Source of the DNA: an uncultured Candidatus Saccharibacteria bacterium
GTDB taxonomy: Bacteria; Patescibacteriota; SICC01; CAYSOT01
Direction of reading: 5' to 3'
Length of the DNA stretch: 64,000 nt
NCBI GenBank assembly: GCA_964432765.1
Contig: CAYSOT010000001.1
Coordinates: 66,096 to 130,095 of the forward strand
Below the pieces are notes generated by a model that was given only the letters and a program-made list of their open reading frames with translations, made no database searches and was not told where the DNA came from. Made by a program: the position numbers and the translations under genes. This document shows positions 1-64,000 of the stretch, piece after piece (positions within the stretch are counted from its first letter, which is position 1; the number at the start of each line of letters is the position of its first letter).

Positions 1-332
1 TCGATAAAGGCTGCCAGACCGCCTTGGCGCTGAACTTCAGCGATCATGTGGGAGGCAAGCGTCGTTTTACCTGATGATTCCGGTCCGTAGATTTCTATGA
101 TTCGACCCTTGGGGATACCACCGACGCCAAGCGCCAAATCTAGCGCCAGTGATCCGGTAGGAATTGCCTCGATGTGAAGCTTTGAACTTTCATCGAGCTT
201 CATGATCGCGCCCTTACCGAATTGCTTTTCGATTTGAGAGAGTGCTAGATCAACTGCACGCTGCTTTTCTGCGCGCACAGCCGTGTCTTTTTGCGTGGAA
301 GACTGCTTAGTGGGTTCGGTTGGTTTAGTCAT
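1..332 (-). CDS. recA: Recombinase RecA, N-terminal ~110 aa (gene continues beyond window start)
   Basis: The reverse-complement translation reads [10 protein letters not shown]...[12 protein letters not shown]...[33 protein letters not shown], which is the RecA Walker A/P-loop and the conserved N-terminal core. The ATG is at 332..330. It is not in the ORF track because it is truncated by the window edge. Confidence 0.85.
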
Positions 333-456
333 AGTGGCTGTGTTCATAGTAGCGTATCCTCTCTCTGTACTATTGTTGGTTGTTAGTATATATATAGTCG
401 CCTGCTTAGTCAATATCTGGCTATTTTCTGCCGAATATATTGGCTACGAAAAGAAT

Positions 457-474
457 AGTATACATTTGTATACT
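457..474. promoter_or_regulatory. Perfect palindrome AGTATACA-tt-TGTATACT in the AT-rich recA upstream region; candidate LexA/SOS-type operator
   Basis: The inverted repeat agtatacatttgtatact is read directly; it fits a GTAT-N8-ATAC pattern reminiscent of the E. coli CTGT-N8-ACAG SOS box. It lies about 125 nt upstream of the recA start codon. Confidence 0.4.
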
Positions 475-504
475 CTTTGTCAACTATCGCTCTGTTTGGG
501 CACT

Positions 505-1488
505 TTACGGCACAGGAGAGGGCGAAGGTGCGGGTGTAGGTGCGAGGAATTCTTTTCCAACCCGGCGCTGGCCTTCAGCACCAAGCGCTCCCCGGTCTTG
601 GCCATTGATAAAGACGCGGGTACTGCCCCCGTTTGAAGTCGTAATGAGTGCACGTGACTGCACGCTGAACGTCTGCTCAGAGTTTGGCAGGAGCAGTCCT
701 TGGAAGGCGACTTTCCCATCGACATTGACACCGACATAGGCAGAGTTGGGACCAACTTTGACGGTGAGCAGCATCCCGGAAGCAACTGGGGCAGGGGTTG
801 GTGTAGCAGCTATCTGGCCTGTTAGCACCACCGAGCGCGTGACGACCTTTTCTTTGCCCGATTTGTTCTTGGCCGAAACACGTAATGTATTTGGTCCGGA
901 CAGCAGACGGACTTCTTCACGGAATCCGCCGTTTGGATCGGTGGGGACGGGTTGTCCGTTAATACTTAACTCGGCACCGGCGTCGGTAGTGCCTTCGACG
1001 GTTACTGATTCGGTTGAAACCTGGGCGTTAGCAACCGGAGTTAAGACCTCGAGTTTTGGTGGAGCTGCTACGAACCCAAAAATCTGAGACAGCAGATAGC
1101 CCGATGCAAGCAATAGGCTGAAGATACCTCCGGCAATCCAGAGCGTTCGGGGTGTAATCGTGATTGGCGATTGCTTGGCACGGGTCATAGGAATCTTCGG
1201 AAGTTTCGGGGTCTGCTTTGCGAGTCCCCGTTCACGGCGATATTGGAGCAAGATTTCATCTGATGGAAAACCGAGAAACGCCGCATAGTTTTCCAAGAAC
1301 CCACGTGCGTACACGTCGGCTGGAAATTCTTCGTAACGCCCTTCTTCGAGCGCCTCTAGAAATTTATGGTGAATCTTGGTTTGCCTGGCAACTTCTTCTA
1401 GTGATAATTTCGCTGTTTTACGAACATCCCGTAGCTGCCGGCCAACCGGTACATCAGACGCTATTTCTCGCTTCTTGAATTCAGCCAT
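505..1488 (-). CDS. rodZ: RodZ-like cytoskeleton protein (N-terminal XRE-type HTH, single TM segment, C-terminal extracytoplasmic domain)
   Basis: The N-terminus GRQLRDVRKTAKLSLEEVARQTKIHHKFLEALEEG is a helix-turn-helix. A hydrophobic segment LWIAGGIFSLLLASGYLL follows, then a Pro/Thr-rich linker and a beta-rich C-terminal domain. Confidence 0.6.
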   Translation of the reverse strand: MAEFKKREIASDVPVGRQLRDVRKTAKLSLEEVARQTKIHHKFLEALEEGRYEEFPADVYARGFLENYAAFLGFPSDEILLQYRRERGLAKQTPKLPKIPMTRAKQSPITITPRTLWIAGGIFSLLLASGYLLSQIFGFVAAPPKLEVLTPVANAQVSTESVTVEGTTDAGAELSINGQPVPTDPNGGFREEVRLLSGPNTLRVSAKNKSGKEKVVTRSVVLTGQIAATPTPAPVASGMLLTVKVGPNSAYVGVNVDGKVAFQGLLLPNSEQTFSVQSRALITTSNGGSTRVFINGQDRGALGAEGQRRVGKEFLAPTPAPSPSPVP

Positions 1489-1537
1489 ACAGGAATTTCC
1501 CGACTCTGTTCAGAATACCGAAGTCGGACTGATTCGG

Positions 1538-3616
1538 CTAGAAGTCGTCTGATTCGACGAGGATCTCGCGAGGTTTTGCTCCCTCACCCGGGCCAATGAC
1601 GCCATTTTCTTCAAGCATGTCGAGAAGCCGTGCCGCACGTGCGTAGCCAACCTTCAAGCGCCGCTGCAGAAGCGATGCTGAAGCCTTACGAGAGCGGATA
1701 ACTTCGGCCTTTGCTTCTTGGTAAAGTGGATCTTCGTCATCGCCACTGAGCATATCGCCACCGGCGCCGGCGCCCTGCGGTGTTTCGGTAACCGATTCGT
1801 CATAGGCCGGGGCGCCTTTGCCTTTTAGGAAGTCGGTTAAGCGTTTCACTTCTTTCGTTTCCATAAACGCCGACTGGACGCGAAGTGGTTTGGCCACGTT
1901 TCCTGGCAAGAAGAGCGAATCTCCACGGCCAAGTAGCTTTTCTGCCCCACCCATGTCGAGAATAGTTCGTGAGTCAGTCTGCGACGTGACCGTAAAGGCA
2001 ATTCTACTCGGGAAGTTTGCTTTAATGAGTCCGGTAATGACATCGACCGATGGCCGCTGTGTTGCCAAGATTAAGTGTATTCCGGTTGCGCGAGCCAACT
2101 GGGCAATACGGACGATTGCTGCTTCTACGGCCTTCCCTGACACCATCATTAGGTCTGCCAGCTCGTCGATAACCACGACAAGGTAGGGCAACTCTTCGTC
2201 CTTATGGCGACCATTGTATTCACCAATATTTCGTACTCGCTCGTCTTGGAAGAGCTTATAGCGACGATCCATTTCTGCGGTTAGCCATTTCAGCGCATTA
2301 ATCACTTTGGGGGGATCGACTATAACCGGCGCCAAGAGATGTGGGATGTCATTATAGGCATTTAGTTCGACTCGCTTTGGGTCAACCAGCAACAGCCGCA
2401 AGTGCTTTGGCGAGTGAGTAAACAGAAGTGAGCCGAGAATCGCGTTGATACCGACAGATTTTCCGGATCCAGTCGCACCGGCGATCAACAGATGAGGCAT
2501 CGTGGTGAGATCAGCCACTACAGCCTCACCAGAGACGTCGAGGCCGAGCGCGAGCGGCAGCGTACCGCCTCCCTTCCACTGCTCCGAAGAAAGCAGCTGG
2601 GAGAGCCTGACAGTCGCAGCGCGCTGGTTGGGCACCTCGATACCGACTGTCGACTTGCCGGGAATCGGCGCTTCGATCCGAATTGGATGGGCCGCCAGTG
2701 ACAGAGCCAGGTCGTTATTGAGAGCGGTTATTTGATTTAGTTTCACGCCCGGGTCTGGCCGAAGTTCATATTGGGCAACCGTCGGGCCAACATTCACAGA
2801 AACAACAGAGGCAACCACCCCGAAGTTAGCAAGCGTTTGCTCTATGATGGCTGCTGAACGTTTAAGATCTCCTGCTTGGGCACTCGATGTAGCCGAAGAC
2901 AAGAGTGAGAGCGGCGGCTGCTCCCAGGTAGAGTCGACTGCGCGCGGTACAAAATCCGGCTCTGCGGAGCTCTGTGGTCGTGCTTTGGCGGGAGTCGGGG
3001 TCGGCGCTGGCGCTGGCGGTGCCTGAGGGGTCGGTCGCACCACCGCGGGAGCTGCATCGACCGCTTCTTCCTTCTCTCTACGCAGCGGCCTGTTGCGAAC
3101 AATGACGATACCGGCAAGTACAAGGGCGAGAAAGATCAGATACGAACCAAGTGAGCCGAGGGCGTAGAGGGTTGTGTTCGAGAGCGCATACCCAAGGAGG
3201 CCGCCGCCATGACCATCGCGCGCCGCAGCAAGCGGCTCATTAGCAATAAAGAGGTGCAGAAAACCGGTTGCACCAAGGATGATCAAGCTTACGCCAATTG
3301 GCTGACGGCGTGGTGTGTCTTGTTTGAGCAAGGTGACGACGCCAAAGTACAGAGCGGCGGCGGCTACGGCCCAGGCAGCCCATCCAAACAGCTGACCTAC
3401 CCAACGCGCAACGACTGAACCAAGCGGACCCCCAACACCAGCAAGTGCTAGCAAAAGAATCAGTCCAAAGAGTGACAGTAAAATCCCACCAACTGTGCGC
3501 TGTGCTTCTTCGGAGAGCAACGGTTCAGCAGGCGCCGGCTGTTGCCGTCGCCTTGCGGGGCGACGAGTCTGGGGGCTTCGTCGTGTCGTTTTTCTGCGTC
3601 GTTTTGTTTGAGCCAT
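1538..3616 (-). CDS. ftsK: DNA translocase FtsK/SpoIIIE
   Basis: It has N-terminal transmembrane helices and a Pro-rich linker. The Walker A motif is GATGSGKS and the Walker B motif is LVVVIDELADLMM. The C-terminal gamma domain LLQRRLKVGYARAARLLDMLEENGVIGP is present. Confidence 0.9.
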   Translation of the reverse strand: MAQTKRRRKTTRRSPQTRRPARRRQQPAPAEPLLSEEAQRTVGGILLSLFGLILLLALAGVGGPLGSVVARWVGQLFGWAAWAVAAAALYFGVVTLLKQDTPRRQPIGVSLIILGATGFLHLFIANEPLAAARDGHGGGLLGYALSNTTLYALGSLGSYLIFLALVLAGIVIVRNRPLRREKEEAVDAAPAVVRPTPQAPPAPAPTPTPAKARPQSSAEPDFVPRAVDSTWEQPPLSLLSSATSSAQAGDLKRSAAIIEQTLANFGVVASVVSVNVGPTVAQYELRPDPGVKLNQITALNNDLALSLAAHPIRIEAPIPGKSTVGIEVPNQRAATVRLSQLLSSEQWKGGGTLPLALGLDVSGEAVVADLTTMPHLLIAGATGSGKSVGINAILGSLLFTHSPKHLRLLLVDPKRVELNAYNDIPHLLAPVIVDPPKVINALKWLTAEMDRRYKLFQDERVRNIGEYNGRHKDEELPYLVVVIDELADLMMVSGKAVEAAIVRIAQLARATGIHLILATQRPSVDVITGLIKANFPSRIAFTVTSQTDSRTILDMGGAEKLLGRGDSLFLPGNVAKPLRVQSAFMETKEVKRLTDFLKGKGAPAYDESVTETPQGAGAGGDMLSGDDEDPLYQEAKAEVIRSRKASASLLQRRLKVGYARAARLLDMLEENGVIGPGEGAKPREILVESDDF

Positions 3617-3638
3617 GTAAATTCACTATACCGTTCGG

Positions 3639-5222
3639 CTACGCCTTCCGGAACCGCCTGAGAAGTACTTTTGCTTCTGGCAAACCCATTCTGTTTGTAA
3701 GCCACAGATAGACCGCGGCCCCGAGCAAAGATCCAACCACCAGCTGCGTAAAGAAGTAAGCGAAGGTAAATCGACTTGAGATTTCCTCGACCAAGAACGC
3801 GACGCCATAGAGACTTCCATAGATAACGACACCCATAACCAGCGAGGCAACAAGCATTTTGGTGACAGCATTGATCATGGCCTGGTCTTCAAGCTGCGGC
3901 ACTTTGGCTGACAAGAAGAAAAAGAGGAGCGAAAGCTGCACAATACTGGCGATCGTGAACGACACCGCTAAGCCGACAACCCCGAGATAGTGCGACGCAA
4001 TTAGCGCTAGGGCGATATTCAGCAGCATACACAACCCGGAAATAATAACTGGCGTCTTGGTGTTGCGTAGAGAATAGAAGGCGCGTGTAAGTAGTGGGAT
4101 CAGCGCTTGGGCGAAAAGACTGACCGCCAATATACCGAGCAGTGAGGTGACATAGCGCGTGTCGGTAAAGTCGAACTTTCCTGAACCAAACGCGACACGA
4201 ACGATTTGGGCGCGCAAAAGCATCATTGCCACTGAGGCTGGAATCACGACGTAGAGAATATTTCGGATCACTTCAAGTAGTGTCGCGAGAAACTTATCGG
4301 TATCGCGCACGCTCGCAGCTCGCGCCAGCACCGGAAATGCGGCGGTCGCAAAAGATGCGCCGACGACTCCGACGGGGATCATCGAAAGACTTGTGGCAAG
4401 CATGAACTGGGAAAGAGAGCCGGGGCGCAGCGTTGTGGCGATTACTGTTTCGATCAAGAGATTAAACTGCAGAATCGCTACGCCGATGGTCGTTGGGATC
4501 ATCAAGATGAATATTCGGCGCACACCCGGGTGTTTAATCTCAAGCACAGGGCGGAACCGAAACTTCGTCCGTACCACCCCAATCAGCTGAACCACCATTT
4601 GCAAAAACGCACCCGAAACAACGCCGATTGCGAGCCAGACCAGACCGTACCTTGGAGCTAGTAGTGCGCCGATGATAATACCAACGTTGTAAATAAGCGG
4701 CGCAATGGCATAGGCCAAGAAACGTTGGTAGGTATTGAGAATGCTGCCAAAGATACCCGACAGACCAAAGAAGATTGGTGAAAGCAGCATGATCCGAGTG
4801 AGTAAGACGACTTCATCGAGCTGCGAAGGCGTAAAACCTGGCGCAACAAGAGGCATGATCTGTGGCGCAAAAATGGCAATAATGCTTGCCGCAAAGATGA
4901 GGACGATCAGCGCAAGCGTCAGAATAGTGGAGCCGACATTGTCTGCTTCACGTTGCTGATGTTTAGCAACATAGCCAGCAAATATTGGGATGAAGGCAGC
5001 CGAGATTGCACCCCAAACGAGAATGTTGAAGACAAAGTCCGGAACTCGAAAAGCCGCATAATAAATATCGAGTTGTGGCCCGGCGCCAAAACCAGACGCC
5101 AGCAAGCGATCGCGCACCAACCCAAGCACACGTGACGCGAGCGACGCGGAGGCAAGAATAACAGTCGCCCCGCCGATCGTGGCAGTAAAGATAGAAAACC
5201 GATTGAGTGTTCGTTTAATCAC
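3639..5222 (-). CDS. murJ: Lipid II flippase MurJ/MviN
   Basis: The 527 aa polytopic membrane protein begins with the MurJ-typical TATIGGATVILASASLASRVLGLVRDRLLASGFGAGPQLDIYYAAFRVPDF. Confidence 0.85.
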   Translation of the reverse strand: MIKRTLNRFSIFTATIGGATVILASASLASRVLGLVRDRLLASGFGAGPQLDIYYAAFRVPDFVFNILVWGAISAAFIPIFAGYVAKHQQREADNVGSTILTLALIVLIFAASIIAIFAPQIMPLVAPGFTPSQLDEVVLLTRIMLLSPIFFGLSGIFGSILNTYQRFLAYAIAPLIYNVGIIIGALLAPRYGLVWLAIGVVSGAFLQMVVQLIGVVRTKFRFRPVLEIKHPGVRRIFILMIPTTIGVAILQFNLLIETVIATTLRPGSLSQFMLATSLSMIPVGVVGASFATAAFPVLARAASVRDTDKFLATLLEVIRNILYVVIPASVAMMLLRAQIVRVAFGSGKFDFTDTRYVTSLLGILAVSLFAQALIPLLTRAFYSLRNTKTPVIISGLCMLLNIALALIASHYLGVVGLAVSFTIASIVQLSLLFFFLSAKVPQLEDQAMINAVTKMLVASLVMGVVIYGSLYGVAFLVEEISSRFTFAYFFTQLVVGSLLGAAVYLWLTNRMGLPEAKVLLRRFRKA

Positions 5223-5280
5223 GTCGCGCCCACTATCAAAAGTATACGCTTCGCAGAGGGAAAACGGCGATCACACGAAC

Positions 5281-7116
5281 CTACTTTGTGGCGTGCCGGT
5301 TCTTAAGCTTTTCTACGTCGGGGAAGAGCTTGTCGTAGTCTTCGCCTTCGATTGTTTCGTCTTTGAGTAGTCGCTCAGCAATCTCATTGAGCTTCTTGCG
5401 GTTCTTGCGAATGATATCGGCAGCAGTTTTATAAGCAGAGTCGATAATCTGCTTCACTTCAGCATCAATTTCACTGGCAACACGTTCGGAGTAATGCCGT
5501 TGCTCACCCAGTTCGCGACCCAAGAAAACCATTTCCTCACGCTCGCGGTAAGCGATCGTGCCAAGCTTCTCGCTCATTCCGTAATCAACAACCATGCTTC
5601 GTGCAAGCTCGCTCGCCTTTTGAATATCAGATGAAGCACCCGTGGTAACCTCACCGAAGACTGCACGCTCTGCCGCGTGCCCAGCCAAAGCTGCAGCTAG
5701 ATCTTCTTCAAAATCCGGTCGTGATCGAAGGTAGCGTTCTTCATCGGGCATATACCACGTAACGCCGCCTGCTGTTCCCCGGGAAATAATACTCACCTTA
5801 TGCACTGGATCTGGTCTTGGCAGCAGTGTCGCCACAAGCGCGTGCCCTGCTTCGTGATAGGCCACAATCTTCTTTTCCTTCTCGTTCATCATGCGGCTGC
5901 GGCGCTCTGGTCCGAGCAGCACTTTCTCGATCGAGGCCATCAGTTCGGCCTGTCCAACTTTCTTTTTATTACGCCGGGCAGTGAGGATTGCGGCTTCGTT
6001 AAACAGGTTTGCCAGGTCAGCTCCAGCAAATCCTGGGGTCTGTTTCGCTACTTTACCGAGATCGACATCCGAGGCAAGTGGCTTGCCCTTCGCGTGTACG
6101 GCGAGGATTTCTTCGCGCTCGCGCCTGTCTGGACGATCAATGACGACACGCCGATCGAACCGACCTGGGCGCAAAAGCGCTGGATCGAGTACGTCTGGTC
6201 GGTTAGTCGCCGCCATAACAATCACATTCGTATCTTGCTCGAAGCCATCCATCTCGGTAAGGATTTGGTTGAGTGTCTGCTCGCGCTCATCATGGCTTCC
6301 TCCAAGCCCGGCGCCTCGCTGACGTCCGACCGCATCAATTTCGTCGATGAAAATAATGCACGGCGCATTTCGCTTGGCCTTGGCAAAGAGATCACGAACA
6401 CGTGATGCGCCGACACCAACGAACATCTCGACAAATTCGGAACCTGAAATCGAGAAGAAGGGCACGTCGGCTTCACCAGCAACAGCGCGCGCCAGCAGCG
6501 TCTTACCGGTTCCCGGAGGACCAACGAGCAGCACACCCTTTGGAATACGCGCTCCGACGCCAGCAAACTTAGCCGGATACTTGAGAAAATCGACTACTTC
6601 GCGCAGTTCCTCCTTCGCTTCTGTTACACCGGCGACGTCGCTAAACGTGACGCGCTTTTGATCGGCATTGAAGAGTCTGGCACGGCTACGACCAAACGAC
6701 ATGGCCTGGTTATTACCAGATTGCGCCTGGCGAAGCATAAAGTAGAGAAAACCGCCGATCAAAAGAAGCGGAATGATGAATGAGAGTATATTCACCCACG
6801 TCGAGTAGTCTTTCGGAGTCGACTCAGTAACCTCGACTTTAGAGAGCTGTTCATCGGTCACGCCAAACGACTTCAGATAGGCAGGGAGGGACTCACCGAT
6901 ATACTGCGACTCAATCTTTTTGCCACTAGTCGTTTCAACAGTTACCTTACGACCTTCGGTCTGAATAGATTTGACCTGACCGGTCTTCACTTCATCTATC
7001 ACATTTGAGATCGGAACCTGTGAAGGTTGGGTACTCGTAGAAGCGGTAGCCGAATAGATCGCGGCCACAATGAGGACGGCTCCGACAAGATACAGCAGAC
7101 TGCGGAAACTTCGCAT
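5281..7116 (-). CDS. ftsH: ATP-dependent zinc metalloprotease FtsH
   Basis: It has two TM segments, an AAA module ([28 protein letters not shown]) and the zinc protease HEAGHALV motif. Confidence 0.95.
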
Positions 7117-7155
7117 ACGCTCTAAAGTCTAGCCGTCAGCGCTGCTGCCGACAAG

Positions 7156-8523
7156 CTACCGACGACCACAACTGAGTGTCACGTGCGCCTGAGTGGAGTC
7201 GGCTGCAAAGCGACGATCGGCGCGGAATCCGGCCACCCAGACGATATCGCCTGCTTCGGTTGTAATGATCGGAACGAATGGCCGCTCTGCCCTTGGCACT
7301 TTTTGGTCCGTCAGTAAATCGGATATTAATTTGCTGCCTCGCATTCCGGACGGCTTAAAACGGTCACCCACTTTCGGTGACCTAACAATGAGTCGATCCC
7401 CGATAAGCCGACTATCAATTCGGATAGATTCCGCAGGGGCCTCTTTTCGATCTGCACCGATCTCGATATCGCCAAAACGAATATGCCCTGGGATCGTAAG
7501 AGTTTGCTTGCTGGGGGGCGCTATGGGCTCGCCACGATGTAGTCTGACTGTCCCGTATTCATGAACTGCAACAATACCGTGCGGTAGGTGGAGTTGACTG
7601 CCGGGTGCGCGCGCTAAGAGGGCGTCGAGATCTTCAACATGTCGAAGATGAAATCCGACTAGGTTTCCCTGGAGCGTTTCGAACGCTTCGCGCCATACAA
7701 GATGCCGCAGTGCCCGCGATTCAGCGTTGAGCCGCCTGACAGAAAGAGAAACCTCACCTTCGCGATTCTCAGCGACTCGCTCGAAGGCTTCGCGAGCAAT
7801 ATGGCGAAGTAGTAAGTATTCATCAGAAAAAACCTCCATGCTCTGTGAAACTGTCTCGATGAGCTGTGGGTTAATTTTCTGAAGACTTTTTATGACAACG
7901 TGCCTGATCCGATTTCTGGCATACCGTAGAGATCTGTTGGTTGGGTCAAGTCGGTACTTTAACTTGTGTTTTCGCACATACTTTGCGATTTCCCGGCGCG
8001 GGATTGGCAAGAGTGGGCGGATAAGTTTGCCGTTTTCTACGTCCATCCCGCGAAGTCCAGCGAGACCGCTCCCCCTTGAGAGGTGCAAAAGAAGTGTCTC
8101 TACCTGATCATCCGCTTGGTGGGCAGTTACGATGTAGTCTGCCTTTTTCCGCAGACGAGCTTCTTCGAGCCACGTGTAGCGAGCCTTCCTTGCTTCATCT
8201 TCAGATCGCTTCTTTGAAGGCCGCGCTCGTTTAGAAACGAATGGAAGACTGTAGTCTTTAGCTAGTTTCTTAACAAATTCGGCGTCTTTCGCCGATGAAC
8301 TGCGCCACCCATGGTCGAAGTGTGCAACAACTAACTCGAGATTAAGTGCCGCTCTTAAGCGCAACAACATATCAAGCAGAGCTACCGAATCGACTCCCCC
8401 GGAAACGGCAACCAGTAGGCGCTTGTCGTGATACGGCTCAAGATTCTCGCCAACAATGGCCAATACATTCATCCCGCAAACTCCTGCGAGAACATCTTGC
8501 CACGTGCGCCACCATTCATACAT
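7156..8523 (-). CDS. tilS: tRNA(Ile)-lysidine synthetase TilS
   Basis: The PP-loop SGGVDS is present in LLVAVSGGVDSVALLDML. The 455 aa length is typical of TilS. The true start may be the internal Met at about 8472 (MNVLAIVG...), which would remove the 55 nt overlap with the upstream gene. Confidence 0.85.
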   Translation of the reverse strand: MYEWWRTWQDVLAGVCGMNVLAIVGENLEPYHDKRLLVAVSGGVDSVALLDMLLRLRAALNLELVVAHFDHGWRSSSAKDAEFVKKLAKDYSLPFVSKRARPSKKRSEDEARKARYTWLEEARLRKKADYIVTAHQADDQVETLLLHLSRGSGLAGLRGMDVENGKLIRPLLPIPRREIAKYVRKHKLKYRLDPTNRSLRYARNRIRHVVIKSLQKINPQLIETVSQSMEVFSDEYLLLRHIAREAFERVAENREGEVSLSVRRLNAESRALRHLVWREAFETLQGNLVGFHLRHVEDLDALLARAPGSQLHLPHGIVAVHEYGTVRLHRGEPIAPPSKQTLTIPGHIRFGDIEIGADRKEAPAESIRIDSRLIGDRLIVRSPKVGDRFKPSGMRGSKLISDLLTDQKVPRAERPFVPIITTEAGDIVWVAGFRADRRFAADSTQAHVTLSCGRR

Positions 8524-9476
8524 CCGATACCTAAGCGACGATACTCTGGCTTCAGGATATTGGCGCGGTGCCCTGGTGAGTTCATTAAGCCTTCATGCGC
8601 TACATCCACGTTTGGCGCCAAAGCTATGTTTTCACCTGCGAGCTGGTATTTAATGCCGGCTGCATCCATGCGATCGAATGGAGTCAAACCATCAGGCGTA
8701 TCATGTGCGAAATATCCCCTCGCAAACATGTCTTTCGAGTGCGCCCTCCCAACATCCCGTAGCTCTGAATCAGCTTGAACTGGCCGCAAACCATTAGCTG
8801 TGCGCTCCTTGTTTACAAGTGCGAGCATCGCCTCTTCGTCGGCGGCACAAACCGTCGGGTTGGCAACGGAAAATCCGAGCGTCAACGATTCTCCGGGTTC
8901 TGTTTTGACTGTGCGAAGTTTTACAAACTGCTGCAGTGCCCCGCCAAAAAGTGAATCAAAGGTGGGACTTAGTGCAGTACTCACTGCGATTGCAGGTTTC
9001 GCCAGAGGGTTTGCTTCAACGTCGGCTTTTACTGCATCAGCTACTGGAGCCGTCAGCACAATTTGAGCCACAACGCACAATAAAATGAATCCGCGAACCA
9101 ATGCTGGGAATATCCCAAGCGTGCGAGTTGCCTGGTTAAGTGGCGGTACATGCACCCGGATGCGACGCCAAATAAGCGTACCGAGCGCTTCGGTTCCTAT
9201 CCAGATTATGAAGAAGGCGATGAAACGCCACATCTCTATGCTCAGTAGGCCCGACATGTTCAGCAAAGAGCCGAGCGGAGAGGCAAGAGCCAGCGCTAGA
9301 GCGAACGAGATGATCAGTATCACAAGGTCAGCAAGCTGTTCCCAAAACCCCTGCCGCCAGCCCACAAAAGCGTAGAGGGCAAGGAGTGCCAAAATTAGAA
9401 GCGTGATAATCACGTCCTTAGTATAGGCCGCTAACGCACGGTGATGTCTTCGTAGACACCAAAGTCTTCGAGCCAA
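8469..9476 (-). CDS. Membrane protein with C-terminal CAP (SCP/PR-1, YkwD-like) domain
   Basis: There are 5-6 N-terminal TM helices. The C-terminal GYFAHDTPDG...GENIA...HEGLMNSPGHRANIL...GIGC matches the CAP superfamily signature. Confidence 0.7.
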   Translation of the reverse strand: MARRLWCLRRHHRALAAYTKDVIITLLILALLALYAFVGWRQGFWEQLADLVILIISFALALALASPLGSLLNMSGLLSIEMWRFIAFFIIWIGTEALGTLIWRRIRVHVPPLNQATRTLGIFPALVRGFILLCVVAQIVLTAPVADAVKADVEANPLAKPAIAVSTALSPTFDSLFGGALQQFVKLRTVKTEPGESLTLGFSVANPTVCAADEEAMLALVNKERTANGLRPVQADSELRDVGRAHSKDMFARGYFAHDTPDGLTPFDRMDAAGIKYQLAGENIALAPNVDVAHEGLMNSPGHRANILKPEYRRLGIGCMNGGARGKMFSQEFAG

Positions 9477-11929
9477 GCAAATCCATCAGCCACCAGGCGG
9501 AAGTACTGTCGATATGGCTGCACCCTGGCAGAAACAGTGCTTGCATCGAGTGCGACCATGAATCGGGCGGTCTCTCCTGGGTCTATTTGGTTATTTGAAT
9601 CGGCGACCACGGTCCCTCCGACCACCTTGCCAGCCATGAATGTCCCGACGCGATACCGTGTCAGCCAGTTGTCGGTGTCAGTTGGCAGTTGACCACCACT
9701 AAGGCCAATTGCCGCAAATGGTGAATTTTGGTCCATAGGCGTTGGTGCAAGACTGACAACCCCGCCACGTACCCACGGATATGTACCGGTATTTTTGAAG
9801 TCTACGAATATACTTCCGTAAGGACTGGTGGCTTTAGTAATAGTTGGAAACGCTGATTGACCAGCCCACTGCGCCCTGTAGCCCTGAGAGATAGACACCG
9901 GCCAGTAAATGCCGCTGTCATTAAGCCAAGCTTTTCCATCTACAACGAGATTGAAGAACTCGGCTGCAGCATATGGCCGATTCGGGCTCAGAGCCTGGAA
10001 AACGAATGTGGCTGCTTCGCCAGGCTGAACACTCGTCGCTGTATTGTCGTACGTTACATTGCCGCCACCATCACGTATCGGCTGGCCGGAACCATCCAAA
10101 TACGTCTTGCCAGCAAATGTTCCGATGCGGTGTGGCCCTTGCCAACTTGGATCCGCAATACCGCTACTGCGATCATTCGGCCTACTTGTACCGATCCGGA
10201 TAGTGTTGGCATCACCCGTATTAGTCCAGGCAACATTCCCGGTATTCTTGATGGTTAGAGAAAGTGTCGATGGCGTATTTGGTAGATTTGAGACGCTTCC
10301 GCTCTGTGTGAGCCACTGATATGAGAAACTGTCCGGTACGTTTGTAACAGTCCAGTAGATTCCAAGGTCGCGGCTAAACCAGGTGAGCCCTTCGGCGAGG
10401 GGACGATAATAAACCGCGTGCGTTCCGCTGAACGTACCGCCGCGCAGTGTGAAGCTGAACCTGGCAATTTCTCCTGGGGCAATCGACGTGGCGGAAGAGG
10501 TGGTCTTTGAGCCATCGCCGTTAATCGTGACTTTTTCAGTGAATGTGCCGGGACGAGCTGGATTAACCCAAGACGGATCGGCAAAACCGTCTGGCCTATC
10601 CCGATAGCGATCGGTACCGAGACGGACTGGGTTTGCCCCAGAGTTTTGCCAGGTGGCTAGACCTTCATTTTTCAGATCGAGATACACACTCGCAGTCTGT
10701 CCTGTGCGAAGTGTGAGCGTGCTACCCGAGCTGCCGTTTACTCCCTGCCCCTGGTAGGAATAGTCGTAATTACGGAATCCCATGTAATACGAAACGTAGT
10801 CATTGGTGCGATTCCGCACATTGCCAAGCTGGGCGTATTCGTACTGACCCGGACAAGCAGTGCTTGTATAGTCACGGTGCCCACTAAGCATATATTGAGT
10901 ACGTCCACTTGAATCTACGTAGGTCCGCCACGGTGCAAGGTTTGCCTTTGACATTAAGTATCCCGCGATATTGCTGACACTCTCATTAAGCTGCCCATAG
11001 GGCTGGCTAACGTCGAAGTTGCCAATCGTTGCAATGCCGGCACTATAGCGATTGAAGCCAAGTGTATGGCCCCCCTCAACAACAACGTTGTTAGTATTCG
11101 CAAAAGCCGCGTCGAAGTAACGACCCTGGAAAATGTTCCCTGAAACATCAACGAGATAATTGTAGCCAATATCTCCCCAGCCCTGATTGACGGCGTGGCT
11201 CTGCCAAATGCTCCGTACTGCGGCCGCACCATTTGGCGGATTGCCAGCTGTCACCGTATGGTGAACCATCACGCGCTGCAGAGCCCAATATTCCGGTGTC
11301 CAACTCGGTGAACTCGTCGCTTCAGGACACCCCCACTCTGCCCGAGAAATGATCCGCGGCGCTACATCAGCCGCCTTCGCCCGGGAAACTAAACTCGTTT
11401 TCTTGGCCGTCGGGTCTGGCCCTACACTGGCATCGATAAAGCTGAATCGGGGATTCTTGAAACTGACGGTCTGGCCTTCGCCATTCAAGCTGGCTCGATA
11501 CTGTACGTCTTTGGCACCATCGGCCAAGACAAACCCCGAATGTGCTCCATTGACCGGGGCAGTATCGGGGCGATCCTCGTCATCAACCGTCACCCAATCC
11601 GTCCAGCCCGTCTTGGTCTGGACACGAACTTGAACTTCGACTGCGTCGTGAGCGCCATCTTGATCCCACTGAAGTGCCACACCCGTTGTGTGTGCTTGTT
11701 CAGTTTTCACTGGCTGCGCCTCATAGCTGAGTGCTCCACTCGTTTTGAGCTCGGCACCACCTCCTAGATTCTCTCCACTTGTCACGCGACCTTCAGCGAG
11801 ATTGCCTTGTTTGTAGGACTGCTTAATATCGGCCTTAGTAGGTGAACCATCGGTAAGCAACAGCCCAACCGAAAGCGCCCCGAGTAGAGCTGCCGAGGCA
11901 ATGATAACTGTACTAAGTTTTTGTTTCAT
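9431..11929 (-). CDS. Secreted multidomain N-acetylmuramoyl-L-alanine amidase (PGRP/Amidase_2 domain) with four C-terminal ~110-aa repeat modules
   Basis: Signal peptide: MKQKLSTVIIASAALLGALSVG. Amidase_2 core: WGCPE...VMVHHTVT...GWGDIGYNYLVDVSGNIFQGRYFD...EGGHTLGFNRYSAGIATIGNF...GHRDYTSTACPG. After this come four repeats, each containing a (R/T)xGTF ... ADPSW ... FxF pattern. Confidence 0.8.
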   Translation of the reverse strand: MKQKLSTVIIASAALLGALSVGLLLTDGSPTKADIKQSYKQGNLAEGRVTSGENLGGGAELKTSGALSYEAQPVKTEQAHTTGVALQWDQDGAHDAVEVQVRVQTKTGWTDWVTVDDEDRPDTAPVNGAHSGFVLADGAKDVQYRASLNGEGQTVSFKNPRFSFIDASVGPDPTAKKTSLVSRAKAADVAPRIISRAEWGCPEATSSPSWTPEYWALQRVMVHHTVTAGNPPNGAAAVRSIWQSHAVNQGWGDIGYNYLVDVSGNIFQGRYFDAAFANTNNVVVEGGHTLGFNRYSAGIATIGNFDVSQPYGQLNESVSNIAGYLMSKANLAPWRTYVDSSGRTQYMLSGHRDYTSTACPGQYEYAQLGNVRNRTNDYVSYYMGFRNYDYSYQGQGVNGSSGSTLTLRTGQTASVYLDLKNEGLATWQNSGANPVRLGTDRYRDRPDGFADPSWVNPARPGTFTEKVTINGDGSKTTSSATSIAPGEIARFSFTLRGGTFSGTHAVYYRPLAEGLTWFSRDLGIYWTVTNVPDSFSYQWLTQSGSVSNLPNTPSTLSLTIKNTGNVAWTNTGDANTIRIGTSRPNDRSSGIADPSWQGPHRIGTFAGKTYLDGSGQPIRDGGGNVTYDNTATSVQPGEAATFVFQALSPNRPYAAAEFFNLVVDGKAWLNDSGIYWPVSISQGYRAQWAGQSAFPTITKATSPYGSIFVDFKNTGTYPWVRGGVVSLAPTPMDQNSPFAAIGLSGGQLPTDTDNWLTRYRVGTFMAGKVVGGTVVADSNNQIDPGETARFMVALDASTVSARVQPYRQYFRLVADGFAWLEDFGVYEDITVR

Positions 11930-12035
11930 TATGGGAAAATACCACCATTAAGGTATTTTTGCAAATAGAGGAGAGACACAATCCCATTCTAGTAAGGTCT
12001 CTCTACGATTGCGAGCGGGCAACAAGGCCAAGATG

Positions 12036-12108
12036 TGGCAGTGGGTGGATTCGAACCACCGACCAACAGCTTATGAGTCTGCTGCTCTAACCACTGAGCT
12101 ACACTGCC
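12036..12108 (-). tRNA. tRNA with CAT anticodon (elongator tRNA-Met or tRNA-Ile2)
   Basis: RC = GGCAGTGTAGCTCAGTGGTTAGAGCAGCAGACTCATAAGCTGTTGGTCGGTGGTTCGAATCCACCCACTGCCA. It folds as a cloverleaf: G1-C72 closes a 7-bp acceptor stem, a T-arm GGTGG/CCACC is present, and the anticodon loop is cuCAUaa. The CCA end is not encoded. Confidence 0.85.
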
Positions 12109-12183
12109 GGGTTTAGACGCCAAAGCGGCGCACATCAAGTATGCCGAGCTTCGGGATGAACCTCAAGCGTGCTGCCAACCTTG

Positions 12184-12255
12184 TAGCGGGGGCAGGACTC
12201 GAACCTGCGACCTCGTGGTTATGAGCCACGCGAGCTGCCACTGCTCCACCCCGCA
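12184..12255 (-). tRNA. Initiator tRNA-fMet (CAT)
   Basis: RC = TGCGGGGTGGAGCAGTGGCAGCTCGCGTGGCTCATAACCACGAGGTCGCAGGTTCGAGTCCTGCCCCCGCTA. It is very similar to E. coli tRNA-fMet (CGCGGGGUGGAGCAG...CCCCCGCAACCA). Position 1 is unpaired with 72, as expected for an initiator, and the anticodon stem carries G-C pairs. Confidence 0.85.
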
Positions 12256-12305
12256 TCGTGCGTACGTCGTACGGTACCTTATGGTACCTCCTCCATAGCG
12301 CTCTA

Positions 12306-12710
12306 TCAAGCGTTGTGACTACCAAAGAAGTAGCGCCACCATGCCTCTGGGTTCGACGGGGGCGGTGTTGGCTTTGTCTCGATTCCTGGACGAGTAAGGT
12401 TTGAAGAGTCATCACCTGTCGGCATCGGCACTACGATCACTCTCTCACCAGGTTTTTGATAGTTTAGTCTGGTCCGGGCTTCTTTTTCTTTAAACGAATC
12501 TGTTCGGTAATACGCGGTTAAGTTCTTAAGCTGGGTGTTTTGCTCTTCAAGCGAGCTTATCTCATTCTTTAGAGAAATTCTGTCTTGGTGAATTCTGTAG
12601 TTTTCAACGATCAGCTTTACCGACCCGAGCAGTAGATAGCCGATCACAATAAGAGCAAAGATATTGCCGGAACGTTGCCTGATCCATGAACTGATGTTTG
12701 ATTTCGCCAT
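12306..12710 (-). CDS. ftsB: Septum formation initiator (FtsB/DivIC-like) protein
   Basis: It has a single N-terminal TM helix (IFALIVIGYLLLGSV) and a coiled-coil segment ISLKNEISSLEEQNTQLKNLTAYYRTDSFKEKEARTRLNYQKPGE. The KEKEAR...LNY..PGE tail is typical of FtsB/DivIC. Confidence 0.65.
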   Translation of the reverse strand: MAKSNISSWIRQRSGNIFALIVIGYLLLGSVKLIVENYRIHQDRISLKNEISSLEEQNTQLKNLTAYYRTDSFKEKEARTRLNYQKPGERVIVVPMPTGDDSSNLTRPGIETKPTPPPSNPEAWWRYFFGSHNA

Positions 12711-12742
12711 ACGGCTCTAGCCTACACTACCGAATCGTCTTG

Positions 12743-12815
12743 TGGGCCCGCTAGGACTTGAACCTAGGACCTACCGGTTATGAGCCGGCTGCTCTAACCA
12801 CTGAGCTACGGGCCC
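12743..12815 (-). tRNA. tRNA with CAT anticodon, resembling tRNA-Ile2 (lysidine, LAU)
   Basis: RC = GGGCCCGTAGCTCAGTGGTTAGAGCAGCCGGCTCATAACCGGTAGGTCCTAGGTTCAAGTCCTAGCGGGCCCA. This is a good cloverleaf and is strikingly similar to E. coli ileX (GGCCCCUUAGCUCAGUGGUUAGAGCAGGCGACUCAUAAUCGCUUGGUCGCUGGUUCAAGUCCAGCAGGGGCC). The choice between Met and Ile2 identity is not certain. Confidence 0.8.
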
Positions 12816-12829
12816 GAATTGTATCTCCA

Positions 12830-13144
12830 TTATGCGACAGCATCGTCTCGTGTGGCAGTCCGCCACACCCACAACCCTAGCAGCGCCCCAACAAACGAAC
12901 CAATCAAGTTGCCGTATGTCAGCGGTCCGTTCGAGACAGCGATGCGAGCCTCAACGGCCATGAGATATCCTGCACAGATGGCGCTGAGTATGCCCACAAC
13001 CAAGAGTGCAGCTACACCACCTGTAGCTCTGCGCCTCGATAATAAATAGCTTAGAACTGCGGCCACTGCACCGCAGATAGACCAGCTAATCAGAAATGTT
13101 GTCATATTATTTAACGCTGTCCGCTTCGAGATAGACTTTCTCAC
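12830..13144 (-). CDS. Small membrane protein, GlsB/YeaQ/YmgE (transglycosylase-associated) family-like
   Basis: It has two or three Gly/Ala-rich TM helices (ISWSICGAVAAVLSYLL; ALLVVGILSAICAGYLM; IGSFVGALLGLWVW). The probable start is Met at about 13105. Confidence 0.45.
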   Translation of the reverse strand: MRKSISKRTALNNMTTFLISWSICGAVAAVLSYLLSRRRATGGVAALLVVGILSAICAGYLMAVEARIAVSNGPLTYGNLIGSFVGALLGLWVWRTATRDDAVA

Positions 13145-13679
13145 CCTTCAACTTGGCGGTCAGGGAAGAATCGTTGTCTGGCCAATTTTGTTCTGTTTTC
13201 CACGTTGCCAGCTGGTCCTTAAACTCAACTATTTTGCCACGAACTGTTGCCGACGAAGTCGGGATAGAATCTTTCCAGCGAACCCAAAGGTAGGTGCCAT
13301 CCTGATCTTGAAGAAAGAAGCCAACACCCTGAACTGGGTTGGTAACCTTACCCACCACATCAACGTTTTTGTCTATGAACTGGGTCGGGGACTTATTGAT
13401 ACCGGAGACGGTAGTGCTTGGTTGAGCGGCGGACTCTACTTGGACCGAAGGTGTCGGGGTGACGAGCTTCTGCTCAATTGCGCTGAGCCGATCGTTGATC
13501 TTCTGCAGATCTTTATCGCTCGAAGAACCATTTGGAATGATCGCGCTGATGATCCAACTGACTATCAAACCGACAACGATGCCCGCAATGAAAACATTTC
13601 GGACCCGGTTTGAGCTGGAATAGCGAGCTGCCGCCATGCCTGTACTATATCGCGAAGTGTTAAATTCTGCGATATCCAA
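13107..13679 (-). CDS. Membrane-anchored hypothetical protein (N-terminal TM, extracytoplasmic beta-rich domain)
   Basis: The TM helix is VFIAGIVVGLIVSWIISAII, followed by a hydrophilic domain. There is no recognisable catalytic motif. Confidence 0.45.
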   Translation of the reverse strand: MDIAEFNTSRYSTGMAAARYSSSNRVRNVFIAGIVVGLIVSWIISAIIPNGSSSDKDLQKINDRLSAIEQKLVTPTPSVQVESAAQPSTTVSGINKSPTQFIDKNVDVVGKVTNPVQGVGFFLQDQDGTYLWVRWKDSIPTSSATVRGKIVEFKDQLATWKTEQNWPDNDSSLTAKLKGEKVYLEADSVK

Positions 13680-14332
13680 TACCAGAGCCGTACTGTGTGT
13701 GCGGTTTCAGCCGCCGCCTGTGTGCGTACCTGCTTGGCCGCTCGTTCACATTCGGCATCCCCAGATTGTTGAAAACTCTGTATTGACCAGCTTTTTCCAG
13801 TTGCTAGGATGGCTGCGACACGGAGCGCAATGGAGATTCTTGCAATCACATTCTTCCCGCGACATACCCGGCTAACGGTCCGGTTTCGTCACCACCTCTA
13901 CTCCGGACAGCTCCCCACTCTCGCTACATCACTCATCTCAATGCTCCCCTCATTACGGGAGCATCTTTGTACAAACGCCCGCGGGCTTTCATTTGAACAA
14001 GAATTACACGACACCGAACTGGGACATGTGTTCGAGCATGTGATGCTCGCCATACTGGCTGATCGAGGTCTGTGTACACGGGGTCAAACGACCTGGAATT
14101 GGCATCGCGATCCAGTCGGAACGTACCATGTCACTATTTCGACCGGCAGAAAAATGTTAGTGAAAGAAAGCTTGCTCGTCGCCCAGGCGCTCTTCACGAA
14201 TGTGCTCGTAGGTCCGCCTTTGTCGGTTTGCTGTGGGGAAGGACTCTACCGGTCAGCCACCAGAGAAGAGGCACTTTCTGGTGCCCCAAGAACCGTGCTG
14301 GCGATAACCAGATAGATATGCCTGTATCGTTC

Positions 14333-14369
14333 TTAAAATAAAACCGGCGAAGCGCCTGAGCTTCGCCGG
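14333..14369 (-). terminator. Rho-independent terminator (minus strand)
   Basis: A perfect 10-bp stem CCGGCGAAGC/GCTTCGCCGG with a 6-nt loop is followed on the minus strand by TTTTATTTTAA. Confidence 0.7.
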
Positions 14370-14625
14370 TTGTCAGATGTCGATGGATCTTCGGAGTGCT
14401 CAAACCCCATTGATGAGGTGGGTGTGTGCCACCTCGACCCTCGAGTCGAGATGAGCAACAGTCCCTATGTTGAACGTGTTGGAGTCGCCCTGCCGAAGAC
14501 CCTATATGTAAAGGATATCCGCCCTAGACATTACTGCGTCTGCTTTTGGGAGACGATGGAAGTACTTCCAAACTTTTCCGCATCTCATCGTTTTCTTTTG
14601 GGAAAACACTTTGAGTTTTCCACCA

Positions 14626-14652
14626 TCAAAAACGCCCCGCAGCAGCGGGGCG
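14626..14652 (-). terminator. Rho-independent terminator downstream of the KGG stress-protein gene
   Basis: The stem CGCCCCGC/GCGGGGCG (8 bp, loop AGCA) is followed on the minus strand by TTTTTG. It lies 18 nt after the stop of ORF 14670..14897. Confidence 0.7.
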
Positions 14653-14669
14653 CTCATGTTTTAATTCTT

Positions 14670-14897
14670 TCAGGCCGCAGTGCCGCGACGACCCGCTTTG
14701 CCGCCCATGCGACCGATTTTGGCAAAGTATGAACTACCTCGCTTTGCGGTCACTTTACCTCCGGCCTTACCAATCATCGCCATATTGTGCGTTGTGGCAG
14801 TTTTTTTGCCGCCTTTGCTGGCTACCTGTCGCACGCGCTCTGGTGTCATTGATGCGAATCCACGTCGAGATTTGGACATACGTACCTCCTTAAACAA
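14670..14897 (-). CDS. KGG-repeat general stress protein (YciG-like)
   Basis: MSKSRRGFASMTPERVRQVASKGGKKTATT...GKAGGKVTAKRGSSYFAKIGRMGGKAGRRG contains repeated KGG/GGK stress-induced motifs. Confidence 0.7.
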   Translation of the reverse strand: MFKEVRMSKSRRGFASMTPERVRQVASKGGKKTATTHNMAMIGKAGGKVTAKRGSSYFAKIGRMGGKAGRRGTAA

Positions 14898-14991
14898 CTA
14901 AGTAATTATGTTTGTATGGTACCACCCTACGCTGAGATAGCACTGAGGAGCTTTAGTGAACCTTACAATTTTTTCGACCCTGCCTTGGAAG

Positions 14992-16119
14992 CTACTCGAG
15001 ATCAAGCAGAGTAAGGGCAATTTTCAGTTGGACTGCATCGTCAAATGTTTCCGGGTCGAGCCCGATAAGCTCACGAATCTTTCCGAGGCGGTAGATAAGC
15101 GTGTTGCGATGTATGTGTAGAGCTTTTGAAGCGTTAGTGAGATTGAGACTATGTTCGAAATAGCCACGCAGAGTTTTTGTAAGATCTGGATCTTTCAGCA
15201 TGGGCGCAAGCGCTCGCTTAGCTATTTGTACCTGCTTATCCAAATCCAGATCAGCAAAGACGATGTTCAGACCAATATCGTCGATGTAGTACGCTTTTCC
15301 GGGCTCGTAGAGCTTCGAGCCGAGGCGAAGTGCCGCCGCAGCTTCACGGTATGAAGTTAAAAGCCCTTCGATACCAAGGTGCAAACCACCGATACCAACC
15401 GTAATACCCGCCCCAAGATTAGCCATCATTTGCTGCGCCTTTTGCCTGAATAGATCTAGGGTTTCGTCGTTTCTAGCAGCGTCCTTCAAAATAAGAAACG
15501 TGTTATAGCCAAAATAGGTGACCGTGTTGTCGCTTGAAGATGGAAAGAGGGCCGTAATCTCACGGGCAAGCTTTTCCTTGAAACGCGCTATCGGTTCATT
15601 TTTATCAGCAGCAGGGGCAAGTTTATCTTGGAAATCAGGGACTTCAACAAGGGTCACAAATCGTTGTTTTGTGAGATCTATGCCGAGCAGCTTGGCTTCA
15701 TCGACTAGGCGTTCTCGCTCTGCATCGCTCAAGCTGTGAAAAAGCTGCCACAGTACCTGATCAAGACTCTCTGTAACCCTTTGTTGAGACTCTTGTTCCA
15801 GCAGCAGTTCAGCAAAGCTCTTTGTCACGGGAACAACGTCCTTAACGTGGGGCAGGTCGCTATGCAGCACAAGCCCAGCAACTATTTCACCGCCTTGTCT
15901 GAGCGGAATGACGACTGCTGAGTCACCGTCGAGTTCGAATATGTCGCCTTTTGTGAGAGATCCAGAAACACCGGACAGCATGGATCCGGCAAGATTTGGG
16001 TCGTAAGAAGCTATTAATTCGCCGCTTGGGCTTACAAGGCTCGCATCACGCCCCAAAAGACTCATCACCTGAGTGACGAGAGTTTTCGCAAGATGCGGAC
16101 TAATGGTCTGCATACGCAT
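14992..16119 (-). CDS. CdaR/PucR-family transcriptional regulator (C-terminal PucR HTH)
   Basis: The C-terminus LNLTNASKALHIHRNTLIYRLGKIRELIGLDPETFDDAVQLKIAL is the PucR-type HTH. The N-terminal region resembles a CdaR sugar-diacid sensing domain. Confidence 0.7.
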   Translation of the reverse strand: MRMQTISPHLAKTLVTQVMSLLGRDASLVSPSGELIASYDPNLAGSMLSGVSGSLTKGDIFELDGDSAVVIPLRQGGEIVAGLVLHSDLPHVKDVVPVTKSFAELLLEQESQQRVTESLDQVLWQLFHSLSDAERERLVDEAKLLGIDLTKQRFVTLVEVPDFQDKLAPAADKNEPIARFKEKLAREITALFPSSSDNTVTYFGYNTFLILKDAARNDETLDLFRQKAQQMMANLGAGITVGIGGLHLGIEGLLTSYREAAAALRLGSKLYEPGKAYYIDDIGLNIVFADLDLDKQVQIAKRALAPMLKDPDLTKTLRGYFEHSLNLTNASKALHIHRNTLIYRLGKIRELIGLDPETFDDAVQLKIALTLLDLE

Positions 16120-16210
16120 GGTGCACTATACACTAGCCGATTGCTCCAGTGATGTCTTGGATGTTTTCCTGTTGCTCCGAGTGAGCAGCGCGAGTATCAT
16201 TGGGCGCACT

Positions 16211-16606
16211 ATGAACGAGCGCATCACCGTTTTGCTGATTGAAGACGATCCCATGTTGACCGAACTGTATCAGACAAAACTGGAAATGGATGGATACGAT
16301 GTGCACGTCGTAACCGACGGAGAGGCGGGAATCTCCACAGCTCAACGCGTTGTGCCACAGCTGATCCTTCTCGACATTATGCTCCCAAAGCTTAATGGGT
16401 TTGAGGTCCTCAAGTCGCTGAAACAGGATCCGAACACAGCCTCCATTCCTGTAATCGTGGTGACTAATCTTGGTGGATCTAAGGCCGACACTGACAAAAA
16501 GCTTGCTCTTTCACTCGGCGCTGAAGAGTTTTTAGTGAAAACGTTTCATTTGCCTGACGACATTGTCGGAAAAATCCAAGCAGTTCTTGCAAAAAAGCAG
16601 GCTTAG
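16211..16606 (+). CDS. Single-domain response regulator (CheY-like receiver)
   Basis: MNERITVLLIEDDPMLTELYQ...LLDIMLPKLNGFEVLKSLK...PVIVVTNLG carries the receiver acidic pocket and the conserved Lys. There is no output domain. The track ORF begins at 16073, but the conserved domain starts at Met 16211. Confidence 0.8.
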   Translation: MNERITVLLIEDDPMLTELYQTKLEMDGYDVHVVTDGEAGISTAQRVVPQLILLDIMLPKLNGFEVLKSLKQDPNTASIPVIVVTNLGGSKADTDKKLALSLGAEEFLVKTFHLPDDIVGKIQAVLAKKQA

Positions 16607-16689
16607 TTATCCACCATCTGTCCACATGGTGCTGTTCTTCATGGATTTTCTAAGTTAACTAGGCAAAACAGAGACCAGATGCGGCTTGC

Positions 16690-16718
16690 TTGACATGGTC
16701 AGTCGCCAGAATTATGCT
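16690..16718 (+). promoter_or_regulatory. Sigma70-like promoter candidate (TTGACA - 17 nt - TATGCT)
   Basis: The -35 TTGACA is at 16690-16695 and the -10 TATGCT at 16713-16718, with a 17-nt spacer. A small ORF lies 57-66 nt downstream. Confidence 0.4.
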
Positions 16719-16774
16719 GCAGACCCTACTTTTGTGGGAGCAGCAGATAGAGATAAACCGCCGGAGGCGGTTCT

Positions 16775-16966
16775 TTGCGCACAATGCAACCTCTCTACGT
16801 CCAACAATTGCTCAAAGTCCTTATTGAAGAGTATGAAGATATCGATTTCATGCTGAGTGCACTTGATAGTACGAGCAAACGTGACGCTGAATCGATCCGC
16901 CAACTACTGACAGTGCTCGGCACAAAAAACCGAGCGCTCATCGCTCGCTTTGATGCCGTAGATTGA
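16775..16966 (+). CDS. Small hypothetical protein (63 aa)
   Basis: The ORF has a GGAGG motif 8 nt upstream and a candidate promoter, with no similarity I recognise. The ATG at 16784 is an alternative start. Confidence 0.3.
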   Translation: MRTMQPLYVQQLLKVLIEEYEDIDFMLSALDSTSKRDAESIRQLLTVLGTKNRALIARFDAVD

Positions 16967-17074
16967 CATACGGCGCATTTGTTGCTACGCTACGGGGCTT
17001 TCCTTGAAAGCACCCAGCGGTCGTTCGGACTTCCCCCCTTGGTCTGAACGTCCGCATTTGGGTATGGTAAGAGT

Positions 17075-18208
17075 ATGAAAAGAATTGCTTTCGGCCTACT
17101 CGCCCTCTGTCTTATCGCTCTTCCTCAAGGAGCATGGGCTGTCTCGACACAAACTGGCGAGGATATCGTGATCCCAGCAGCGCAGCCTCTCCAGGACGAT
17201 CTCTACGCCGTAGGAACAAACATTACAATCGATGGCACACTGGAGGGGGATCTCGTCGTGTTTGGTTCCACCGTGACAATTAACGGGGTGGTCAACGGAA
17301 ACGTCTGGGCGATGGCAGAAACGGTTAACGTTAAAGGAACCGTGACCGGCTCAGTTCGAGCTGCGGCAGGTACGGTGGAAATTTCTGGAAATGTGAAGAG
17401 GGATGCGGTAGTTGCTGCAAGCACCTTTAGGCTCACAAAAACCGGTATTATTGGTCGCGACGTAAAGCTTGCGGCTGCAACTGCAAACTTCGATGGGGCC
17501 GTTGTTCGAAATGTTTCAGTGCAAGCGCAGCGACCAGAAATTAATGGGGCCATCGGCGGAACGGCTCGGGTATCATCGGCAGAGGGGACAAAACTTGGCT
17601 CGACAGCCAACATCGCTGGCAATCTTACGGTAATAAGTAGCAACAGTATCAATCGCGACCCAGGGGCTGTAGTCCAAGGCACATTCAGTGAGGAAAAGCC
17701 CCAAAAATCCTACTCGGGCCACCTTCTCAGTCAATGGTACTGGTTCTTGGCTTCGCTGATTTTGCTGTTAGGCATGCTCGCCTATGCTCGTCGCGCCGTC
17801 TTGCGAGGACGAGACATCTTACTTGAGCGACCGTTGCTTGCCCCGCTACTGGGTATCGGGTTTGTGCTGCTTGTCCCCCTAGTGGCGCTGTTGATGATTG
17901 CCATTCTGGTTGGAATTCCGGTGGCGCTTGTTACTCTCGGGCTCTACGTACTTGTTCTCTACACGGCAAAAATATTCGTATCTATCCTGATTGGTTCAGT
18001 CCTTTTGCGGCTGCCAAACGCTCACGATGCGGCGTTTTGGAAAGTAGCCCTGGCTGGCATTCTGGGGCTTGCGTTCTACTACTTGCTGACCGCGGTACCG
18101 TTTATCGGAACACCGCTTGTAGTCTTGATCATGCTCTGGGGCGTCGGGGCACAGCTCCTGCTCGCCAAGGAAGTTTATGCCTCACTCAGAGCAAAGTACG
18201 GCGCCTGA
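17075..18208 (+). CDS. Signal-peptide protein with bactofilin/DUF583-like beta-helix repeats and a C-terminal polytopic membrane domain
   Basis: Signal peptide: MKRIAFGLLALCLIALPQGAWA. Repeated G(T/S)V-x-I/V-x-G-x-V segments follow (TIDGTLEGDLVVFGSTVTINGVVNGNVWAMAETVNVKGTVTGSV...), then 4-5 TM helices. Confidence 0.55.
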   Translation: MKRIAFGLLALCLIALPQGAWAVSTQTGEDIVIPAAQPLQDDLYAVGTNITIDGTLEGDLVVFGSTVTINGVVNGNVWAMAETVNVKGTVTGSVRAAAGTVEISGNVKRDAVVAASTFRLTKTGIIGRDVKLAAATANFDGAVVRNVSVQAQRPEINGAIGGTARVSSAEGTKLGSTANIAGNLTVISSNSINRDPGAVVQGTFSEEKPQKSYSGHLLSQWYWFLASLILLLGMLAYARRAVLRGRDILLERPLLAPLLGIGFVLLVPLVALLMIAILVGIPVALVTLGLYVLVLYTAKIFVSILIGSVLLRLPNAHDAAFWKVALAGILGLAFYYLLTAVPFIGTPLVVLIMLWGVGAQLLLAKEVYASLRAKYGA

Positions 18209-19276
18209 TCAAAGCATATGACCGTAGAGGGTAATGATCCCAGTCTTGTGGCGGATCATTATGTAATGGCCAAATCCTGACCCATCAGTGCGATTGTCAC
18301 GAATCACGACGCCATCGGCAGCGGCACGTATAGGAGAACCACAAGGTTGAACAAAGTCGATACCATTGTGAATATTGCCACCATACGCTCCTCCACGTGC
18401 CCAATCTGTCATCCCAAACGGTTGACTGATACTTCCATCGGGCTGATGAAGAATCGTCCAGAAGTTCGCGGGATCGACCCAGCGCCCATTCTCTATGACC
18501 GAAAAGTGGAGGTGGCATCCAGTTGAGTTCCCCGTTGAACCTTCAAATCCGATGATGTCTCCCTGGCGCACAGAAGCTCCGTCTTTATAGGTGCCCCACA
18601 ACGCGCCTCCGCTGCCTGCAAGGATTGCATCCTGAGCAGACTTTTCCCGCGCAATTTTTTCGTTAAGATAGGCTGCCTCATTCGCGCGGTTGGCAATCAT
18701 ATCGGCAAGTTCGGTTTTTTGTTGCGCCGTACCTTCCGAAAGCGCAACTAGTTGACGCTGCAGTACCTCGAGTGTCGAACGTTTTAGATCAAGGTCTGAC
18801 TTTGTGGTTTGCATACTTTCTGCGCTCTCTTGTGCTGAGTCAGAGATGTCTCTTAGCCTAGATTCGATCTGCTGTGCATAGGCAACCCGTGTCAGCGTAT
18901 CGCTTACAGAACCCCCTTCAGCCAAGAGGCGATATGGGTCTACCGGAGTTGTTGTGTAGTCTTTTTGAATTGCCGATTTCAAAATATCGAGACGGTGTCG
19001 ATACTCTTTCGTTTTCTGCTCGAGAGCCGGAACCAACTTATCTGACTCCGCCGACATTTGCGCAATCTTTTGCTCTGTTTCAGCTCGTTTGGCATCGGCG
19101 GTAGCAATGGTCGCCTGAAGCGCTTCAATCCGAGTGCCAAGCGCCCCGATTTCCGTATTGATTCCGTCAAGCGCTTGCTGATCTTTGGCTACCTGTTGAC
19201 CGAGATAGTCCTCATTTGCACTCACGGCCAGCGGCAGGGTTAAGCAAAGTGCCAGCAGAATTATATTTAGTCGCAT
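18209..19276 (-). CDS. M23 family metallopeptidase with N-terminal coiled-coil (EnvC-like murein DD-endopeptidase/activator)
   Basis: The signal peptide is followed by a long coiled-coil. The C-terminal M23 motifs are HNGIDF, GSTGNSTGCHLHFSV and HxH. Confidence 0.8.
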   Translation of the reverse strand: MRLNIILLALCLTLPLAVSANEDYLGQQVAKDQQALDGINTEIGALGTRIEALQATIATADAKRAETEQKIAQMSAESDKLVPALEQKTKEYRHRLDILKSAIQKDYTTTPVDPYRLLAEGGSVSDTLTRVAYAQQIESRLRDISDSAQESAESMQTTKSDLDLKRSTLEVLQRQLVALSEGTAQQKTELADMIANRANEAAYLNEKIAREKSAQDAILAGSGGALWGTYKDGASVRQGDIIGFEGSTGNSTGCHLHFSVIENGRWVDPANFWTILHQPDGSISQPFGMTDWARGGAYGGNIHNGIDFVQPCGSPIRAAADGVVIRDNRTDGSGFGHYIMIRHKTGIITLYGHML

Positions 19277-19331
19277 TTGTGGTTTTGGTAATCTAAAAAT
19301 TAGCTTACCTTACCACATTTTGAGCCTCTTG

Positions 19332-20174
19332 TCAATGCCTGGAGAGAATCTCGTGGGCTATGCTGCGCGCATCCTTCAGGGCTGCTGCTAACATGTTCGG
19401 ACCATGGTGCGCTTCTCCGGAAATGTAGAGTCGTTCGTGGTTTGTCCGACCATTGCCTGTGTGTTTGAACCCGCTATCACCAAGGATTTCTTCGTCGCGT
19501 CGCTGTCCTACCGCAACGACAACGATATCTGCTGTGATAAATTGCCTTCCGCGTACAGATTCGAATTGTACGTTGAGCGATGAGTTACGTGCGATGGCTC
19601 TCGCATGAACGCCATGGATGAATTCCACACCTCGCTCTTTTGCGAGCGTCACTTCGCGATCTTGAGCGGGGGCTTCGCCAGATGGGTGTTTCATTGCCAC
19701 CGTCGCTTTTGAAGCTCCTGACCAGAGCGACGCCATTGCCACATCTACGGCCGTATCACCACTACCAATCACGAGTACATCCCCTTTTGGCATGAGGTGA
19801 CCGCTGCGCAGTTGATACATATATTCAAGAGCTTGATACACATTGCCAAGTGTTTCACCCGGGATTGAAAGTGCTCTCCCTCGCGGAGCTCCAATAGCCA
19901 AAACAACGGTGTTGTATCGTTCAAGGAGCTCATCGAGATGGATGTGTTGCCCAAGTGTCTGGTTGTAGTGGTACATAACACCCGATTCTTGCAAGCGCCT
20001 GGCGGTTCGGCGAGATATAGCCGCTGGCATTCGATATCCTGGATACCCGTATCGTAATAATCCTCCGGGCTCAGATTGTTTTTCATAAATATCGACATGC
20101 CAGCCCGCCTTCGCAACGGTACGTGCGATTTCTGTGCCGGCCGGACCTGCCCCGACGACGGCTAGCTTTTTCAT
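19332..20174 (-). CDS. FAD/NAD(P)-binding oxidoreductase (GltD / pyridine nucleotide-disulfide oxidoreductase-like, lacks N-terminal Fe-S domain)
   Basis: The Rossmann motifs VVGAGPAG and VIGSGDTAVD are present, and PGGLLRYGYPGYRMP is GltD-like. It overlaps the upstream ALDH gene by 4 nt. Confidence 0.6.
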   Translation of the reverse strand: MKKLAVVGAGPAGTEIARTVAKAGWHVDIYEKQSEPGGLLRYGYPGYRMPAAISRRTARRLQESGVMYHYNQTLGQHIHLDELLERYNTVVLAIGAPRGRALSIPGETLGNVYQALEYMYQLRSGHLMPKGDVLVIGSGDTAVDVAMASLWSGASKATVAMKHPSGEAPAQDREVTLAKERGVEFIHGVHARAIARNSSLNVQFESVRGRQFITADIVVVAVGQRRDEEILGDSGFKHTGNGRTNHERLYISGEAHHGPNMLAAALKDARSIAHEILSRH

Positions 20175-21553
20175 TTTGGATTGCTGATGTAGGCTTTCGG
20201 TTTGCTCATCGCCTCAAGAGCGAAGCGTATGCCCTGAGCACCAAAGCCGGATTTCTTGTGGCCAATGAATAGAAATGAGTCTGGACCTCGTTGGTCTGGC
20301 CCATTGATATGAACGCCGCCCGCCTCGATTTGCTCGGCAATCGTTCGCGCTCTCGTGAAATCATTGCTAAATATACTTGCCTGGAGACCGTATTCGGAGT
20401 CATTCGCATATGCTACTGCCTGATCTTCTGAAGTAGTTGAAACCACCGGCAGAATTGGACCAAACTGCTCCTCAACAACAAGGCGAGTATTATGGGGGAT
20501 ATTATCTACGACGGTCGGTTCAAAAACTCTCCCGGTGCGCCCGCCGCCGTAGACTATCCGCCCGCCCGATCCGACTGCGTCATCCAGAAGTGTTTGTAGG
20601 TAATCTGCCTGTTGATCAGATATAACCGGACCGACGGAGTGTTGCCTTGGGTCGCCAGCCGAGGGAAATTGACGAGAGACTTCTTGTGTAAGCGCCGCAG
20701 TAAAACGCTCAGCAACTGATTCATCGACATAGACGCGCTTGACCGCTGTGCAGCGTTGCCCCGAATACTGAAAAGCGCCTTTTGCAATATGCTTTGCAGC
20801 GAGCTCGATATCCGCGTCCTTCAATACAAGAGCCGGATCATTACCTCCCAGTTCAAGCAGGAGCGAAACCATTCCAGTCTTCGCAGCAATTTTTTGACCG
20901 ACGCCGGTTGAACCAGTCATGGCCACCATCGCCAGTGATTCGTGCTCGAGCAGTGCATCACCAATTACGCCCCCGGATCCCGTTAGGCAAATAAGCACAT
21001 CCGCCGGTATGCCAGCCTCAATAAATAGTTCCGTCATGCGACTTCCAACAAGCGAACCAGCCGTTGGCGGCTTAAACAGAACTGTATTGCCTACCATTAG
21101 CGCTGGTGCAAGTTTTGAGACCGCCAAATTTACCGGATAGTTGAATGGGGCAATTGCCAAAACAACGCCGAGCGGAACTCGTACAATCTCCTGCACTCGT
21201 CCAGCGGGCGTGCCTGGCATACTCTCGGAGCCAATTTTTTCGGGCTTCATGGCCTCTGCTGTCTCGACTGTTACATCGATAAGGTCTGCTGTGCGCAGCA
21301 CTTCTGTCTTAGCCTCTGAGGGAGTCTTAGCAATTTCACGCACAATCAGTTCCGCGAGTTCATCGACGCTATCGCGCAGTGCGCTTGAGCAGGCGTGTAA
21401 CAACTTGGCCCGCTCTACCGGTGGCTTTTCGGCCCATTCGGGCTGGCTGGCAGCAAGACGGTCATAAGCCTGCGCAACATCGATGGGACGAGCAGCCGGA
21501 ACTGTGCCAACAATGGTGTTATCGATCGGGGATGTAATTTTGATCTTTTCCAT
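20171..21553 (-). CDS. NAD(P)-dependent aldehyde dehydrogenase (GapN-like non-phosphorylating G3P dehydrogenase family)
   Basis: The 460 aa ALDH superfamily protein has a catalytic Cys in FQYSGQRCTA and Glu in LELGGNDP. The GapN-like call is by overall resemblance only. Confidence 0.75.
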   Translation of the reverse strand: MEKIKITSPIDNTIVGTVPAARPIDVAQAYDRLAASQPEWAEKPPVERAKLLHACSSALRDSVDELAELIVREIAKTPSEAKTEVLRTADLIDVTVETAEAMKPEKIGSESMPGTPAGRVQEIVRVPLGVVLAIAPFNYPVNLAVSKLAPALMVGNTVLFKPPTAGSLVGSRMTELFIEAGIPADVLICLTGSGGVIGDALLEHESLAMVAMTGSTGVGQKIAAKTGMVSLLLELGGNDPALVLKDADIELAAKHIAKGAFQYSGQRCTAVKRVYVDESVAERFTAALTQEVSRQFPSAGDPRQHSVGPVISDQQADYLQTLLDDAVGSGGRIVYGGGRTGRVFEPTVVDNIPHNTRLVVEEQFGPILPVVSTTSEDQAVAYANDSEYGLQASIFSNDFTRARTIAEQIEAGGVHINGPDQRGPDSFLFIGHKKSGFGAQGIRFALEAMSKPKAYISNPK

Positions 21554-21578
21554 GCAATCTGTGCGTATTGTACCACCG

Positions 21579-23747
21579 CTACGCTCGTCGTCTCGGAAAG
21601 AGCATTGTTACTGTTGTTCCCACGTCCTGTTGTGAATCAATCATTAACCGGCCGCCCATACGCTCTATAAGCTCTTTGGTTATGAAGAGTCCCAGGCCAG
21701 TACCACCGGCTTTCACCGACAGTGATGTGTATTCGCGGAAGAACTTATCGTAAATACGCTTGAGATTTTCCTGATGAATTCCGATCCCATTATCTACGAC
21801 ACGTATCGCGATATTACGCCCTTCTCGCAACGTCTCTACCGTCACTTTACCCCCACTGGGCGTGTATTTGTTTGCATTATCAAGGACGTTCGAAATTATC
21901 TGGCGCAGCTTCAGCACATCAACTCGCATCCGGTCGGAATTTTCTAGAGAATCCTTATACGATAGACGGGTTTTACGGGCGGCAAATGCTGGTCGCATTT
22001 CGCGGATAACCTCTCGCACTAACTTGGCTGGCTTTATCTGCTCATAATGCAAAGTGGTACGACCCTCTTCTAGACGGGCAACGTTTAGAAGGTCTTCAAT
22101 CAACTTCGAAAGGCGTATCGCCGCTTCAAAAGCACGGTCAGTAAACTGGGGAAAACGATCTTCTGGTACACCGTTTTTCATCATTGCCAGATAGCCCATG
22201 AGTGCCGTTATGGGGGTACGCAATTCGTGTGAAGCGATGCTGACAAACTCTCGCTGTCGTTGTTGGAGTTCATACTGTTCTGTAATATCACGCGCCGTTC
22301 CAACAAGACGTGCATTACGCCGGGAGCTTCCAGCCAAACGTTCACCACGGATTTCCAAAATACGAACAGCTCCATCGTCATCCCGAACAATACGATGAAC
22401 ACCGTTCATGGGTTTACCGGATGTGCGTGCTTTTTTAACCATTTCCTCGAATTCTTCGCGGTCTTCGGGGTGCACCAATTTCAAATAATGCTGATAGGTT
22501 GGTCGTTTCAAAGAATGGAACCCGAGTATTCTAAACAGCTCCGGTGACCACTCCATGAAACGCTTCGATGGATCCCAGCGCCAACTGCCGATGTGCGCAA
22601 TTTCTTGGGCTGCCTCTAGGGTTGCGGTACTTTCGCGAATCCGCTGTTCCATAGTCTTGTAGAGCCCTTGCAACTCAGTTGCCATGTGGTTTACAGAAAT
22701 TGCCAAGCCCCCGAGTTCGTCGCTTGACTCAACCGTTACGCGACGGGAGAAATCCCCGCGGGCATAACGTTTTGTTGCTTCGGTAATCCGGTTGAGGGGA
22801 CGAACGATGAGACGCGTCAGCTCAAGCGTAAGGATGATCATTAAAACTGCCAGCACGATACCGAAAAAGAGAACGAGGTTTCTCAGATTACGGACAGCTT
22901 GAAGCGCTTCGGCGCGATCCTGTTTTACAACCAGTCCCCAACCCGGATCATCGAGATAGCGCGTCGCTACGAGTACTTGTTTGTTACGATAATCTACAAG
23001 ATCTCTAAATGTGCCTTCACTTGTGCTAAGCGCCTGGGTCGTAGGCTTGCGCGGATTCATTACAGTGAATTTCTTACTAAGCGGTGCACTGGAGTCATTA
23101 CGCAGCGGTGTTAGAACCACCATGGAACCATCGTCAACCTGATGTACTAGGTAGAACTCTCCTGTCGTGCCAAATCCTTGGGCATTATTCATTGCAGCAA
23201 TGAGAGAATCAGCGGGATAGGCAATCTGAATTGCACCAATAAATAATCCCCCTTCCACAACCGGTTTATTGATCAAGACAGCGAGACTTTGATCGGGCAG
23301 CCTTATAATGTCGGCTACTCGTTTACCCGATCTTAGGACTTCAGCGTCGCGTTTGCTAAGTGCTGATAGGGAGTCGCCCGGACCAAAGGTGGAAGTCCTA
23401 ACTGTCATGTCTGGACCAAGTACCGATACTCCCCTTATTTCGGGAAGCTGATTCTTTGCATTCGCGATGTCAGAATTCACAGTAGCGATTGGTGCAGTGC
23501 CTGTAAGGTACTGCTTTGTGCTCTCTTCAAGCGCAAAAGAGCTCAAGGCTACTGAGGCTTTCTCGTAATAAAGGTTTGTAACGTCATTGATACGACCCTC
23601 TTTTTCAGCAGCAAGAGACCTTAAGTTGTCCAGCGTTGTACGTTCAAGGGACGAACGCGCATTGCTATAGAGAACCAAACTTAATACCAGAAGCGGTATC
23701 AGCGACACAATTAAAAACAGCGCGATTAGTTTCTTCGTAATGCTCAT
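21579..23747 (-). CDS. Sensor histidine kinase (extracytoplasmic Cache-like domain, HAMP, PAS, HisKA, HATPase_c)
   Basis: TM1 is followed by a ~250-aa periplasmic domain and TM2. Then come a HAMP domain (RPLNRITEATKRYARGDFSRR), a PAS domain, the H-box SHELRTPITAL, and the N/G boxes NANKYT and GGTGLGL. Confidence 0.85.
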   Translation of the reverse strand: MSITKKLIALFLIVSLIPLLVLSLVLYSNARSSLERTTLDNLRSLAAEKEGRINDVTNLYYEKASVALSSFALEESTKQYLTGTAPIATVNSDIANAKNQLPEIRGVSVLGPDMTVRTSTFGPGDSLSALSKRDAEVLRSGKRVADIIRLPDQSLAVLINKPVVEGGLFIGAIQIAYPADSLIAAMNNAQGFGTTGEFYLVHQVDDGSMVVLTPLRNDSSAPLSKKFTVMNPRKPTTQALSTSEGTFRDLVDYRNKQVLVATRYLDDPGWGLVVKQDRAEALQAVRNLRNLVLFFGIVLAVLMIILTLELTRLIVRPLNRITEATKRYARGDFSRRVTVESSDELGGLAISVNHMATELQGLYKTMEQRIRESTATLEAAQEIAHIGSWRWDPSKRFMEWSPELFRILGFHSLKRPTYQHYLKLVHPEDREEFEEMVKKARTSGKPMNGVHRIVRDDDGAVRILEIRGERLAGSSRRNARLVGTARDITEQYELQQRQREFVSIASHELRTPITALMGYLAMMKNGVPEDRFPQFTDRAFEAAIRLSKLIEDLLNVARLEEGRTTLHYEQIKPAKLVREVIREMRPAFAARKTRLSYKDSLENSDRMRVDVLKLRQIISNVLDNANKYTPSGGKVTVETLREGRNIAIRVVDNGIGIHQENLKRIYDKFFREYTSLSVKAGGTGLGLFITKELIERMGGRLMIDSQQDVGTTVTMLFPRRRA

Positions 23748-23823
23748 CAGGAGTCTCGATGCTCATCTATACCGTGAGAGCGGACACAATGCAACGTGAT
23801 AGTTGCCAGTTCTCACTTGCTTG

Positions 23824-23897
23824 TCGGGGCGGCGGGATTTGAACCCACGACCTCATCGTCCCGAACGATGCGCGCTACCAGGCTGCGCCACGCCCCG
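23824..23897 (-). tRNA. tRNA-Pro (CGG)
   Basis: RC = CGGGGCGTGGCGCAGCCTGGTAGCGCGCATCGTTCGGGACGATGAGGTCGTGGGTTCAAATCCCGCCGCCCCGA. The anticodon stem is CATCG/CGATG, the loop is uuCGGga, and the acceptor is 7 bp. Confidence 0.9.
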
Positions 23898-23913
23898 ATC
23901 AGGTCAATTCTAG

Positions 23914-24555
23914 CTAGTTTTGGGCTGCCAGGCGAGCGGCGAACGTGGGCGCATACGATCCAACCAGTTGCCGTGGCTCAAATGGCGCATAGCCCTCTAG
24001 ATTCCAAATATCAGAAAAATAAGCTTCGAGCTCAGCTTTAGTCCGAACGAGTGGGTATAATTCTCCCCACCTAAGCTCTCGACGATATTGAGCATGCTCT
24101 GCTTTATCCATATGCGTTGCCTGGAAACGCACAACAACCATTGCAGCCCATTCGGCTACAAGTGGGATTTCGCTCCGTCGGAAAATAGCGATCTTCTCTT
24201 CTGGAAAGACGGGCGAATCCGGCCTGTTTTCATAGTCTTCTACCATACCGAACTGTCTAAAGAACTGGCTAAACGTTGCGTCAATTAAAAGCGGATCATC
24301 CGCATCGACTACAGCAATTACGTGGCTCGAATACTCATCTTGAACTGGGATACGATGCCTAATCATCGACTGTGCAGGAAATCCTTCAGCTTGTAGGAAC
24401 AGGGCGATACTTTCCGAACAAATTCCACAGCGGCTTTGCCGCAAACGGAGATCTGAGGGTAACACAGAATCGACTGAGTTAAATTCTCCCAATAACTCTT
24501 CGAGTGCTTCGGCTTTAGATTCAATTAATTCGACTGGTGGTATCTTTTCCGGCAT
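23914..24555 (-). CDS. Hypothetical Cys-His-Asp protein, arylamine N-acetyltransferase (NAT)-like fold
   Basis: RCGICSESIALF resembles the NAT R-G-G-x-C-x-E-x-N catalytic Cys motif. A downstream SSHVIAVVD...DATF could supply the His and Asp. At 213 aa it is shorter than canonical NATs, so this is tentative. Confidence 0.35.
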   Translation of the reverse strand: MPEKIPPVELIESKAEALEELLGEFNSVDSVLPSDLRLRQSRCGICSESIALFLQAEGFPAQSMIRHRIPVQDEYSSHVIAVVDADDPLLIDATFSQFFRQFGMVEDYENRPDSPVFPEEKIAIFRRSEIPLVAEWAAMVVVRFQATHMDKAEHAQYRRELRWGELYPLVRTKAELEAYFSDIWNLEGYAPFEPRQLVGSYAPTFAARLAAQN

Positions 24556-24572
24556 AGCGCCCTATATTAGCT

Positions 24573-26060
24573 ATGATAGAGAGGAACGTAAACTACGCTA
24601 TGAAGATTTCTACCGGCACAAGTTTTCCTAAATCACTGCGGGCTCTTGTATTGGTGATACCTGAAAACGGTTCCACGCAGCTTGGCATCTTAAGTAAAGG
24701 CGCTGCGAAGATTGTTTCGTCAGAAATTTCGCGACGGAAACTTAAGGGCGCCCCCGGTGAGGCAGCGGTTATTCGAACTGGTCTAGTGGGTCCTGAAGGT
24801 CACGTTATCGTCATCGGAGGCGGAAAGGATGCTGACTCAGAAACGTGGCGATCCGTTACAGCGGCGGCTATTAAAACTGCCACCGAACACGCTTTGACAA
24901 GCGTGGGGATGGATCTTCCGAAGGCGTCTACTGCTGAATTCACGCGTGCTATTGCTGGCTCTGCCCATCTTGCTTCGTATCGCTATACGAAACACCACAG
25001 CAAGGCGACCCAAACCCGCGAAACGCTTCTCTATCTAAGAACCACCAGTGGCAAGCTTAATGACACAAAACAGGCAATCCAGGCCGGTGTCATCGAAGCA
25101 GAGGCTACCATTCTGGCGCGCGATTTGGTTAATGAACCACCATCGCTGCTTACTCCGCGCAACTTGGCTGCAGAGGCTAAACGGATCGGACGGGCAGGCG
25201 GACTAACTGCAACCGTACTTAGCAAGAAGCAGATGGAGCGCCTTGGTTTTCATGCGACACTCGCTGTTGCTAAAGGCTCGAACGAAGAGCCGTGTTTTAT
25301 CAAGCTAAGTTACTCACCTCGCAGCACACGTAAGCACGTCGTTCTAGTCGGAAAGGGAGTCACCTACGATGCCGGCGGAATTAATATCAAGCCAAGTCGT
25401 GGTGGCAGCCTCGAAGACATGAAAATGGACATGGCCGGAGCAGCCGCCGTGATGGCAACTTTGTCGGCCCTTCCTAAGCTGAAACTCCCGGTTAAAGTAA
25501 CGGCTTACGTCGCTGCGACAGAAAATCTGCTCGGCGGATCTGCATATAAGCCGGGCGACGTCGTGCGGGCATACAACGGCAAGAGTATTGAGATTACAAA
25601 TACCGACGCAGAGGGCAGGCTAACACTTGCCGATGCTCTCTCATACGCAATCGCTAAAGATAAGCCAGATACTATAATCGACTTGGCCACTCTCACCGGG
25701 GCGGCCATAGTTGCGCTTGGTGATAAGATTGCAGCACTTTTTTCAAATAATGATGAGCTTTCCCGCGCGCTCTGGAAGGCAAGCAAACAGAGCGGTGAAC
25801 GTATTTGGAAAATGCCACTCCCACACGATTACAACGAGATGATAAAAGGCCGAATCGCGGATCTTGATAACTCGGGCGCAAGCGGTGCCGGAACCATTAC
25901 GGCAGCCCTCTTTCTGCAAAATTTTGTTGGCAATACACCCTGGGCTCATCTCGACATCGCTGGCCCAGCTTTCTCGAGTAAGGAGTCTGGGTACTTGGCC
26001 CGCGGCGGAACTGGTTTTGGCGTACGTCTTTTGCTCGAGTATCTTGGGTCAATCAAGTAA
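24573..26060 (+). CDS. pepA: Leucyl aminopeptidase (M17 family)
   Basis: The M17 signature NTDAEGRLTLADAL is present, together with metal ligands in VGKGVTYDAGG and DMAGAAAV. Confidence 0.9.
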   Translation: MIERNVNYAMKISTGTSFPKSLRALVLVIPENGSTQLGILSKGAAKIVSSEISRRKLKGAPGEAAVIRTGLVGPEGHVIVIGGGKDADSETWRSVTAAAIKTATEHALTSVGMDLPKASTAEFTRAIAGSAHLASYRYTKHHSKATQTRETLLYLRTTSGKLNDTKQAIQAGVIEAEATILARDLVNEPPSLLTPRNLAAEAKRIGRAGGLTATVLSKKQMERLGFHATLAVAKGSNEEPCFIKLSYSPRSTRKHVVLVGKGVTYDAGGINIKPSRGGSLEDMKMDMAGAAAVMATLSALPKLKLPVKVTAYVAATENLLGGSAYKPGDVVRAYNGKSIEITNTDAEGRLTLADALSYAIAKDKPDTIIDLATLTGAAIVALGDKIAALFSNNDELSRALWKASKQSGERIWKMPLPHDYNEMIKGRIADLDNSGASGAGTITAALFLQNFVGNTPWAHLDIAGPAFSSKESGYLARGGTGFGVRLLLEYLGSIK

Positions 26061-26434
26061 TGCTGTCATCGCACTTCGCAAACGATGTTGAGCGCATCGT
26101 GAAGATGGTCCCGCGGGGCCGCCTGGTTACTTATGGTCAAATAGCAGCTTTACTTGGGATGCCGCGTGCCGCGCGGGCTGTTGGGTGGACCGCCCATTGG
26201 GGAGATCCGGATGTTCCCTGGCAGCGAGTAGTCAACCGGAATGGACGGGTTGCGCCGGGTTGGCCAGGAGGCATGCATGCGCACGCCGCCGCACTTGCCA
26301 AAGAGGGTATCAGTATTAACGAAGACTTCTGTGCGGAATTAGAAAAATACCAATGGATACCGTCGGAAAAGGTAATCCAGGAGCTTGGCCTCGAGCCGCT
26401 AGATAAGAAAAACTTTCCCTACGCTTCCGGGTAG
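26060..26434 (+). CDS. Alkyltransferase-like (ATL) protein: MGMT DNA-binding domain with Trp replacing the active-site Cys
   Basis: RLVTYGQIAALLGMPRAARAVG...VPWQRVVNRNGRV carries PWQRV in place of the PCHRV active site of O6-alkylguanine-DNA alkyltransferases. This is the hallmark of ATL damage-sensor proteins. Confidence 0.75.
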   Translation: MLSSHFANDVERIVKMVPRGRLVTYGQIAALLGMPRAARAVGWTAHWGDPDVPWQRVVNRNGRVAPGWPGGMHAHAAALAKEGISINEDFCAELEKYQWIPSEKVIQELGLEPLDKKNFPYASG

Positions 26435-26649
26435 AGCTGCTTTCCGTTTTCATCGTAAACCGTAATGGCAGCAGTTGGACACGATTTTGCAGCATCGAGA
26501 ATCATTTCAAGATCTTCGAGGCTGGCACCTTCTTTCACATAAGCCTTCCCATCGTCACCAAGATCAAAAACGTCTGGGGCAATAGCAACGCAGCTTGCCG
26601 CACCGATACAGAGATCTTCGTTCACGACCACTTTAGAAATTCTCGTCAT
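26419..26649 (-). CDS. Ferredoxin (single-cluster, Cys-x-x-A-x-x-C...CP type)
   Basis: The 76 aa protein has VVNEDLCIGAASCVAIAPDVF...AAKSCPTAAI, a ferredoxin fold with three or four Cys. Confidence 0.7.
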   Translation of the reverse strand: MTRISKVVVNEDLCIGAASCVAIAPDVFDLGDDGKAYVKEGASLEDLEMILDAAKSCPTAAITVYDENGKQLYPEA

Positions 26650-26879
26650 GCTATTGTCTCGTTTATACGCCCGAGCATCTCGTCTACTTCAACTTCTGTC
26701 ATTCCGTGGATCCTCGCGCCCATCTCGACCGTATCAAACTGATTAGCAAAACAGCCGACACAGTGAAGTCCATACTCGAGCATGACTGCTGCAGCCTGAG
26801 GATACGATTTTGCAATGTCGCCAAGATTGCTGTCACGCGTTACGGTAGTGGCTTTGGACATACCAGTAGAATACGCCAT
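26646..26879 (-). CDS. DUF1858-type small redox protein (hybrid-cluster-protein-associated family)
   Basis: The 77 aa protein has LGDIAKSYPQAAAVMLEYGLHCVGCFANQFDTVEMGARIHGMTEVEVDEML, the typical DUF1858 CxGC motif and length. Confidence 0.55.
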   Translation of the reverse strand: MAYSTGMSKATTVTRDSNLGDIAKSYPQAAAVMLEYGLHCVGCFANQFDTVEMGARIHGMTEVEVDEMLGRINETIA

Positions 26880-26884
26880 GCAGC

Positions 26885-27343
26885 TTATTTGGACGAGTCC
26901 AGAGATTGCTCCTGCTTACGCGGATGCGCCAATCTAGCGGCCGCTTCAATGGTCCAGCAGAGATAGAGCTCCGTCCTGTTCTGTTCAGTTATGGCAGTGG
27001 CAAATGGAGTAAATACTCCCGACGGATCACCTGTACTATCATGGCGTTCAATTACCACCCCGTCTGGACGTATTACGACCTCGCTGACACCAGCGGCATG
27101 GTGCTGGCATGCTGTACGTCTGAACGAGAGGTTTGCGCTATAGCTAACGTATTCTTGGCCTGCGTGCTGATAGCGCCGCACGTCATGTTGGACGGTCAGA
27201 AAAAGCGTATCCTCGACGGGTATTTCCGTCTGGGGCGGTATTTGCTCAGCAAATGTACAAATTGCAGACGTCCATTCATCATCTACACGCAAAATGACGC
27301 CTTCAGGTGCTTTCTCTGCGGGCTGTTTGGCTTCTTTGTCCAT
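26885..27343 (-). CDS. Hypothetical protein (152 aa) in the suf/ferredoxin operon
   Basis: The ORF is compact and joined in an operon with its neighbours. No motif is recognised. Confidence 0.4.
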   Translation of the reverse strand: MDKEAKQPAEKAPEGVILRVDDEWTSAICTFAEQIPPQTEIPVEDTLFLTVQHDVRRYQHAGQEYVSYSANLSFRRTACQHHAAGVSEVVIRPDGVVIERHDSTGDPSGVFTPFATAITEQNRTELYLCWTIEAAARLAHPRKQEQSLDSSK

Positions 27344-27349
27344 AGCTGC

Positions 27350-27730
27350 CTACTCTAGCTTCTTGAGTGCTGCTTGAAAAGCACCTCGGGCGAGCCCAGC
27401 GCACTTTACTCTGGCACCAGTGATATCAATGCCCAGTTCATCGGACAAAGGAATATTTTCATTGCTCAGAGCTTCGGCAACGCTTTTGCCAAGAACGCGC
27501 TCCATGAGGATTGATGCAGAAGCGATTGAAATCGCACATCCTGCTCCGTCAAAGCGAATATCGCTAATGACTCCATTTTCTATCTGGATATCAATCGTTA
27601 AGCTATCCCCGCACACCGGGTTGTGGGCAGTATGCGAAATTGTTGGATTTTTGAGGGTCCCCCGGTTGCGAGGATTTCGGTAATGGTCGAGGATGTGCTC
27701 TCGATACAAATCCACTAGACAACTTTCCAC
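27350..27730 (-). CDS. sufU: Fe-S cluster assembly scaffold/sulfur-transfer protein SufU (NifU N-terminal-like)
   Basis: The N-terminus is HYRNPRNRGTL. The three conserved Cys lie in NPVCGDS, GAGCAIS and RVKCAGL. Confidence 0.85.
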   Translation of the reverse strand: MESCLVDLYREHILDHYRNPRNRGTLKNPTISHTAHNPVCGDSLTIDIQIENGVISDIRFDGAGCAISIASASILMERVLGKSVAEALSNENIPLSDELGIDITGARVKCAGLARGAFQAALKKLE

Positions 27731-28323
27731 GAATCGCCGTGGACGATAACGGCATGCTCATTGCTTAGCCCGATGATGTCTTGTCGTTTTTCCCGTTTCA
27801 ATATCTCACTAGTCTGAGGCTCAAATCGCGGATCGTTCAGATGCGGAACAATATCTACTGGACACCATCCAAGACCCTTCGTGTCGGCCAGTGTCGGTGC
27901 GACAGCGGCTTCGTCTATGGCATCAATATAGGCAATATCCCGACAGGCAATAATTGAACCGGCCGACGAGCCAATGTAGAGATTTCCTTGTTCAACATAT
28001 GCGTTCAACACATCTTCGATGTTACTTTTCTTGATTTGGTCGAGAAGGTAGTAGGTGTTTCCTCCAGCCACAAACAATACATCTGCTTTCGAAAGCGCCT
28101 TGGCGGTATCTTCAGAGTTAGTGTCGGCAAAATCATAGATATCTATCTGGAAACCAAAGGACCGAAGCGCCTGAAACGAGCCGCTCATTTCCACCGGGTC
28201 GCTCTCGAGATTCTTCGCGGTTTTCACATACAGTAGCCGCAGCGATTCCGGACTACGGGGCAGGACTTCATAGAGCTTTTGAAGCGACTGGTCGATTTGA
28301 GAAGCAAGAAAGAGAGTTTTCAT
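27715..28323 (-). CDS. Peptidase S51 family (dipeptidase E / cyanophycinase-like), copy 1
   Basis: VLFVAGGNTYYLLDQ and IGSSAGSIIA fit the S51 Ser nucleophile motif, and a His lies near the C-terminus. Confidence 0.7.
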   Translation of the reverse strand: MKTLFLASQIDQSLQKLYEVLPRSPESLRLLYVKTAKNLESDPVEMSGSFQALRSFGFQIDIYDFADTNSEDTAKALSKADVLFVAGGNTYYLLDQIKKSNIEDVLNAYVEQGNLYIGSSAGSIIACRDIAYIDAIDEAAVAPTLADTKGLGWCPVDIVPHLNDPRFEPQTSEILKREKRQDIIGLSNEHAVIVHGDSWKVV

Positions 28324-28943
28324 CAGAGAATTGTTACTTGTCCATCCTTAACGCAGATGGCTTGCTCATCGCGTATCGGTTGAAGACGGTGGGCAGTATA
28401 TCCGCTTTCAAGAACTTCTTTGGCCTGAGCAGCCCAGAGGTCACTGTTAACATGGGGAACCGGAATAAAATCAAGAAGTCCTATCCCTTTGGTGTCGGTG
28501 ATGTTGGCGAGAGATGGATCATCCATTGGCTCTATCGGACCAATGTCTGGACCGAGCACAATTGCCCCGGCTGACGAACCAACAATTGTGAGGTTTCTCT
28601 TGATTGTGTGCAGATAGGTATCGAATCCGCTTTCCCGAACTGCTTGCAGCAAGTAGTAAGCACTACCGCCGCCAATATGAATTACCTCCGCCTCATCAAG
28701 CATTTTCTTTAGTGATTCTGGTGATTGTTGAACGAGCCAACACAATTCAATCTTGAAATGCTTCTCGTACATGTGACGGTCCTCGTCTTGGTCGTAGGTA
28801 TATCCAAGCGGCGTTGCAGCATCGGGTACCATATGGACCACACCTTTCTTTGCCGCGCTCTTCAGTTCAGGCAAAAATTTGCGCAGACTTAGTGCGGTTT
28901 GAGAGCAGAGATAGTATGTCGTTTTAGCCATGAAAGGTTTCAA
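28323..28943 (-). CDS. Peptidase S51 family, copy 2 (tandem paralog)
   Basis: VIHIGGGSAYYLLQA and VGSSAGAIVL give the same architecture as the adjacent gene. The two genes abut at 28323. Confidence 0.7.
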   Translation of the reverse strand: MKPFMAKTTYYLCSQTALSLRKFLPELKSAAKKGVVHMVPDAATPLGYTYDQDEDRHMYEKHFKIELCWLVQQSPESLKKMLDEAEVIHIGGGSAYYLLQAVRESGFDTYLHTIKRNLTIVGSSAGAIVLGPDIGPIEPMDDPSLANITDTKGIGLLDFIPVPHVNSDLWAAQAKEVLESGYTAHRLQPIRDEQAICVKDGQVTIL

Positions 28944-30129
28944 GAGCAGTCTTTAGTGCTTGATGTGCTTGCTCAATATCTTCCTTTGTATTGTAAACCG
29001 CCAGCGAGATTCGTGCGCTAGCGGGAATTCCAAGACGAGTATGTAGCGGCTCGGCACAGTGATGTCCCGACCTGATTGCAACACCCTGCTGATCAAATAT
29101 CGTCGCTAAATCGTGAGGATGGATACCGTCGACCACAAACGAGACTACTCCGACACGCTCCGCTGAACCAAGAACCGAAACGCGCTTTTCGGTGCTGAGC
29201 ATCTCAAGAAGCTCTCTGGTCAGCATCTGTTCATGGTCGCTAATCGTCTTCAGCCCGATCTTTTCGATAAACTCGAAAGCTGCCTGCATACCAATCGCTT
29301 CTGCCACAGGCATTGTCCCAGCCTCAAATCGATACGGCGGATCGGCATACGTTGCGTGCCCAAGCTCAACTGAACGAATCATCTCTCCTCCGCCATAGAC
29401 TGGCGGGAGTTCGGCTAGTAGTTCAGGTTTTACCCATAAAGCTCCGACACCGAAGGGCCCGTAAGCTTTGTGCCCTGAAAAGGCATACGCGTCGACCCCA
29501 AGATCCCGAACGTCAACGGCGAGTCTGCCGACGGCCTGAGCACCGTCGACAATCATGTGAGTATTAGCATCTTTTGCCATGCGTGAAAGTTTTTTGATTG
29601 GATTTATACATCCAAGCACATTCGAAACATGGCAGCAGGCAAAAACCGATGCGCCTTCGAGTTTCCGCTCAACATCTTCGAGATCTAGCGATCCATCGTC
29701 GGCAATGGAGGCAAAACGTAGTTGTATGCCTTTCTCTTCCGCTAACAGATACCACGGAATGAGGTTCGCGTGATGCTCCATCTCTGTCAGCAAAACTGTG
29801 TCACCTTGTCGCAGGTACTTTTTTGCATATGACAAAACGAATTGATTGAGGCTTTCAGTAGTGCCCCGCGTAAATACAACTTCCTCACTGGATGCGCCTA
29901 TAAAACTCGCGACCTTCCTGCGCGCATTCTCAAATGCATTCGTAGCAGCCTCCGAAAGACTGTGTACACCCCGATGCGGATTCGCGTTTGAGTTGCGATA
30001 AAAATAATCCATTGCATCCAAAACGTGCTGCGGTCGCTGGGTTGTGGCAGCGTTATCAAGGTATGAAAGCCTGGTTGTGCTTGCCTTAGCAAAAATCGGA
30101 AATTGCGCGATGATCTTGTTTTCGTCCAT
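28924..30129 (-). CDS. sufS: Cysteine desulfurase SufS (class V aminotransferase)
   Basis: Pyridoxal-phosphate Lys region: FSGHKAYGPFGVGAL. Catalytic Cys: RSGHHCAEPL. The protein is 401 aa. Confidence 0.9.
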   Translation of the reverse strand: MDENKIIAQFPIFAKASTTRLSYLDNAATTQRPQHVLDAMDYFYRNSNANPHRGVHSLSEAATNAFENARRKVASFIGASSEEVVFTRGTTESLNQFVLSYAKKYLRQGDTVLLTEMEHHANLIPWYLLAEEKGIQLRFASIADDGSLDLEDVERKLEGASVFACCHVSNVLGCINPIKKLSRMAKDANTHMIVDGAQAVGRLAVDVRDLGVDAYAFSGHKAYGPFGVGALWVKPELLAELPPVYGGGEMIRSVELGHATYADPPYRFEAGTMPVAEAIGMQAAFEFIEKIGLKTISDHEQMLTRELLEMLSTEKRVSVLGSAERVGVVSFVVDGIHPHDLATIFDQQGVAIRSGHHCAEPLHTRLGIPASARISLAVYNTKEDIEQAHQALKTALETFHG

Positions 30130-30145
30130 AGTGCCAGTCTACCGA

Positions 30146-31381
30146 CTAACCCTTCTGCTTAGCGAGCTGGCTGCCAGATAATCGTTCGGTTATTTCTGAG
30201 AGAAATGATTCCCGCACACTTTTACTTGGAATGTTTTGAATCAGATCGGTAAAGAAGCCTTCGACAATCAGGCTCTTTGCGGCTTCTTCCGGCAAACCCC
30301 TGCTCATGAGGTAAAAGAGCGCCTGTTCATCTATTTGCCCCACAGTAGCCCCATGTCCCGCCGTCACATCATCGGCATCAATCTCGAGACCAGGAATTAA
30401 GTCGGCATGGGCGGTGTCTGACAAAAGCATGGCATGACCATTTTGATCTGCACTCGTTCCATGTGCACCTGGCTGGATCTTGATCATTCCCCGATAGACT
30501 GCGCGCGCAGTTTCGTCGACTACTCCGCGTGCGTACGTTTCGGATGTAGCGTGACCCGAAACATGGTTTGCCTCAAGCGTGAAATCAAAGTGCTGACTAC
30601 TGCTTCCAAAGAACGTAGAGCGGACGTTCGACTGTGCGCCTTCGCCAATAAGCTTTGATTCAACATGAATCTGGGATTTGCCAGATCCAAACGTTCCAAT
30701 CATCCAATCAAGTGATGCGTCACGTGCGATGGCTGCCTGGTAGACCGCCAAATTTATGACTGATTCTGGCCAAGCTTGTTTTGCGGTATAGGAGACTCGT
30801 GACTCGTCGTGTGCATAGACTTCCACGCCATGCAGAGCAATAGAGTCTTCACCCATATCGGAAGCAGTAGTTGTTGAATCATAGATATCAGCTACTGCAC
30901 CCTCTCCCACAATAAAAAGACTTCGCCACACATTAAGTGCGCCGGTTTTGGCGCTAAATCGTGTCTCTACTCTGAGTTTTGTCCGTGGTGGTACCACGAC
31001 GACAATCCCGTCTCGAAAAAAAGCACCTGAAAGAGCCGAGAAAAGATGGTCTTCGGCAGGTAGGGCATCACCGAGCATTGAGGCAGCAACGTGCTCTGGC
31101 CAATCATGAATGGCCTTGGACAGCGGTATGGCGATTGGCTTCAGACCGGTGCCGCAATCATCTGCTTCAAACGCAATCTCGGGTGTATCACCAGCGAGCG
31201 GCAAAGAGCTAAGTAAATCAGCAAGTCCGTATCGTTCCCAGCTGAAATACTTCTTGTCGGATGGAATAGCTAGCTTAGGGGCAATGTTTCGTGCCAAACG
31301 CCGTTTAGTTGCAATCGATTTCGGCTCTGCGGGAACGTACTTTGGCAGCCGTAGGTTGGGCTGTGTGCTTGTCTTATCCAA
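30146..31381 (-). CDS. sufD: Fe-S cluster assembly protein SufD
   Basis: It has the SufB/D family C-terminus (ADLIPGLEIDADDVTAGHGATVGQIDEQALFYLMSRGL) but lacks the sufB-specific N-terminus. Its position after sufB also supports the call. Confidence 0.8.
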   Translation of the reverse strand: MDKTSTQPNLRLPKYVPAEPKSIATKRRLARNIAPKLAIPSDKKYFSWERYGLADLLSSLPLAGDTPEIAFEADDCGTGLKPIAIPLSKAIHDWPEHVAASMLGDALPAEDHLFSALSGAFFRDGIVVVVPPRTKLRVETRFSAKTGALNVWRSLFIVGEGAVADIYDSTTTASDMGEDSIALHGVEVYAHDESRVSYTAKQAWPESVINLAVYQAAIARDASLDWMIGTFGSGKSQIHVESKLIGEGAQSNVRSTFFGSSSQHFDFTLEANHVSGHATSETYARGVVDETARAVYRGMIKIQPGAHGTSADQNGHAMLLSDTAHADLIPGLEIDADDVTAGHGATVGQIDEQALFYLMSRGLPEEAAKSLIVEGFFTDLIQNIPSKSVRESFLSEITERLSGSQLAKQKG

Positions 31382-32783
31382 CGCTTCCCTCCATCTCGAG
31401 TTGGATTAATCGATTTAGCTCTACGGCATACTCAAGCGGTAGTTCCTTGACGACTGGTTCAAGAAATCCTGAAACAATCATCGAGATTGCTTCTTCTTCG
31501 GTCAGGCCACGACTCATCAGGTAGAAAAGTTGCTCCTGGCCAATTCTCCCCACAGTTGCTTCGTGAGCAACGGTTACTTTGTCTTCAGATATTTCGATAT
31601 GCGGCAACGTGTCGGACACACTCCGCTCGTCCATAATCAGCGCATCACATTGAATATTTGCCGTGGCTCGCTCTGCTCCTTTTACAATCTTCAATAGCCC
31701 CCGATAGGCACCGCGTCCGCCATCTTTTGAAATCGACTTGGCAACAACTCGTGATTTCGTATCGGGAGCACCATGAATGACTTTGGCTCCGGTATCCTTG
31801 TCGACCTTTCCGACGGCCAAGGCAATATTGAGATGCTCGCAAGACGCCCCTCGTCCTACTAGCCACGAGGCCGGGTACAGCATAGTTGTTCCACTACCGA
31901 GACTTCCTCCGACCCACTCATGGTGCGCATCCTGCTGGATTATGGCTCGCTTAGTGTTGAGGTTATAGACATTCTTTGACCAGTTCTGAACCGTTGTGTA
32001 GCGTGACCGTGCACCCTGCCCAACAAAGATTTCAACAACCGCGGAGTGGAGTGAAGCGCTCGAATAAAGAGGGGCTGTGCATCCTTCGATGTAATGAACT
32101 TCGGCTCCCTCTTCAACAATAATTAGGGTGTGCTCAAACTGACCTTGGCCAGATGCGTTCATACGGAAGTATGTCTGCAATGGCATTTCCACTTTCACCC
32201 CTGCCGGTACATACAAGAACGAACCGCCCGACCAAACTGCGCCGTGCAATGCTGAAAACTTATTATCGTGTCGCGGCACGCATTTGGTCATGAAGTACTG
32301 GCGCACGAGCTCTTCGTGTTCCTTTAGAGCCGTATCCATGTCGCAGAAAATAACACCTTGTTTTTCCCATGGTCGTTGAAGCGATTTATAGACGGTTTCA
32401 GAATCATACATCGCAACAACACCAGCGAGCATTTTTTGCTCAGCTTCCGGAATCTTAAGCTTGTTAAAAGTTTCCTTCATTTCTGCAGGCAAATCGTCCC
32501 ATGATGGTTTGATCTCGTCAGTTGGGCGAATGTAGTAGGTGAGCGCATCGAAATCGATACCTGATAGATCGGGGCCCCAGGTCGGTACTGGTTTTGATTC
32601 AAAGATTTCGAAGGATTTAAGCCGGAACTGGCGCATCCATTCGGGCTCGCCCTTTTGGTATGAGATGTCTTCGACAACTCCGCGTGTGAGTCCGGGTTTT
32701 GATCGATAAACAGACCTATCGGGATCTTGATGACGGAACCTATCGAGACCGGCTGTAACCCCCCGAACAACCGAGTCACTCAT
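31374..32783 (-). CDS. sufB: Fe-S cluster assembly protein SufB
   Basis: The 469 aa protein has GGSFLYVPAGV and ISEDKVTVAHEATVGRIGQEQLFYLMSRGLTEEEA. Confidence 0.9.
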   Translation of the reverse strand: MSDSVVRGVTAGLDRFRHQDPDRSVYRSKPGLTRGVVEDISYQKGEPEWMRQFRLKSFEIFESKPVPTWGPDLSGIDFDALTYYIRPTDEIKPSWDDLPAEMKETFNKLKIPEAEQKMLAGVVAMYDSETVYKSLQRPWEKQGVIFCDMDTALKEHEELVRQYFMTKCVPRHDNKFSALHGAVWSGGSFLYVPAGVKVEMPLQTYFRMNASGQGQFEHTLIIVEEGAEVHYIEGCTAPLYSSASLHSAVVEIFVGQGARSRYTTVQNWSKNVYNLNTKRAIIQQDAHHEWVGGSLGSGTTMLYPASWLVGRGASCEHLNIALAVGKVDKDTGAKVIHGAPDTKSRVVAKSISKDGGRGAYRGLLKIVKGAERATANIQCDALIMDERSVSDTLPHIEISEDKVTVAHEATVGRIGQEQLFYLMSRGLTEEEAISMIVSGFLEPVVKELPLEYAVELNRLIQLEMEGSVG

Positions 32784-33570
32784 CGAGGGGTTCCTGGTCC
32801 TTTCGGCGAATCAAGCGGATCGAGTTCTGAGTTGGGTCTTCTTCAGAATGGTCTTCATCAATCAGGTTGAGCAGACCTTCCGGAAAATCGACCCCGGCAC
32901 CGATGTGTTTGAGAATACCAATTTCAGTTTCGATATCGGGAATTCCAAGCCAGTCTGCATCCTGATACTCGAGCCGAAGTTGGGGTTCTCGAAGCTCTCG
33001 GGGCAAAAGGTCTTCCTGATCTGGCTGGTCCGGGTGCACCACTTCAATTGACGGAGCATTTGGCACAGCACCAATAAACTCATGGATGATTGCCGCAGCC
33101 GCCCCGGGATTTTGGCAGGCTTCTCTGGTCAACCAAATACGCCAGTCTGCGGCTGTGTCTGGCTCGTCTTGCCAGGCTTCATCAATCGGATCTTCAACCT
33201 CAACTGACGATACTGCTTCCATTGCCTCTTGGAGAGCATCGCCTCCGTCAACATCGGGCGTATCCATTACCATCCGCGTAACGCTCACCGTATAGGGAGT
33301 ATCGTCATGCGATGCGAGAAAACCAAATTCTCCCCGATCAATATGTCTTAGAAATGAGTCTACGGCTGCATCGCCTCCAAGCTCTGGGTGAAGCTCGCCA
33401 AAATCAACAACCCCATCTCCGTATAGTGGTTCATCGGAGACTATTCGCTCAGCTAAAGATACGTGGACATCATCAAGCTCATCAGGATTAAATGAGACTT
33501 CCTCTTCCTCCGAAGCTGGGAAAAATAGCAGCTCTGCGCGAAAATAATTCTCTTCGCGTTCGGGCATCAC
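32776..33570 (-). CDS. Highly acidic hypothetical protein (264 aa) embedded between sufC and sufB
   Basis: It is rich in Asp/Glu ([10 protein letters not shown]...EEEEVSFNPDELDD...) and has no recognisable domain. An 8-nt overlap with sufB and a 4-nt overlap with the upstream gene imply co-translation. Confidence 0.45.
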   Translation of the reverse strand: MMPEREENYFRAELLFFPASEEEEVSFNPDELDDVHVSLAERIVSDEPLYGDGVVDFGELHPELGGDAAVDSFLRHIDRGEFGFLASHDDTPYTVSVTRMVMDTPDVDGGDALQEAMEAVSSVEVEDPIDEAWQDEPDTAADWRIWLTREACQNPGAAAAIIHEFIGAVPNAPSIEVVHPDQPDQEDLLPRELREPQLRLEYQDADWLGIPDIETEIGILKHIGAGVDFPEGLLNLIDEDHSEEDPTQNSIRLIRRKDQEPLDE

Positions 33571-34025
33571 GAATCACATGGGTTATGCGGATAGGGTGTA
33601 CCGTGCCAGCCTGGCCGGCGAGGATGGTAGGGATATTTCCCGGGATCAAGCGATTCGCGTCGACGCTCCTCTTCGGGTGAAATGATTCGCTCCTCATTCT
33701 CCTGCAGAGTCTGAAACACGGCCTCATCTAAAATGGCTTGCCGGTTGAGATAGTACTCTTCTGCGTAGGCTCCATCTAGACCGGTTGGTGGGAGTGTATC
33801 TAGCGAATCAGCCGAAGGGAAATCATCCAGCGAACACCCTTCGCTACCCCGCGTTCTGGTGCTCGGTAAGTGCGTTGCCATAATTAGCCCGAGCATAGTC
33901 TGGTAATCCTCGGCAGTGCGCAGTGCTGTCGGTTTGGCCAGCTCAAATTCAAACGGCGCTTCTTTTAGTTGTTCTATTATCCGCTCAATATCGCCTGGTT
34001 GGTTTCGCTCTACTTCTTTAGCCAT
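33567..34025 (-). CDS. Hypothetical protein (152 aa) embedded between sufC and sufB
   Basis: It overlaps sufC by 16 nt and has a Pro/Tyr/His-rich C-terminus ([23 protein letters not shown]). Nothing in it is recognisable. Confidence 0.45.
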
Positions 34026-34798
34026 GCGTATCCTTTTTGTTCAAGTTCGGCGACTAGTTCTGGTGGTCCAGTCTCGATAATCTTGCCTTCAGCCATGACA
34101 TGAACAATATCAGGCTTAACGTAATTAAGAATCCGCTGATAGTGCGTTATCAACAGAATGGACATCTCTGGACTGTCTTTTTTCAAAGCGTTGATTCCTT
34201 TAGCCACAATCTGCAGCGCATCAATGTCGAGTCCCGAATCAGTTTCGTCGAGTATCGCGAGCTTGGGTTGCAATAGAGCCATCTGCAGCATTTCAGCCCG
34301 TTTTTTTTCACCGCCGGAGAAGCCTTCGTTTAGGTAGCGATCGCTAAAGTCTTCGGACATTTCGAGCAGACTCATTTTCTCTTTTAAAACCCTGCGGAAT
34401 TCTAAGACGGTTAGTGGCGTCTCGCCACGTGCTTCACGAACCGCATTCACAGCTTGGCGAAGAAAATGCGCAACAGACACACCGGCAATTTCTTGCGGAT
34501 ACTGAAATGCCAAAAATACGCCTGCTTTTGCACGCTCATCTGGCGAAAGCTTAAATAGTGAATTGCCGTTAAAGACAGCATCACCTTGTGTCACTTCGTA
34601 CTTTGGGTGACCCATCAAGACTGAGGACAGCGTCGACTTGCCTGAACCATTTGGCCCCATCAAGGCATGCACTTTGCCGGCAACAACGTCGAGATCGACC
34701 CCCTTGAGTATTTCAGTCTCTTCGACCCGCGCGTGTAGGTTCTTTATGCGCAGTATACTCATGTGCACATCATACCTTGGTATTGACAAATCTCTCAA
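34010..34798 (-). CDS. sufC: Fe-S cluster assembly ATPase SufC
   Basis: Walker A: [12 protein letters not shown] signature: FSGGEKKR. Walker B: [12 protein letters not shown]. The length of 262 aa is typical of SufC. Confidence 0.95.
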
Positions 34799-34820
34799 CC
34801 GTGAGCAAAATTGACAAGCT

Positions 34821-35234
34821 ATGGCAATAGAAGGAACGCCAGATTACCCCATCGACGAAGGCCGTCCGGCCCGCAGGCCTGAGGAAATGCGCACTGATCC
34901 GCATGCCGAACGTAACCCAGATGCCGCGCGCGGGATCGCTGTACTAACCCAGCTTAGCGAAGTAGCGAAGGCAAGCCGTGAAGGCGCCCTACACGAAGAA
35001 GAGCGTACAGAAGTGACCCGCAGACTACGGCATTCGCTAGCGGCGCTTGGGATCGTACTGGAGCAAGACTCAGCTCTGATGCGCGAGGTTGTTTTCTCGC
35101 ACTATGGCTTGCACGCAGATGAGCCCCCACGAACATTGGTTGAGATAGCAGAAGCAACAGGGGAAGATCTCGCCTATGTCGGCACGCTTGTCGACCACGG
35201 GGCGACGCTTGTTGGCGCTCATTTCCACGAATAA
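34821..35234 (+). CDS. Hypothetical small protein with possible C-terminal HTH
   Basis: [22 protein letters not shown] resembles a sigma70 region-4-like HTH. The rest is a charged N-terminus. Tentative. Confidence 0.35.
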
Positions 35235-35248
35235 ATACCTTGCAAATA

Positions 35249-35278
35249 AAAACCGCATCTCGTATGAGATGCGGTTTT
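35249..35278. terminator. Bidirectional Rho-independent terminator between convergent genes
   Basis: AAAAACCGCATCTC-gtat-GAGATGCGGTTTTCT is a 10-bp perfect stem flanked by an A-run and a T-run. Confidence 0.8.
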
Positions 35279-35289
35279 CTAGTTCTGAC

Positions 35290-35859
35290 TTAGTACGTGT
35301 ACGTGCTTGTCGTATCGATGGTTGATGCTGCAGCAAATACTCCGAGCGCGATTAGCAAGAAGAAGAATAGCCACATGGCGGCCCCGATGACCGTAACGGC
35401 GATTTCACCGCCGCTGAACTTAGCTTCAGTTGCCTGACCTGCAGACTTCGTGTCCCAGTACTTGTTTAGCTCGCTAATAACAAGCCCCATAATAATGTAG
35501 TTGATGGGGCTTATTAGCATTAGTACCGCATAGAGCACTGCTTGGAAACCTGACGCACCGGCAGAGCGCTGTAGCTTATCGATGTCACGATAGAGCCAGT
35601 AGAGAACAAAGATATTGAGAATTGGTACGAACAAACCTAGTGTCTGCAAACCTGTATTGTCGTTGCTTCCAAGCTCGTTGGTAACTTTCTCTCGTGTCAC
35701 GTAAAACCAATAAATCATATAAAGGCCAAATGAAACGAGCGTGAGCAGCAATACGCGCACAACGCTTCGCTTTACGGCCCAATTGCCACTGGCATTTTGA
35801 ACACTCGGCGCTGGTTGTTCAGCTGGAGTTTCTTGAGTTGGTTGTACTTCGTCTAGCAT
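35290..35859 (-). CDS. DUF4234-like small membrane protein, copy 1
   Basis: The motifs WAVKRSVVRVLLLTLVSFGLYMIYWFY...NDNTGLQTLGLFVPILNIFVLYWLYRDI match those in the adjacent gene, which makes the two a tandem paralog pair. Confidence 0.55.
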   Translation of the reverse strand: MLDEVQPTQETPAEQPAPSVQNASGNWAVKRSVVRVLLLTLVSFGLYMIYWFYVTREKVTNELGSNDNTGLQTLGLFVPILNIFVLYWLYRDIDKLQRSAGASGFQAVLYAVLMLISPINYIIMGLVISELNKYWDTKSAGQATEAKFSGGEIAVTVIGAAMWLFFFLLIALGVFAAASTIDTTSTYTY

Positions 35860-35877
35860 GTTTCTCCTTAGTTGTTA

Positions 35878-36612
35878 TTAGTAGCTAAAGTCGACAGAAT
35901 TATTAGTCTTTACTGTATCGGTTGAAGAAGTGTCACTCAGCGCTCCGGTAATTCCGTTGAGCACCCACAGAACGACTCCGATGATGATCACGATAATCTC
36001 GCCCTGTGAGAATTTGGCATCAGACGCCTGATTATTACTTCTAACATCCCAGTAGTTATTAAGTTTGCTAATCGCCAGCCCAGCAAAGACGTAATAGAGG
36101 ATACCCCCAACGATCATGAGCAAGATTGCCGGAATGATAAACAATGCAGCTCCTCCGATCGCAAGGCCCGCATTACCTGAAACTGCTGCACCTGCACCAA
36201 CAATGAGGCCGAGTATAAACAGAGCAATCCCACCAAAGAGAAGGCCCAGTGGGAGAAATACGTACATTCCAGCGGAAAATCCTTCAAGATTGTTTTCTCG
36301 GCGCACGCGGTTAATATCTCGGAAAATCCAGTAGATAATAAAGAGATTCAAAATCGGAACGATGAGCCCGATTGTCTGAAGACCCGCATTGTCATCGGTT
36401 TTCAGCTCCCGAGAGAGAATCCGCCGGTTTTGATAAAACCAATAAAACCAGTAGAGTCCACTCGTAACCCACGAAAGTCCAAAGACTCGGATTACGCTGT
36501 ATTTGATTTTCCATTCTTCTGGACGATTAACATCCTTCGCAAGTGGAGACGCCGCAGGCGCTGTGGGCGCTTCTACGGGAGCGGGTGTTGGCTGTTCATT
36601 TTCGTCGGCCAT
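35878..36612 (-). CDS. DUF4234-like membrane protein, copy 2 (extra Gly/Ala-rich TM region)
   Basis: KIKYSVIRVFGLSWVTSGLYWFYWFY...DDNAGLQTIGLIVPILNLFIIYWIFRDI parallels the motifs of copy 1. Confidence 0.55.
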   Translation of the reverse strand: MADENEQPTPAPVEAPTAPAASPLAKDVNRPEEWKIKYSVIRVFGLSWVTSGLYWFYWFYQNRRILSRELKTDDNAGLQTIGLIVPILNLFIIYWIFRDINRVRRENNLEGFSAGMYVFLPLGLLFGGIALFILGLIVGAGAAVSGNAGLAIGGAALFIIPAILLMIVGGILYYVFAGLAISKLNNYWDVRSNNQASDAKFSQGEIIVIIIGVVLWVLNGITGALSDTSSTDTVKTNNSVDFSY

Positions 36613-36688
36613 AATTTCCTTTTTATGTTAGTTGAAGGCTTCTACCCACAGACTAACAAGATGCGTGGCGAGCAGCAATACAAAACGT

Positions 36689-37282
36689 CTACGTATGCTT
36701 GGCAGCGTTGAACGCCTCTTCAACTGCAGCCCAGTCCATGTTCCGCAAAAAGGCCTCGATGTACTTGGGTCGTGCGGTAGAGAAATCAGCAATATACGCA
36801 TGCTCGTAAACGTCGAGCGCGACTACTGGGTGAGCGTTCCAAATCGGGAAGGTGTCTTGGCTATCGCCAATACAATTGTAGAGAGCTTGAAAATCATCGT
36901 CCCAAGCAGTCCACGCCCAACCTCGCCCTGCCATACCGGCCGCTGTTAAATCGGCAATGTAGTTGTCCCAGGATCCAAAATCTATCTCAACTTGGTACTT
37001 AAACGCTCCCTCAACCGGTGTTCCGTCACCGCCGAGGTGCCCGAAGTAAATCTCATGATTCTTAATTCCCCCGACCGCAAAAGTCGCGCCTAGCGAAGCC
37101 GCCCGGTAATCAGAAAAGGCCTGGTTTGCCTTGCTCTTATCTGCTTCTGCAAGCCTACCCATGGCTTCGTTGAATTTCGCGACATAGCCTTCGTAGAGTT
37201 TGTAGTGAGCCTGAACCGACTGGGCCGAAATCCCCTGCAGGGAATTCAGACGGTCATTGTACGGCTTGGCTTGATATTCCAT
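36689..37282 (-). CDS. sodA: Fe/Mn superoxide dismutase
   Basis: N-terminal HHxKHH-type motif: AQSVQAHYKLYEGYV. C-terminal DVYEHAYIADF with DxWEHAYY-like metal ligands. Confidence 0.9.
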   Translation of the reverse strand: MEYQAKPYNDRLNSLQGISAQSVQAHYKLYEGYVAKFNEAMGRLAEADKSKANQAFSDYRAASLGATFAVGGIKNHEIYFGHLGGDGTPVEGAFKYQVEIDFGSWDNYIADLTAAGMAGRGWAWTAWDDDFQALYNCIGDSQDTFPIWNAHPVVALDVYEHAYIADFSTARPKYIEAFLRNMDWAAVEEAFNAAKHT

Positions 37283-37382
37283 GGTCTCCTTTGGTTACTT
37301 CACCAGTATACCTTGTTCGAAATCTTCGCTTGCCAACAAATGGCAAAAGCGCGAAACTAAACTGTCGACAGAAAGGAGCGGG

Positions 37383-37652
37383 ATGACTCCCGACAACCCC
37401 GTCTCGCTCTTCTTCACCTACGTCACCGAGCACCTTCAGACCCTCATCGCTTCTTCGCTTCCCTATGTGCTTTCCCTTTCCATGTGGTTTGGGGTCGGCA
37501 CGGTAACGTGGCAGGTACGTCACGCCATCCGCGAGGAGAAGATCGTCATCACCACGATCGATGAGGCCGAAGAGGATGACGAAGAGGATGACGAAGATGA
37601 CGAGATCGACCCTGGTCTAGACGACTCTCACGAGTTCCCACTCTGGGCCTGA
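37383..37652 (+). CDS. Small membrane protein with poly-acidic C-terminal tail
   Basis: MTPDNPVSLFF... has two hydrophobic segments and ends EAEEDDEEDDEDDEIDPGLDDSHEFPLWA. The track ORF starts at 37281, but the Met at 37383 is the more plausible start. Confidence 0.4.
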   Translation: MTPDNPVSLFFTYVTEHLQTLIASSLPYVLSLSMWFGVGTVTWQVRHAIREEKIVITTIDEAEEDDEEDDEDDEIDPGLDDSHEFPLWA

Positions 37653-37705
37653 AACACGCTTTGCTAACCCCTTCAGGTTCCCAGAGCGTGTTTCCCTTGT
37701 TGTAA

Positions 37706-38260
37706 CTACTTCTGCCAGGGTGTCTCGAGCACACCGGCGCGGTGATTGACAGTACGTGCAAGCACAAACAAAAGATCGGAAAGCCTGTTGATGTAGACCA
37801 GACTATGTGGATTAATCGGCTCTTCCTCTGCCAGTGCCGCGAGGCGCCGTTCTGCTCTACGACAGATGGTTCGTGATTGATGCAATAGTGCGCCCGGCCT
37901 AGACCCACCAGGCAAAATAAAGGTGGTCAGCGCCGGTAATTCCCCATCAAAATGGTCTATCCATTGTTCGAGCTGGGACACCTTCTCTTTGTTAACACGT
38001 AGAGAATCGTCGATCATGCGCTTTGCTTTGGTACCACCTTCCGCCGCTTCGGCACCGATATTGAAAAGCGTGTTTTGAACCTGGGTAAGAATGTTTGTCA
38101 GTTCTTCGTCTGTAATCTCTGCCTGGGCAACCCCAAGCGACGCATTTAGCTCATCAAGCGATCCAAATACCGCCACGCGTGTTTTGAATTTAGGAACACG
38201 CTGGCCCCCATAAAGGCTGGTAAGTCCCTGGTCACCGGTTCTGGTGTATATTCGCGGCAT
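37706..38260 (-). CDS. ATP:cob(I)alamin adenosyltransferase, PduO-type
   Basis: MPRIYTRTGDQGLTSLYGGQRVPK is the canonical PduO-type N-terminus. The 184 aa protein also has LxxLSDLLF. Confidence 0.85.
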   Translation of the reverse strand: MPRIYTRTGDQGLTSLYGGQRVPKFKTRVAVFGSLDELNASLGVAQAEITDEELTNILTQVQNTLFNIGAEAAEGGTKAKRMIDDSLRVNKEKVSQLEQWIDHFDGELPALTTFILPGGSRPGALLHQSRTICRRAERRLAALAEEEPINPHSLVYINRLSDLLFVLARTVNHRAGVLETPWQK

Positions 38261-38347
38261 CTAGTGTCAGTCTACCGCGAAACACTTGAGTCGGCACTGA
38301 GAGCGGGGTTCTAGCAGGGAAGAACGCTTGCAGGTAGGCTAAAGGCG

Positions 38348-38938
38348 ATGTCGACACAAAAACCATTTGTTGCACTCGTCGGGGGCCTTGCCTCCGGCAA
38401 ATCTACTACGGGAGCACTTGTTGCCAAGCATCTTGGCTGGAGCTTTGTGACAGAAAACTTTGAGTCACATCCATTTCTTCAAAAATTTTATGAAGATCCA
38501 CGTGCCTACGGCTTTGAAACTGAGTTAGCCTTCTTCGCCATACACGCGCACCAGTTGAACCTTGCTCGGAATACGAGGCCCCTGCTTACTGATTTTTCAA
38601 TTACAAATAACCTTCCCTACGCTGAAAACGTCGTCGATCGTAAGCACTTTGATTCGCTTATTAGGATTCACGATGCGCTACTTCAGCATGTCCCCGAGCC
38701 CGACCTAACAATATTTCTAGACGTTCCGCCGGAAGTACAGCTGGCGCGAATCAAGGAGCGAGGCCGTCATATAGAGCAGGGCGTCACACTTGATTACCTC
38801 ACACACCTCAGGCAAAAGTTCTTGGAGCATTTGGAACGTTTGCCAAGCTACAGCCGCATTTGCGTAAGCGCAACAGATACCCCGGAGCAAGTGGCAGCAA
38901 CGGTTGAAGCAGAAATACAACGATTCTCTCTTAACTAG
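38348..38938 (+). CDS. Deoxynucleoside kinase (dAK/dGK family)
   Basis: The P-loop is VALVGGLASGKST, an LID/ERxxR region is KERGRHIEQG, and the protein is 196 aa. Confidence 0.8.
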   Translation: MSTQKPFVALVGGLASGKSTTGALVAKHLGWSFVTENFESHPFLQKFYEDPRAYGFETELAFFAIHAHQLNLARNTRPLLTDFSITNNLPYAENVVDRKHFDSLIRIHDALLQHVPEPDLTIFLDVPPEVQLARIKERGRHIEQGVTLDYLTHLRQKFLEHLERLPSYSRICVSATDTPEQVAATVEAEIQRFSLN

Positions 38939-40125
38939 TAGCGCAAAAGCTTGTGCGCACCACCATTTTGCTGATCGTAAACGTACCTCTCGACTTCAGC
39001 GCGCCAATCTAAGTCTGTATCCGACAGGCGTACAATCTGCCCATCTCGCATAAAGTGCGGATTAATCACCCGCCGTTTGTGACGGATTGCCGTTTCGCGT
39101 GGATTGTCGAGAACTAATTGCGGCGCGAATGGATCATCCATTTGACGACGCAACCAGTCCAGCTCAGCATCAGAGGCGCAGAATGTCTGGAGGTGCTCAA
39201 GAAGCTCTGCTTCATCTACGTGATAAAGATCTTCTTCATTGATGTATGCCATCGCTATTGCATGACGAAGCCATTCCGTCGTAGCGCGATGAACCGCAAC
39301 ACTCCGATCACCCGTGTAGAAGTTTTCGTTTAAGAAGCTGAACGTTTCTGCCATTTCTCTGGCGTCTTCCCATGTTCGAAGCACCCAGGTAGGAACACCA
39401 TCTATCTCGCTAACCGTTAAACCGTCGATAATCTCTTGAGCCCTTGGAAGAGTAATAATTGTTCGGCCATACCGACTGCCTGAAACAGCGTCCCGACGCC
39501 AATAATCGATACGATCTGCACAGAGATCTGGCAAAGGGCGTTCCTGCAACGGATGCCGAGATAGATCGAGTACATTTTCAACTTCGATACCATACTCTGG
39601 ATGTGCGGCCAGAATTGTCGCGAGCTCCTGTCGTGCCTCTGAGGGAGTCTCCGCGTCAGCTAGACGGTCATCGTGGTGCGTTTGGTGAAGCGTGTCCTGG
39701 TGAAGATAGTCTATGCAGTGTGAGAAAGTCCCGTGGTCAGTATCATGCCATGCGCCTGCAAGCTGCTCTTCTCGACTAGCCCCGTGACGACGCAGTAGCA
39801 GCCACACGCCAATTGCGTGATCAAACCGCGTATGAGGGCCGACTTCAAGTGCTGCTAAGTAGCCCGGACGATGCCCGAGCTGGCTTATTTCGCGCTGCTT
39901 TTGAAAGCTTCGGGACCGAAGAATTGCTAAATCGAGCGGATCGCGAAAATCTGCAGGACCGTGAAACCAGTCGATGACCCTGATTCCACCATCGGCGAGC
40001 TCTATTTGCTTGGTAGTGTCGGGAAGTGATTTCTCGTCAAACGGACGCTCATACTCGGCGCGGGATTTTCCCCCACCTAACTCAGTTGTCGTTGACACGT
40101 TTTTCAGTATATCGGAGCTACCCAA
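38935..40125 (-). CDS. HD-domain phosphohydrolase (dGTPase-like family member)
   Basis: The HD motif is RFDHAIGV...AWHDTDHGTFSH...DYLH. The protein is 396 aa. It converges on the kinase gene with a 4-nt overlap. Confidence 0.65.
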   Translation of the reverse strand: MGSSDILKNVSTTTELGGGKSRAEYERPFDEKSLPDTTKQIELADGGIRVIDWFHGPADFRDPLDLAILRSRSFQKQREISQLGHRPGYLAALEVGPHTRFDHAIGVWLLLRRHGASREEQLAGAWHDTDHGTFSHCIDYLHQDTLHQTHHDDRLADAETPSEARQELATILAAHPEYGIEVENVLDLSRHPLQERPLPDLCADRIDYWRRDAVSGSRYGRTIITLPRAQEIIDGLTVSEIDGVPTWVLRTWEDAREMAETFSFLNENFYTGDRSVAVHRATTEWLRHAIAMAYINEEDLYHVDEAELLEHLQTFCASDAELDWLRRQMDDPFAPQLVLDNPRETAIRHKRRVINPHFMRDGQIVRLSDTDLDWRAEVERYVYDQQNGGAHKLLRY

Positions 40126-40141
40126 GCACGCCCAGAGGAAC

Positions 40142-41008
40142 CTACATTAAGTCTTTGAGCAGAGGGGCGAGCTTGGGCGCACTTTTTCTAGCCGCCAAAG
40201 GCGCCTTAAGATGTTCAATCTCCTCGGTATAAACCGGTCGTTCTTCGGTGTAGATAATTCCGATTGGCAGCTCGTCGCCCCATTTATGGGCCTGTTGGTG
40301 TGCCGCTTCGTGCGAGGCCGGATTATAGTCGGCTAGATCATCAAGTTTATAGAGACGTTCTCGGTAGTAGTCATACGTTTGAACGTGATTAAACGTCACA
40401 CATGGCTGAAATACATCTACAAGGCTGTAGCCTTGATGCTGCATCGCTGACTTTATCAACTCCTTGAGATGATTGTGTTCTCCGGCAAACCCTCGCGAAA
40501 TAAATGAAGCACCCGCCTCAAGCGCCAACCCCAAAGGGTTCACTTGGCGTTCTATCACTCCATCAGGTGTCGATTTTGTCTTAAATCCCTGCTCTGAGGT
40601 CGGGGACGTTTGTCCCGTCGTGAGTCCGTAAATCAAGTTGTCGTGAACGATATGTGTAATGTTGTGGTTTCCACGCATTGCATGAATCCAGTGGCTAAGC
40701 CCTTCGCCGTAGTTGTCTCCATCTCCGTTAACCACCAGAACCGGCAGGTCGTGGTTTGCGAGCTTGGCTCCGATTGCCGTTGGCAGTGCCCGACCATGGA
40801 GGGCATGAAACCCATAGGCATTCAAAAAGGAGCACATGTTGCCACTGCAGCCGATTCCATACACTACGATCAGCTCATGAGGTGCGATCCCAAGCTCCGC
40901 GAGCGCTTGTTTGATAGCACCCCAAATAGACCAGTCACCACAACCGGGACACCACGTAGGAAATACTTCCGTCTCAAAATCAGTGGCTACTAGTCTTTTC
41001 TTAGCCAT
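40142..41008 (-). CDS. korB: 2-oxoacid:ferredoxin oxidoreductase, beta (TPP-binding) subunit
   Basis: FETEVFPTWCPGCGDWSIWGA...GIGCSGNM is the KorB/PorB thiamine-diphosphate binding fold. The TPP motif is GDGD-x-Y. Confidence 0.85.
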   Translation of the reverse strand: MAKKRLVATDFETEVFPTWCPGCGDWSIWGAIKQALAELGIAPHELIVVYGIGCSGNMCSFLNAYGFHALHGRALPTAIGAKLANHDLPVLVVNGDGDNYGEGLSHWIHAMRGNHNITHIVHDNLIYGLTTGQTSPTSEQGFKTKSTPDGVIERQVNPLGLALEAGASFISRGFAGEHNHLKELIKSAMQHQGYSLVDVFQPCVTFNHVQTYDYYRERLYKLDDLADYNPASHEAAHQQAHKWGDELPIGIIYTEERPVYTEEIEHLKAPLAARKSAPKLAPLLKDLM

Positions 41009-42905
41009 GCATGACTCCTTCTATTGCTTCGACGACTTCTTCTGGGTAGATTGGCCGACCATCGTATTTAAGGAGTCGGTTAGTAAGATTAATACCGGTT
41101 TGCTCCCGAATGAGACCGCCGAGTTGACCCGTCATGTTAGTTTCTACAAGCAAGGTTGATGCCGAATCCGTAAGCAGTGTTTCTACAATCTTCTGAGGAA
41201 AGGGCCAAATCGTCTTGAGCTGCAAGAACCGCGTCTGGATACCGCGAGCCGTAAGGTGTTTTTGTGCTTCGAGAATCGCTCCCTTCGTCGAGCCCCAAGA
41301 AACAATCGTTACCTCTGCATTTTTGGGGCCGTAAAGCTGGGGTGCGGGGACACTTTTTTGCAATTCTGGGAGCTTGGCAAATCGTTTTTGCATCATCGCT
41401 ATCCGCACCTTTGCATCTTCGGAGCTATAGCCAAATTCGTCATGCTCATCAGAATTAGCCATGAAGATACCGCCTTCTTGCCCAGGAAAACTACGTGGGC
41501 TTACGCCATCTTCCATTAGTTCGTATCGCTTGAATCGACGTTTCATTTTTTTAAGCGCCGCGTCTGTGACAACTTTTCCGCGGTTAACCTTCGGTGCACT
41601 AGCGAAAGGCAGTGTCGTCCAATGAGATTCGTTAAGATACTTGTCGGTCAAAACAAAGACTGGGAGCTGATACATGTCGGCCAGGTTGAATGCTTCCGCA
41701 GTCATCAGAAATGCTTCGTCGACGTCACCTGGAGCAAGTATGACTCGGGGAAACTCGCCTTGCGCCGAATGCAGCACGAACCGCAAATCTCCCTGATCCG
41801 TCCAAGTTGGCAAACCCGTTGCTGGCCCGGGTCGCATCGCTTCCATAATTACCAGCGGGGTTTCGGTAATTGCCGCAAGTCCAAGCGCTTCGACCATCAA
41901 GGCAAAGCCGCCACCCGCTGACCCTGTCATAGCTCGCGCTCCAGCAAATGAAGCACCAATTGCCTGGTTTATAGCCGCTATTTCATCTTCGGCATGTTTC
42001 ACGACCATACCGAGCGCCTCTTGGTTCGCTGCGAGATAGTGCATCACCGGTGTCGCAGGAGTCATTGGGTAAGCCGAGTAAAAGGTACACCCTGCTGCTG
42101 CTGCTCCAAGGGCAAGTGCCTCTGCACCAGTGACGGCAATTTGTGCCGATTTCTTCTTAAGTGGTGCGAGGGAGTAGCTAAACTGCTCGGGATATGTGTC
42201 TAGGACATATCGATATCCCGCCGCAGCAGCGGCTTTATTTGCATCAATAGCGGCTTGTTTCTTCTTTGCACCAAAAACATCTTCGATCACTGCTTCGAAA
42301 AGCGGTAAGGGATATCCGCATAGTGCTAAAAACGCTCCAAGCGCGACAGTGTTGCGCATGAGCTTCTGTCCCGCCGCCTCAAGGGCTAGCGACTCTAGAG
42401 GAACACCATAGTGTCGCAGTGAAGGACGCGATAAATCGCCGTGATCGATTGTGATCTCGTCGCTGTCATAAAGAATTGCCCCGTCATCGGTCAGTTCATG
42501 CTCATGTAGAAACACCGTCGCTTTGTTGAGCGCCACTAGTACGTTGATTTTTCCAAGCGCAGCATGGACTTGCTCTTCATCGACACGTAGCAAGAACGTG
42601 TTGTGCCCGCCGCGAATTAATGAGGGGTATTCCGTGTAGTCAAAGACACTTAGACCGCCACGGGAAAGCGTCTTGGTTAGCAAAAGCCCTGAAACAGCGA
42701 TACCGAACCCGGCTTCGCCGCCAATTTTCACGGTAAGTCGATTTGGTCGCGGGCGACTCTGCTCATCAGTTGCAGCAACCGACGGGGTGTCGTGACGAGG
42801 ATCACGAGGATACGTATAGGGATGAGGGGCTCCGGCTCGCCGACTTGCTGGAGCAAGTGCTGTTTCACGCTGTGCGCGTGCCCCCTTTGCACTGCGCTCT
42901 TTCAT
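41001..42905 (-). CDS. korA: 2-oxoacid:ferredoxin oxidoreductase, fused gamma-alpha subunit
   Basis: The N-terminal gamma-like domain is KIGGEAGFGIAVSGLLL, followed by an alpha domain (AAAGCTFYSAYPMTPATP). It overlaps korB by 8 nt. Confidence 0.85.
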   Translation of the reverse strand: MKERSAKGARAQRETALAPASRRAGAPHPYTYPRDPRHDTPSVAATDEQSRPRPNRLTVKIGGEAGFGIAVSGLLLTKTLSRGGLSVFDYTEYPSLIRGGHNTFLLRVDEEQVHAALGKINVLVALNKATVFLHEHELTDDGAILYDSDEITIDHGDLSRPSLRHYGVPLESLALEAAGQKLMRNTVALGAFLALCGYPLPLFEAVIEDVFGAKKKQAAIDANKAAAAAGYRYVLDTYPEQFSYSLAPLKKKSAQIAVTGAEALALGAAAAGCTFYSAYPMTPATPVMHYLAANQEALGMVVKHAEDEIAAINQAIGASFAGARAMTGSAGGGFALMVEALGLAAITETPLVIMEAMRPGPATGLPTWTDQGDLRFVLHSAQGEFPRVILAPGDVDEAFLMTAEAFNLADMYQLPVFVLTDKYLNESHWTTLPFASAPKVNRGKVVTDAALKKMKRRFKRYELMEDGVSPRSFPGQEGGIFMANSDEHDEFGYSSEDAKVRIAMMQKRFAKLPELQKSVPAPQLYGPKNAEVTIVSWGSTKGAILEAQKHLTARGIQTRFLQLKTIWPFPQKIVETLLTDSASTLLVETNMTGQLGGLIREQTGINLTNRLLKYDGRPIYPEEVVEAIEGVMHG

Positions 42906-43243
42906 GTTGCCGCCAGACCTGGGTGTGAAAGTAGTGCTTCGCGGACTACCTCGAGCCTCGAGGGCAATTCGAGCGCCCTGAGCTCATCGGCAAATTGGCT
43001 GCGCTCGTCGGCAAGTAAGCCAGTGTCATTCGTTAAACCAGCCCAGGCTGTAAGCCACACCTCTTGTGACTCTGGCTCTTCATGGCTGAGCGCCCAGACC
43101 ACCTCTGCTATTGCCGCGTCTTCCATTACGACAGATTCCGCGGATCTTACGAGCCTGAGGCTACTTGGGTGGGGTGTTACGTCCGCGCCCTGTGTACTTG
43201 TTTCTGGCCTGCCCATTGCTGTAAGCATACCTTTTATAGGCAA
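42902..43243 (-). CDS. Hypothetical protein (113 aa) co-transcribed upstream of korA
   Basis: A 4-nt overlap with the korA start points to operon membership. No motif is recognised. Confidence 0.35.
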   Translation of the reverse strand: MPIKGMLTAMGRPETSTQGADVTPHPSSLRLVRSAESVVMEDAAIAEVVWALSHEEPESQEVWLTAWAGLTNDTGLLADERSQFADELRALELPSRLEVVREALLSHPGLAAT

Positions 43244-43275
43244 CGAGTTGAAAGCTCTCCTGCTACAATAGCTCC

Positions 43276-43932
43276 GTGCCTAAAAAAACGCATATCATCA
43301 TGGATTTCGACCGGACAATTCTCGACACCGGCAGTTTAAGTAAGGGCATGTATGAAGCAGTGCGGGGTTTTGGAATAAGCCGGGAAAAGTGGAACAGTGC
43401 ACTGGCGGAACGAGGAGAAGAAAATATACTACGAATCGAAAGGTTGGCGGAGCAACTGAATCCACGCAAACCGGGTCATCTTATAGACGCCCTACAGAAA
43501 GAAATTAGCGATGCAACGTGGTATCTGTATCCGGACGTTAGACCCTTTTTGTCTTTTGTGTCACAGCATGCTGAACTTCATCTTTTGACGCTAGGCGATG
43601 CTGATTTTCAGCGCTCTAAAATCGAAGCAACCGGAATCGCTTCCTTTTTTAGTACCATCACAACCACCGAGAAGCCAAAGCATGAACTAAAAAATTTACC
43701 TGTTTCGACTGTCGAACACGGGATCTTCATTAACGACAGCATCCAAGAAACACGCGACATGGCAGGTGTATATCGCTGGGCAAAACACCTCCATATCAAC
43801 CGTGATGGCGTTCAGCTTCCGCTCGACTTTCCATTCAAGAGTTTTCAGAACCTAGTTGAATTACAGATATACCTTTCGGAGCTATTGGATGTTCAGGTTG
43901 CTACTAATCAAGCCGATCAGATACCCAATTAG
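43276..43932 (+). CDS. HAD-superfamily hydrolase
   Basis: The N-terminal motif I is HIIMDFDRTILDT, which is DxD/T. Confidence 0.6.
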   Translation: MPKKTHIIMDFDRTILDTGSLSKGMYEAVRGFGISREKWNSALAERGEENILRIERLAEQLNPRKPGHLIDALQKEISDATWYLYPDVRPFLSFVSQHAELHLLTLGDADFQRSKIEATGIASFFSTITTTEKPKHELKNLPVSTVEHGIFINDSIQETRDMAGVYRWAKHLHINRDGVQLPLDFPFKSFQNLVELQIYLSELLDVQVATNQADQIPN

Positions 43933-44502
43933 AGCAGCACTTCCACCAAGCAGAAAGAATTGGAGTGCGCTTTTACGAAGCGATGTCTTAGTCGCAACGC
44001 CCTTGAATATGCCGACCATAATAAATGTGATGGCCCCAAGCACCACGGTGACCTTTGCCGCCGTGGCCGGCTCAAGTCCAAAAAAGAATGGAATGAGCGG
44101 GATCATGCCACTAATTACGTAGACGACCCACATCACCCCGGCAGCAACAAACGGGTTTGCGAGCACCGAATCGATGCGGTGTTTATCATGTTGATCCAGC
44201 GACAACCTAAAGTAGTCATCTTCTGAGGTGCGCGAAAGATACGTTCCGGTCGACATGGCAAAGGCACTCGTGAAAACATCGACGAGAACGGCCAAAATAA
44301 TCAACCGATTTGAAACGAGTGATGCTGTGAATCCGGTAATGATGCCGATGTTAGTCAGAAGAGCATCGTTGGTTCCAAACACAATATCACGTATGAATTG
44401 TCCGGCTACAGGTGTTTTTTCATTGTTGTTTGCCATGTTGTAAGTATACGCGTGAAGAGAAAAAGAAGCGCGGCGGTTGGGTCTCTGGATGAGATGTTCC
44501 AA
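43882..44502 (-). CDS. VIT1/CCC1-family (DUF125) iron/manganese transporter
   Basis: FGTNDALLTNIGIITGF and later TM helices match the VIT family. The start may be Met at about 44436. Confidence 0.65.
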   Translation of the reverse strand: MEHLIQRPNRRASFSLHAYTYNMANNNEKTPVAGQFIRDIVFGTNDALLTNIGIITGFTASLVSNRLIILAVLVDVFTSAFAMSTGTYLSRTSEDDYFRLSLDQHDKHRIDSVLANPFVAAGVMWVVYVISGMIPLIPFFFGLEPATAAKVTVVLGAITFIMVGIFKGVATKTSLRKSALQFFLLGGSAALIGYLIGLISSNLNIQ

Positions 44503-44522
44503 CCGCCGCGCGGTAGAGGTTT

Positions 44523-44873
44523 TTACCTTCTGCGTCTTGTCCGGACTCCGAGCCCAAGATGAGGATCGAGGGTGACGATTGCCAGGATGAACAGAAGGCT
44601 GAAGCCGACGAAAGCGGCACGTGCAATGACGGCGATACTGCCATCTCCGGAGAGATATGCAACTGCCCAGACTCCTAGCGCCGCCAGAGCGCCGAAGAGT
44701 GGGATCGCCATCGCGACCGCTGCGATGTTGTCCGTCAGCTCATCCGGCGCGAACATCGCGATGATTGCAAGCGCCAGGATGCCGGCATAGACACCCCAGG
44801 GAGCCTCCTGCGCGACTGCCACGAGGAAGGCGAAGAGGATGCCCAGGAGCAGCCAGCTGCGCACTGACTTCAT
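44523..44873 (-). CDS. Hypothetical small membrane protein on GC-rich island
   Basis: It has three or four hydrophobic helices, about 65% GC against about 48% in the neighbours, and the RBS AAAGGTAGG upstream. Confidence 0.5.
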   Translation of the reverse strand: MKSVRSWLLLGILFAFLVAVAQEAPWGVYAGILALAIIAMFAPDELTDNIAAVAMAIPLFGALAALGVWAVAYLSGDGSIAVIARAAFVGFSLLFILAIVTLDPHLGLGVRTRRRR

Positions 44874-44938
44874 GCTTACCTACCTTTCAACGAGCCTGGA
44901 CGAAGAATACGTCTTGTGCGAAATGGCGGCAAGTAGAC

Positions 44939-45283
44939 CTAGCGGAAGCTGTGCCCTCCCTTGCCGCTGAAGCCGCGGCGATTCGGGCCACGGAAGCGCG
45001 CATCGGGAACGGGCCGCTTCGGCATCTGCTGGTGCGAGTCGCTGATCACGACGCGACGCAGGACGGGCTCTGCGTTGCTGGCACCGGGCTCGTGACCCTC
45101 CGTGGTCACCTCTTCGAGCGTCATCTCACCGGCGAGGATGAGATCGACGAGACTGCGGATCTGGTTGACTGGAACGCCGGCCTGCAGCAGTCGCCGGTTG
45201 AGTTCGACACGCTCAGCGAGCATCTGCGAACGTGCGTCGTCGGTGTGGACCACAACGCCAGTGATGGTGTCGATGGTGGTCAT
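44939..45283 (-). CDS. Hypothetical protein on GC-rich island (Arg/Gly-rich C-terminus)
   Basis: MTTIDTITGVVVHTDDARSQ...RFRGPNRRGFSGKGGHSFR is about 65% GC with high third-position GC, which is unlike the rest of the window. Confidence 0.45.
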   Translation of the reverse strand: MTTIDTITGVVVHTDDARSQMLAERVELNRRLLQAGVPVNQIRSLVDLILAGEMTLEEVTTEGHEPGASNAEPVLRRVVISDSHQQMPKRPVPDARFRGPNRRGFSGKGGHSFR

Positions 45284-45775
45284 GGGGGTGTACTCACTTT
45301 CATTCGGGGAACGATACTGCCCACTAGCAACGATGATTCGTTACCGGTGAGCAGTATCGTCTATGCCTACATGATGCTAAGGTGCTGCCTTGACAGGGTG
45401 CTGCCAAAGCCATCAAAGGTACTATATTTTCCCTTTATTGTCAATAAAAATAGACTTCACCAATAGAAAGAACGCGAAGTATTTGGAGATAACTTCGCGC
45501 TCATGCGCACGCTAGGATGGGAGAATGTGGCGGTGCCGGAGAGGGGGCAGGGGATGATTCCTCTCCGGCACCAGCCGTTTACCGCCAGGGTCGTTGTTGC
45601 TCGGGAATACGGGGACCAGGGGGTCCGGCGTGCTCTCGAGTGGCGCGGATTCCGTGGCGGAGCCTGTCGACGTCGGCGCGATCGTGATGACCAGGGCCAT
45701 CTGGACGATGGGCAAACGCCCGGTTGGGGACAGCCTCTTGCTGCCTGTCGTCGTTTCGCCGATCATCCATGATCG

Positions 45776-46030
45776 TTACACCTGGCCGTGATACCGCGGT
45801 GCCGCCTTCGAAGCGTCGGGGATGAGCCCGACGAGACAGGCCGTCATCTGCAGCATCGACTGCTTTGCCGGCGGACCCTCGACTCGCGAGACGTAACCGC
45901 AACCGCGACAAACCCGAAGGCCGTTGCGCTCGTTGTGGATCCGGTCCGTGCCGCACTGCGCGCAGTGCTCTCTCGTCTCGAGAATTGGCTCGAACCCGGT
46001 TCGGATTTCGGTACTACAGGTTTGGACCAT
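45776..46030 (-). CDS. Hypothetical zinc-ribbon protein (CxxC...CxxC), GC-rich
   Basis: The motif CAQCGTDRIHNERNGLRVCRGCG is present. Overlapping alternative ORFs exist on both strands, so this may be a gene remnant. Confidence 0.3.
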   Translation of the reverse strand: MVQTCSTEIRTGFEPILETREHCAQCGTDRIHNERNGLRVCRGCGYVSRVEGPPAKQSMLQMTACLVGLIPDASKAAPRYHGQV

Positions 46031-46105
46031 AACCGCTCCCGGTTGTTGAACGTGCTGGTTGCATGCTACGCCCCTGGAAGAACTAGGGCAAGAATGCCAT
46101 ACTGA

Positions 46106-46873
46106 TTGTTGATGAACTCAACTAATGCCATTTCGGTAAAGAATCTGCGGAAGCAGTATAAAGATGGTCCTGAAGCGCTTAAAGGGATCGATTTAGAAAT
46201 TGCTGAAGGCGAATTTTTTGGTTTGCTTGGCCCAAACGGTGCCGGTAAATCAACTCTCATTCATTCCATCACCGGCCTTGCTATTCCAACTAGCGGGGAA
46301 ATTTCTGTGTTTGGCCACGATGCGGTAAAGGATTACCAGCATGCCCGCAGCTACGTCGGTCTCGCTCCGCAGGAGCTGAATTTGGACTGGTTCTTAACCG
46401 TCGAGGAAACACTTGATTATCACGGCGGCTATTTCGGGATGCAAAAACCAGATCGTAAAAAGCGTATCACTGAACTACTCGAAGCGTTTTCACTTTCAGA
46501 TAAGCGTAAAACTAACATTCGGATGCTCTCCGGCGGCATGAAACGACGGCTTGTCATAGCACGTGCCCTTATGCACGAACCTCGAATGCTGATTCTTGAT
46601 GAACCAACTGCTGGGGTTGATGTTGAGCTACGTCTTGAGCTTTGGCACTACATGCGCGACGTCAATAAATCCGGTACAACCATTCTGTTAACGACGCACT
46701 ACATCGAAGAAGCTGAGGAGCTGTGCAGCAGGATAGCCCTGATCAACCATGGCCAGCTTGTTCAAATTGGCACGACCGCTGAACTAAAGAAGGAATACGG
46801 CAAGAAGACGCTTGAAGACGTTTACCTCCAGGTGGTAGGCCGAGAAGAGCTGGCAAGGACGGCAGAAGTATGA
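46106..46873 (+). CDS. ABC transporter ATP-binding protein (ABC-2/DrrA-like)
   Basis: Walker A: GPNGAGKST. ABC signature: LSGGMKRR. Walker B: LILDEPTAGVD. Confidence 0.9.
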   Translation: MLMNSTNAISVKNLRKQYKDGPEALKGIDLEIAEGEFFGLLGPNGAGKSTLIHSITGLAIPTSGEISVFGHDAVKDYQHARSYVGLAPQELNLDWFLTVEETLDYHGGYFGMQKPDRKKRITELLEAFSLSDKRKTNIRMLSGGMKRRLVIARALMHEPRMLILDEPTAGVDVELRLELWHYMRDVNKSGTTILLTTHYIEEAEELCSRIALINHGQLVQIGTTAELKKEYGKKTLEDVYLQVVGREELARTAEV

Positions 46874-47640
46874 AATTACTTCCTTCAATCCGCTTCCGAA
46901 CGATGCTTCGCCGAGAAGTCACGAGGTTCTGGCTTATAAAACGACAGACTATTCTCACACCACTGCTTGAGACATACCTCTACATTGCCGTCTTTGGCGC
47001 ATCACTGGGGTCTCGCGTTGGCGAGCTCAACGGTGTTCCCTACCAGACGTTCATCCTGCCTGGATTAATCATGATGGCGATGGCGATGAACTCATTTGCC
47101 AACAATGTCGCCAGCGTCTTCCAGCAACGTTTTCAGCGCGCCATCGACGACCAGCTTACATCGCCACTTGCTAACATCGAGCTCGTGACGGCCTTTACCC
47201 TTGGCGGATTTCTGCGTGGAGCGATTGTCGCGACCGTAACGTTCCTCACAGCAAGTACATTTGTTGATCTTCCAATTACTCATCCTCTACTATTGCTGGC
47301 AAGCCTGACACTGATTGGTTTATTCTTCGCAATGCTCGGCGTCTTGCTCGGCACCATAGCCGAAAGTTTTGATAATATCTCTCTCTACCAAAGCTTTATT
47401 TTGCAGCCGCTCATCTTCCTTGGCGGAGTCTTCTATTCTGTAACACTGCTCCCAGAACCCTTCAAGACGATTACGCACTTCAATCCCGTTTTTTACATGA
47501 TCAATATGGTCCGCTACGGATTTCTTGGTAAAGCCGATGTACAACCATGGCTCGCATTAAGCATTTTGTTCATAATCGTTGCTATTCTCTATCTCGCACT
47601 GCTGCGGCTCTTCAAGTCCGGCTATAAGCTACGTTTTTAA
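46870..47640 (+). CDS. ABC-2 type transporter permease
   Basis: It has six TM helices and overlaps the ATPase gene by 4 nt. Confidence 0.8.
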   Translation: MKLLPSIRFRTMLRREVTRFWLIKRQTILTPLLETYLYIAVFGASLGSRVGELNGVPYQTFILPGLIMMAMAMNSFANNVASVFQQRFQRAIDDQLTSPLANIELVTAFTLGGFLRGAIVATVTFLTASTFVDLPITHPLLLLASLTLIGLFFAMLGVLLGTIAESFDNISLYQSFILQPLIFLGGVFYSVTLLPEPFKTITHFNPVFYMINMVRYGFLGKADVQPWLALSILFIIVAILYLALLRLFKSGYKLRF

Positions 47641-47656
47641 GTCACTCAAAGCGAAA

Positions 47657-47697
47657 GTGGCAGACAAGTCTCAGGGTGGTGAGGGCTTGTCTGCCAC
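47657..47697. terminator. Long hairpin (12-bp stem GTGGCAGACAAG/CTTGTCTGCCAC, 17-nt loop) after ABC operon; possible terminator
   Basis: The inverted repeat is read directly. There is no clear T-run on the plus strand, but the segment is T-rich on the minus side. Confidence 0.35.
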
Positions 47698-47958
47698 TGG
47701 GCGCGTCTTCATGAAGTGCGAGGGGTCCTTCTGGTGACGGGTCGGCGGATCGAAGGGCGGGTGGTCGGAGCGGGTCGCGCATTGCGTCGCTTTTCCTCCA
47801 GCTTCCTTCTGCGTCGCTCTTCCATCACCATCGCTACCTTCTTCTTCTGCACGTGAGTCCTTCCTCTGTAGACACGGTCGAAGCGCAAAACCTATCATAC
47901 CGTGACCAAAGGCTCGTGTCATGGCAGCACGTCTAGAAATATGAAGTTTCGCTTGTGA

Positions 47959-48456
47959 TTATTTCTGAACGGACGAGGTGGCTCGGCGTGGAGTAAACGT
48001 CTTCTTGACCCAATCAGTAACCAGCGAATGTTGATGTTCAGGAAAACCATCAACACGCAAAGGCTCGCCAAGCGGTTGTCCACCGATGTCCCGAATCAGT
48101 GCTATGAGGTGATCAGCACTCGCGCAGAAGTTACTGTATTCATGGCGTCCTAGCGAAAACACGGCGACTGGCTTACCGGCAAGGTCCGCGCCAGCACGAA
48201 GAAGCTCGGCAAACTTGAACCACTGACTTGGGAGCTGGCCTTCAGTCAAACCAACGCCGATATCTGTCAGCCAGGTATTAGATCCGAAAACCAAGAGTTC
48301 GGGGGCATCAACCGCGTGCGGATCAAGATGCGTGACATCGGCTACAGTAACTTCGTATTTTTTTTGAAGCGCTTCGCCAATCCATTCGGCCACCATTTTG
48401 GTATTCCCCGAGTTTGATCCATAAACGATGAGTGCTCTTTGGCGCGCCATGCTCAC
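47959..48456 (-). CDS. Flavodoxin
   Basis: ALIVYGSNSGNTKMVAEWI is the flavodoxin FMN phosphate-binding loop. The protein is 165 aa. Confidence 0.8.
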   Translation of the reverse strand: MSMARQRALIVYGSNSGNTKMVAEWIGEALQKKYEVTVADVTHLDPHAVDAPELLVFGSNTWLTDIGVGLTEGQLPSQWFKFAELLRAGADLAGKPVAVFSLGRHEYSNFCASADHLIALIRDIGGQPLGEPLRVDGFPEHQHSLVTDWVKKTFTPRRATSSVQK

Positions 48457-48468
48457 ACCCTACCAGAA

Positions 48469-51400
48469 TCAGTGATGTTCTGGCATATGGAAGCGTCTGC
48501 GCACCTTTTCTGAAAGCCGCCGGAAAGCAATGTACATGATCGGAGAAACAAACAACGACAGGAAACCAGACGTAAGCAAGCCAAACATTACGACTACGGC
48601 TAGCGAGCGATAGAACGGAGCAAATACGGCCAGCGGCGTGAGTGAAAAAAGCGCCGTTAACTTAGTCAGAATGATTGGCCGGAAACGGATGCCGGAAGCG
48701 TAGGTAATCGCCTCTTTGTCGTCCCAACCATCGCGAACTTTGTGGTTCGCGAGGTCCATCAAGAAGATCGCCACATTTACGACGAGTCCGACAAGGATAA
48801 TCAGGCCTATAATCTCCAAGAAGCCAAACTGGCTACCACCAACGAAGGCGAGCGCTGGGAAGACGCCAATAAATGTCAGAGGGATGGCAAAGAGAATAAT
48901 CAGCGGCTGCAGAAGCGAGTTGAAGAAAATTACGAGGCTGAGGTAGATCAGCAATATTGCGAGCAGTAGGGCGAGCCCAAGCTCTGTAAACGACTTCGCA
49001 ATCGATGCGACATCACCTTCGGAGTAGTTTTCCACTACTACATCTCTGTACTTAGAAGCGTAGTCTTTCTTGAATGCATCAATCGCGGCTTTTTGGATCA
49101 TTGCGTTGGTTTGCTGATCATTAACATCGCCGGTTGGCTTGGCCTTAACTACTCCGACGGTTTCGCCTTTAACACGCGTTATTGAACCAAGTGACGGTAC
49201 TTGCGATATATTTGCGACGCTGCCCAGCGCAACCGCTTGACCGGTCAGTGTTGGGACGGGTGTCGCAGCAAGTGCCTCGATAGTAGTAGGCTGCGGTACA
49301 GCAAGCTTCACAACGACATCCAAATCTTCGCCAGTATCGTTGACGGTTGTTACCTTCTTCCCATCGTTGAGACCATACAGACTGGCGAGCGTTTGACGCA
49401 CTGCAAGCGGCTGAACTGGTATCGCGGCGGTCTTTGCTGGATCAAGCTTAACTTCTACAAACGTTACTGGTCTCGAATCAAATCCGTTGTCGACCCGCGC
49501 TACGGCCTTTTGGTCAGTTGGGCAGTCTGCCTTAACCACATATGATGAGCCCTCTTTACAGACCTGCGTGAGAATTGTGCCGAGATCTTTGGATACCGAC
49601 TCTTGTGTGGTTAGGTTCTCGGTCTTAATTCCTATCGAGATCGGGAAATTAGATGTACTTGGACCAGCTCCGGCAACACCCGAAGTGATCTCAAAGAATC
49701 TATTCTGAATTGAACTCTCCTTGAGACGCCCAGTTATGCCGTTGTTAATTTCTTCGGCAGAAATCTTTCGTTCGTTTAGATCCGTCAAACCAATCACGTA
49801 CGTGTTTTCACTCGGTGACGTGGCAAACTCTTGCAGAGGTGTAACGTAGCGCACCTCTGATGATTTCATGACCGCCTGCACTACGGCTTCAGTGTCTTGC
49901 CGTCGCTGCTCAGCGGTGCGTTGTGGATATGGAATTGTCGTGAGGATGAGATAGTTGGCTTCTTTTGATTTCGCGAACTGGACAATTTTTAGTGCACCTG
50001 TGCCGATCATGACCTGGGCTATTAGAACCGGAACTATAAGAGCGCTGATTACGATAAGTGATCGTTTCCATTTGGCTGAATGCAAAATCTTCTTGTTAGT
50101 TCGCATCATCCAGCGTGCTGCCGGCCAAAGATTCTCTTCTTCGGCAGTCTTCGCACCAGGTCGTCGGCGCAAGAATCGTCTCGCTACTGGAGCCAAGAAA
50201 ACCAGCGGAACTACGTATGAAGCAAGAATCGCCGGAATAACCGTCAGTGGAATATAGGAAATAATTTCACCAAAGACACCTGAAACGACGCCAAATGGCA
50301 CAAAGACGAGCGTCGAACAAAGAACCGCCATAAAGAGTCCACCACCGATCTCGTTGATTGCGGCGAGAACGGCTTTGGTTCCCTTCAGCCCAGCGTCCAC
50401 CTTACGCTGAATCACTTCCAGCACTACAAGTGCTGGATCAACCACCAGTCCAATCACCAGTACCAGCGAGAAGAGTACGAGTGTGTTGAGTTCATTGCCG
50501 GTAAGCCAAATCAGAATCGTCGAGAAGAAGAACGACAATGGTATCGCCAACGCTGAAAGAATTGCCGCTCGCCAGGAGACAAGCAGAAGCATGATTACAA
50601 AGACAAGCTGGATACCACCGAAGAGATATCCAACCCACCCAATTGGTCCGAGATTCCAGTCTCGACCAAATAGACCTGTTTTGATCTCTTTTACCTGCTC
50701 GCGATTATCCGCGGCCGTATCGAAGGCTGTAACCGTCTCATAGCCTTCTAGCTGTTGCTTCGTTTCTTGTGGGAGTGCTTGGTATTCCGAAGATGATTGA
50801 TCAAAGTACTTTTTCAGAAGCGCTTGCAGTCTCTCGTCATAAGTACCAAGGTTTTCTCCATCGGCTACGTCGATTGAGAAGATAACGCCTTGTGCGAATC
50901 GTTGTTCGCCATTTTGGCGATACCCAACCCATGAAAGATTCGGTTCTTCATAGGTGTATGTGTCCTGAATCGTGCCAAGATCACGAAGCGCGACGACACT
51001 GCCCGGCTTGGAGGGCGAAAGGATTGTCAAATTTCTTAAGTCGGTAACTGATGCTCCGCCCGTCGAAAGTAGGATGTTGGTTTCTTTGCCGTTTAGCTCC
51101 GCATTATCCGTAACGGGTATTTGCAAGCCGAAACCTTGCAGCTGTGAAGTAACATCGCTGGGTGAAAGCCCTGCCGCTGCCAGCTTGGCGGGATCCAGCG
51201 ATACGGTGTATTGTTTTTCAAACGTATTAGAGAAATTCACGGCCGCTACAGCTGTGTCTTTCTCTATCTCGCGCTGAAGCAATTTCGTGACTTGATATGC
51301 ACGTGCCAGATCGGCCTGACCATTCCTCGGCACTACTGCGAAATAGTATTCGTCTGAACTGACTTTCGGCGTGAAGATTGTCGGCTTTTCTGCACCATCC

Positions 51401-51792
51401 GGAAGCTTGAGCGACTTCACGGCCCCATCAATTTTTCCTGACAGTGAATCAACGGCGACATCTGGATTCGCGACTACTGAAATCGTGGAGCTGTTGTTCG
51501 AAGACGTCGACGAGTAAGACTTTACCCCGGAGATAGATTTAATTTCGCCTTCAATTGGCTTTGTCACGGTCTCCTGAACGGTCTGCGCAGAAGCGCCCGG
51601 GTACACCGTTTGAACAATCAGCAGGTCAAGTTTTGGAGAGGGGAATCCGGATGTTCGAAGCGACACAATCGAGAGCGACCCAAGAACCACTAACAGCATC
51701 AACAACATCGCTGTCAGGCGGGTGCGCCTCAGAAAGAACTGAGCGATGCGGGCGTTGATGCCGAGTTTGTCAGAAGGCTTCGTTTCGGCCAT
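48469..51792 (-). CDS. RND-superfamily / MMPL-type membrane exporter
   Basis: The topology is 12 TM helices with two large extracytoplasmic loops. The track ORF extends to 52059, but the likely start is Met 51792 (MAETKPSDKLGINARIAQFFLRR), which avoids overlap with the divergent sppA. Confidence 0.75.
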   Translation of the reverse strand: MAETKPSDKLGINARIAQFFLRRTRLTAMLLMLLVVLGSLSIVSLRTSGFPSPKLDLLIVQTVYPGASAQTVQETVTKPIEGEIKSISGVKSYSSTSSNNSSTISVVANPDVAVDSLSGKIDGAVKSLKLPDGAEKPTIFTPKVSSDEYYFAVVPRNGQADLARAYQVTKLLQREIEKDTAVAAVNFSNTFEKQYTVSLDPAKLAAAGLSPSDVTSQLQGFGLQIPVTDNAELNGKETNILLSTGGASVTDLRNLTILSPSKPGSVVALRDLGTIQDTYTYEEPNLSWVGYRQNGEQRFAQGVIFSIDVADGENLGTYDERLQALLKKYFDQSSSEYQALPQETKQQLEGYETVTAFDTAADNREQVKEIKTGLFGRDWNLGPIGWVGYLFGGIQLVFVIMLLLVSWRAAILSALAIPLSFFFSTILIWLTGNELNTLVLFSLVLVIGLVVDPALVVLEVIQRKVDAGLKGTKAVLAAINEIGGGLFMAVLCSTLVFVPFGVVSGVFGEIISYIPLTVIPAILASYVVPLVFLAPVARRFLRRRPGAKTAEEENLWPAARWMMRTNKKILHSAKWKRSLIVISALIVPVLIAQVMIGTGALKIVQFAKSKEANYLILTTIPYPQRTAEQRRQDTEAVVQAVMKSSEVRYVTPLQEFATSPSENTYVIGLTDLNERKISAEEINNGITGRLKESSIQNRFFEITSGVAGAGPSTSNFPISIGIKTENLTTQESVSKDLGTILTQVCKEGSSYVVKADCPTDQKAVARVDNGFDSRPVTFVEVKLDPAKTAAIPVQPLAVRQTLASLYGLNDGKKVTTVNDTGEDLDVVVKLAVPQPTTIEALAATPVPTLTGQAVALGSVANISQVPSLGSITRVKGETVGVVKAKPTGDVNDQQTNAMIQKAAIDAFKKDYASKYRDVVVENYSEGDVASIAKSFTELGLALLLAILLIYLSLVIFFNSLLQPLIILFAIPLTFIGVFPALAFVGGSQFGFLEIIGLIILVGLVVNVAIFLMDLANHKVRDGWDDKEAITYASGIRFRPIILTKLTALFSLTPLAVFAPFYRSLAVVVMFGLLTSGFLSLFVSPIMYIAFRRLSEKVRRRFHMPEHH

Positions 51793-51853
51793 ATGGCATA
51801 AGTTTAACGCAGCTAGAATTGTTTGTCCCCGTGGCGAAGGGTAGGATACCTGT

Positions 51854-52915
51854 ATGCGCAGCTTAGGAATTTTTGCGGCAAAGACAGCGATCGTCACGAT
51901 GGCGGCAATGATGGCTTTTTCCTTAATCGTGATTGTCCCTATCTTTCTAATCTTCGCGTTGCTTATCGCAAGCATTGGCGGTTCTGGTTCCGGCTCGACC
52001 AGCTTTGGGTCTGGCGGCGCTTCGCACACGTTTTTGGCAATTCCGGTCAAGGGCGTCATTGAAGGGACCGAAACTCAGTCTAATGACCCCTTTGGACTTT
52101 CCGACGAAAGCGTCGCGTATGGATATGCAATCAAAAGAGAGCTTTATCAGGCTGCGAAGAATGATTCTGTCGACGGCGTGGTGCTCGATATAGACTCCCC
52201 AGGCGGCACGATATACGGAGCTCGGGCAATTGCAGATGGAGTTGATCACTATAAACAGAAAACAAACAAACCCGTTTTTGCGTTTATTAGCGGGCTGGGT
52301 GCCAGCGGTGGATACTGGGCCGCCGCATCAGCAGATAAAATCATCGTTGATTACGGAAGCACCGTTGGCAGCATTGGAGTAATCAGTGGACCGTTCAAAT
52401 TCTACGACCGGCCAACTGCCGAAGACGGTGGAATTCTTACCGGGGGCATCGTAACTCAAAATGGAATTGAAACTGTCACCCTAACAGCCGGCAAGTCAAA
52501 GGATATTGGCAATCCTTACCGCCGTTTAACGGAGGGTGAAATCGCAACTCTGCAAACTGGCCTAAACAATGAATACGATGACTTTGTCTCTTATGTCTCG
52601 CAGAGGCGGGGTATCGATCAAAAAGTGTTGCGAGAACAGATTGGTGCTCTCATCTATGACAGCAAAACGGCAACTTCAATAAAGCTTACTGATGCCATTG
52701 CACCTCGCGAAGAAGCCTACGGTATGCTTGCCGATACAGCCGGTGTTCCGAGACGGGATTTCAAAGTCGTCGAGTCGTCATCGGGTAGTGGTACAGCTGC
52801 CATTGCGAGTAGTTTGCTTGGCAAAGAGAGGGAGTCCGACTCTTCTAGAAGCTGCTTTGAATCAACGATTCTGTTTGCCTTTTATGGCAACATCGACTCA
52901 ATCTGTAGTCGCTGA
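51854..52915 (+). CDS. sppA: Signal peptide peptidase SppA (S49 family)
   Basis: There is an N-terminal TM segment. Matching motifs are VVLDIDSPGGT and ISGLGASGGYWAAASADKIIV, with a Ser-Lys dyad. Confidence 0.8.
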   Translation: MRSLGIFAAKTAIVTMAAMMAFSLIVIVPIFLIFALLIASIGGSGSGSTSFGSGGASHTFLAIPVKGVIEGTETQSNDPFGLSDESVAYGYAIKRELYQAAKNDSVDGVVLDIDSPGGTIYGARAIADGVDHYKQKTNKPVFAFISGLGASGGYWAAASADKIIVDYGSTVGSIGVISGPFKFYDRPTAEDGGILTGGIVTQNGIETVTLTAGKSKDIGNPYRRLTEGEIATLQTGLNNEYDDFVSYVSQRRGIDQKVLREQIGALIYDSKTATSIKLTDAIAPREEAYGMLADTAGVPRRDFKVVESSSGSGTAAIASSLLGKERESDSSRSCFESTILFAFYGNIDSICSR

Positions 52916-53605
52916 TCATGTTCGCTTGAGCCCGGCTCTGGGCATCACACCGAACGTCAAAATAAGTGCTAAGAGAAGCGCAAAGCCGCACATAATCGAG
53001 GGCACCGCTATTCGCGTTGTGGCATTAATAACATTGACGAAAAACGTTGGTAGCAAGATGGCGAGATAGCCAACAAAGAGCCAGCGTGCAGCGGCTGACT
53101 TTTTCTCGCCCGCCATCATAGTTTGGTATGCGTACAACATTCCTATTCCAATGAGACCAAAGTAGTAAACACCGTACAGCAGATTTGCTGGATGCGCGAG
53201 CGTGAGAATTGTGTAATTGCCGGTGCATGCCACAGTCGTAATCGAAAATGGTAAAACTAGAAATAGTACGCACCAGACTGCGGCAAGAAAGAGTGAATAT
53301 CGCGCAACTTGTTCATCGCGCCCGGCCAGTGTCGTGGCAAGACGAATCCCCAGTGGCGGCAACAAGGTAATCGCAATATAGCCAAGTATCGCTACTGGTC
53401 TCGATGGTTCGATCAAACAAATGACATATTCTGCAAGCTGAAATGCTCCGAGTAGCACTAAGAGACCAAATACTGATGAGCCGATTCGGTCCATTCGGTA
53501 GCGGGTGTAGATCCAGCCAGCCAGCGCCCACTCAAGAAAGAAGGTAGCGAGCATCACGCCTGGTGAAAAGCACCAGACTCGAGCGTTTCCCCTAGCGGGC
53601 ATCAA
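52916..53605 (-). CDS. Polytopic membrane protein of unknown function
   Basis: It has about 7 TM helices and no recognisable motif. Confidence 0.45.
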   Translation of the reverse strand: MMPARGNARVWCFSPGVMLATFFLEWALAGWIYTRYRMDRIGSSVFGLLVLLGAFQLAEYVICLIEPSRPVAILGYIAITLLPPLGIRLATTLAGRDEQVARYSLFLAAVWCVLFLVLPFSITTVACTGNYTILTLAHPANLLYGVYYFGLIGIGMLYAYQTMMAGEKKSAAARWLFVGYLAILLPTFFVNVINATTRIAVPSIMCGFALLLALILTFGVMPRAGLKRT

Positions 53606-53987
53606 CCAGATTTACAGTAATCTGTCGCTCGCGAGGACCATCAAATTCGAAGAGTACTACGCGTTGCCAGTTTCCCAGCTGCAGCGTACCTTCCTTTACT
53701 GGCACCGCGACATTCGGGCCAATCAGCGTAGCGATGATGTGGTCTGGTGTATGTTTCGGATTGTGAGGGTGACGATAATGTAATTTCGGCACCATCTTGT
53801 AGAAAGCATCTAGCATGTCGAGGTCAGTTCCAGGATCAAGGTCTGCCGTCGTCAACGCAGTGGTGGTATGTTGCACGAAAGCATGGCAAACGCCTTCTTG
53901 CAGGCCTGATTCCGTCACAATATTTTGCAGTCGCTCAGTAATATCGACGACTTGTTTGTTTTCTGCCGTTGGTTCACTAAATTCCAT
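53592..53987 (-). CDS. YjbQ/UPF0047 family protein (secondary thiamine-phosphate synthase-like)
   Basis: LQLGNWQRVVLFEFDGPRERQITV and HxxHxxxxH...DH match the UPF0047 motifs. The protein is 131 aa. Confidence 0.7.
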   Translation of the reverse strand: MEFSEPTAENKQVVDITERLQNIVTESGLQEGVCHAFVQHTTTALTTADLDPGTDLDMLDAFYKMVPKLHYRHPHNPKHTPDHIIATLIGPNVAVPVKEGTLQLGNWQRVVLFEFDGPRERQITVNLVDAR

Positions 53988-54114
53988 CTTTAACCTCGTT
54001 TGTTTGCCTTCACGCTACCACGTCCAAGGAGAGCCAAACAACTACTTTGCAGTTGTCTACAGATTTTCGGCGCGCTACAGTGAGCGTAGCAACAAAAATT
54101 AAACAAGAGGCCTT

Positions 54115-54474
54115 ATGCCACCCGCAAAGAAAACCACGACCCAGACCCCTGCTAAACCAGAGGTAATTGAGCTCACTTACGAACAGCCAATGTACCAGCG
54201 AGTAATTTATTTACTGCTCGGGATTATTAACGGCCTGCTTTTTTTCCGCCTGTTTTTCTTAATCTTCGGCGCCAACCCGCTTAACAACATTGTTGACGCT
54301 GTTTACCAGGTAACAAAACCCCTGGTACAGCCGTTTGTTGGAATGTTTCCTGGCATTGGAGATAAGGGATGGGATGGTTCAACCATCATGGCAATAATTT
54401 GTTACACCTTGCTTGCGCAGCTAGTGATTTACGTTATTCGCCCCTTTGTGCCAAACCGTACTGTCCAGCAGTAG
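54115..54474 (+). CDS. YggT-family membrane protein
   Basis: LLFFRLFFLIFGANPLNNIVDAVYQVTKPLVQPF...GWDGSTIMAIICYTLLAQLV follows the YggT pattern. Confidence 0.5.
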   Translation: MPPAKKTTTQTPAKPEVIELTYEQPMYQRVIYLLLGIINGLLFFRLFFLIFGANPLNNIVDAVYQVTKPLVQPFVGMFPGIGDKGWDGSTIMAIICYTLLAQLVIYVIRPFVPNRTVQQ

Positions 54475-55464
54475 TCAGGCCGGCTTTTTAACGACGAAGC
54501 GCTGCGCTAGCTGACCCTTTTTGCCGTCCAGTTCATAGAGCGTATCTTCACACATTTCCCAACCGGGGAAGGCATGTTCAAGCTCTCCATACATAAATGG
54601 ATATCGACACTCTGAATCATCTCTCAGGGTGCCAAGCCAGCCTTCGACATACAGCATCCCTTGAGGTTTAAGTGCATCACCCAACTTTCGGAATGCCTCC
54701 ATCCGGAAAACTGGATCGAGGAAATGGAGCGAGTGCCTGGCAACGATACCGTCATATTCACGGGCAAGCTGTGTTACCTCAATTCTCGCTTGCAGTGTTT
54801 CAAACGGAATTCCGAGCAGTTTTTGGAGCTCAACGAGTCTGGTGTGTTCTCCCGTGTCTGGTTCCACTGCTGTAACTTGTGCTCCCTTTCTCGCCATTTC
54901 TTGGGTAAGCAGTCCCCAGCCAGCGCCAACATCAAGAATTCTTCCGCTTGAAAAATGCTCTGCATGCTTGCCAAGCAAAGACTCGCGCTCTGAAAGCGTA
55001 ATGGTCATAGGCGTTTCCTGATACAACCGATCTGTGCGCAGAAAGCGGTACCCGAGTTGCATCAAGTAGCTTCGCCCGAGGCTTGGCGGAAGATTGATTG
55101 CCACTGTATCAATGTCTCGTTCAGTCGCGGCAGCTTCTGCATGAAGTGCAGCGGCAATGTACGCGATACCATCAGGAGCCGGTTCAACTTCGTAGATATT
55201 CTGCACAAACGTGGCGGGCGACTGGAGCAAACTACCGTCTGGTAGTTCGCTAACTCCGTGGCGCAAATTAACCAGGAGCTGGGGGTTTACTTCTGGTCCA
55301 AGCCGGAGCACCTCGGTCCGCGGAAGCGACGTGTTTTCTGGCGGACGCCCCTCAGTAAATTGGCCGTGAGCTCGCCAACGTTCCATATCGGCATGACTAG
55401 CCATTATTTTGTCCTGGGCCACGTTCAATCGGCAGTCGAAGTAGCGAGTCAAGCATTTTTGCAT
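54475..55464 (-). CDS. Class I SAM-dependent methyltransferase with ~150-aa N-terminal extension
   Basis: Motif I ILDVGAGWGLLTQEMARKG, and a post-I acidic residue in VTAVEPD. The start may be Met 55404. Confidence 0.7.
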   Translation of the reverse strand: MQKCLTRYFDCRLNVAQDKIMASHADMERWRAHGQFTEGRPPENTSLPRTEVLRLGPEVNPQLLVNLRHGVSELPDGSLLQSPATFVQNIYEVEPAPDGIAYIAAALHAEAAATERDIDTVAINLPPSLGRSYLMQLGYRFLRTDRLYQETPMTITLSERESLLGKHAEHFSSGRILDVGAGWGLLTQEMARKGAQVTAVEPDTGEHTRLVELQKLLGIPFETLQARIEVTQLAREYDGIVARHSLHFLDPVFRMEAFRKLGDALKPQGMLYVEGWLGTLRDDSECRYPFMYGELEHAFPGWEMCEDTLYELDGKKGQLAQRFVVKKPA

Positions 55465-56158
55465 ACTCTTCCTCGCCCAGACCGGTGTCCGGATCCGCTA
55501 CAAGACTCCTAACATCGTGCTCGCCAACCGCAATTTCCAGGATCGGTCGATCATTAAAAAATGTGAAGCCGTGCATCATGGTGCCTGATTCTTTTGGAAC
55601 CAGCTCCGAGACTTGGCGATCTAACGCCCCCTCGAGAGGCGTATAAAGGTTAGATCCCAAATCAGAACGCAACGAATCGTGAATTACTAAGGGACTAGCT
55701 TGTGCTCTCCCGGCACGCGCTCCGTGCACTGCATGTGTTTCAGTTGGAAAGGCCCAGCAAAATCCGCTTTGATCAAACCTGAGGCCACCTCCTGATAAAA
55801 TTCCAAGACCGTGCGATTCGACCGCGAAAGGATCGGTTAAACCCTTTCCGAATGTGTGTCCGGCGTATTTAATTTCGCGAAAAACAACGAGCACCGGCTC
55901 GCCGGCATGAGCTCTAACCTGTGCATCCAAATTTCGGTACAGGTCTGCGACCTCTGGATCAAACCCCTCTACGCGACGAATCGAAAAGTCGAGTGCTTGA
56001 TCCCCGGTTGTTTCGCCATCACGTATACGTTCAAACAGCTCTCTATTGCGTTCGGCAACCAACGCTTCTGCCTCTTCTGTCTTTGCCTCGGCTGCCCCAA
56101 CCGCGTGCTGCGCGTCTCTTACCGCTTCGATAGCTCCATGTATTTCAGCGTCTGGCAT
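55397..56158 (-). CDS. Hypothetical protein (253 aa)
   Basis: It sits in an operon with the methyltransferase. No domain is recognised. Confidence 0.4.
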   Translation of the reverse strand: MPDAEIHGAIEAVRDAQHAVGAAEAKTEEAEALVAERNRELFERIRDGETTGDQALDFSIRRVEGFDPEVADLYRNLDAQVRAHAGEPVLVVFREIKYAGHTFGKGLTDPFAVESHGLGILSGGGLRFDQSGFCWAFPTETHAVHGARAGRAQASPLVIHDSLRSDLGSNLYTPLEGALDRQVSELVPKESGTMMHGFTFFNDRPILEIAVGEHDVRSLVADPDTGLGEEEYAKMLDSLLRLPIERGPGQNNG

Positions 56159-56224
56159 ATCGACTCCTTATCGCTTTGCTAACGGAAAATCCTACCACAC
56201 CCAGTCAGCACTTAACAGGCCTTC

Positions 56225-57856
56225 TTAGTGCGTTCGGGGCAAGCGGCAGGAACTGAAAACACCAAGCAGCCCGACTACTGCCAGCGCTATAACTGAGGCA
56301 GCAAGTGCTTTGTCGCGCGCCTGATCGTTGATCGATTGTACCTCGCTAACAACTTCCTGTGGTTGCCCCTCGAGGTAGGTATTGAGTTGCGCATCACTTA
56401 CTACTTCCACCTTTCCCTGCACCTTCGGCTCTAATTCTTGCTTCTGCGCGTCTGTAAGAACACTGCTCTGGGCAATGAGATTCTGGCCAGTCGTCGACAA
56501 GACAACTACCACAACTGAACCGGCCACGGCCGTACCAAGCGACCCGCCAAGATTCTGAAATGTAGACATGATTCCAGAGGCTTCGCTCGTTTGGCTAGGT
56601 CTTACAGATGACTGCACAAGGTTCATCAGCTGCGAAGCGACGAGCCCAATGCCAGTACCAACCAGCAGCATTGTCGGTATAAACTCGACCCCTGAAGCGC
56701 TTTTGCCAATATTTAGACCAGCCAGCACAACTCCGACTAAAATGACTACAAAACCGCTCTGAATAATGCGACGAGATGAAAACCTTGCAGCAATTCTCGC
56801 CCCCTGGCTCGCAACGGCTAGCACCGCGATCGAAAGCGGTAAGAGCGTTAAGCCGGTTTGGAATGCGGAATAGTTGAGCGCCACTTGCAAGAATAGCGAG
56901 AAGGAAAAGATAAGGCCTGCCATGACTACTTGCATGGCTAATTGTGTGACAGCTGCTGGACGAAGTGTGCGCTGAGAAAAAAGTTCTGGCGTTACGAGAA
57001 ATGGTTTCTTCAGGCGAAACCTTCTCCACTGCCACGCAATAAAGAAACCAAGAATCATAACTCCGAGCGCGACCGTCCAGATCACCGGGGAGATTCCGCC
57101 CTTACTGATAATCGTAGTGTTACCGAGCATGAAGTCTTGCCGTGCCACAAAGAAACCGTAGGTATTCGCCATCAGCACACCGGCAACAATTGTTGTCAAA
57201 CCAAGTGCAGACAGGATAAGTCCGATTGAATCGAAGCCTTTTGTGACAGTAGCCACCGGAGCGTCTTTTATAGAGCGACGGTTAAGAAGAACGTAGAGCA
57301 CGACAAGCACTTCACCGATAAAACCCCACCGCCAAGACGCGTACGTCGTCAGCAATCCACCCACGATAGGTCCTGCCGCTGCGCCAAGTGCGGCAATTGC
57401 CGCCAAAGTCCCATAGGCCTTTACTCGCTCGGCGCCCTCGCGGAAGTTACCAGTCACAAGAGACATCATTGCTGGGATAACAAGTGCGGCACCGACGCCC
57501 TCAAGAAACGACCAGCCAAAGATCAAAGTAGGAAGATTTTGGCTTAGTCCGGTGATAAACGATCCGACACCGTAAATCACCAGGCCGATAGTAAAGGCTC
57601 TTTTACGACCAATGATGTCGCCGATCTTGGCGCCAGCAATCATTAATGACGCCATAACAAGTGAGTAAAGGGTGATCGCTGATTGAATTCCGGTGACAGT
57701 CGTATCGAGATCTTTAACGAGTGTCGAAATCGACACGTTCATGAAGGTCGTATCTAGCGTAAATACGAACTGGGCCAAAGCGAGTAATAGTATTATTTGT
57801 TTCGAATTCATACCGCATTTATCGTGCGCGCAATTGCTGGTCGATTCAACTGCCAC
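56225..57856 (-). CDS. MFS transporter (DHA2-like, 14 TM)
   Basis: Motif A-like GDIIGRKR, multiple TM helices, and MFS-typical LDTTFMNVSI near the N-terminus. The start is probably Met 57811. Confidence 0.8.
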   Translation of the reverse strand: MAVESTSNCAHDKCGMNSKQIILLLALAQFVFTLDTTFMNVSISTLVKDLDTTVTGIQSAITLYSLVMASLMIAGAKIGDIIGRKRAFTIGLVIYGVGSFITGLSQNLPTLIFGWSFLEGVGAALVIPAMMSLVTGNFREGAERVKAYGTLAAIAALGAAAGPIVGGLLTTYASWRWGFIGEVLVVLYVLLNRRSIKDAPVATVTKGFDSIGLILSALGLTTIVAGVLMANTYGFFVARQDFMLGNTTIISKGGISPVIWTVALGVMILGFFIAWQWRRFRLKKPFLVTPELFSQRTLRPAAVTQLAMQVVMAGLIFSFSLFLQVALNYSAFQTGLTLLPLSIAVLAVASQGARIAARFSSRRIIQSGFVVILVGVVLAGLNIGKSASGVEFIPTMLLVGTGIGLVASQLMNLVQSSVRPSQTSEASGIMSTFQNLGGSLGTAVAGSVVVVVLSTTGQNLIAQSSVLTDAQKQELEPKVQGKVEVVSDAQLNTYLEGQPQEVVSEVQSINDQARDKALAASVIALAVVGLLGVFSSCRLPRTH

Positions 57857-58034
57857 TCAAGTAAAGCGTGACGCAGGGCTCACTTATTGCCATTTTATCG
57901 ACAGATTGTAAAAGCCAATAAAGATCTAGAATATATCAGCGGAGCTTTTACCTTCGTATCACCATTGCGGCACTGATCGCACCTTAATCAACCGCGATCG
58001 TTTGACTTGTTCCAGACCGGCGGCTTGTCTTGAG

Positions 58035-58448
58035 CTACGTCCCAATAAGGCCGATTACGACCCCCATAACCAGGAGTGTCACAAGTTCGTTGCCGACATT
58101 AAGCAATGTTAGCTTTCCTGGCCTTCCCTCAAATAGATCGTGGGCGAGGAACCGCACCGCTATAAACCCGAGCCATAGCCAGAAAGCAGTAGTTACAGCA
58201 TCACTCAAGAAGCTGTGCTCGAAATACTGGTTTGCCAAATATGCGACATGAGCCAGAACGTACGCTGTTATTACGCTGGCGACAAACATTACAATCAGTG
58301 GCACAACTGGGCTACCACCATCCATTTTTACCTTTGCCAAACGCATCCATGTGGCTCCGAAAACACCACGCGCATACCAGATGCTTCCCACGACCATTGA
58401 GCTTGCCGCAGCAGCGAGAACTCCCAAATAGTTCACTTGTACGTCCAT
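58035..58448 (-). CDS. DUF1761-like small membrane protein
   Basis: It has four TM helices (VNYLGVLAAAASSMVVGSIWY...). The track ORF starts at 58532, but the Met at 58448 is the likely start. Confidence 0.45.
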   Translation of the reverse strand: MDVQVNYLGVLAAAASSMVVGSIWYARGVFGATWMRLAKVKMDGGSPVVPLIVMFVASVITAYVLAHVAYLANQYFEHSFLSDAVTTAFWLWLGFIAVRFLAHDLFEGRPGKLTLLNVGNELVTLLVMGVVIGLIGT

Positions 58449-58583
58449 CGACCCTCCTTCTTTAATGCGCTCATTGTAGCTCTGATATGACCCGCTGCAA
58501 GCCAAAGTTGCGTGGATAGGCGGGCACATCAAAACCTACCTGCATCACAAGTGCTGCAGGTACGGCTAAACTGCTCTGTCGTG

Positions 58584-59705
58584 CTATTTACTGAGTTCCG
58601 CTTGCGCTTTGAGCATATCAATCAAAGCTGAAAGTTGACTCGCGACCTTAACCTCGCCTGGAACATTCCTGAGGCTTTGTTCAGCCCTGGCCAGCAAGTC
58701 GGATATTCTTCGTCTACCGGCAGCAAGCGCACCTGTGGATTCAAAAAGATCGCTGACTTGCTCCACTTCAGGTTCCGTAATCGGTGAGCCGAGCCAGCCG
58801 CTTAGTTTTCGCTGCTGCGCAGGACTGCCATGATCAAAAACGTATTGTGTAAAGAAGGTGTGCTGATGCTCGCGAATATCCGAGTAGCGTGCTTGCACAC
58901 CCTTTGCACTGTCCCCGGTAAGGTCTTTGAGATCGTCGAGCATTTGAAATGCTTCACCTATTGCTTCTCCGAACTCGGAGCACCATTCTGCGAGGTCTGG
59001 GCTACCACCTGCCAGAGCAACACCTAGTTGCATCGGCCTGGTAAACGTATACCCAGCGGTTTTGAGTCTGGTTTTTCGCGCAACGATATCTGAAGTCACG
59101 GCCTGTCTGCTCATAGCATCGACGTCGACCATCTGGCCAACCACTACATCTTCGACCATGTTTTTGACTACTTTGTTAGCAGATTCTCGCTGCGTATCGC
59201 TAAACCCGTCGGCACTATTTAGGCGCTGCTGGGACCAGTAGAAAATGAGGTCGCCTACCAACATTGCTTGACCTTCGCCTATTTGCGATACATCTCCGAC
59301 TCGTCCTTCTTCAGCCATTCGTCGCGAAATTTCTACATGCAACGTTGGCTGACGATGTCTTACCGCGCTGTGATCGATGATGTCGTCGTGTATGAGGCAA
59401 AACGTATGAAAGAGTTCTACCCCTGCTGCATAGTGCATCGCATATTCAGTCTGCCTACCGCCCGTCGCTTCAAACATAACCATCAAAACGTATGGACGGA
59501 TTCGTTTGCCGTGAATAGCAAACGTTTCGAGCAAGTACTCAAAGTATTCATCCAGATACGGATCCTCGGTAGTTGAGCGTATCTCAGCAAGGTGTTTACG
59601 CAGGATTTTGCCAAAGACCAAATCGAAACGCTGCTTAAAATCATGTAGCGTTTCGCTTACCCCGTTACTTCGGGAAGAATCTTTTGCCTGCTCGTTGATT
59701 CTCAT
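58584..59705 (-). CDS. Polyprenyl diphosphate synthase (trans-isoprenyl diphosphate synthase family)
   Basis: The first DDxxD motif is CLIHDDIIDHS and the second is FQMLDDLKDL. Confidence 0.85.
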   Translation of the reverse strand: MRINEQAKDSSRSNGVSETLHDFKQRFDLVFGKILRKHLAEIRSTTEDPYLDEYFEYLLETFAIHGKRIRPYVLMVMFEATGGRQTEYAMHYAAGVELFHTFCLIHDDIIDHSAVRHRQPTLHVEISRRMAEEGRVGDVSQIGEGQAMLVGDLIFYWSQQRLNSADGFSDTQRESANKVVKNMVEDVVVGQMVDVDAMSRQAVTSDIVARKTRLKTAGYTFTRPMQLGVALAGGSPDLAEWCSEFGEAIGEAFQMLDDLKDLTGDSAKGVQARYSDIREHQHTFFTQYVFDHGSPAQQRKLSGWLGSPITEPEVEQVSDLFESTGALAAGRRRISDLLARAEQSLRNVPGEVKVASQLSALIDMLKAQAELSK

Positions 59706-59796
59706 TCGTTATTCACTTTCAAAAACAATGCGCTCAGCTTCTTCGCGCTCATCATACACCTGACCAAACAAAAACGATTGATGCTCGCCGATATCT

Positions 59797-60198
59797 CTAG
59801 GCAGCGACTGGAGCTGCTTGCTCTATACGCGTGAGCACACCAAAAATTCTGTCTGGTCCCAGGGTTCTTTCGACTGGATGTTTGTGGTGCGGTATCGGCA
59901 GAAATTGTGTTGCCAGGCCGCCATCCGGAGAAATCTTTACGACTCCACTAAGTGGCCGTTCGTTTCGATCCCAGAAATGGACTTCATAGGATCCATTGTC
60001 GCACTGATGAAGAGCTATTCTCCCTTCATCGTCCTCTCTACTGACCTGTATAAAATGCAAACCTCGCACCGCGTCGGTTACGGCAGAACTGTCTTCGCTT
60101 TGTTGCTCAAATGCGTCTTCGCAGACTTTTTTAAGGTCTGCAGGTGTTGCAGTTTCAGCGGTTACCTCGCGATCAACTGATTGAATTTCTGTGTCCAT
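59797..60198 (-). CDS. Hypothetical protein (133 aa)
   Basis: No motif is recognised. It has the same orientation as the two paralogous genes upstream. Confidence 0.35.
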   Translation of the reverse strand: MDTEIQSVDREVTAETATPADLKKVCEDAFEQQSEDSSAVTDAVRGLHFIQVSREDDEGRIALHQCDNGSYEVHFWDRNERPLSGVVKISPDGGLATQFLPIPHHKHPVERTLGPDRIFGVLTRIEQAAPVAA

Positions 60199-60248
60199 AA
60201 AACGAACCGTTGAATATCCTACTCCGAGAGCGGCAAAAGCAACAAGCC

Positions 60249-60779
60249 TTACTCACTTCCTTGTTCGATGAAGTGTGAACCTGCGACGAGGTCGGGAAGC
60301 GACTCTGCAAGTTCTGTAGCTGCCACCGAGCGACTCGTTTCGGCAGTGTCTACCACCCCAACCTGATATGGTTTTGCGAGCTCTGGATGTGAGTCAGGTG
60401 ATTGAGTTAAGACGGCTGCGTAGTGTTTTCCGTGCTCTGCAATACTGCCCGCCGGTCCTGGATCACCCCATTTTTGTAAAATAAGCGTATCTCCATTTGG
60501 CAATTCTTTTGTGAGCGTTATGCTTCGCCTGGTATAGAGCACTTTTCCACTCCGGGTTTTGTGTTCCCAGTCCTTTGCTGCACACCCTTCATAACGGTCA
60601 GGGTTAGTACCGGCTTGGGCTATTGCGGATTCAACTCCACCTTTTAGTGACTTTGTTGCTCGCTGTTCGCGTTCTCTTCGCTCCGCACGAGCAGCCTCCA
60701 CTCGGCTCTCGCGCTCTTGGCGTCGTTTATAGCCAGGCACAAATCGCTCGAATCCTCCTCGTTCTGGTGAAACACTCAT
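60249..60779 (-). CDS. Hypothetical protein, paralog B of tandem pair (charged N-terminus; conserved KWG and LPDLVA-x-x-H motifs)
   Basis: SGKVLYTRRSITL...LILQKWGDPGPAG...ELAESLPDLVAGSHFIEQGSE aligns with the upstream neighbour. Confidence 0.45.
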   Translation of the reverse strand: MSVSPERGGFERFVPGYKRRQERESRVEAARAERREREQRATKSLKGGVESAIAQAGTNPDRYEGCAAKDWEHKTRSGKVLYTRRSITLTKELPNGDTLILQKWGDPGPAGSIAEHGKHYAAVLTQSPDSHPELAKPYQVGVVDTAETSRSVAATELAESLPDLVAGSHFIEQGSE

Positions 60780-60802
60780 ATCTTTTCCTTATCGAAACTT
60801 AA

Positions 60803-61279
60803 TTACTCGCTTGCGTTTTGGATCATCTCCGATTCTGAGGGAATGTGGCCACGTGCCACCAAGTCTGGTAACTGCCGCGCCAGCTCACGCTGCTCATCCG
60901 TCCGATTTGTAGCAAGATCGGCAATGGCTATCTTCGACGCATCTCCGCCTTCGCCCGTCTTTAACAACACCGCACCGCGACAGGCGCCGCGCTCGTTGAT
61001 TCCATCCGCGGTGTCGTTGCTCGGGCCCCATTTTGCCAGAAAGAGTCGATCGCCACTTTCGGTAATGATAGTGCATTCTTGCTTGCGCATCACAATCGAC
61101 TGGCCACCAGATCGCATCGTCCAAACTTCTTCAGACGCGCCGGGGACGCGACGAAGATCGCGACCACAGCGTTCAAGGGACGCATCTACACCCTCAGTTA
61201 ACCCGCGCTGCTGGCGCTGATAATCAGACTCAACAGTGTGTTCTGGTTCGGGACTATCTGTTTCTGGATGAGTACTCAT
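60803..61279 (-). CDS. Hypothetical protein, paralog A of tandem pair
   Basis: SGGQSIVMRKQECTI...LFLAKWGPSNDTADG...ELARQLPDLVARGHIPSESE aligns with the downstream neighbour. Confidence 0.45.
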   Translation of the reverse strand: MSTHPETDSPEPEHTVESDYQRQQRGLTEGVDASLERCGRDLRRVPGASEEVWTMRSGGQSIVMRKQECTIITESGDRLFLAKWGPSNDTADGINERGACRGAVLLKTGEGGDASKIAIADLATNRTDEQRELARQLPDLVARGHIPSESEMIQNASE

Positions 61280-61325
61280 ATGGATTTTTATAATTGGCTT
61301 ATCTTAGCACTTTTTTCGCTATTTT

Positions 61326-64000
61326 TCAAGCAGGAATAAGGGTTTTCCTCGAGCTTCTTGCCTGCCTTCGCGCTCTTTGGACTGTTGCGAGACGTTGGAT
61401 TTCACGAATGAGCAAAAAGAGCGCGGCTGCAGCGGCTGCAAAAGCCCAATCGATCAAAGACAATGGACCGGCGCCAAAATATGTATTGAGCGGCGAGTAA
61501 ATGATCGTTATGACACAGACAAGGCTGAGCGTCATGGCTCCCCAGAGAACTGCGTTATGTAATTGATAGCGACTAAACAACCCGTCCGGTGTACGGCGCT
61601 GCAAAATGTTGCCAAGCTGACACAGCACAATAGTGAGGTATGTCATAGCCGCCGCCTGCAGATGCAGAGCGCTCCCGCCCTGTAGAGCACTCGCCTCCAT
61701 TCCTCCCCTGCTAATCACACCCAGATAGTTAGCATAGGCGAGACCGCCGATAATAATTCCACACCAGAACAAATCAACAATATTCCACTTGCTCAAGATG
61801 TGGTCGTGAACATCCCGCGGTTCTTCATCAAGAAGATGACCATTCCCCCGATCCCAGCCAAGGGCTGCAATTGGAAATAACTCAGCAATAAGGTCGATCG
61901 CCAAAATAAGCATGACCGATATCGCGAGGGGTATGCCAAGCAGCGTCGCACAAGCAAGGCTGGTTAGATTTACAACGAGCTCTGCTGCGTTACTTGTAAA
62001 ACACGACAACGCACCCTTGTGAATATTTTGGTAAATCACCCGACCTTCCTTCACGGCACCGACCAGTGTATGGAAGCTATCGTCGAGGAGAATAATTTCA
62101 GACGATTGCTTGGCGACATCTGTCCCAGTTTTGCCCATCGCCACACCAATGTCCGCCCGTTTTAGCGCAGGTGCATCATTAATCCCGTCCCCAGTAACCG
62201 CAACTACATGGTCGTGTTCTTTTATAAGTGAAACGATTCGTAGCTTATGCTCCGGGCTCACCCGCGAAAAAATACACCCGCCACGCTCGATATAATGCAT
62301 AATCTGAGAATCGCTCATTGCATCAAGCTCATCACCCAGAACAACCGCTAGCTGAGACGGCTTACTCGCAAGCCCGGCCTTGATCGCGATAGCCTTGGCA
62401 GTCGGAGCAAAATCGCCAGTGATAATTGAGATTTTGATATGTGCGCGTCCTGCTTCTGCAAACGCCGCCGGGACTTCTTCGCGCAAAGGATCCATCATGC
62501 TGACCATGCCAAGCCACACAAGATTCTGCTCGGCATCAGGCATCTTTAAAGATGTATACTGCTCGTTATTGGTGAGCTTACGGTAGGCAAAACCCAGATT
62601 GCGTTTGGCTTGTTCTGCTCGCTGAAGATTGTAGTCCTGGATTAAACGTATTTGAGTTCGCTGCAGTTTCTTTTCTCCTGCCCCAGACTGCCAAGCAATG
62701 CATCGCTTAAGCACTTCTTCCGGAGCTCCTTTTACGAAGACATAGTATTCTCCGTCTATCTTCCGGATGGAACTCATCATTTTCCTGGCTGAATCAAAAG
62801 TAAACTCCTTAAGCTCTGGGGATGTTCGATCAAGCTCTGAAGGCTTTAGCCCCGCCTTGCGGGCAAGCGTGATGAGAGCACCCTCTGTCGGATCTCCGAC
62901 GCAGTACCAGGTTGCGTGCTCATCATCGGGTTCGTGTATCGAAGCATTGCTGGCATAGACTCCAGTTGCGAAGAAGCGTTCTAGTTTCGTAATTTCACTG
63001 GGTGATATTCGTTTACCGTCTTTTCTAATCTCGCCCTTGGGCTCATATCCCGTCTCAGTAATGGTGTAGATGTTTCCCTCGGCCATAAATTCATCAACGG
63101 TCATCTCGTTTTTTGTGAGAGTGCCTGTTTTGTCAGTACAAATCACGCTTGTCGCACCAAGCGTTTCTACCGCCGAGAGCTTTTTCACGAGCGCTCTGGC
63201 TCGCACTAATCGACCTGCCGCTTGGGCAAGCGCCGTATTAATCTCGGCCGGAAGTCCTTGAGGAATTATTGAGCTAGCAAATCCGATTGCAAACAAGAAT
63301 GCGTCTTTAATGCCCAGGTTGGCAGCAATCGCAATCGGTAACAGAAAAAGGCATAAAACGAGCGTCCCTATCGTTACACGTCCCGCGATGTGATTCATCT
63401 CTTTTTGCAGCGGCGACAATTCATTAGGCGTCGATTCACTCAGATTAGCGATTCTGCCAAGCTCGGTAGCCATGCCTGTCCCTACGACTACCCCAAAAGC
63501 ATGTCCTGTCGCGACAGTCGTACCCAAAAAAACAAGGTTTCCTCTGTTTCCCAGCGGAACTGTGCCGCTAATGGCGTGGGTAAATTTTCGACTCGGATTG
63601 CTTTCACCCGTAAGAGCAAAGTCGTTTGTCGACAATTCATATTCATCTATTACTCGAAGGTCAGCCGGAACAGCATCACCTTCTTCGATATAGACTATTT
63701 CGCCCGGAACAAGTTCAGATGCAGCAACTTCCTCGACTGCCCCTGCTCGCAAGACTTTAGCGGATGGTACGACGAGCTTCTCGAGAGATTCCATGATTCG
63801 CTCTGCCTTAAACTCCTGGGCGAAACCAATCGCCGTATTAAAGAGCACTAAGAATCCAAGCACCACAGCCGTACGAACATCGCCGAGATAGGCTGATAAG
63901 GCTGCGCTGACGACCAGCAGTAGAATAATGGTGTCTCGAAACTGTCGCAGGTACTTTCGAAGGTATGATTCCTTATTTACTTCGATTAGCCTGTTTTCGC
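61326..64000 (-). CDS. P-type cation-transporting ATPase (P2-type, Ca2+/Mg2+-like), N-terminus beyond window end
   Basis: CTDKTGTLT phosphorylation motif, TGDGINDAPAL hinge and PQGLPA transport motif. The reading frame stays open through 64000 (KYLRQFRDTIILLLVVSAALSAYLGDVRTAVVLG...), so the gene is partial. Confidence 0.9.
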   Translation of the reverse strand, partial: ENRLIEVNKESYLRKYLRQFRDTIILLLVVSAALSAYLGDVRTAVVLGFLVLFNTAIGFAQEFKAERIMESLEKLVVPSAKVLRAGAVEEVAASELVPGEIVYIEEGDAVPADLRVIDEYELSTNDFALTGESNPSRKFTHAISGTVPLGNRGNLVFLGTTVATGHAFGVVVGTGMATELGRIANLSESTPNELSPLQKEMNHIAGRVTIGTLVLCLFLLPIAIAANLGIKDAFLFAIGFASSIIPQGLPAEINTALAQAAGRLVRARALVKKLSAVETLGATSVICTDKTGTLTKNEMTVDEFMAEGNIYTITETGYEPKGEIRKDGKRISPSEITKLERFFATGVYASNASIHEPDDEHATWYCVGDPTEGALITLARKAGLKPSELDRTSPELKEFTFDSARKMMSSIRKIDGEYYVFVKGAPEEVLKRCIAWQSGAGEKKLQRTQIRLIQDYNLQRAEQAKRNLGFAYRKLTNNEQYTSLKMPDAEQNLVWLGMVSMMDPLREEVPAAFAEAGRAHIKISIITGDFAPTAKAIAIKAGLASKPSQLAVVLGDELDAMSDSQIMHYIERGGCIFSRVSPEHKLRIVSLIKEHDHVVAVTGDGINDAPALKRADIGVAMGKTGTDVAKQSSEIILLDDSFHTLVGAVKEGRVIYQNIHKGALSCFTSNAAELVVNLTSLACATLLGIPLAISVMLILAIDLIAELFPIAALGWDRGNGHLLDEEPRDVHDHILSKWNIVDLFWCGIIIGGLAYANYLGVISRGGMEASALQGGSALHLQAAAMTYLTIVLCQLGNILQRRTPDGLFSRYQLHNAVLWGAMTLSLVCVITIIYSPLNTYFGAGPLSLIDWAFAAAAAALFLLIREIQRLATVQRARRQARSSRKTLIPA

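Follow-up and report, generated by a model that had tools for sequence, protein, structure and literature searches.

The 832-aa protein encoded at 9431..11929 of the window (the whole stretch of 64,000 nucleotides that was analysed, from an uncultured Candidatus Saccharibacteria bacterium, one of the ultrasmall Patescibacteria) is probably an ordinary housekeeping amidase that remodels the organism's own peptidoglycan and carries a swappable targeting module. This reading is based on the domain composition, the catalytic residues, the number and family of the repeats, and the order of the neighbouring genes together with the conservation of that order, all of which were observed directly. The gene lies in a cell-division and envelope cluster and its repeats belong to a module that already has a name. 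This points to ordinary wall-remodelling machinery rather than to an anti-host weapon.

Catalytic domain and export signal of the amidase

A sequence-only reading had proposed an 832-aa protein followed by a second gene, and both ORFs were confirmed, in the same orientation (9431..11929 and 8469..9476, minus strand). NCBI protein P0001 is a 100% match to the amidase, which is organised as follows.

9431..11929, minus strand: amidase gene, 832 aa, with signal or anchor, N-terminal beta-sandwich, Amidase_2 domain and three FW-type repeats
11843..11929, minus strand: predicted N-terminal export signal or signal-anchor, residues 1-29, hydrophobic stretch 7-25
11420..11833, minus strand: N-terminal beta-sandwich domain, residues 33-170, without family assignment
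10766..11362, minus strand: Amidase_2/PGRP-type zinc N-acetylmuramoyl-L-alanine amidase domain, residues about 190-388
10319..10756, minus strand: FW/NBR1-like Ig repeat 1, residues 392-537 (start 392/395)
9872..10318, minus strand: FW/NBR1-like Ig repeat 2, residues 538-686
9434..9871, minus strand: FW/NBR1-like Ig repeat 3, residues 687-832, with an insertion of 12-15 residues before the conserved W

Residues 218-362 match Pfam PF01510 with 44.4 bits (cut-off 26, E 2.6e-11), and 30/30 orthologues match the same family. By sequence, PGRPs (4zxm, E 7e-16) come closest among solved structures, together with T7 lysozyme. The AF2 model has a mean pLDDT of 88, with local values mostly of about 77-93 in the amidase domain, and Foldseek aligned this domain to PGRP-LB, PGRP-SA and the endolysin LysCS with a target-normalised TM of 0.75-0.85. 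The Amidase_2/PGRP-type identity proposed earlier is thus borne out by the Pfam match above threshold, by the relatedness to PGRPs and T7 lysozyme, and by the fold. None of H223, H224, Y256, H351 and C359 varies among the 30 orthologues, and T357 is kept in at least 90% of them. These residues align to HH and GHRD..STACPG of PGRP3, and the GHRD..STACPG motif aligns with catalytic PGRPs. We take H17, Y46, H122 and C130 of T7 lysozyme to be the counterparts of the His-His-Cys zinc ligands and the catalytic Tyr found here. With its zinc ligands and catalytic residues intact, the amidase is predicted to be catalytically competent. Catalytic PGRPs, T7 lysozyme and Amidase_2 endolysins (e.g., Drosophila PGRP-LB, 7nsx, and Clostridium LysCS, 6srt) share the fold, the His/His/Cys zinc site and the Tyr with this protein. 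They are single-domain proteins or carry SH3b-type or other modules, whereas in the window amidase, of 832 aa, the catalytic domain is joined to an N-terminal beta-sandwich and to three Ig domains of FW type, and the gene has a fixed chromosomal place within a division/envelope cluster.

Hydropathy analysis revealed a single N-terminal hydrophobic segment at residues 7-25, which makes export plausible and leaves at most 5-6 residues in the cytoplasm; AF2 predicts a helix at residues 2-26. With an Amidase_2 score above the gathering threshold, this segment is consistent with the earlier proposal of an exported PGRP-type amidase. The N-terminus has no lipobox. A possible cleavage site follows TKA and precedes D, and most orthologues have QPKT before DIK, so that the site is not conserved. 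The model places the catalytic domain towards the membrane end and the repeats distally. Strands of the beta-sandwich span residues 34-169 (pLDDT about 70-94 per 10-residue block), and W109, W112, Q143, Y144, R145 and D166 are invariant across the 30 orthologues. This domain and the amidase domain are co-conserved in Chloroflexota proteins, whose matches begin at residues about 30-100 of the query. The beta-sandwich (33-170) was also considered as a fourth repeat copy and rejected (E > 0.5 against the repeats).

C-terminal repeats and the FW domain family

The C-terminal half had been described as a four-fold array of ~110-aa repeats. It is repetitive far beyond chance, as the pairwise comparisons show (R1-R2, 37% identity, E 2e-26; R1-R3, 27%, E 2e-13; R2-R3, 28%, E 8e-14), but it consists of three ~145-aa repeats. 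Of the GTF...ADPSW core that had been assigned to them, DPSW is missing from one repeat; the two copies, at positions 451 and 593, stand before GTF and not after it. The repeat alignment contains two invariant tryptophans, W31 and W59, and a third, W131, with at least 90% conservation. Close to the repeat start, a fourth position is aromatic (W, F or Y) in repeats 2 and 3 only. Among orthologues, the repeats (45-49% identity to the window protein) and the catalytic domain (51%) are about equally conserved, and each repeat resembles its counterpart at the same place in orthologues more than it resembles the neighbouring repeats. This argues for a conserved ligand. In P0029, a syntenic orthologue, DUF5648 stands in place of two FW repeats, suggesting that the repeats behave as an exchangeable accessory module.

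These repeats had been thought to correspond to no named binding domain. The domain search that had been suggested in advance showed otherwise: they belong to Pfam PF16158 (N_BRCA1_IG), the FW Ig-like domain of NBR1. PF16158 was matched by 28/30 orthologues at E <= 0.01 (best 5e-13) and by 13/27 isolated repeats. A profile of the repeats retrieved 4245 protein clusters, and 40/48 proteins sampled from them were PF16158-positive at E <= 1e-5. The window protein itself scored 19.7 bits, below the gathering cut-off of 28 (E 1.3e-3, residues 551-662, in repeat 2). Therefore, membership in PF16158 holds at the level of the family, the window copy being sub-threshold. When the AF2 model of repeat 2 (pLDDT 89) was compared by Foldseek, the FW domains of NBR1 (4ole) and ILRUN (6vhi) and the Ams1-Nbr1 FW complex (7vqo) were among the top matches, with E-values of only about 0.01-0.04. 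In the C-terminal 440 residues, a Pfam search at E <= 1 found PF16158 alone, and none of SH3b, LysM, PG_binding_1, SPOR, AMIN, CW_binding and SLH; the C-termini of orthologues matched only Ig-like families, e.g., NPCBM_assoc, fn3_5 and CARDB. About half of the 48 sampled proteins are wall hydrolases (SpoIID in 11, Amidase_2 in 9, M23 in 3), and FW domains in this sample also stand beside GH6, GH113, GH99, S8 and GSDH enzymes.

Eukaryotic FW domains bind proteins such as Ams1 and MAP1B (PMC9233695, PMC3357945). Bacterial FW domains were also known, but the examples are cytoplasmic XRE-FW regulators and not wall enzymes (PMC3357945, PMC9582228). No function of PF16158 in bacteria has been described. 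The repeats analysed here are predicted Ig-like beta-sandwiches, as are the NBR1 and ILRUN domains, and contain conserved tryptophans, which may correspond to those of NBR1. In contrast to eukaryotic FW domains, which are single, cytosolic and protein-binding, the window protein has three tandem copies, predicted to be extracytoplasmic, each about 35-40 residues longer. A conserved aromatic pocket of the eukaryotic domain grips a free N-terminal Gly-Gly peptide.

The CvpA-CAP protein and the gene cluster

The neighbouring genes, with the parts of the CvpA-CAP protein, are as follows.

12306-12710, minus strand: DivIC/FtsB gene, upstream and co-oriented; three flanking tRNA(CAT) genes within 12035..12815
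8469..9413, minus strand: CvpA-CAP membrane protein, 314 aa from GTG 9413; the longest ORF reaches TTG 9476
9057..9413, minus strand: CvpA (Colicin_V) four-helix membrane anchor, PF02674, 52.6 bits (cut-off 29.3)
8478..8825, minus strand: CAP/YkwD-type domain, predicted extracytoplasmic, PF00188, 63.6 bits (cut-off 21.1), full profile 1-117
7156..8472, minus strand: tilS; its ATG at 8472 overlaps the TGA of the CAP gene (ATGA), and the longest ORF starts at 8523
5281-7116, minus strand: ftsH, downstream and co-oriented
3639-5222, minus strand: murJ, downstream and co-oriented
1538-3616, minus strand: ftsK, downstream and co-oriented
505-1488, minus strand: rodZ-like gene, downstream and co-oriented; the envelope/division block spans 505..7116

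CvpA-CAP most likely starts at GTG 9413, 17 nt past the amidase stop, which fits the identical 314-aa NCBI protein P0266. It had been described as a 6-TM protein presenting a CAP/PR-1 domain; a membrane-anchored CAP domain was indeed found, with four predicted hydrophobic/TM segments instead of six. TM3 and TM4 are joined by a loop with positive charges, WRRIRVH, which suggests an N-out/C-out topology. CvpA-CAP is related to TIGR02909 YkwD (131.2 bits, E 2e-38), although the score stays below the cut-off of 171 and it is not filed as YkwD. The DalA model NF052539 gave 52.5 bits (cut-off 200, E 5e-14), and the protein falls outside the curated DalA definition because of this score and because it has a 4-TM anchor instead of a lipobox. 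DalA, the Rhodobacter divisome-associated lipoprotein, and B. subtilis YkwD-type proteins have a CAP-type ectodomain like that of CvpA-CAP; DalA is an outer-membrane lipoprotein, whereas the window protein is anchored by the CvpA 4-TM domain. The Patescibacteria cell is probably single-membrane. [quoted passage not shown] The MarP family protease model (NF033740) was rejected, as it reached 23.4 against a cut-off of 250 bits and matched the TM region alone. MarP of M. tuberculosis has the same type of anchor presenting an extracytoplasmic domain, CvpA-like and 4-TM, and its periplasmic protease is able to cleave the wall hydrolase RipA (PMC9897464, citing Botella 2017). It is a precedent for such an anchored protein acting on a peptidoglycan hydrolase, although its ectodomain is a serine protease and that of CvpA-CAP is a CAP domain.

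DivIC, amidase, CvpA-CAP, TilS, FtsH, MurJ, FtsK and RodZ-like are encoded on one strand, with tRNA between DivIC and the amidase, and their junctions are tight (17 nt from amidase to CvpA-CAP, an ATGA overlap from CvpA-CAP to tilS). The order DivIC–amidase–CvpA/CAP–TilS–FtsH was found in 11/11 related loci where visible, and MurJ and FtsK come next where the loci reach that far. It is conserved in L001-L007, L083, L084 and L090, in which amidase identity is 36-48%. In related loci, conservation extends to PucR, bactofilin and further neighbours, and the conserved order may be general collinearity of a narrow clade only. More distant amidase homologues lie elsewhere, near glycopolymer synthesis genes. 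The nearest relatives of the amidase come from Patescibacteria/Saccharibacteria MAGs, and homologues with the N-terminal domain and amidase (and in some cases the repeat) also occur in Chloroflexota, a phylum not known for epibiotic growth.

Site of action and alternative explanations

We propose that the amidase would be expressed together with CvpA-CAP, then tilS, ftsH, murJ and ftsK, as part of an envelope/division cluster. It would be exported via Sec and either secreted or held in the membrane through its N-terminal helix, so that the beta-sandwich, the catalytic domain and the three tandem FW-type Ig domains would be laid out outward from the membrane. Most likely, it would act on the cell's own peptidoglycan during wall turnover or when the septum is split. 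For the FW array, the most likely role is to place the enzyme on a ligand in the wall or to keep it there; candidates for this ligand are peptidoglycan and a glycopolymer attached to the wall. This role would follow the logic of repeat domains in other modular autolysins. Staphylococcal Atl/AtlE, an Amidase_2-type autolysin whose tandem repeats R1-R3 of about 150 aa direct it to the wall or septum, is the closest working model for the amidase and its repeats. However, the Atl repeats are SH3b/GW-like and not NBR1/FW-type Ig domains, and Atl carries a glucosaminidase, which the window amidase lacks.

The pair of genes had been read as a host-surface attack or attachment apparatus rather than housekeeping machinery. 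In such a scheme, the amidase would be delivered to the wall of a host bacterium, the FW array would recognise the host surface, and CvpA-CAP would belong to the same contact apparatus. We consider this unlikely. The nearest relatives are indeed from a group in which all cultivated members are epibionts (PMC11623550), and it has been proposed that CPR predators use peptidoglycan hydrolases on the host wall (PMC8080830). Phage lysins fall within the Amidase_2 family, and a long, rigid multi-Ig C-terminal array, as modelled, could extend past the organism's own wall. However, the neighbours are DivIC, TilS, FtsH, MurJ, FtsK and RodZ-like, and no pili, secretion systems or other host-interaction genes were found beside the amidase in the window. 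The architecture of N-terminal domain, amidase and repeat is shared with Chloroflexota, the repeats are not hypervariable, the catalytic domain is membrane-proximal in the model, and the CvpA-CAP fusion is widespread in Patescibacteria without the amidase, beside PBPs or copper ATPase/DUF218. The earlier reading had named two observations that together would speak against it, synteny with division genes and repeats of a standard SH3b, LysM or PG-binding family. The synteny was found, kept down to 36% identity, and the family match was not, which largely goes against host attack; positive support for it was not obtained.

It is less probable still that the enzyme serves scavenging or recycling, stripping peptides from muropeptides or wall fragments of neighbours or a host to feed a biosynthesis-poor organism while the FW domains hold the polymer. 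A predicted extracellular enzyme with intact catalytic residues, FW arrays beside the polysaccharide hydrolases GH6, GH113 and GH99, and the small-looking genomes of the clade (contigs 0.6-1 Mb) fit this idea, but transporter or downstream catabolic genes are absent next to the amidase and the synteny is with division genes; on present data, scavenging is indistinguishable from housekeeping turnover. A non-catalytic peptidoglycan sensor is very improbable: animal PGRPs, some of which are receptors, do give its best matches in sequence and structure, but all three zinc ligands, including the Cys lost in receptor PGRPs, and the catalytic Tyr are invariant, and the protein has no signalling domain and almost no cytoplasmic part. 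Conserved synteny effectively refutes a prophage or phage-derived endolysin, for although PHROG endolysin and amidase families match the catalytic domain and Streptomyces phage endolysins match residues about 150-370 (28-30% identity), 0 phage records cover at least 80% of the protein, none matches the repeats beyond about residue 415, the neighbours are cellular with no phage genes nearby, an N-terminal export signal is present, and the chromosomal position is stable across species.

Beyond the housekeeping role, we suggest only tentatively that tandem NBR1/FW-type Ig domains are a widespread, uncharacterised class of bacterial wall-targeting modules, and that CvpA-CAP might also control the amidase in a MarP-like manner. 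Such domains occur in thousands of clusters and, in Patescibacteria and Chloroflexota, are attached to SpoIID, Amidase_2 and M23 hydrolases. If they are indeed wall-targeting modules, NBR1, the eukaryotic autophagy receptor, would have inherited its cargo-binding domain from a bacterial module for wall binding.

Domain architecture and catalytic site of the amidase

Both open reading frames of the sequence-only reading, an 832-aa amidase (9431..11929) and a co-oriented neighbour (8469..9476), were located as claimed on the minus strand. A Pfam search of the window protein detected Amidase_2 (PF01510) above threshold at residues 218-362. The window protein was aligned with thirty full-length relatives (31-85% identity to it), and the AlphaFold2 model built on this alignment was confident (mean pLDDT 88).

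Features of the amidase (residue boundaries from the AlphaFold2 model)
9431..11929, minus strand: amidase open reading frame, 832 aa
Residues 2-26: N-terminal helix, in agreement with a single hydrophobic segment at 7-25
Residues 33-170: N-terminal beta-sandwich
Residues 177-186: short linker, low confidence (pLDDT below 50)
Residues about 190-388: alpha/beta domain
Residues 390 to 832: three beta-sandwiches

In Foldseek, the alpha/beta domain superposes with a TM of about 0.8 on catalytic PGRPs and the endolysin LysCS. The nearest solved relatives by sequence are also PGRPs (E 7e-16), and T7 lysozyme is farther off. H223, H224, Y256, H351 and C359 are invariant in the orthologue alignment, and T357 is nearly so. 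Catalytic-site residues were assigned via alignment with PGRP3, and we take the conserved His, Tyr, Thr and Cys residues to be the zinc ligands and catalytic residues, as numbered in T7 lysozyme. The Cys missing from receptor-type PGRPs is retained. Because this Cys is conserved together with the other zinc ligands and catalytic residues, the amidase should be active. These intact residues also speak against a non-catalytic PGRP of the receptor type, a reading that was rejected. No lipobox was found in the N-terminal helix, and a candidate TKA/D cleavage site is not conserved among the orthologues, most of which have QPKT/DIK.

The C-terminal repeats and their family

Whole-protein self-BLAST of the amidase gave no internal matches; the repeats were detected by pairwise comparison of segment against segment.

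Pairwise comparison of the repeats
R1 (392-537) and R2 (538-686): 37% identity, E 2e-26
R1 and R3 (687-832): 27% identity, E 2e-13
R2 and R3: 28% identity, E 8e-14

A repeat HMM found exactly three copies in the window protein (395-537, 538-686 and 687-832), each of ~145 aa. The N-terminal beta-sandwich was tried as a fourth repeat and rejected (E > 0.5 in the segment comparison). Thus, of the four repeats of ~110 aa proposed from the sequence, the array itself stands far beyond chance, and its number and length become three and ~145 aa. The proposed motif order, GTF before DPSW, is not kept, since DPSW is present in two repeats only and precedes the R.GTF motif. Of the 120 amidase homologues listed, 35 have no copy, 9 have one, 35 two, 33 three and 8 four, and all close relatives have three repeats.

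The repeat had been said to match no named binding domain, but it belongs to a named family, N_BRCA1_IG (PF16158), the Ig-like "four-tryptophan" (FW) domain of the autophagy receptor NBR1. The Pfam match in the window protein (551-662) is weak and sub-threshold; PF16158 turns up in 28 of 30 orthologues, with a best E of 5e-13, and in 13 of 27 isolated repeats. A search of the repeat profile against PDB sequences returned chance-level matches only, with the NBR1 FW domain not among them. Since Foldseek with the full-length model yielded generic multi-Ig proteins for its repeat part, repeat 2 was modelled alone (pLDDT 89). Human NBR1 FW (4ole), the fungal Ams1-Nbr1 FW complex (7vqo) and ILRUN FW (6vhi) were among its best PDB matches, which are modest (E 0.014-0.044, TM 0.5-0.64); other Ig-like domains do about as well.

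The repeat profile was also searched against 1.84 billion cluster representatives and matched 4245 proteins at E <= 1e-3, of which 2086 reached E <= 1e-10, mostly with 2-8 copies per protein. PF16158 was found at E <= 1e-5 in 40 of 48 sampled top matches, whose partner domains were SpoIID (11), Amidase_2 (9), S8 protease (4), M23 (3), GH6 (2), GSDH (2), GH113 and others. Classical wall-binding families, including the SH3b/LysM type that had been named beforehand as a refuting match, were not detectable by Pfam domain search in the window protein or its orthologues. Bacterial FW domains receive brief mention in the NBR1 literature searched (PMC3357945, PMC9582228, PMC9233695), mainly in the form of cytoplasmic XRE-FW regulators, and no function or ligand is given for them there. 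Literature searches on Saccharibacteria/Patescibacteria amidases, PF16158 in bacteria and CvpA with CAP found nothing on this protein family. Bacterial FW domains are found mainly outside the cytoplasm, as tandem copies on wall hydrolases. The FW array of the window protein is a probable wall-targeting module.

At one locus (L085), a distant amidase homologue with an added B_lectin domain (P0053) lies 2.5 kb from a second N_BRCA1_IG protein of 692 aa (2437-4515, minus strand), both within a glycosyltransferase/pyruvyl-transferase/UDP-glucose dehydrogenase cluster. This hints at an association of FW-domain proteins with wall-glycopolymer loci.

By record titles, the relatives of the amidase come from Patescibacteria (Saccharibacteria, Peregrinibacteria, Gracilibacteria, Peribacteria and WWE3) and Chloroflexota (Anaerolineae, Chloroflexia and Dehalococcoidia). 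The Chloroflexota matches span the N-terminal domain and the amidase domain, and often the first repeat.

Mean identity of relatives to the window protein
Amidase domain: 51%
R1: 49%
R2: 45%
R3: 47%
N-terminal domain: 36.5%

The repeats are thus about as similar to the window protein as the catalytic domain is, and the N-terminal domain is lower. Each repeat is nearer to its orthologous position than to the neighbouring repeats of the same protein. A syntenic orthologue, P0029 (L090:7001-9094), has the N-terminal domain, the amidase domain and one FW repeat, and PF18885 (DUF5648) replaces FW repeats 2-3, so that the C-terminal module is naturally swapped. On one ENA contig of 18835 bp, the amidase gene is split into two ORFs (P0388, 508 aa, and P0389, 327 aa), which belong to the cluster of P0002, an amidase 84% identical to the window protein. 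The split reflects either a sequencing error or a frameshift/pseudogene in a closely related strain.

The CvpA-CAP neighbour and conserved gene order

Genes around the amidase
12306-12710, minus strand: DivIC, upstream of the amidase, flanked by three tRNA(CAT) genes
8469..9476, minus strand: longest ORF of the CvpA-CAP protein, with a TTG start at 9476 within the amidase gene
Order, all on the minus strand: DivIC, amidase, CvpA-CAP, TilS, FtsH, MurJ, FtsK, RodZ-like protein

Read instead from a GTG at 9413, 17 nt past the amidase stop codon, the protein has 314 aa and is the same as P0266, as called by NCBI. Pfam assigns Colicin_V/CvpA plus CAP to the second ORF, and in NCBIfam the CAP domain comes closest to the YkwD subfamily. 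The CAP domain predicted from the sequence is confirmed, and four hydrophobic segments replace the six transmembrane segments proposed with it. By the positive-inside rule, the Arg-rich loop between TM3 and TM4 would put both the N-terminus and the CAP domain at the C-terminus on the extracellular side. This fusion (~318 aa) is very common in Patescibacteria (3425 matches). In other lineages it adjoins unrelated or other envelope genes, for example a copper ATPase with DUF218, or two class A PBPs; therefore, CvpA-CAP is not a dedicated partner of the amidase. Its sub-threshold NCBIfam matches are DalA and, over the membrane part only, MarP. MarP is likewise CvpA-anchored, its ectodomain being a protease, and is described in one account as able to cleave RipA (PMC9897464). 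DalA binds peptidoglycan at the septum (PMC10470522); as the DalA paper describes no CAP domain, its likeness to the CAP protein comes only from the sub-threshold match. With these precedents, the amidase and CvpA-CAP may be functionally linked, on the strength of their adjacency within one clade only.

The core order amidase, CvpA-CAP, TilS, FtsH is kept in eleven related loci (L001-L007, L083, L084 and L090 among them), where the amidases are 36-48% identical. DivIC lies upstream, and MurJ and FtsK downstream, wherever the fetched or assembled sequence reaches. Small insertions occur (PRK, a toxin-antitoxin pair, an SDR gene), none of them between the amidase and CvpA-CAP. Distant homologues (<=35% identity) are located elsewhere, and two that were examined adjoin surface-glycopolymer synthesis genes. 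A promoter/terminator scan returned no more candidates than shuffled sequence did.

The tilS gene (7156-8472, minus strand) is two genes downstream of the amidase, and its start codon, ATG at 8472, shares bases with the stop codon of the CAP gene. In tRNA-Ile2, TilS introduces lysidine into the CAU anticodon. The three CAT-anticodon tRNA genes lie at 12035-12108, 12183-12255 and 12742-12815 (minus strand); the copy at 12183-12255 starts CGCGGGG and is initiator-tRNA-like, and one other copy may be tRNA-Ile2.

The relatives L083, L084 and L090 likewise keep two further genes close to the amidase, for a bactofilin-domain protein (17075-18208, plus strand; signal peptide, multi-TM C-terminal half) and a PucR-type regulator (14992-16119). 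The bactofilin stop abuts that of a convergent gene (18208/18209) for an EnvC-like protein (18209-19276, minus strand) with a signal peptide, a long coiled coil and an M23 domain. The M23 halves are swapped, with G.TG..TG.HLHF (about 238-268) before H.GIDF...GHY..I.H...LYGHML (about 300-355) at the protein end. A 70%-identical M23 fragment in a relative with a 45%-identical amidase (L003:5-139) has the same ending (LYAHLL, then stop), and this looks like a genuine circular permutation, not an assembly error. Elsewhere in the window, 48469-52059 (minus strand) encodes a 1196-aa AcrB/RND-family transporter in a Patescibacteria genome that presumably belongs to a single-membrane cell, and 44001-46000 has a G+C of 57.6%, against about 50% in the remaining window; no rRNA or other Rfam family was found there.

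Role of the amidase

The window protein, from an uncultured lineage, is an uncharacterised modular peptidoglycan amidase and an ordinary autolysin of this modular type. Its PF01510 plus PF16158 architecture can already be read from precomputed Pfam annotation. Of the readings compared, the best supported, and a reasonably likely one, is that it is a housekeeping envelope amidase. It would act on the organism's own wall, the FW repeats would form an exchangeable targeting array with a conserved ligand, and it would be expressed together with division and envelope genes. Staphylococcal Atl, a modular autolysin with an Amidase_2 domain and tandem targeting repeats, is a functional analogue.

The sequence-only reading had preferred an apparatus for attack on, or attachment to, a host cell. 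The group is epibiotic, but no positive evidence points to such a role, and synteny with division genes, one part of the refutation named beforehand, was found to be conserved, which leaves host attack improbable. Scavenging, sensor and prophage readings are weaker; prophage origin was rejected, as phage databases match the catalytic domain only, at <31% identity. The analysis corrects the host-attack reading of this Patescibacteria gene, and the evidence favours the organism's own division and wall machinery. Once identified, the ligand of bacterial FW domains would add a new wall-binding module, which could serve engineered lysins or probes of CPR and Chloroflexota walls, and would shed light on how the NBR1 cargo-recognition domain evolved.

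Follow-up and report, generated by a model that had tools for sequence, protein, structure and literature searches.

A predicted miniature 6S-like RNA encoded beside a KGG-protein gene in a clade of Saccharimonadia

The intergenic segment downstream of a KGG-repeat stress-protein gene, on the minus strand of the 64-kb stretch of DNA analysed here (the window), very probably contains a real, independently transcribed, structured small-RNA gene. We consider it probable that the product of this gene acts as a decoy for RNA polymerase of the 6S or Ms1 type, and on balance we favour a 6S-type RNA proper, that is, a miniature 6S-like RNA of ~187 nt that has its own promoter and ends at the second of two terminators. 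The element is outside RF00013 as that model is currently defined, and it represents a new RNA family, most likely one that is miniature, clade-specific and 6S-like. The original prediction had put forward the whole ~260-nt segment between the two terminators as a candidate small RNA; the predicted RNA takes up ~187 nt, and the ~90 nt upstream of it resemble promoter or operator DNA.

Conservation of the locus in relatives

The KGG gene (14670-14897, minus strand; Pfam PF10685 KGG, E = 2.8e-5), which likely starts at the ATG at 14879 and encodes a protein of 69 aa, is preceded by a gene for a PucR/CdaR-family regulator (14992-16119, minus strand; Pfam HTH_30, GGDEF_2 and Diacid_rec) that served as the syntenic anchor. 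On the other side of the segment, a stand-alone cyanophycin-synthase N-domain-like (CphN-like) protein (Pfam PF18921, E = 1.6e-11) is encoded by a convergent gene on the plus strand (13809-14315), the stop of which lies 27 nt from terminator 2. Relatives of the locus came from scanning genomes (L001-L008) and metagenomes (L084) and from exact-protein look-ups (L164-L172), and the PucR homologues originated from metagenome-assembled genomes of Patescibacteria/Saccharimonadia. The RNA element was present at the same position in 15 other Saccharimonadia genomes or contigs, giving a family of 16 with the window, and the PucR proteins of these 15 relatives were 52-66% identical to that of the window. 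JANWJF010000001, JBBDXB010000006 and JAABUS010000002 are among the carriers. The gene order common to the relatives was PucR, KGG, gap, convergent CphN-like gene, 180-aa protein and DivIC, and the KGG gene was the upstream neighbour of the element at all 16 loci, as judged by tblastn synteny and gene calls. The gap between the KGG and CphN-like genes varied from 250 to 530 nt and held a well-conserved element of ~200 nt, which was matched by nhmmer with E values of 1e-6 to 1e-53, including in sequences left out of profile building. No further copies of the element were found in the 64-kb window, and it was absent at ~55 more distant Saccharimonadia/CPR loci, at which +/- 6 kb around the PucR homologue was covered. 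Among the loci searched, the element was seen in one Saccharimonadia clade only.

The statement that no minus-strand open reading frame (ORF) longer than 30 codons lies wholly inside the segment was essentially right, the overlapping minus-strand ORFs (14458-14333, 41 aa with a TTG start, and 14657-14502, 51 aa) each running into a terminator. On the plus strand, an overlapping ORF of 120 aa spans 14370-14732, and at least one public assembly annotates the locus of the element as coding for a protein of 120 aa. A protein-coding reading was rejected: ORFs of 41, 51, 69 and 120 aa had no significant tblastn match in any relative, and the conserved small ORF in relatives that had been named as the counter-evidence to a non-coding RNA was not found by tblastn.

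Terminators and promoter-like boxes

Both of the minus-strand intrinsic terminators that had been predicted to bracket the segment proved to be real, with folds of about -22 kcal/mol each. Terminator 1 (14623-14652, minus strand) has a G+C-rich stem of 8-11 bp with a UGCU loop (14652-14633, CGCCCCGC-UGCU-GCGGGGCG; -22.0 kcal/mol in RNAfold), followed by the tail UUUUUGAUGG. A terminator scan reported this hairpin for the plus strand only; five consecutive U's are present on the minus strand, directly past the KGG gene, in agreement with the claim that a strong terminator ends the KGG transcript. Terminator 2 (14335-14371, minus strand), the RNA's own, is strong and carries a U-tract as originally described, with a stem of 12 bp (14371-14342, AACCGGCGAAGC/GCUUCGCCGGUU; -22.8 kcal/mol) rather than 10 bp, a 6-nt loop and the tail UUUUAUUUU. 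The U-tract of terminator 2 is on the minus strand only, and it therefore terminates something arriving from the KGG side. The interval 12000-17000 held 10 terminator-like sites versus 4.3 +/- 1.6 expected. In all 16 members of the family, a strong hairpin lies 10-20 nt past the core of the element, mostly with a U-rich tail, and in L001-L008 this hairpin extends into the final codons of the convergent gene. The KGG terminator is separate from and upstream of the boxes described below in the window, L169, L170 and L172, and its hairpin lies between two palindromes in the remaining loci.

The -10-like hexamer TAATGT (14528-14533, minus strand) stands at a fixed spacing to an upstream box, O2. 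The hexamers found in the family are TATAGT, TATCGT, TAATGT, TACAGT, TAGCGT, TATCAT, TACGCT and CATACT, with A2 and T6 invariant. The first RNA helix begins 6-7 nt past the hexamer in every one of the 16 members; where the 5' hairpin is missing (L165 and L170), it is the closing stem itself that starts at this distance. Because the first RNA helix starts 6-7 nt later in every member, we read the TAnnnT hexamer as a -10 element. O2 (14554-14572, minus strand; TTTGG-AAGTACTT-CCATCG) occupies the -35 region and is an imperfect palindrome, TTGG-N8-CCAT, centred at about -42.5 from the predicted start; its sequence has one exact match only in the 64-kb window. TTTGG and CYATCG are 8 nt apart in most members, and CYATCG is 20 nt from the -10 hexamer in 14 of the 16 (the remaining two have 19 and 21 nt). 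Further upstream, the palindrome-like box O1 (14611-14626, minus strand; ATGG-N8-TCAA), a candidate regulator site, has the family consensus TTGG-N8-CCAA, which is a better palindrome than O2. In 12 of the 16 members, the distance from O2 to an upstream box of the O1 type is 42-44 nt; in the window it is 55 nt. When the upstream halves were aligned on the TAnnnT hexamer, the spacers between the conserved blocks were unrelated sequences; exact block spacing with freely varying spacers is the behaviour of a DNA signal, not of an RNA structure.

Other readings of these blocks were rejected. The spacing is wrong for a sigma-54 promoter (TGG...TGC), no canonical sigma-70 -35 hexamer stands at 17 bp, and a hairpin, 'P2', in the 20-nt stretch occurs in some G+C-rich members only; because 'P2' is not conserved, we read this stretch as a spacer. 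We infer from the arrangement of the boxes that the palindromes may be sites of an activator-type regulator standing in for the -35 hexamer, and we speculate that the adjacent PucR-type protein is a candidate for this regulator. Over the whole window, the operator palindrome was not enriched (110 matches versus 91 expected).

The RNA could instead lack its own promoter and arise by read-through of terminator 1, either as a structured 3' untranslated region (UTR) of the KGG mRNA or as a 3' fragment processed from it. An RNA of this kind might act in cis on the stability of the KGG mRNA, or on the CphN-like gene by convergent transcription. The KGG terminator abuts the TTTGG box without a spacer at 12 of the 16 loci, the canonical -35 hexamer is absent and, in L001-L008, the 3' end of the convergent ORF and the RNA's terminator share sequence, all of which would suit such an origin. 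However, terminator 1 is strong (-22 kcal/mol, five U's), the upstream blocks are exactly spaced whereas their spacers are freely variable, and the first helix comes 6-7 nt past TAnnnT in every member; moreover, pairing of the -10 block with the 3' tail, checked by eye, loses register. We therefore regard a KGG-derived RNA as very improbable. An outer helix, 'P0', between the UAUCGUG block, here read as the -10 hexamer, and the tail past the core had looked compensatory in four sequences. It was dropped because the pairing slips out of register in L169 and L170, because the fixed spacing of the block resembles that of a DNA signal, and because the first RNA helix starts 6-7 nt past the block. 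The original prediction had allowed for a non-coding transcript with independent termination or for a long and structured 3' UTR; the RNA's own promoter-like boxes and terminator, together with the covariation presented below, argue for the former, and the latter is disfavoured. The locus thus has the attributes of an independent small-RNA gene, with promoter activity predicted from the boxes.

Predicted transcript, fold and covariation

From the position of the -10 element and terminator 2, we predict a primary transcript of ~187 nt (14335-14522, minus strand) that would start at ~14521-14522 (+/- 2 nt) and consist of a short 5' leader, a 118-nt core, a 13-nt linker and the terminator hairpin. 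The minimum free energy (MFE) of this transcript is -74.9 kcal/mol (z = -5.6), and across the family the predicted transcripts, with 5' hairpin and terminator, measure ~175-190 nt. The 5' leader (14503-14527, minus strand) is the counterpart of the P3 hairpin and AUUCACAA linker of the relatives. P3 is present in 14 of the 16 members, though only as a vestige in the window (GGAUAUCC), and missing from L165 and L170; it covaries among the relatives (GGACG/CGUCC, CGGUC/GACCG, UGGAC/GUCCA, GGAUC/GAUCC and CGAAUC/GAUUCG).

The core is rod-shaped (14502-14385 in the window, 118 nt, z = -3.9; 115-125 nt across the family), and its parts all lie on the minus strand. The 5' strand of the closing stem (14481-14502, GGGUCUUCGG-C-AG-G-GCGACUCC), a putative template for a product RNA (pRNA), ends in an invariant CUCC and leads into the G-poor 5' strand of a central bubble (14466-14480, AACACGUUCAACAUA), which opens with a conserved NAC-A. 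The terminal stem-loop (14420-14465) rises from a GGG/CCC base through an internal loop to a ~15-bp stem with a tetraloop. It is followed by the 3' strand of the bubble (14409-14419, ACCUCAUCAAU), which with the preceding CCC makes up the conserved CCCACCU motif, and by the 3' strand of the closing stem (14385-14408, GGGGUU-UGA-GC-A-CU-CCGAAGAUCC). In 16 of 16 members the central bubble has 15-19 nt on its 5' side versus 11-14 nt on its 3' side; the closing stem is irregular and of 20-24 bp, and the terminal stem-loop is equivalent to ~20 bp.

The closing stem (with RNAduplex) and the terminal stem-loop (with RNAfold) were predicted independently in each of the 16 sequences. A covariance model, R1, for which the window sequence and its own fold were the sole input, recovered each of the 16 copies at full length (28-66 bits, E = 1e-13 to 3e-4) and had no other match in 805 kb. 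The combination of MAFFT and RNAalifold gave the apical hairpin only, because the helices in the MAFFT alignments were out of register, and a realignment based on the R1 model was therefore built. In the alignment A7, 88.9% of the cells were standard pairs, versus 36-48% when the partners were slid by 1-3 columns, and compensatory (double-sided) changes were found in 27 of 38 base pairs; the observed values were reached by none of 500 shuffles. The structure to which the covariation alignment was fitted came from the window sequence; the independent single-sequence folds gave the same helices. Compensatory changes affected 11 of the 12 pairs of the outer closing stem (helices 1-3) and 12 of the 15 pairs of the terminal stem (helices 4-5), and the U.G pair of CUCC/GGGG was invariant in all 14 members carrying both sides. 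The paired columns held 48 G.U cells versus 28 A.C cells; this excess, with the invariant U.G pair, the terminators and the promoter boxes, fixes the minus strand as the strand of the RNA. The examination of conservation and covariation across relatives that the original prediction had suggested thus yielded a conserved element with strong covariation.

These data bear on whether the segment is functional at all. Were it neutral intergenic DNA kept by recent common descent, the terminators would serve the flanking genes only; the family has a narrow phylogenetic range in the data at hand and its transcription is a sequence-based prediction, both of which such an explanation would accommodate. 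Yet the length of the element, its four invariant blocks and the 27 compensatory pairs have been kept while the flanking proteins have diverged to 52-66% identity, and the variability is confined to helix interiors and loops. We find a non-functional segment hardly conceivable.

Comparison with 6S RNA and Ms1, and a possible mechanism

At the gathering threshold, the Rfam scan that had been suggested for the segment placed no family over the element, and a permissive search of the window and 11 relatives gave no riboswitch, T-box, RNase P, tmRNA or SRP match. RF00013 gave nothing at E <= 10 in 15 of the 16 members, the window copy included. Its sole match was to the relative L164 (model positions 40-147), with 21.9 bits versus a gathering threshold of 46.4; E was 0.016 when 401 nt were searched and 2.3 when 55 kb were searched. 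In the L164 alignment, the family-conserved CC, GGG, CCCACCU and GG fall on upper-case consensus positions of RF00013: CUCC tops the closing stem, GGG and CCC form the base of the terminal stem, CCCACCU opens the 3' strand of the bubble and GGGG closes the bubble. In the reciprocal search, the family covariance model R2, run with filters off, missed Escherichia coli ssrS (L175, 984-1166), and its best matches elsewhere scored <=8 bits. A 6S-like architecture was absent from the original prediction, and our literature search found nothing tying 6S RNA to Saccharibacteria, the candidate phyla radiation (CPR) or Patescibacteria, bar one incidental co-mention.

6S RNA (SsrS) sequesters RNA polymerase in most bacteria. 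Like the family described here, it has the shape of a rod in which a large central bubble separates the closing stem from the terminal stem, and it shares with the family the conserved CC/GG pairs that close the bubble, the GGG/CCC that opens the terminal stem and the CCCACCU that starts the 3' strand of the bubble. Where E. coli 6S RNA has C40-C41-G-A-U44-A45, the family has C-C-A/U-A-C-A, U44 being the known start of the product RNA. CACCU and GGGUUAC of E. coli 6S RNA compare with CCCACCU and GGGUU(U/A)(G/C) of the family, and in their longer context ...CAUUCACCU... and ...GGGUUACAGCC compare with CCCACCU and GGGGUUUGAGC or GGGUUACGC. The product RNAs of distant bacteria have GG at positions 4/5 (or 5/6) and an adenine flanking the start (PMC8414754). 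With the start assumed, by analogy with E. coli, to be opposite the third bubble nucleotide, all 16 members would give 5'-(G/A)U(U/A)GGAGU(C/U)GC, and this predicted product RNA has GG at 4/5 in 16 of 16 and the flanking A in 15 of 16. The family would thus carry, at the level of sequence only, the hallmarks of a 6S product-RNA template. 6S RNA also forms a rearrangement hairpin that ejects the polymerase, and the family has the potential for such a hairpin: ACCU, which is conserved in the 3' strand of the bubble, is complementary to the GGGU normally paired with CUCC, and the alternative hairpin ACCUCA/UGGGGU is the MFE state of the window core and forms in most members. In lactic acid bacteria, 6S genes have their own promoter and a Rho-independent terminator and lie beside a stress gene (uspA), a setting that resembles that of the family, with its predicted promoter, intrinsic terminator and KGG stress-gene neighbour.

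The family also differs from known 6S RNAs. 6S RNAs are 160-200 nt long, the ~160-nt RNA of Aquifex being among the shortest, and a length of <150 nt has been used to exclude candidates; the rod of the family, in contrast, measures 115-125 nt, and the core is ~40 nt below the shortest known 6S RNA; a length of ~175-190 nt is reached only by the predicted transcript, in which the 5' hairpin and the terminator are counted. The terminal arm of E. coli 6S RNA is about twice as long as the ~20 bp of the family, the arm of which may be too short to reach the site of sigma region 4. Unlike 6S RNA, the family has a short 3' bubble strand (11-14 nt) with no built-in hairpin, an extra 5' hairpin (14 of the 16 members) and a retained terminator hairpin, and no ygfA/fau neighbour.

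A real structured small RNA whose function is unrelated to RNA polymerase, such as a base-pairing regulator, a sponge or a protein scaffold, is in our estimation a minor, though distinct, possibility. In the base-pairing version, the exposed C/A-rich strands of the bubble (CCACCU, ACUCC-AACA) would target G-rich sites in mRNAs, for example ribosome-binding sites. The conservation, promoter, terminator and covariation would suit any stable small RNA, the Rfam 6S threshold was missed and the reciprocal search was negative, the rod is below the length of any known 6S RNA, and the bubble strands are single-stranded, C-rich and conserved. However, the anti-Shine-Dalgarno-like CACCUC is found in the window copy alone, the other members having CCACUU, CCACCA or CCGCCC, and we rejected an anti-Shine-Dalgarno mimic since CACCUC is not conserved beyond the window. 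The most conserved block, GCRACUCC, is base-paired rather than exposed, and a function apart from RNA polymerase leaves unexplained both the match of four blocks to the 6S consensus and the hallmarks of the product RNA.

The closest non-6S comparison is Ms1, an RNA of ~300 nt from Actinobacteria that binds the RNA polymerase core and is 'by definition' not 6S RNA. Ms1 is, like the family, a rod with a central bubble flanked by short 5' and 3' hairpins, and it too was found by synteny rather than by sequence and represents a clade-specific replacement or relative of 6S RNA. An RNA of the Ms1 type would practise the same rod-and-bubble mimicry and bind, as in Actinobacteria, core polymerase without the primary sigma factor. 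We treat it as a sub-case of the 6S-like explanation because sequence alone cannot separate the two. The matching arrangement of 5' P3 hairpin, rod and 3' hairpin favours it, and Ms1 itself was initially taken for 6S RNA on structural grounds. Ms1 is, however, far longer than the window transcript (~300 versus ~187 nt) and shares neither sequence nor synteny with it, so that similarity of sequence offers no test, and the hallmarks of a product-RNA template are a feature of 6S RNA. An Ms1-type RNA accordingly appears improbable to us.

Some clade-specific members of the 6S group, 6S-Flavo and Bacteroidales-1, have Rfam models of their own. Bacillus subtilis has two 6S genes. Clade-specific 6S variants are, like the family, poorly found by the general covariance model, and they are ~180-210 nt in full length, whereas the family is shorter and from Patescibacteria. 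In Weissella, it was synteny, together with a -10 box and a terminator, that led to the recognition of non-canonical 6S-like transcripts.

For the favoured 6S-like RNA, we propose a mechanism in which every step is inferred and the partner could be either the holoenzyme (6S proper) or the core (Ms1-type). The rod would mimic an open promoter, as 6S RNA does, with the bubble permanently open, and RNA polymerase would bind it like a promoter and be sequestered, for example under stress or in slow growth. On recovery, the polymerase would use the 5' strand of the closing stem as a template, starting opposite the conserved C that is the third bubble nucleotide (14478 in the window, where the preceding CC is at 14482-14481), and make a short product RNA, 5'-GU(U/A)GGAGU(C/U)GC.... 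This RNA is predicted to begin with 5'-GUUGGAGU, reading 5'-GUUGGAGUCGC in the window and 5'-GUAGGAGUUGC in L005-L007. The product RNA would displace the GGGGU strand, leaving it free to pair with the ACCU conserved on the 3' side of the bubble, and the resulting collapse of the bubble would release the polymerase.

It is also conceivable, although rather unlikely in our view, that the element is not a 6S orthologue and that it founds a new Saccharimonadia-specific class of RNA, polymerase-mimicking or binding some other protein, which a dedicated regulator would switch on along with the KGG gene through the tandem TTGG-N8-CCAA operators. The PucR/CdaR-type neighbour would be a candidate for this regulator, and the genes might then make up a compact dormancy module in ultra-small episymbiotic bacteria.

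The genomes of Patescibacteria (CPR) are of ~1 Mb and have very few known regulators. The fixed-spacing boxes provide a first concrete candidate for a promoter or operator architecture in this clade, and a covariance model of the element, if the 6S-like reading is true, would serve annotators for a gene that is now mis-called as a protein. That reading would also imply that a polymerase mimic can shrink to a rod of ~118 nt, a new lower size limit that would be useful for structural work, and that the control of global transcription by an RNA decoy has been kept even in minimal episymbionts.

Alternative pairing and linker of the RNA

For the window copy of the predicted 6S-like RNA, the thermodynamically most favourable fold has ACCUCA, in the 3' bubble strand, paired to UGGGGU (minus strand, 14409-14419 with 14403-14408), and this replaces the CUCC/GGGG pairing at the top of the closing stem. 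The RNA is therefore poised between two conformations that exclude each other, already in the absence of any product RNA. We also observed a short C/U-rich motif, (C)UUCAUC(C/A), which recurs in the linker that joins the closing stem to the terminator at the relatives' loci L164, L165, L167, L169 and L084 (for example, at about 5029-5045 in L167); the window linker (14372-14384, minus strand) carries AUCGACAUCUGAC in its place.

Antisense and convergent reading frames

A 120-amino-acid ORF on the plus strand (14370-14732) lies antisense to the RNA gene, to the terminator of the KGG transcript and to the KGG gene itself, and a public assembly from the same organism (Logan; L080, 1906-2268) annotates its counterpart as a protein gene. 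No homologues of this ORF were found among the relatives' loci, and the gene call, which overlies the RNA gene, is almost certainly spurious. Convergent to the RNA gene is a gene for a stand-alone protein resembling the N-terminal domain of cyanophycin synthase (13809-14315, plus strand), an arrangement kept in all loci, with proteins of 138-202 amino acids. In L001-L008, the final ~15 codons of this gene are shared with the terminator hairpin of the RNA, and the window gene has no U-tract terminator of its own on the plus strand. The window also holds three tRNA-Met (CAT) genes within 800 nt (12035-12815), all on the minus strand (12035-12108, 12183-12255 and 12742-12815), which probably represent the initiator type, the elongator type and tRNA-Ile2(CAT); a DivIC/septum-formation-initiator gene (12710-12306, minus strand) separates the second from the third.

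Upstream boxes and neighbouring signalling genes

Two palindrome-like boxes precede the RNA gene on the minus strand: O1 (14611-14626; consensus TTGG-N8-CCAA) and O2 (14554-14572; TTGG-N8-CCAT), with counterparts in L001-L008, L084 and L164-L172. The distance from O2 to the -10 hexamer is constant at 38 nt, placing the centre of O2 at about -42.5, and in 12 of the 16 members O1 is found 42-44 nt upstream of O2. Elsewhere in the 64-kb window, the motif shows no enrichment. Together, O1 and O2 resemble operator sites in tandem, to which a dimeric regulator would bind; the product of the neighbouring PucR/CdaR-type gene is an obvious candidate for that role.

A response-regulator receiver gene (16073-16606, plus strand) is oriented divergently to the PucR-type gene, and in most relatives a large GAF-PAS histidine kinase gene is present as well; the corresponding region upstream of PucR is that of L083, L164, L166, L167 and L169-L172. 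Synteny holds over the entire block of kinase, response regulator, PucR, KGG and RNA, which hints that these genes may form a single stress-signalling module.

Follow-up and report, generated by a model that had tools for sequence, protein, structure and literature searches.

SUF-type Fe-S cluster assembly starts with SufS, which draws sulfur from cysteine in persulfide form; SufU relays the sulfur, and the cluster is built by SufBC2D with the SufC ATPase. The Bacillus subtilis-type sufCDSUB operon of Firmicutes uses SufU rather than SufE, and contains neither sufA nor sufE. An extended version is found in actinobacteria, where sufRBDCSU-T (Mycobacterium tuberculosis Rv1460-Rv1466) has an accessory gene at the 3' end. 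The isc operon likewise carries a small ferredoxin gene, fdx, at its 3' end, and this [2Fe-2S] ferredoxin donates electrons to IscS/IscU. In the case of SUF, both the electron donor and the Fe donor are unknown (PMC8593673). DUF1858 (TIGR03980, 'hybrid cluster protein-associated redox disulfide domain') is a small helical CxxC domain that has been equated with the N-terminal domain of ScdA, a repair-of-iron-centres (RIC) protein, and so has a loose link to Fe-S repair (PMC8638851). Fusions of SufT with DUF1858 are on record (PMC4982691), as is a selenoprotein form with CxxU (PMC13188914). The S51 family includes the PepE aspartyl dipeptidase, cyanophycinase and MccG, and the published S51 tree includes a clade without detectable peptidase activity (PMC9239234).

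Here we describe a suf locus in a 64,000 nt stretch of DNA (the window) from an uncultured Candidatus Saccharibacteria bacterium (GCA_964432765.1, CAYSOT010000001.1:66096-130095). It encodes the same five proteins as the B. subtilis-type operon, but in the order C-B-D-S-U, with seven extra genes embedded or appended and, probably, a leaderless transcript. The C-B-D-S-U order also occurs in the Anaerolineales, Fimbriimonadia and CPR-type loci compared.

Results

The initial annotation had described twelve tightly coupled, co-oriented genes, and the ORFs, the Pfam and NCBIfam searches and the junctions confirm both the set and the order: sufC, unk152a, unk264, sufB, sufD, sufS, S51a, S51b, sufU, unk152b, a DUF1858 gene and a ferredoxin gene, tightly packed at 26419-34762. 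All are located on the minus strand, to which the coordinates below refer. Four start codons were corrected using orthologue gene calls: sufC to ATG 34762 (replacing TTG 34798), unk264 to ATG 33567, S51a to ATG 28931 and sufU to GTG 27715 (the ORF listing had run to 27730). The orthologue calls are 250 aa for sufC and 121 aa for sufU. With these starts, the junctions from sufC to the ferredoxin gene measure, in order, -16, -1, -8, -8, +16, -8, -1, -1, +6, +5 and -4 nt. Eight of the 11 are thus overlaps of 1-16 nt and the remaining three are gaps of 5-16 nt; a promoter plus a terminator would not fit in any of them. Internal promoters or terminators had been named as the finding that would break up the array; a scan of the region yielded fewer matches than shuffled sequence for both consensus promoters (6 versus 10.5) and terminators (8 versus 10.7). 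On the basis of the junction geometry, from which we infer a single transcript, together with the conserved gene order and a conserved upstream promoter-like region, the array is probably one polycistronic SufU-type SUF operon.

Every named gene passed its Pfam cut-off, and SufC, SufB, SufD, SufS, SufU and the DUF1858 protein additionally passed those of NCBIfam. The ATPase gene sufC (34010..34762, 250 aa) matches ABC_tran in Pfam and TIGR01978 with 360.7 bits (cut-off 212.8). Both scaffold subunits contain a SUFBD_core domain, with sufB (31374..32783, 469 aa) scoring 690.9 bits against TIGR01980 (cut-off 346.4) and sufD (30146..31381, 411 aa, TTG start) 237.3 bits against TIGR01981 (cut-off 222). 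The type II cysteine desulfurase gene sufS (28924..30129, 401 aa; Aminotran_5) reaches 497.7 bits for TIGR01979 (cut-off 475.1), and its translation contains the PLP-lysine context SGHK and the active-site RSGHHCAEP. The sulfur-transfer gene sufU (27350..27715, 121 aa) scores 110.7 bits for TIGR01994 (cut-off 92.5), the best stretch spanning profile positions 3-85 of 137; the product is a Zn-type NifU_N protein with three Cys, located in NPVCGD, GAGCAIS and KCAG. Neither SufE nor SufA was found in the operon. With the SufB/SufD pair, SufC ATPase, type II SufS and SufU all recognised by their profiles, the system is, as judged from sequence, SufU-type SUF.

Upstream, a divergent promoter region of 58 nt (34763..34820) separates sufC from a 137-aa ORF on the opposite strand. 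The promoter scan places a -35 element, TTGAGA, at 34798-34793 and a -10 element, TATGAT, at 34774-34769, and the sequence TTGTCAAT is present twice in the region. Although synonymous sites elsewhere are saturated, 55 of the 58 nt are identical in the related locus L082. Only six bases separate the -10 element from the sufC ATG, which suggests that the sufC-led operon transcript is leaderless; the same geometry (TACGAT, 6 nt, ATG) is kept in the outgroup locus L087. At the 3' end, a terminator-like hairpin with a T-run (26417..26436) provides weak evidence for the end of the operon, its stem and T-run not being kept in L082 or L108.

L082-L085, L108-L111 and L113 share the complete arrangement together with its flanks; L081 and L112 were set aside as window-identical or same-sample Logan contigs. 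When compared with L082, pS ranges from 0.73 to 0.87 (0.49 for unk152a) and pN from 0.03 to 0.35. In every ORF, including the orphans (unk152a, unk264 and unk152b), pN is well below pS, and indels are in-frame only. Substitution patterns of this kind indicate that every gene of the array, orphans included, is under purifying selection. A one-genome accident, a case raised in the initial annotation, is contradicted by the presence of the same arrangement in at least two more species-level relatives, even though synonymous divergence is saturated.

The nearest outgroup, L086/L087 (SufB 85% identical to L087, compared with 95% to L082), has the same flanks as the window, with cobalamin adenosyltransferase, SOD and DUF4234 genes upstream and ATL, M17 and a 198-aa ORF downstream. 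However, L087 keeps only seven of the 12 genes: sufC-B-D-S-U, the DUF1858 gene and the ferredoxin gene. Its junctions contain CutA1, NUDIX, PNPOx-like, CYTH-like and Peptidase_C26 genes plus small ORFs, none of which is similar to the S51 pair or the three orphans of the window. Where the window has unk152b, L087 shows a 26 nt overlap between sufU and the DUF1858 gene. Because the S51 pair and all three orphans are absent from this otherwise syntenic operon, they are probably lineage-specific passengers confined to this genus, as seen against an outgroup of one lineage (L086/L087). Differential loss from a passenger-rich ancestor may also account for the pattern. The five passengers are real, selected genes, and show no anomaly in GC or codon usage. 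Canonical suf operons had been said to lack such inserts, and this was borne out: in a set of about 100 other suf loci, neither an S51 gene nor an orphan homologue was present. We know of no S51 gene described in any other suf locus. Each of the two operons contains a clan-PC peptidase-like gene, S51 in the window and C26 in L087, perhaps by more than coincidence.

S51a (28323..28931) and S51b (27715..28323) are divergent S51-family proteins of 202 aa each, approximately 29% identical to one another. Both match Pfam Peptidase_S51 (PF03575, cut-off 23.9 bits) over their full length, S51a with 85.6 bits (E 4.8e-24) and S51b with 114.1 bits (E 9.3e-33). The GSSAG nucleophile elbow (GxSAG) and the downstream VPH histidine align with solved S51 structures in both paralogues, as candidate members of a Ser-His-acid catalytic triad whose acid is unplaced by the alignments. 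Both nevertheless fall far below the equivalog cut-offs. A PepE dipeptidase identity was rejected on NF003642 scores of 31.3 (S51a) and 66.2 bits (S51b) against a cut-off of 156, and a cyanophycinase identity on scores of 21.4 and 31.6 bits against 126.6. The closest solved structures are D. radiodurans DR_1070 for S51a and Listeria Lmo0363 (3L4E) for S51b, both uncharacterised and with no assigned function. S51a has one homologue cluster only at E<=1e-10. Identity to L082 is 96% for S51a and 87% for S51b.

The orphan unk152a (33567..34025) encodes an acidic protein of 152 aa (pI 4.7). Pfam, NCBIfam and PDB searches gave no match, and its own cluster alone was found among 1.84 billion representatives; it is 91% identical to its L082 counterpart at the amino acid level (pN 0.047, pS 0.49). 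S51a and unk152a are therefore as conserved as SufB in the comparison with L082, which hints at an important, possibly SUF-related function. The adjacent unk264 (32776..33567) encodes a very acidic protein of 263 aa (pI 4.05, 67 D+E) without a Pfam match, which belongs to two clusters among 5.8 billion proteins and is 58% identical to its L082 counterpart, with in-frame indels (pN 0.25, pS 0.80). The third orphan, unk152b (26885..27343, 152 aa), also has no Pfam match and is represented by three clusters only; identity across clade members is 47-50%, and 72 positions, HHAAG and LYLCW among them, do not vary. Structure prediction had been proposed as a check on the unknowns, but gave no confident fold: the AF2 pLDDT was 36 for unk264 and 47 for unk152b, and a fold search with the latter returned no match.

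The DUF1858 gene (26646..26879) encodes a CxxC redox-disulfide protein of 77 aa, scoring 47 bits for PF08984 (cut-off 32.2) and 63.1 for TIGR03980 (cut-off 44.95), and 84% and 77% identical to its counterparts in L082 and L087, respectively. Its HCVGC motif aligns to the CxxC of structures 2K5E and 2K53, and an alignment of suf-linked DUF1858 homologues shows the GLHCxxC...GAxxHG motif, CxxC included, to be invariant. A subgroup signature, GLHC(V/I)(G/S)CFANxFDT, unites the window copy with those linked to suf in L087, L068 and L070. Unlike ScdA/RIC and HCP-associated DUF1858 proteins, it is encoded in a suf operon with no di-iron RIC domain nearby, and despite the TIGR03980 family name no hybrid cluster protein gene is present in the operon or its flanks. 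DUF1858 recurs in the suf clusters of four other lineages. In L068 and L070 it adjoins suf genes; in two archaeal loci (L021 and L055) it is fused to an Fe-S_biosyn (SufA/IscA carrier) domain.

The last gene (26419..26649) encodes a single-cluster ferredoxin of 76 aa (Fer4_13, E 2.3e-14), most similar to the ferredoxins of T. maritima and P. furiosus. It has three Cys in the motif CIGAASC...CP (CxxAxxC...CP), the aligned site of the T. maritima ferredoxin being CIGCGVC. This rules out a four-ligand [4Fe-4S] CxxCxxC...CP ferredoxin. The three-Cys pattern is invariant in 7/7 suf-linked homologues, with the second Cys replaced by Ala or Ser; among ferredoxin motifs this is the [3Fe-4S]-type pattern. 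An adrenodoxin-like [2Fe-2S] fold was rejected since Pfam matches Fer4-type families only; the position at the suf 3' end makes the protein a possible electron donor by analogy with ISC Fdx, not by homology. The ferredoxin recurs in the suf clusters of three to four other lineages, adjoining suf genes in L033, L038 and L063. The suf-linked DUF1858 and ferredoxin loci elsewhere are unrelated and CPR/DPANN-type.

Discussion

We consider it probable that the locus combines a leaderless sufCBDSU operon, a DUF1858/ferredoxin redox add-on and a set of hitchhiking genes. The conserved core would comprise sufC, sufB, sufD, sufS, sufU and the genes for the DUF1858 CxxC protein and the three-Cys ferredoxin. 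Passengers would have inserted at the junctions, with two orphans between sufC and sufB, the S51 pair between sufS and sufU and one orphan between sufU and the DUF1858 gene, and would now be translationally coupled and use the operon's transcription. The initial annotation had taken the tight coupling to indicate a link to Fe-S assembly. This gains support for the DUF1858 protein and the ferredoxin, which are kept in L087 and recur near suf genes, with SufA/IscA fusions in addition, but not for the S51 pair and the orphans, which L087 lacks; an Fe-S assembly role for these beyond co-transcription is not supported.

All twelve genes could instead make up one extended SUF machine, in which the acidic unk152a and unk264 proteins attach to SufBCD as iron suppliers, the S51 pair frees cysteine or another substrate from small peptides for SufS, and unk152b aids SufU. 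Translational coupling does occur at precisely those interfaces that such partners would occupy, purifying selection is strong (S51a 96%, unk152a 91% identity), unk264, with its pI of 4.05 and 67 D+E, resembles proposed iron donors, and the Fe donor of SUF is unknown (PMC8593673). L087 also has a C26 hydrolase gene, and an acidic 84-aa ORF between sufC and sufB; the latter, however, is not similar to unk152a or unk264. With five of the genes missing from the outgroup's otherwise syntenic operon, no S51 or orphan homologue in about 100 other suf loci, orphans lacking detectable homologues or a confident fold, no assigned function for Lmo0363 or DR_1070, and an S51 tree that includes a clade without detectable peptidase activity (PMC9239234), we regard this combination of roles as rather improbable. 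It is quite improbable that the strongly constrained S51a, unk152a and acidic unk264 supply iron or cysteine to SUF as partners specific to the genus.

Recruitment for co-regulation is another reading, in which suf is induced by oxidative stress or metal limitation and the passengers of a stress-defence super-operon are unrelated damage-control or house-cleaning genes, with no part in Fe-S assembly. SOD and DUF4234 genes lie directly upstream and co-oriented in all relatives, downstream all of them have a convergent alkyltransferase-like DNA-repair gene, the CutA1, NUDIX, PNPOx-like, CYTH-like and C26 inserts of L087 are typical house-cleaning or stress families, and the strongly conserved promoter region faces a divergent small ORF that is a candidate regulator. 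Yet the 'stress-related' label is loose enough to suit many gene sets, and the orphans have no function that can be assigned, so that we judge this improbable. It departs from the hitchhiking explanation only by claiming adaptive co-regulation. Accidental juxtaposition of separate transcription units, with some of the unknown ORFs not being genes, could draw on minus-strand promoter-like hexamer pairs inside the array at 32291, 27801 and 26836. It is largely refuted and very improbable, given that such internal matches are fewer than in shuffled sequence, that no junction exceeds a 16 nt gap and eight overlap, and that gene order is kept across saturated synonymous divergence with pN far below pS in every ORF and in-frame indels only.

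Within the preferred explanation of a SUF core with hitchhiking genes, the gene context and fusions lead us to infer that the DUF1858 protein and the ferredoxin form a redox or delivery add-on to SUF. In place of the SufR and SufT (DUF59) of the actinobacterial operon, the accessories here are a stand-alone DUF1858 protein and a ferredoxin. They might, for example, provide the electrons with which persulfides are reduced or clusters coupled, or assist carrier function. That the pair is a dedicated electron-delivery or redox branch of SUF is a tentative possibility. If true, the branch would fill the vacant electron-donor role in persulfide reduction or cluster coupling; it would be conserved across this lineage, recur in suf operons of the CPR/DPANN type and, in some cases, be fused to the SufA carrier.

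Gene content and junctions of the suf array

Listing of the minus-strand ORFs together with Pfam searches confirmed the 12 co-oriented ORFs (26419-34798) described by the initial annotation, in the order sufC, unk152a, unk264, sufB, sufD, sufS, S51a, S51b, sufU, unk152b, DUF1858 and ferredoxin. Pfam matches across the array comprise ABC_tran, SUFBD_core (two), Aminotran_5, Peptidase_S51 (two), NifU_N, DUF1858 and Fer4_13, with no family for the 152-, 264- and second 152-aa ORFs (unk152a, unk264 and unk152b, hereafter the orphans). Six of the proteins exceed curated NCBIfam cut-offs (bits, cut-off in brackets): SufC 360.7 (212.8), SufB 690.9 (346.4), SufD 237.3 (222), SufS 497.7 (475.1), SufU 110.7 (92.5) and the DUF1858 protein 63.1 with TIGR03980 (44.95). 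The seven genes other than the S51 pair and the orphans form an ordinary SufU-type SUF operon. Four starts were corrected from gene calls on the contigs of relatives and by examining the junctions (sufC ATG 34762; unk264 ATG 33567; S51a ATG 28931; sufU GTG 27715), following which the junctions measure, in order, -16, -1, -8, -8, +16, -8, -1, -1, +6, +5 and -4 nt. Internal promoters or terminators would have argued against the extended 12-gene operon initially proposed; consensus matches to these are rarer inside the array than in shuffled sequence.

Conservation within the clade

Among 5.8 billion proteins, database searches place unk264 in no more than two clusters at 90% identity (its own and one 57% identical) and unk152b in three, while unk152a falls in its own cluster only among 1.84 billion representatives; no homologues beyond clade members were found for any of the three in these sets. 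Two weak extra unk152a matches were rejected as homologues, these being repeat proteins. Pfam at E<=5 and PDB sequence or profile searches returned nothing for the orphans, nor did an NCBIfam search, which among them covered unk152b.

The 57% identical relative of unk264 is located on ENA contigs L082-L085 (L082 representing a species-level relative), which carry the entire arrangement with its flanks: upstream, SOD, a pair of DUF4234 genes and a 137-aa ORF in divergent orientation; downstream, an alkyltransferase-like gene in convergent orientation, and an M17 aminopeptidase. Other samples yielded contigs L108-L111 and L113, which carry the S51-S51-sufU-orphan-DUF1858-ferredoxin block too; L112 shares its sample of origin with the window. 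Synonymous sites are saturated between the window and L082 (synonymous difference, pS, 0.73-0.87), yet amino acid identity remains high: S51a 96%, SufB 95%, ferredoxin 92%, unk152a 91%, S51b 87%, SufC 86%, DUF1858 84%, SufS 77%, SufD 73%, SufU 64%, unk264 58% and unk152b 47%. Indels among the orphans occur in unk264 and unk152b, and all are in frame. Hence the twelve ORFs are all protein-coding genes under selection, in an arrangement that is no accident of one genome. When compared with genome contigs, SufB has a best identity of 63%, with matches scattered over many phyla.

Within unk152a, a stretch of ~75 nt (33737-33815, minus strand) is almost identical to L082/L085, with 1 third-position change in 19 codons versus 5-9 in 19 elsewhere in the gene. 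Its local identity of 0.88-0.91 is the highest of the 13-kb locus, above that of sufB, and the pS of unk152a is 0.49, as opposed to the saturated values of every other gene. Across this stretch, none of the alternative reading frames stays open in every sequence, and no RNA fold signal was detected (z 0.11); Rfam at E<=1 gave no match over 26000-35300.

Passenger turnover in an outgroup operon

A metagenome scan with the SufB alignment identified L086/L087 as the nearest outgroup (SufB identity 85%), originating from Antarctic cryptoendolithic rock metagenomes (PMC7171226). The flanks are as in the window: cobalamin adenosyltransferase, SOD and DUF4234 lie upstream, and downstream come the ferredoxin, convergent alkyltransferase-like gene, M17 and an ORF homologous to the 213-aa ORF of the window. 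The L087 order is sufC, 84-aa acidic ORF, sufB, CutA1, NUDIX, PNPOx-like, sufD, CYTH-like, sufS, sufU, DUF1858, Peptidase_C26, ferredoxin and an 88-aa membrane ORF. This operon lacks an S51 gene and any homologue of unk152a, unk264 or unk152b, and its own inserts have no homologue in the 64-kb window or the other fetched loci. The 84-aa acidic ORF at the sufC/sufB junction was considered as a counterpart of unk152a or unk264 but is similar to neither.

As the core is shared by the window and L087 and the inserts are not, the ancestral unit presumably consisted of sufC-B-D-S-U plus DUF1858 and ferredoxin. Each lineage put different genes into different junctions, all tightly coupled. Recent horizontal transfer of the window's S51 and orphan genes was rejected: their GC, GC3 and codon usage are all ordinary, and they are therefore not recent arrivals. 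These embedded genes are genus-level passengers. Their tight coupling had been taken as a sign of linkage to Fe-S assembly, a view that the entirely different inserts of L087 do not support.

In all relatives, the suf operon is immediately preceded, on its own strand, by the Fe/Mn superoxide dismutase gene (SOD) and then one or two genes for DUF4234 membrane proteins (window 35290-37282, minus strand; L082 2938-4964; L087 7314-8659). In L087 there is no divergent gene between these and the operon.

The S51 pair

S51a and S51b are ~29% identical to each other and both retain the GxSAG elbow and PH histidine. Neither comes anywhere near the equivalog cut-off for PepE or cyanophycinase, the closest solved relatives being Listeria Lmo0363 and Deinococcus DR_1070. 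The published S51 phylogeny contains one clade in which members showed no peptidase activity and another in which they hydrolyse aspartyl-nucleotides (PMC9239234), so the 'S51 peptidase' label fixes no substrate. No homologue of S51a was found at E<=1e-10 beyond the clade, and an S51 gene was found in no other locus of our comparison set (~100 suf loci fetched by SufB similarity). A peptidase-like hydrolase is present in both operon versions, C26 in L087 (16203-16964) and the S51 pair in the window (27715-28931), in different slots. We take C26 and S51 to share the class-I glutamine-amidotransferase-like fold (MEROPS clan PC); this co-occurrence could be coincidence or functional analogy.

The DUF1858 protein and ferredoxin

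Both proteins are kept in L087, with identities (DUF1858 77%, ferredoxin 67%) above those of SufD, SufS and SufU (54%, 52% and 40%). Four more lineages of the comparison set have a DUF1858 gene 0-366 nt from a suf gene and on its strand: L068 (titled Saccharibacteria), L070, L021 (Woesearchaeota) and L055. A rough estimate, rather than a computed value, of the chance expectation is a DUF1858 gene in ~0.1 of 80 such 20-kb loci. In L021 and L055, both archaeal, DUF1858 is fused to a C-terminal Fe-S_biosyn domain (SufA/IscA A-type carrier) with a CGCG motif, while the stand-alone suf-linked copies have GLHC(V/I)(G/S)CFANxFDT in common. SufT-DUF1858 fusions exist (PMC4982691), as does a CxxU selenoprotein form that implies redox activity at the motif (PMC13188914), and in one paper DUF1858 is treated as the same domain as the N-terminal one of ScdA, a protein of Fe-S repair (PMC8638851).

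Next to suf genes in L033, L038 and L063 are small Fer4_13 ferredoxins that share 45-55% identity with that of the window; in L071 a Fer4_13 ferredoxin lies 6 kb away. All suf-linked ferredoxins (7/7) have the three-Cys motif CxxA/SxxC...CP, the second position of which is Cys or Asp in the T. maritima and P. furiosus ferredoxins. By established ferredoxin motif rules, we take this to be a [3Fe-4S]-type site. Genes for subunits of a 2-oxoacid:ferredoxin (acceptor) oxidoreductase are located ~14 kb from the operon (40142-42905, minus strand; alpha subunit TIGR03710, 651 bits), with the adjacent 288-aa ORF (40142-41008) assumed to be the partner subunit. This putative enzyme would be an obvious alternative partner or client of the operon's ferredoxin.

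In six CPR-type loci (L038, L063, L065, L068, L070 and L071) the SufB match spans ~1.9 kb (about 10001-11900) rather than ~1.37 kb, implying a ~0.5-kb insertion in sufB that could be an intein or extra domain. Three of these records are titled Gammaproteobacteria, yet share the insertion with Peribacteria/Peregrinibacteria and Saccharibacteria loci.

Transcription signals and flanking ORFs

Between sufC and the divergent 137-aa ORF lie 58 nt (34763-34820), 55 of them identical in L082. This promoter region contains TTGAGA-18-TATGAT, with six bases from the -10 hexamer to the sufC ATG, and holds TTGTCAAT twice; the copies are 28 nt apart and may be an operator. In L087, TACGAT lies six nt before the sufC ATG despite a same-strand DUF4234 gene directly upstream. 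Together, the conserved region and the L087 geometry support a start at sufC that is specific to the operon and probably leaderless.

The 137-aa ORF (34821-35234, plus strand), which has the 58-nt promoter region in common with sufC, shows 66% identity to its L082 counterpart and is missing from L087. Visual inspection of its C-terminal part (YGLHxDExP...EIAExTGED...) suggests a likeness to a sigma-70 region-4-type helix-turn-helix, which neither Pfam nor PDB searches back up; the ORF could encode a regulator of the operon. At the opposite end, a 124-aa alkyltransferase-like ORF consisting of a DNA_binding_1 domain only (26060-26434, plus strand) converges on the ferredoxin gene (26419-26649, minus strand) and runs 16 nt into its 3' end, an overlap kept in L082, L108, L109 and L110. 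A hairpin and T-run at 26417-26436 was rejected as the 3' terminator, as it is not kept in relatives.

Discussion

In the SUF pathway, a persulfide that SufS forms from cysteine is handed to SufU, and SufBC2D builds the cluster. We infer that the DUF1858 CxxC protein and three-Cys ferredoxin would supply reducing equivalents or aid carrier function, while the five passengers would exploit operon expression and not be needed for SUF chemistry. The initial annotation regarded the DUF1858 protein and ferredoxin as possible clients or electron donors: retention in L087, recurrence near suf genes over deep divergence and SufA-type fusions of DUF1858 lend support to the Fe-S link, with a donor role remaining our interpretation.

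It is quite unlikely that all 12 proteins form one full SUF machine. S51a and unk152a are very highly conserved, which favours such a machine, as does the clan-PC hydrolase of both operon versions; the replacement of every passenger in L087 does not. An adaptive stress super-operon is likewise unlikely. The initial annotation recognised that an accidental juxtaposition confined to one genome would undo its proposal, but the recurrence of the arrangement in L082-L085, L108-L111 and L113 counters this, and we consider such an accident highly improbable.

With passengers hosted by a core SUF operon as the preferred reading, two related lineages carry unrelated genes in the junctions of the same operon, a clear example that tight translational coupling within an essential operon need not mean shared function. 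A review describes the SufBC2D electron and iron donors as unknown (PMC8593673). What merits follow-up here is the DUF1858/ferredoxin pair, owing to its bearing on the SUF electron donor; it provides a concrete, testable candidate for a redox branch of SUF.
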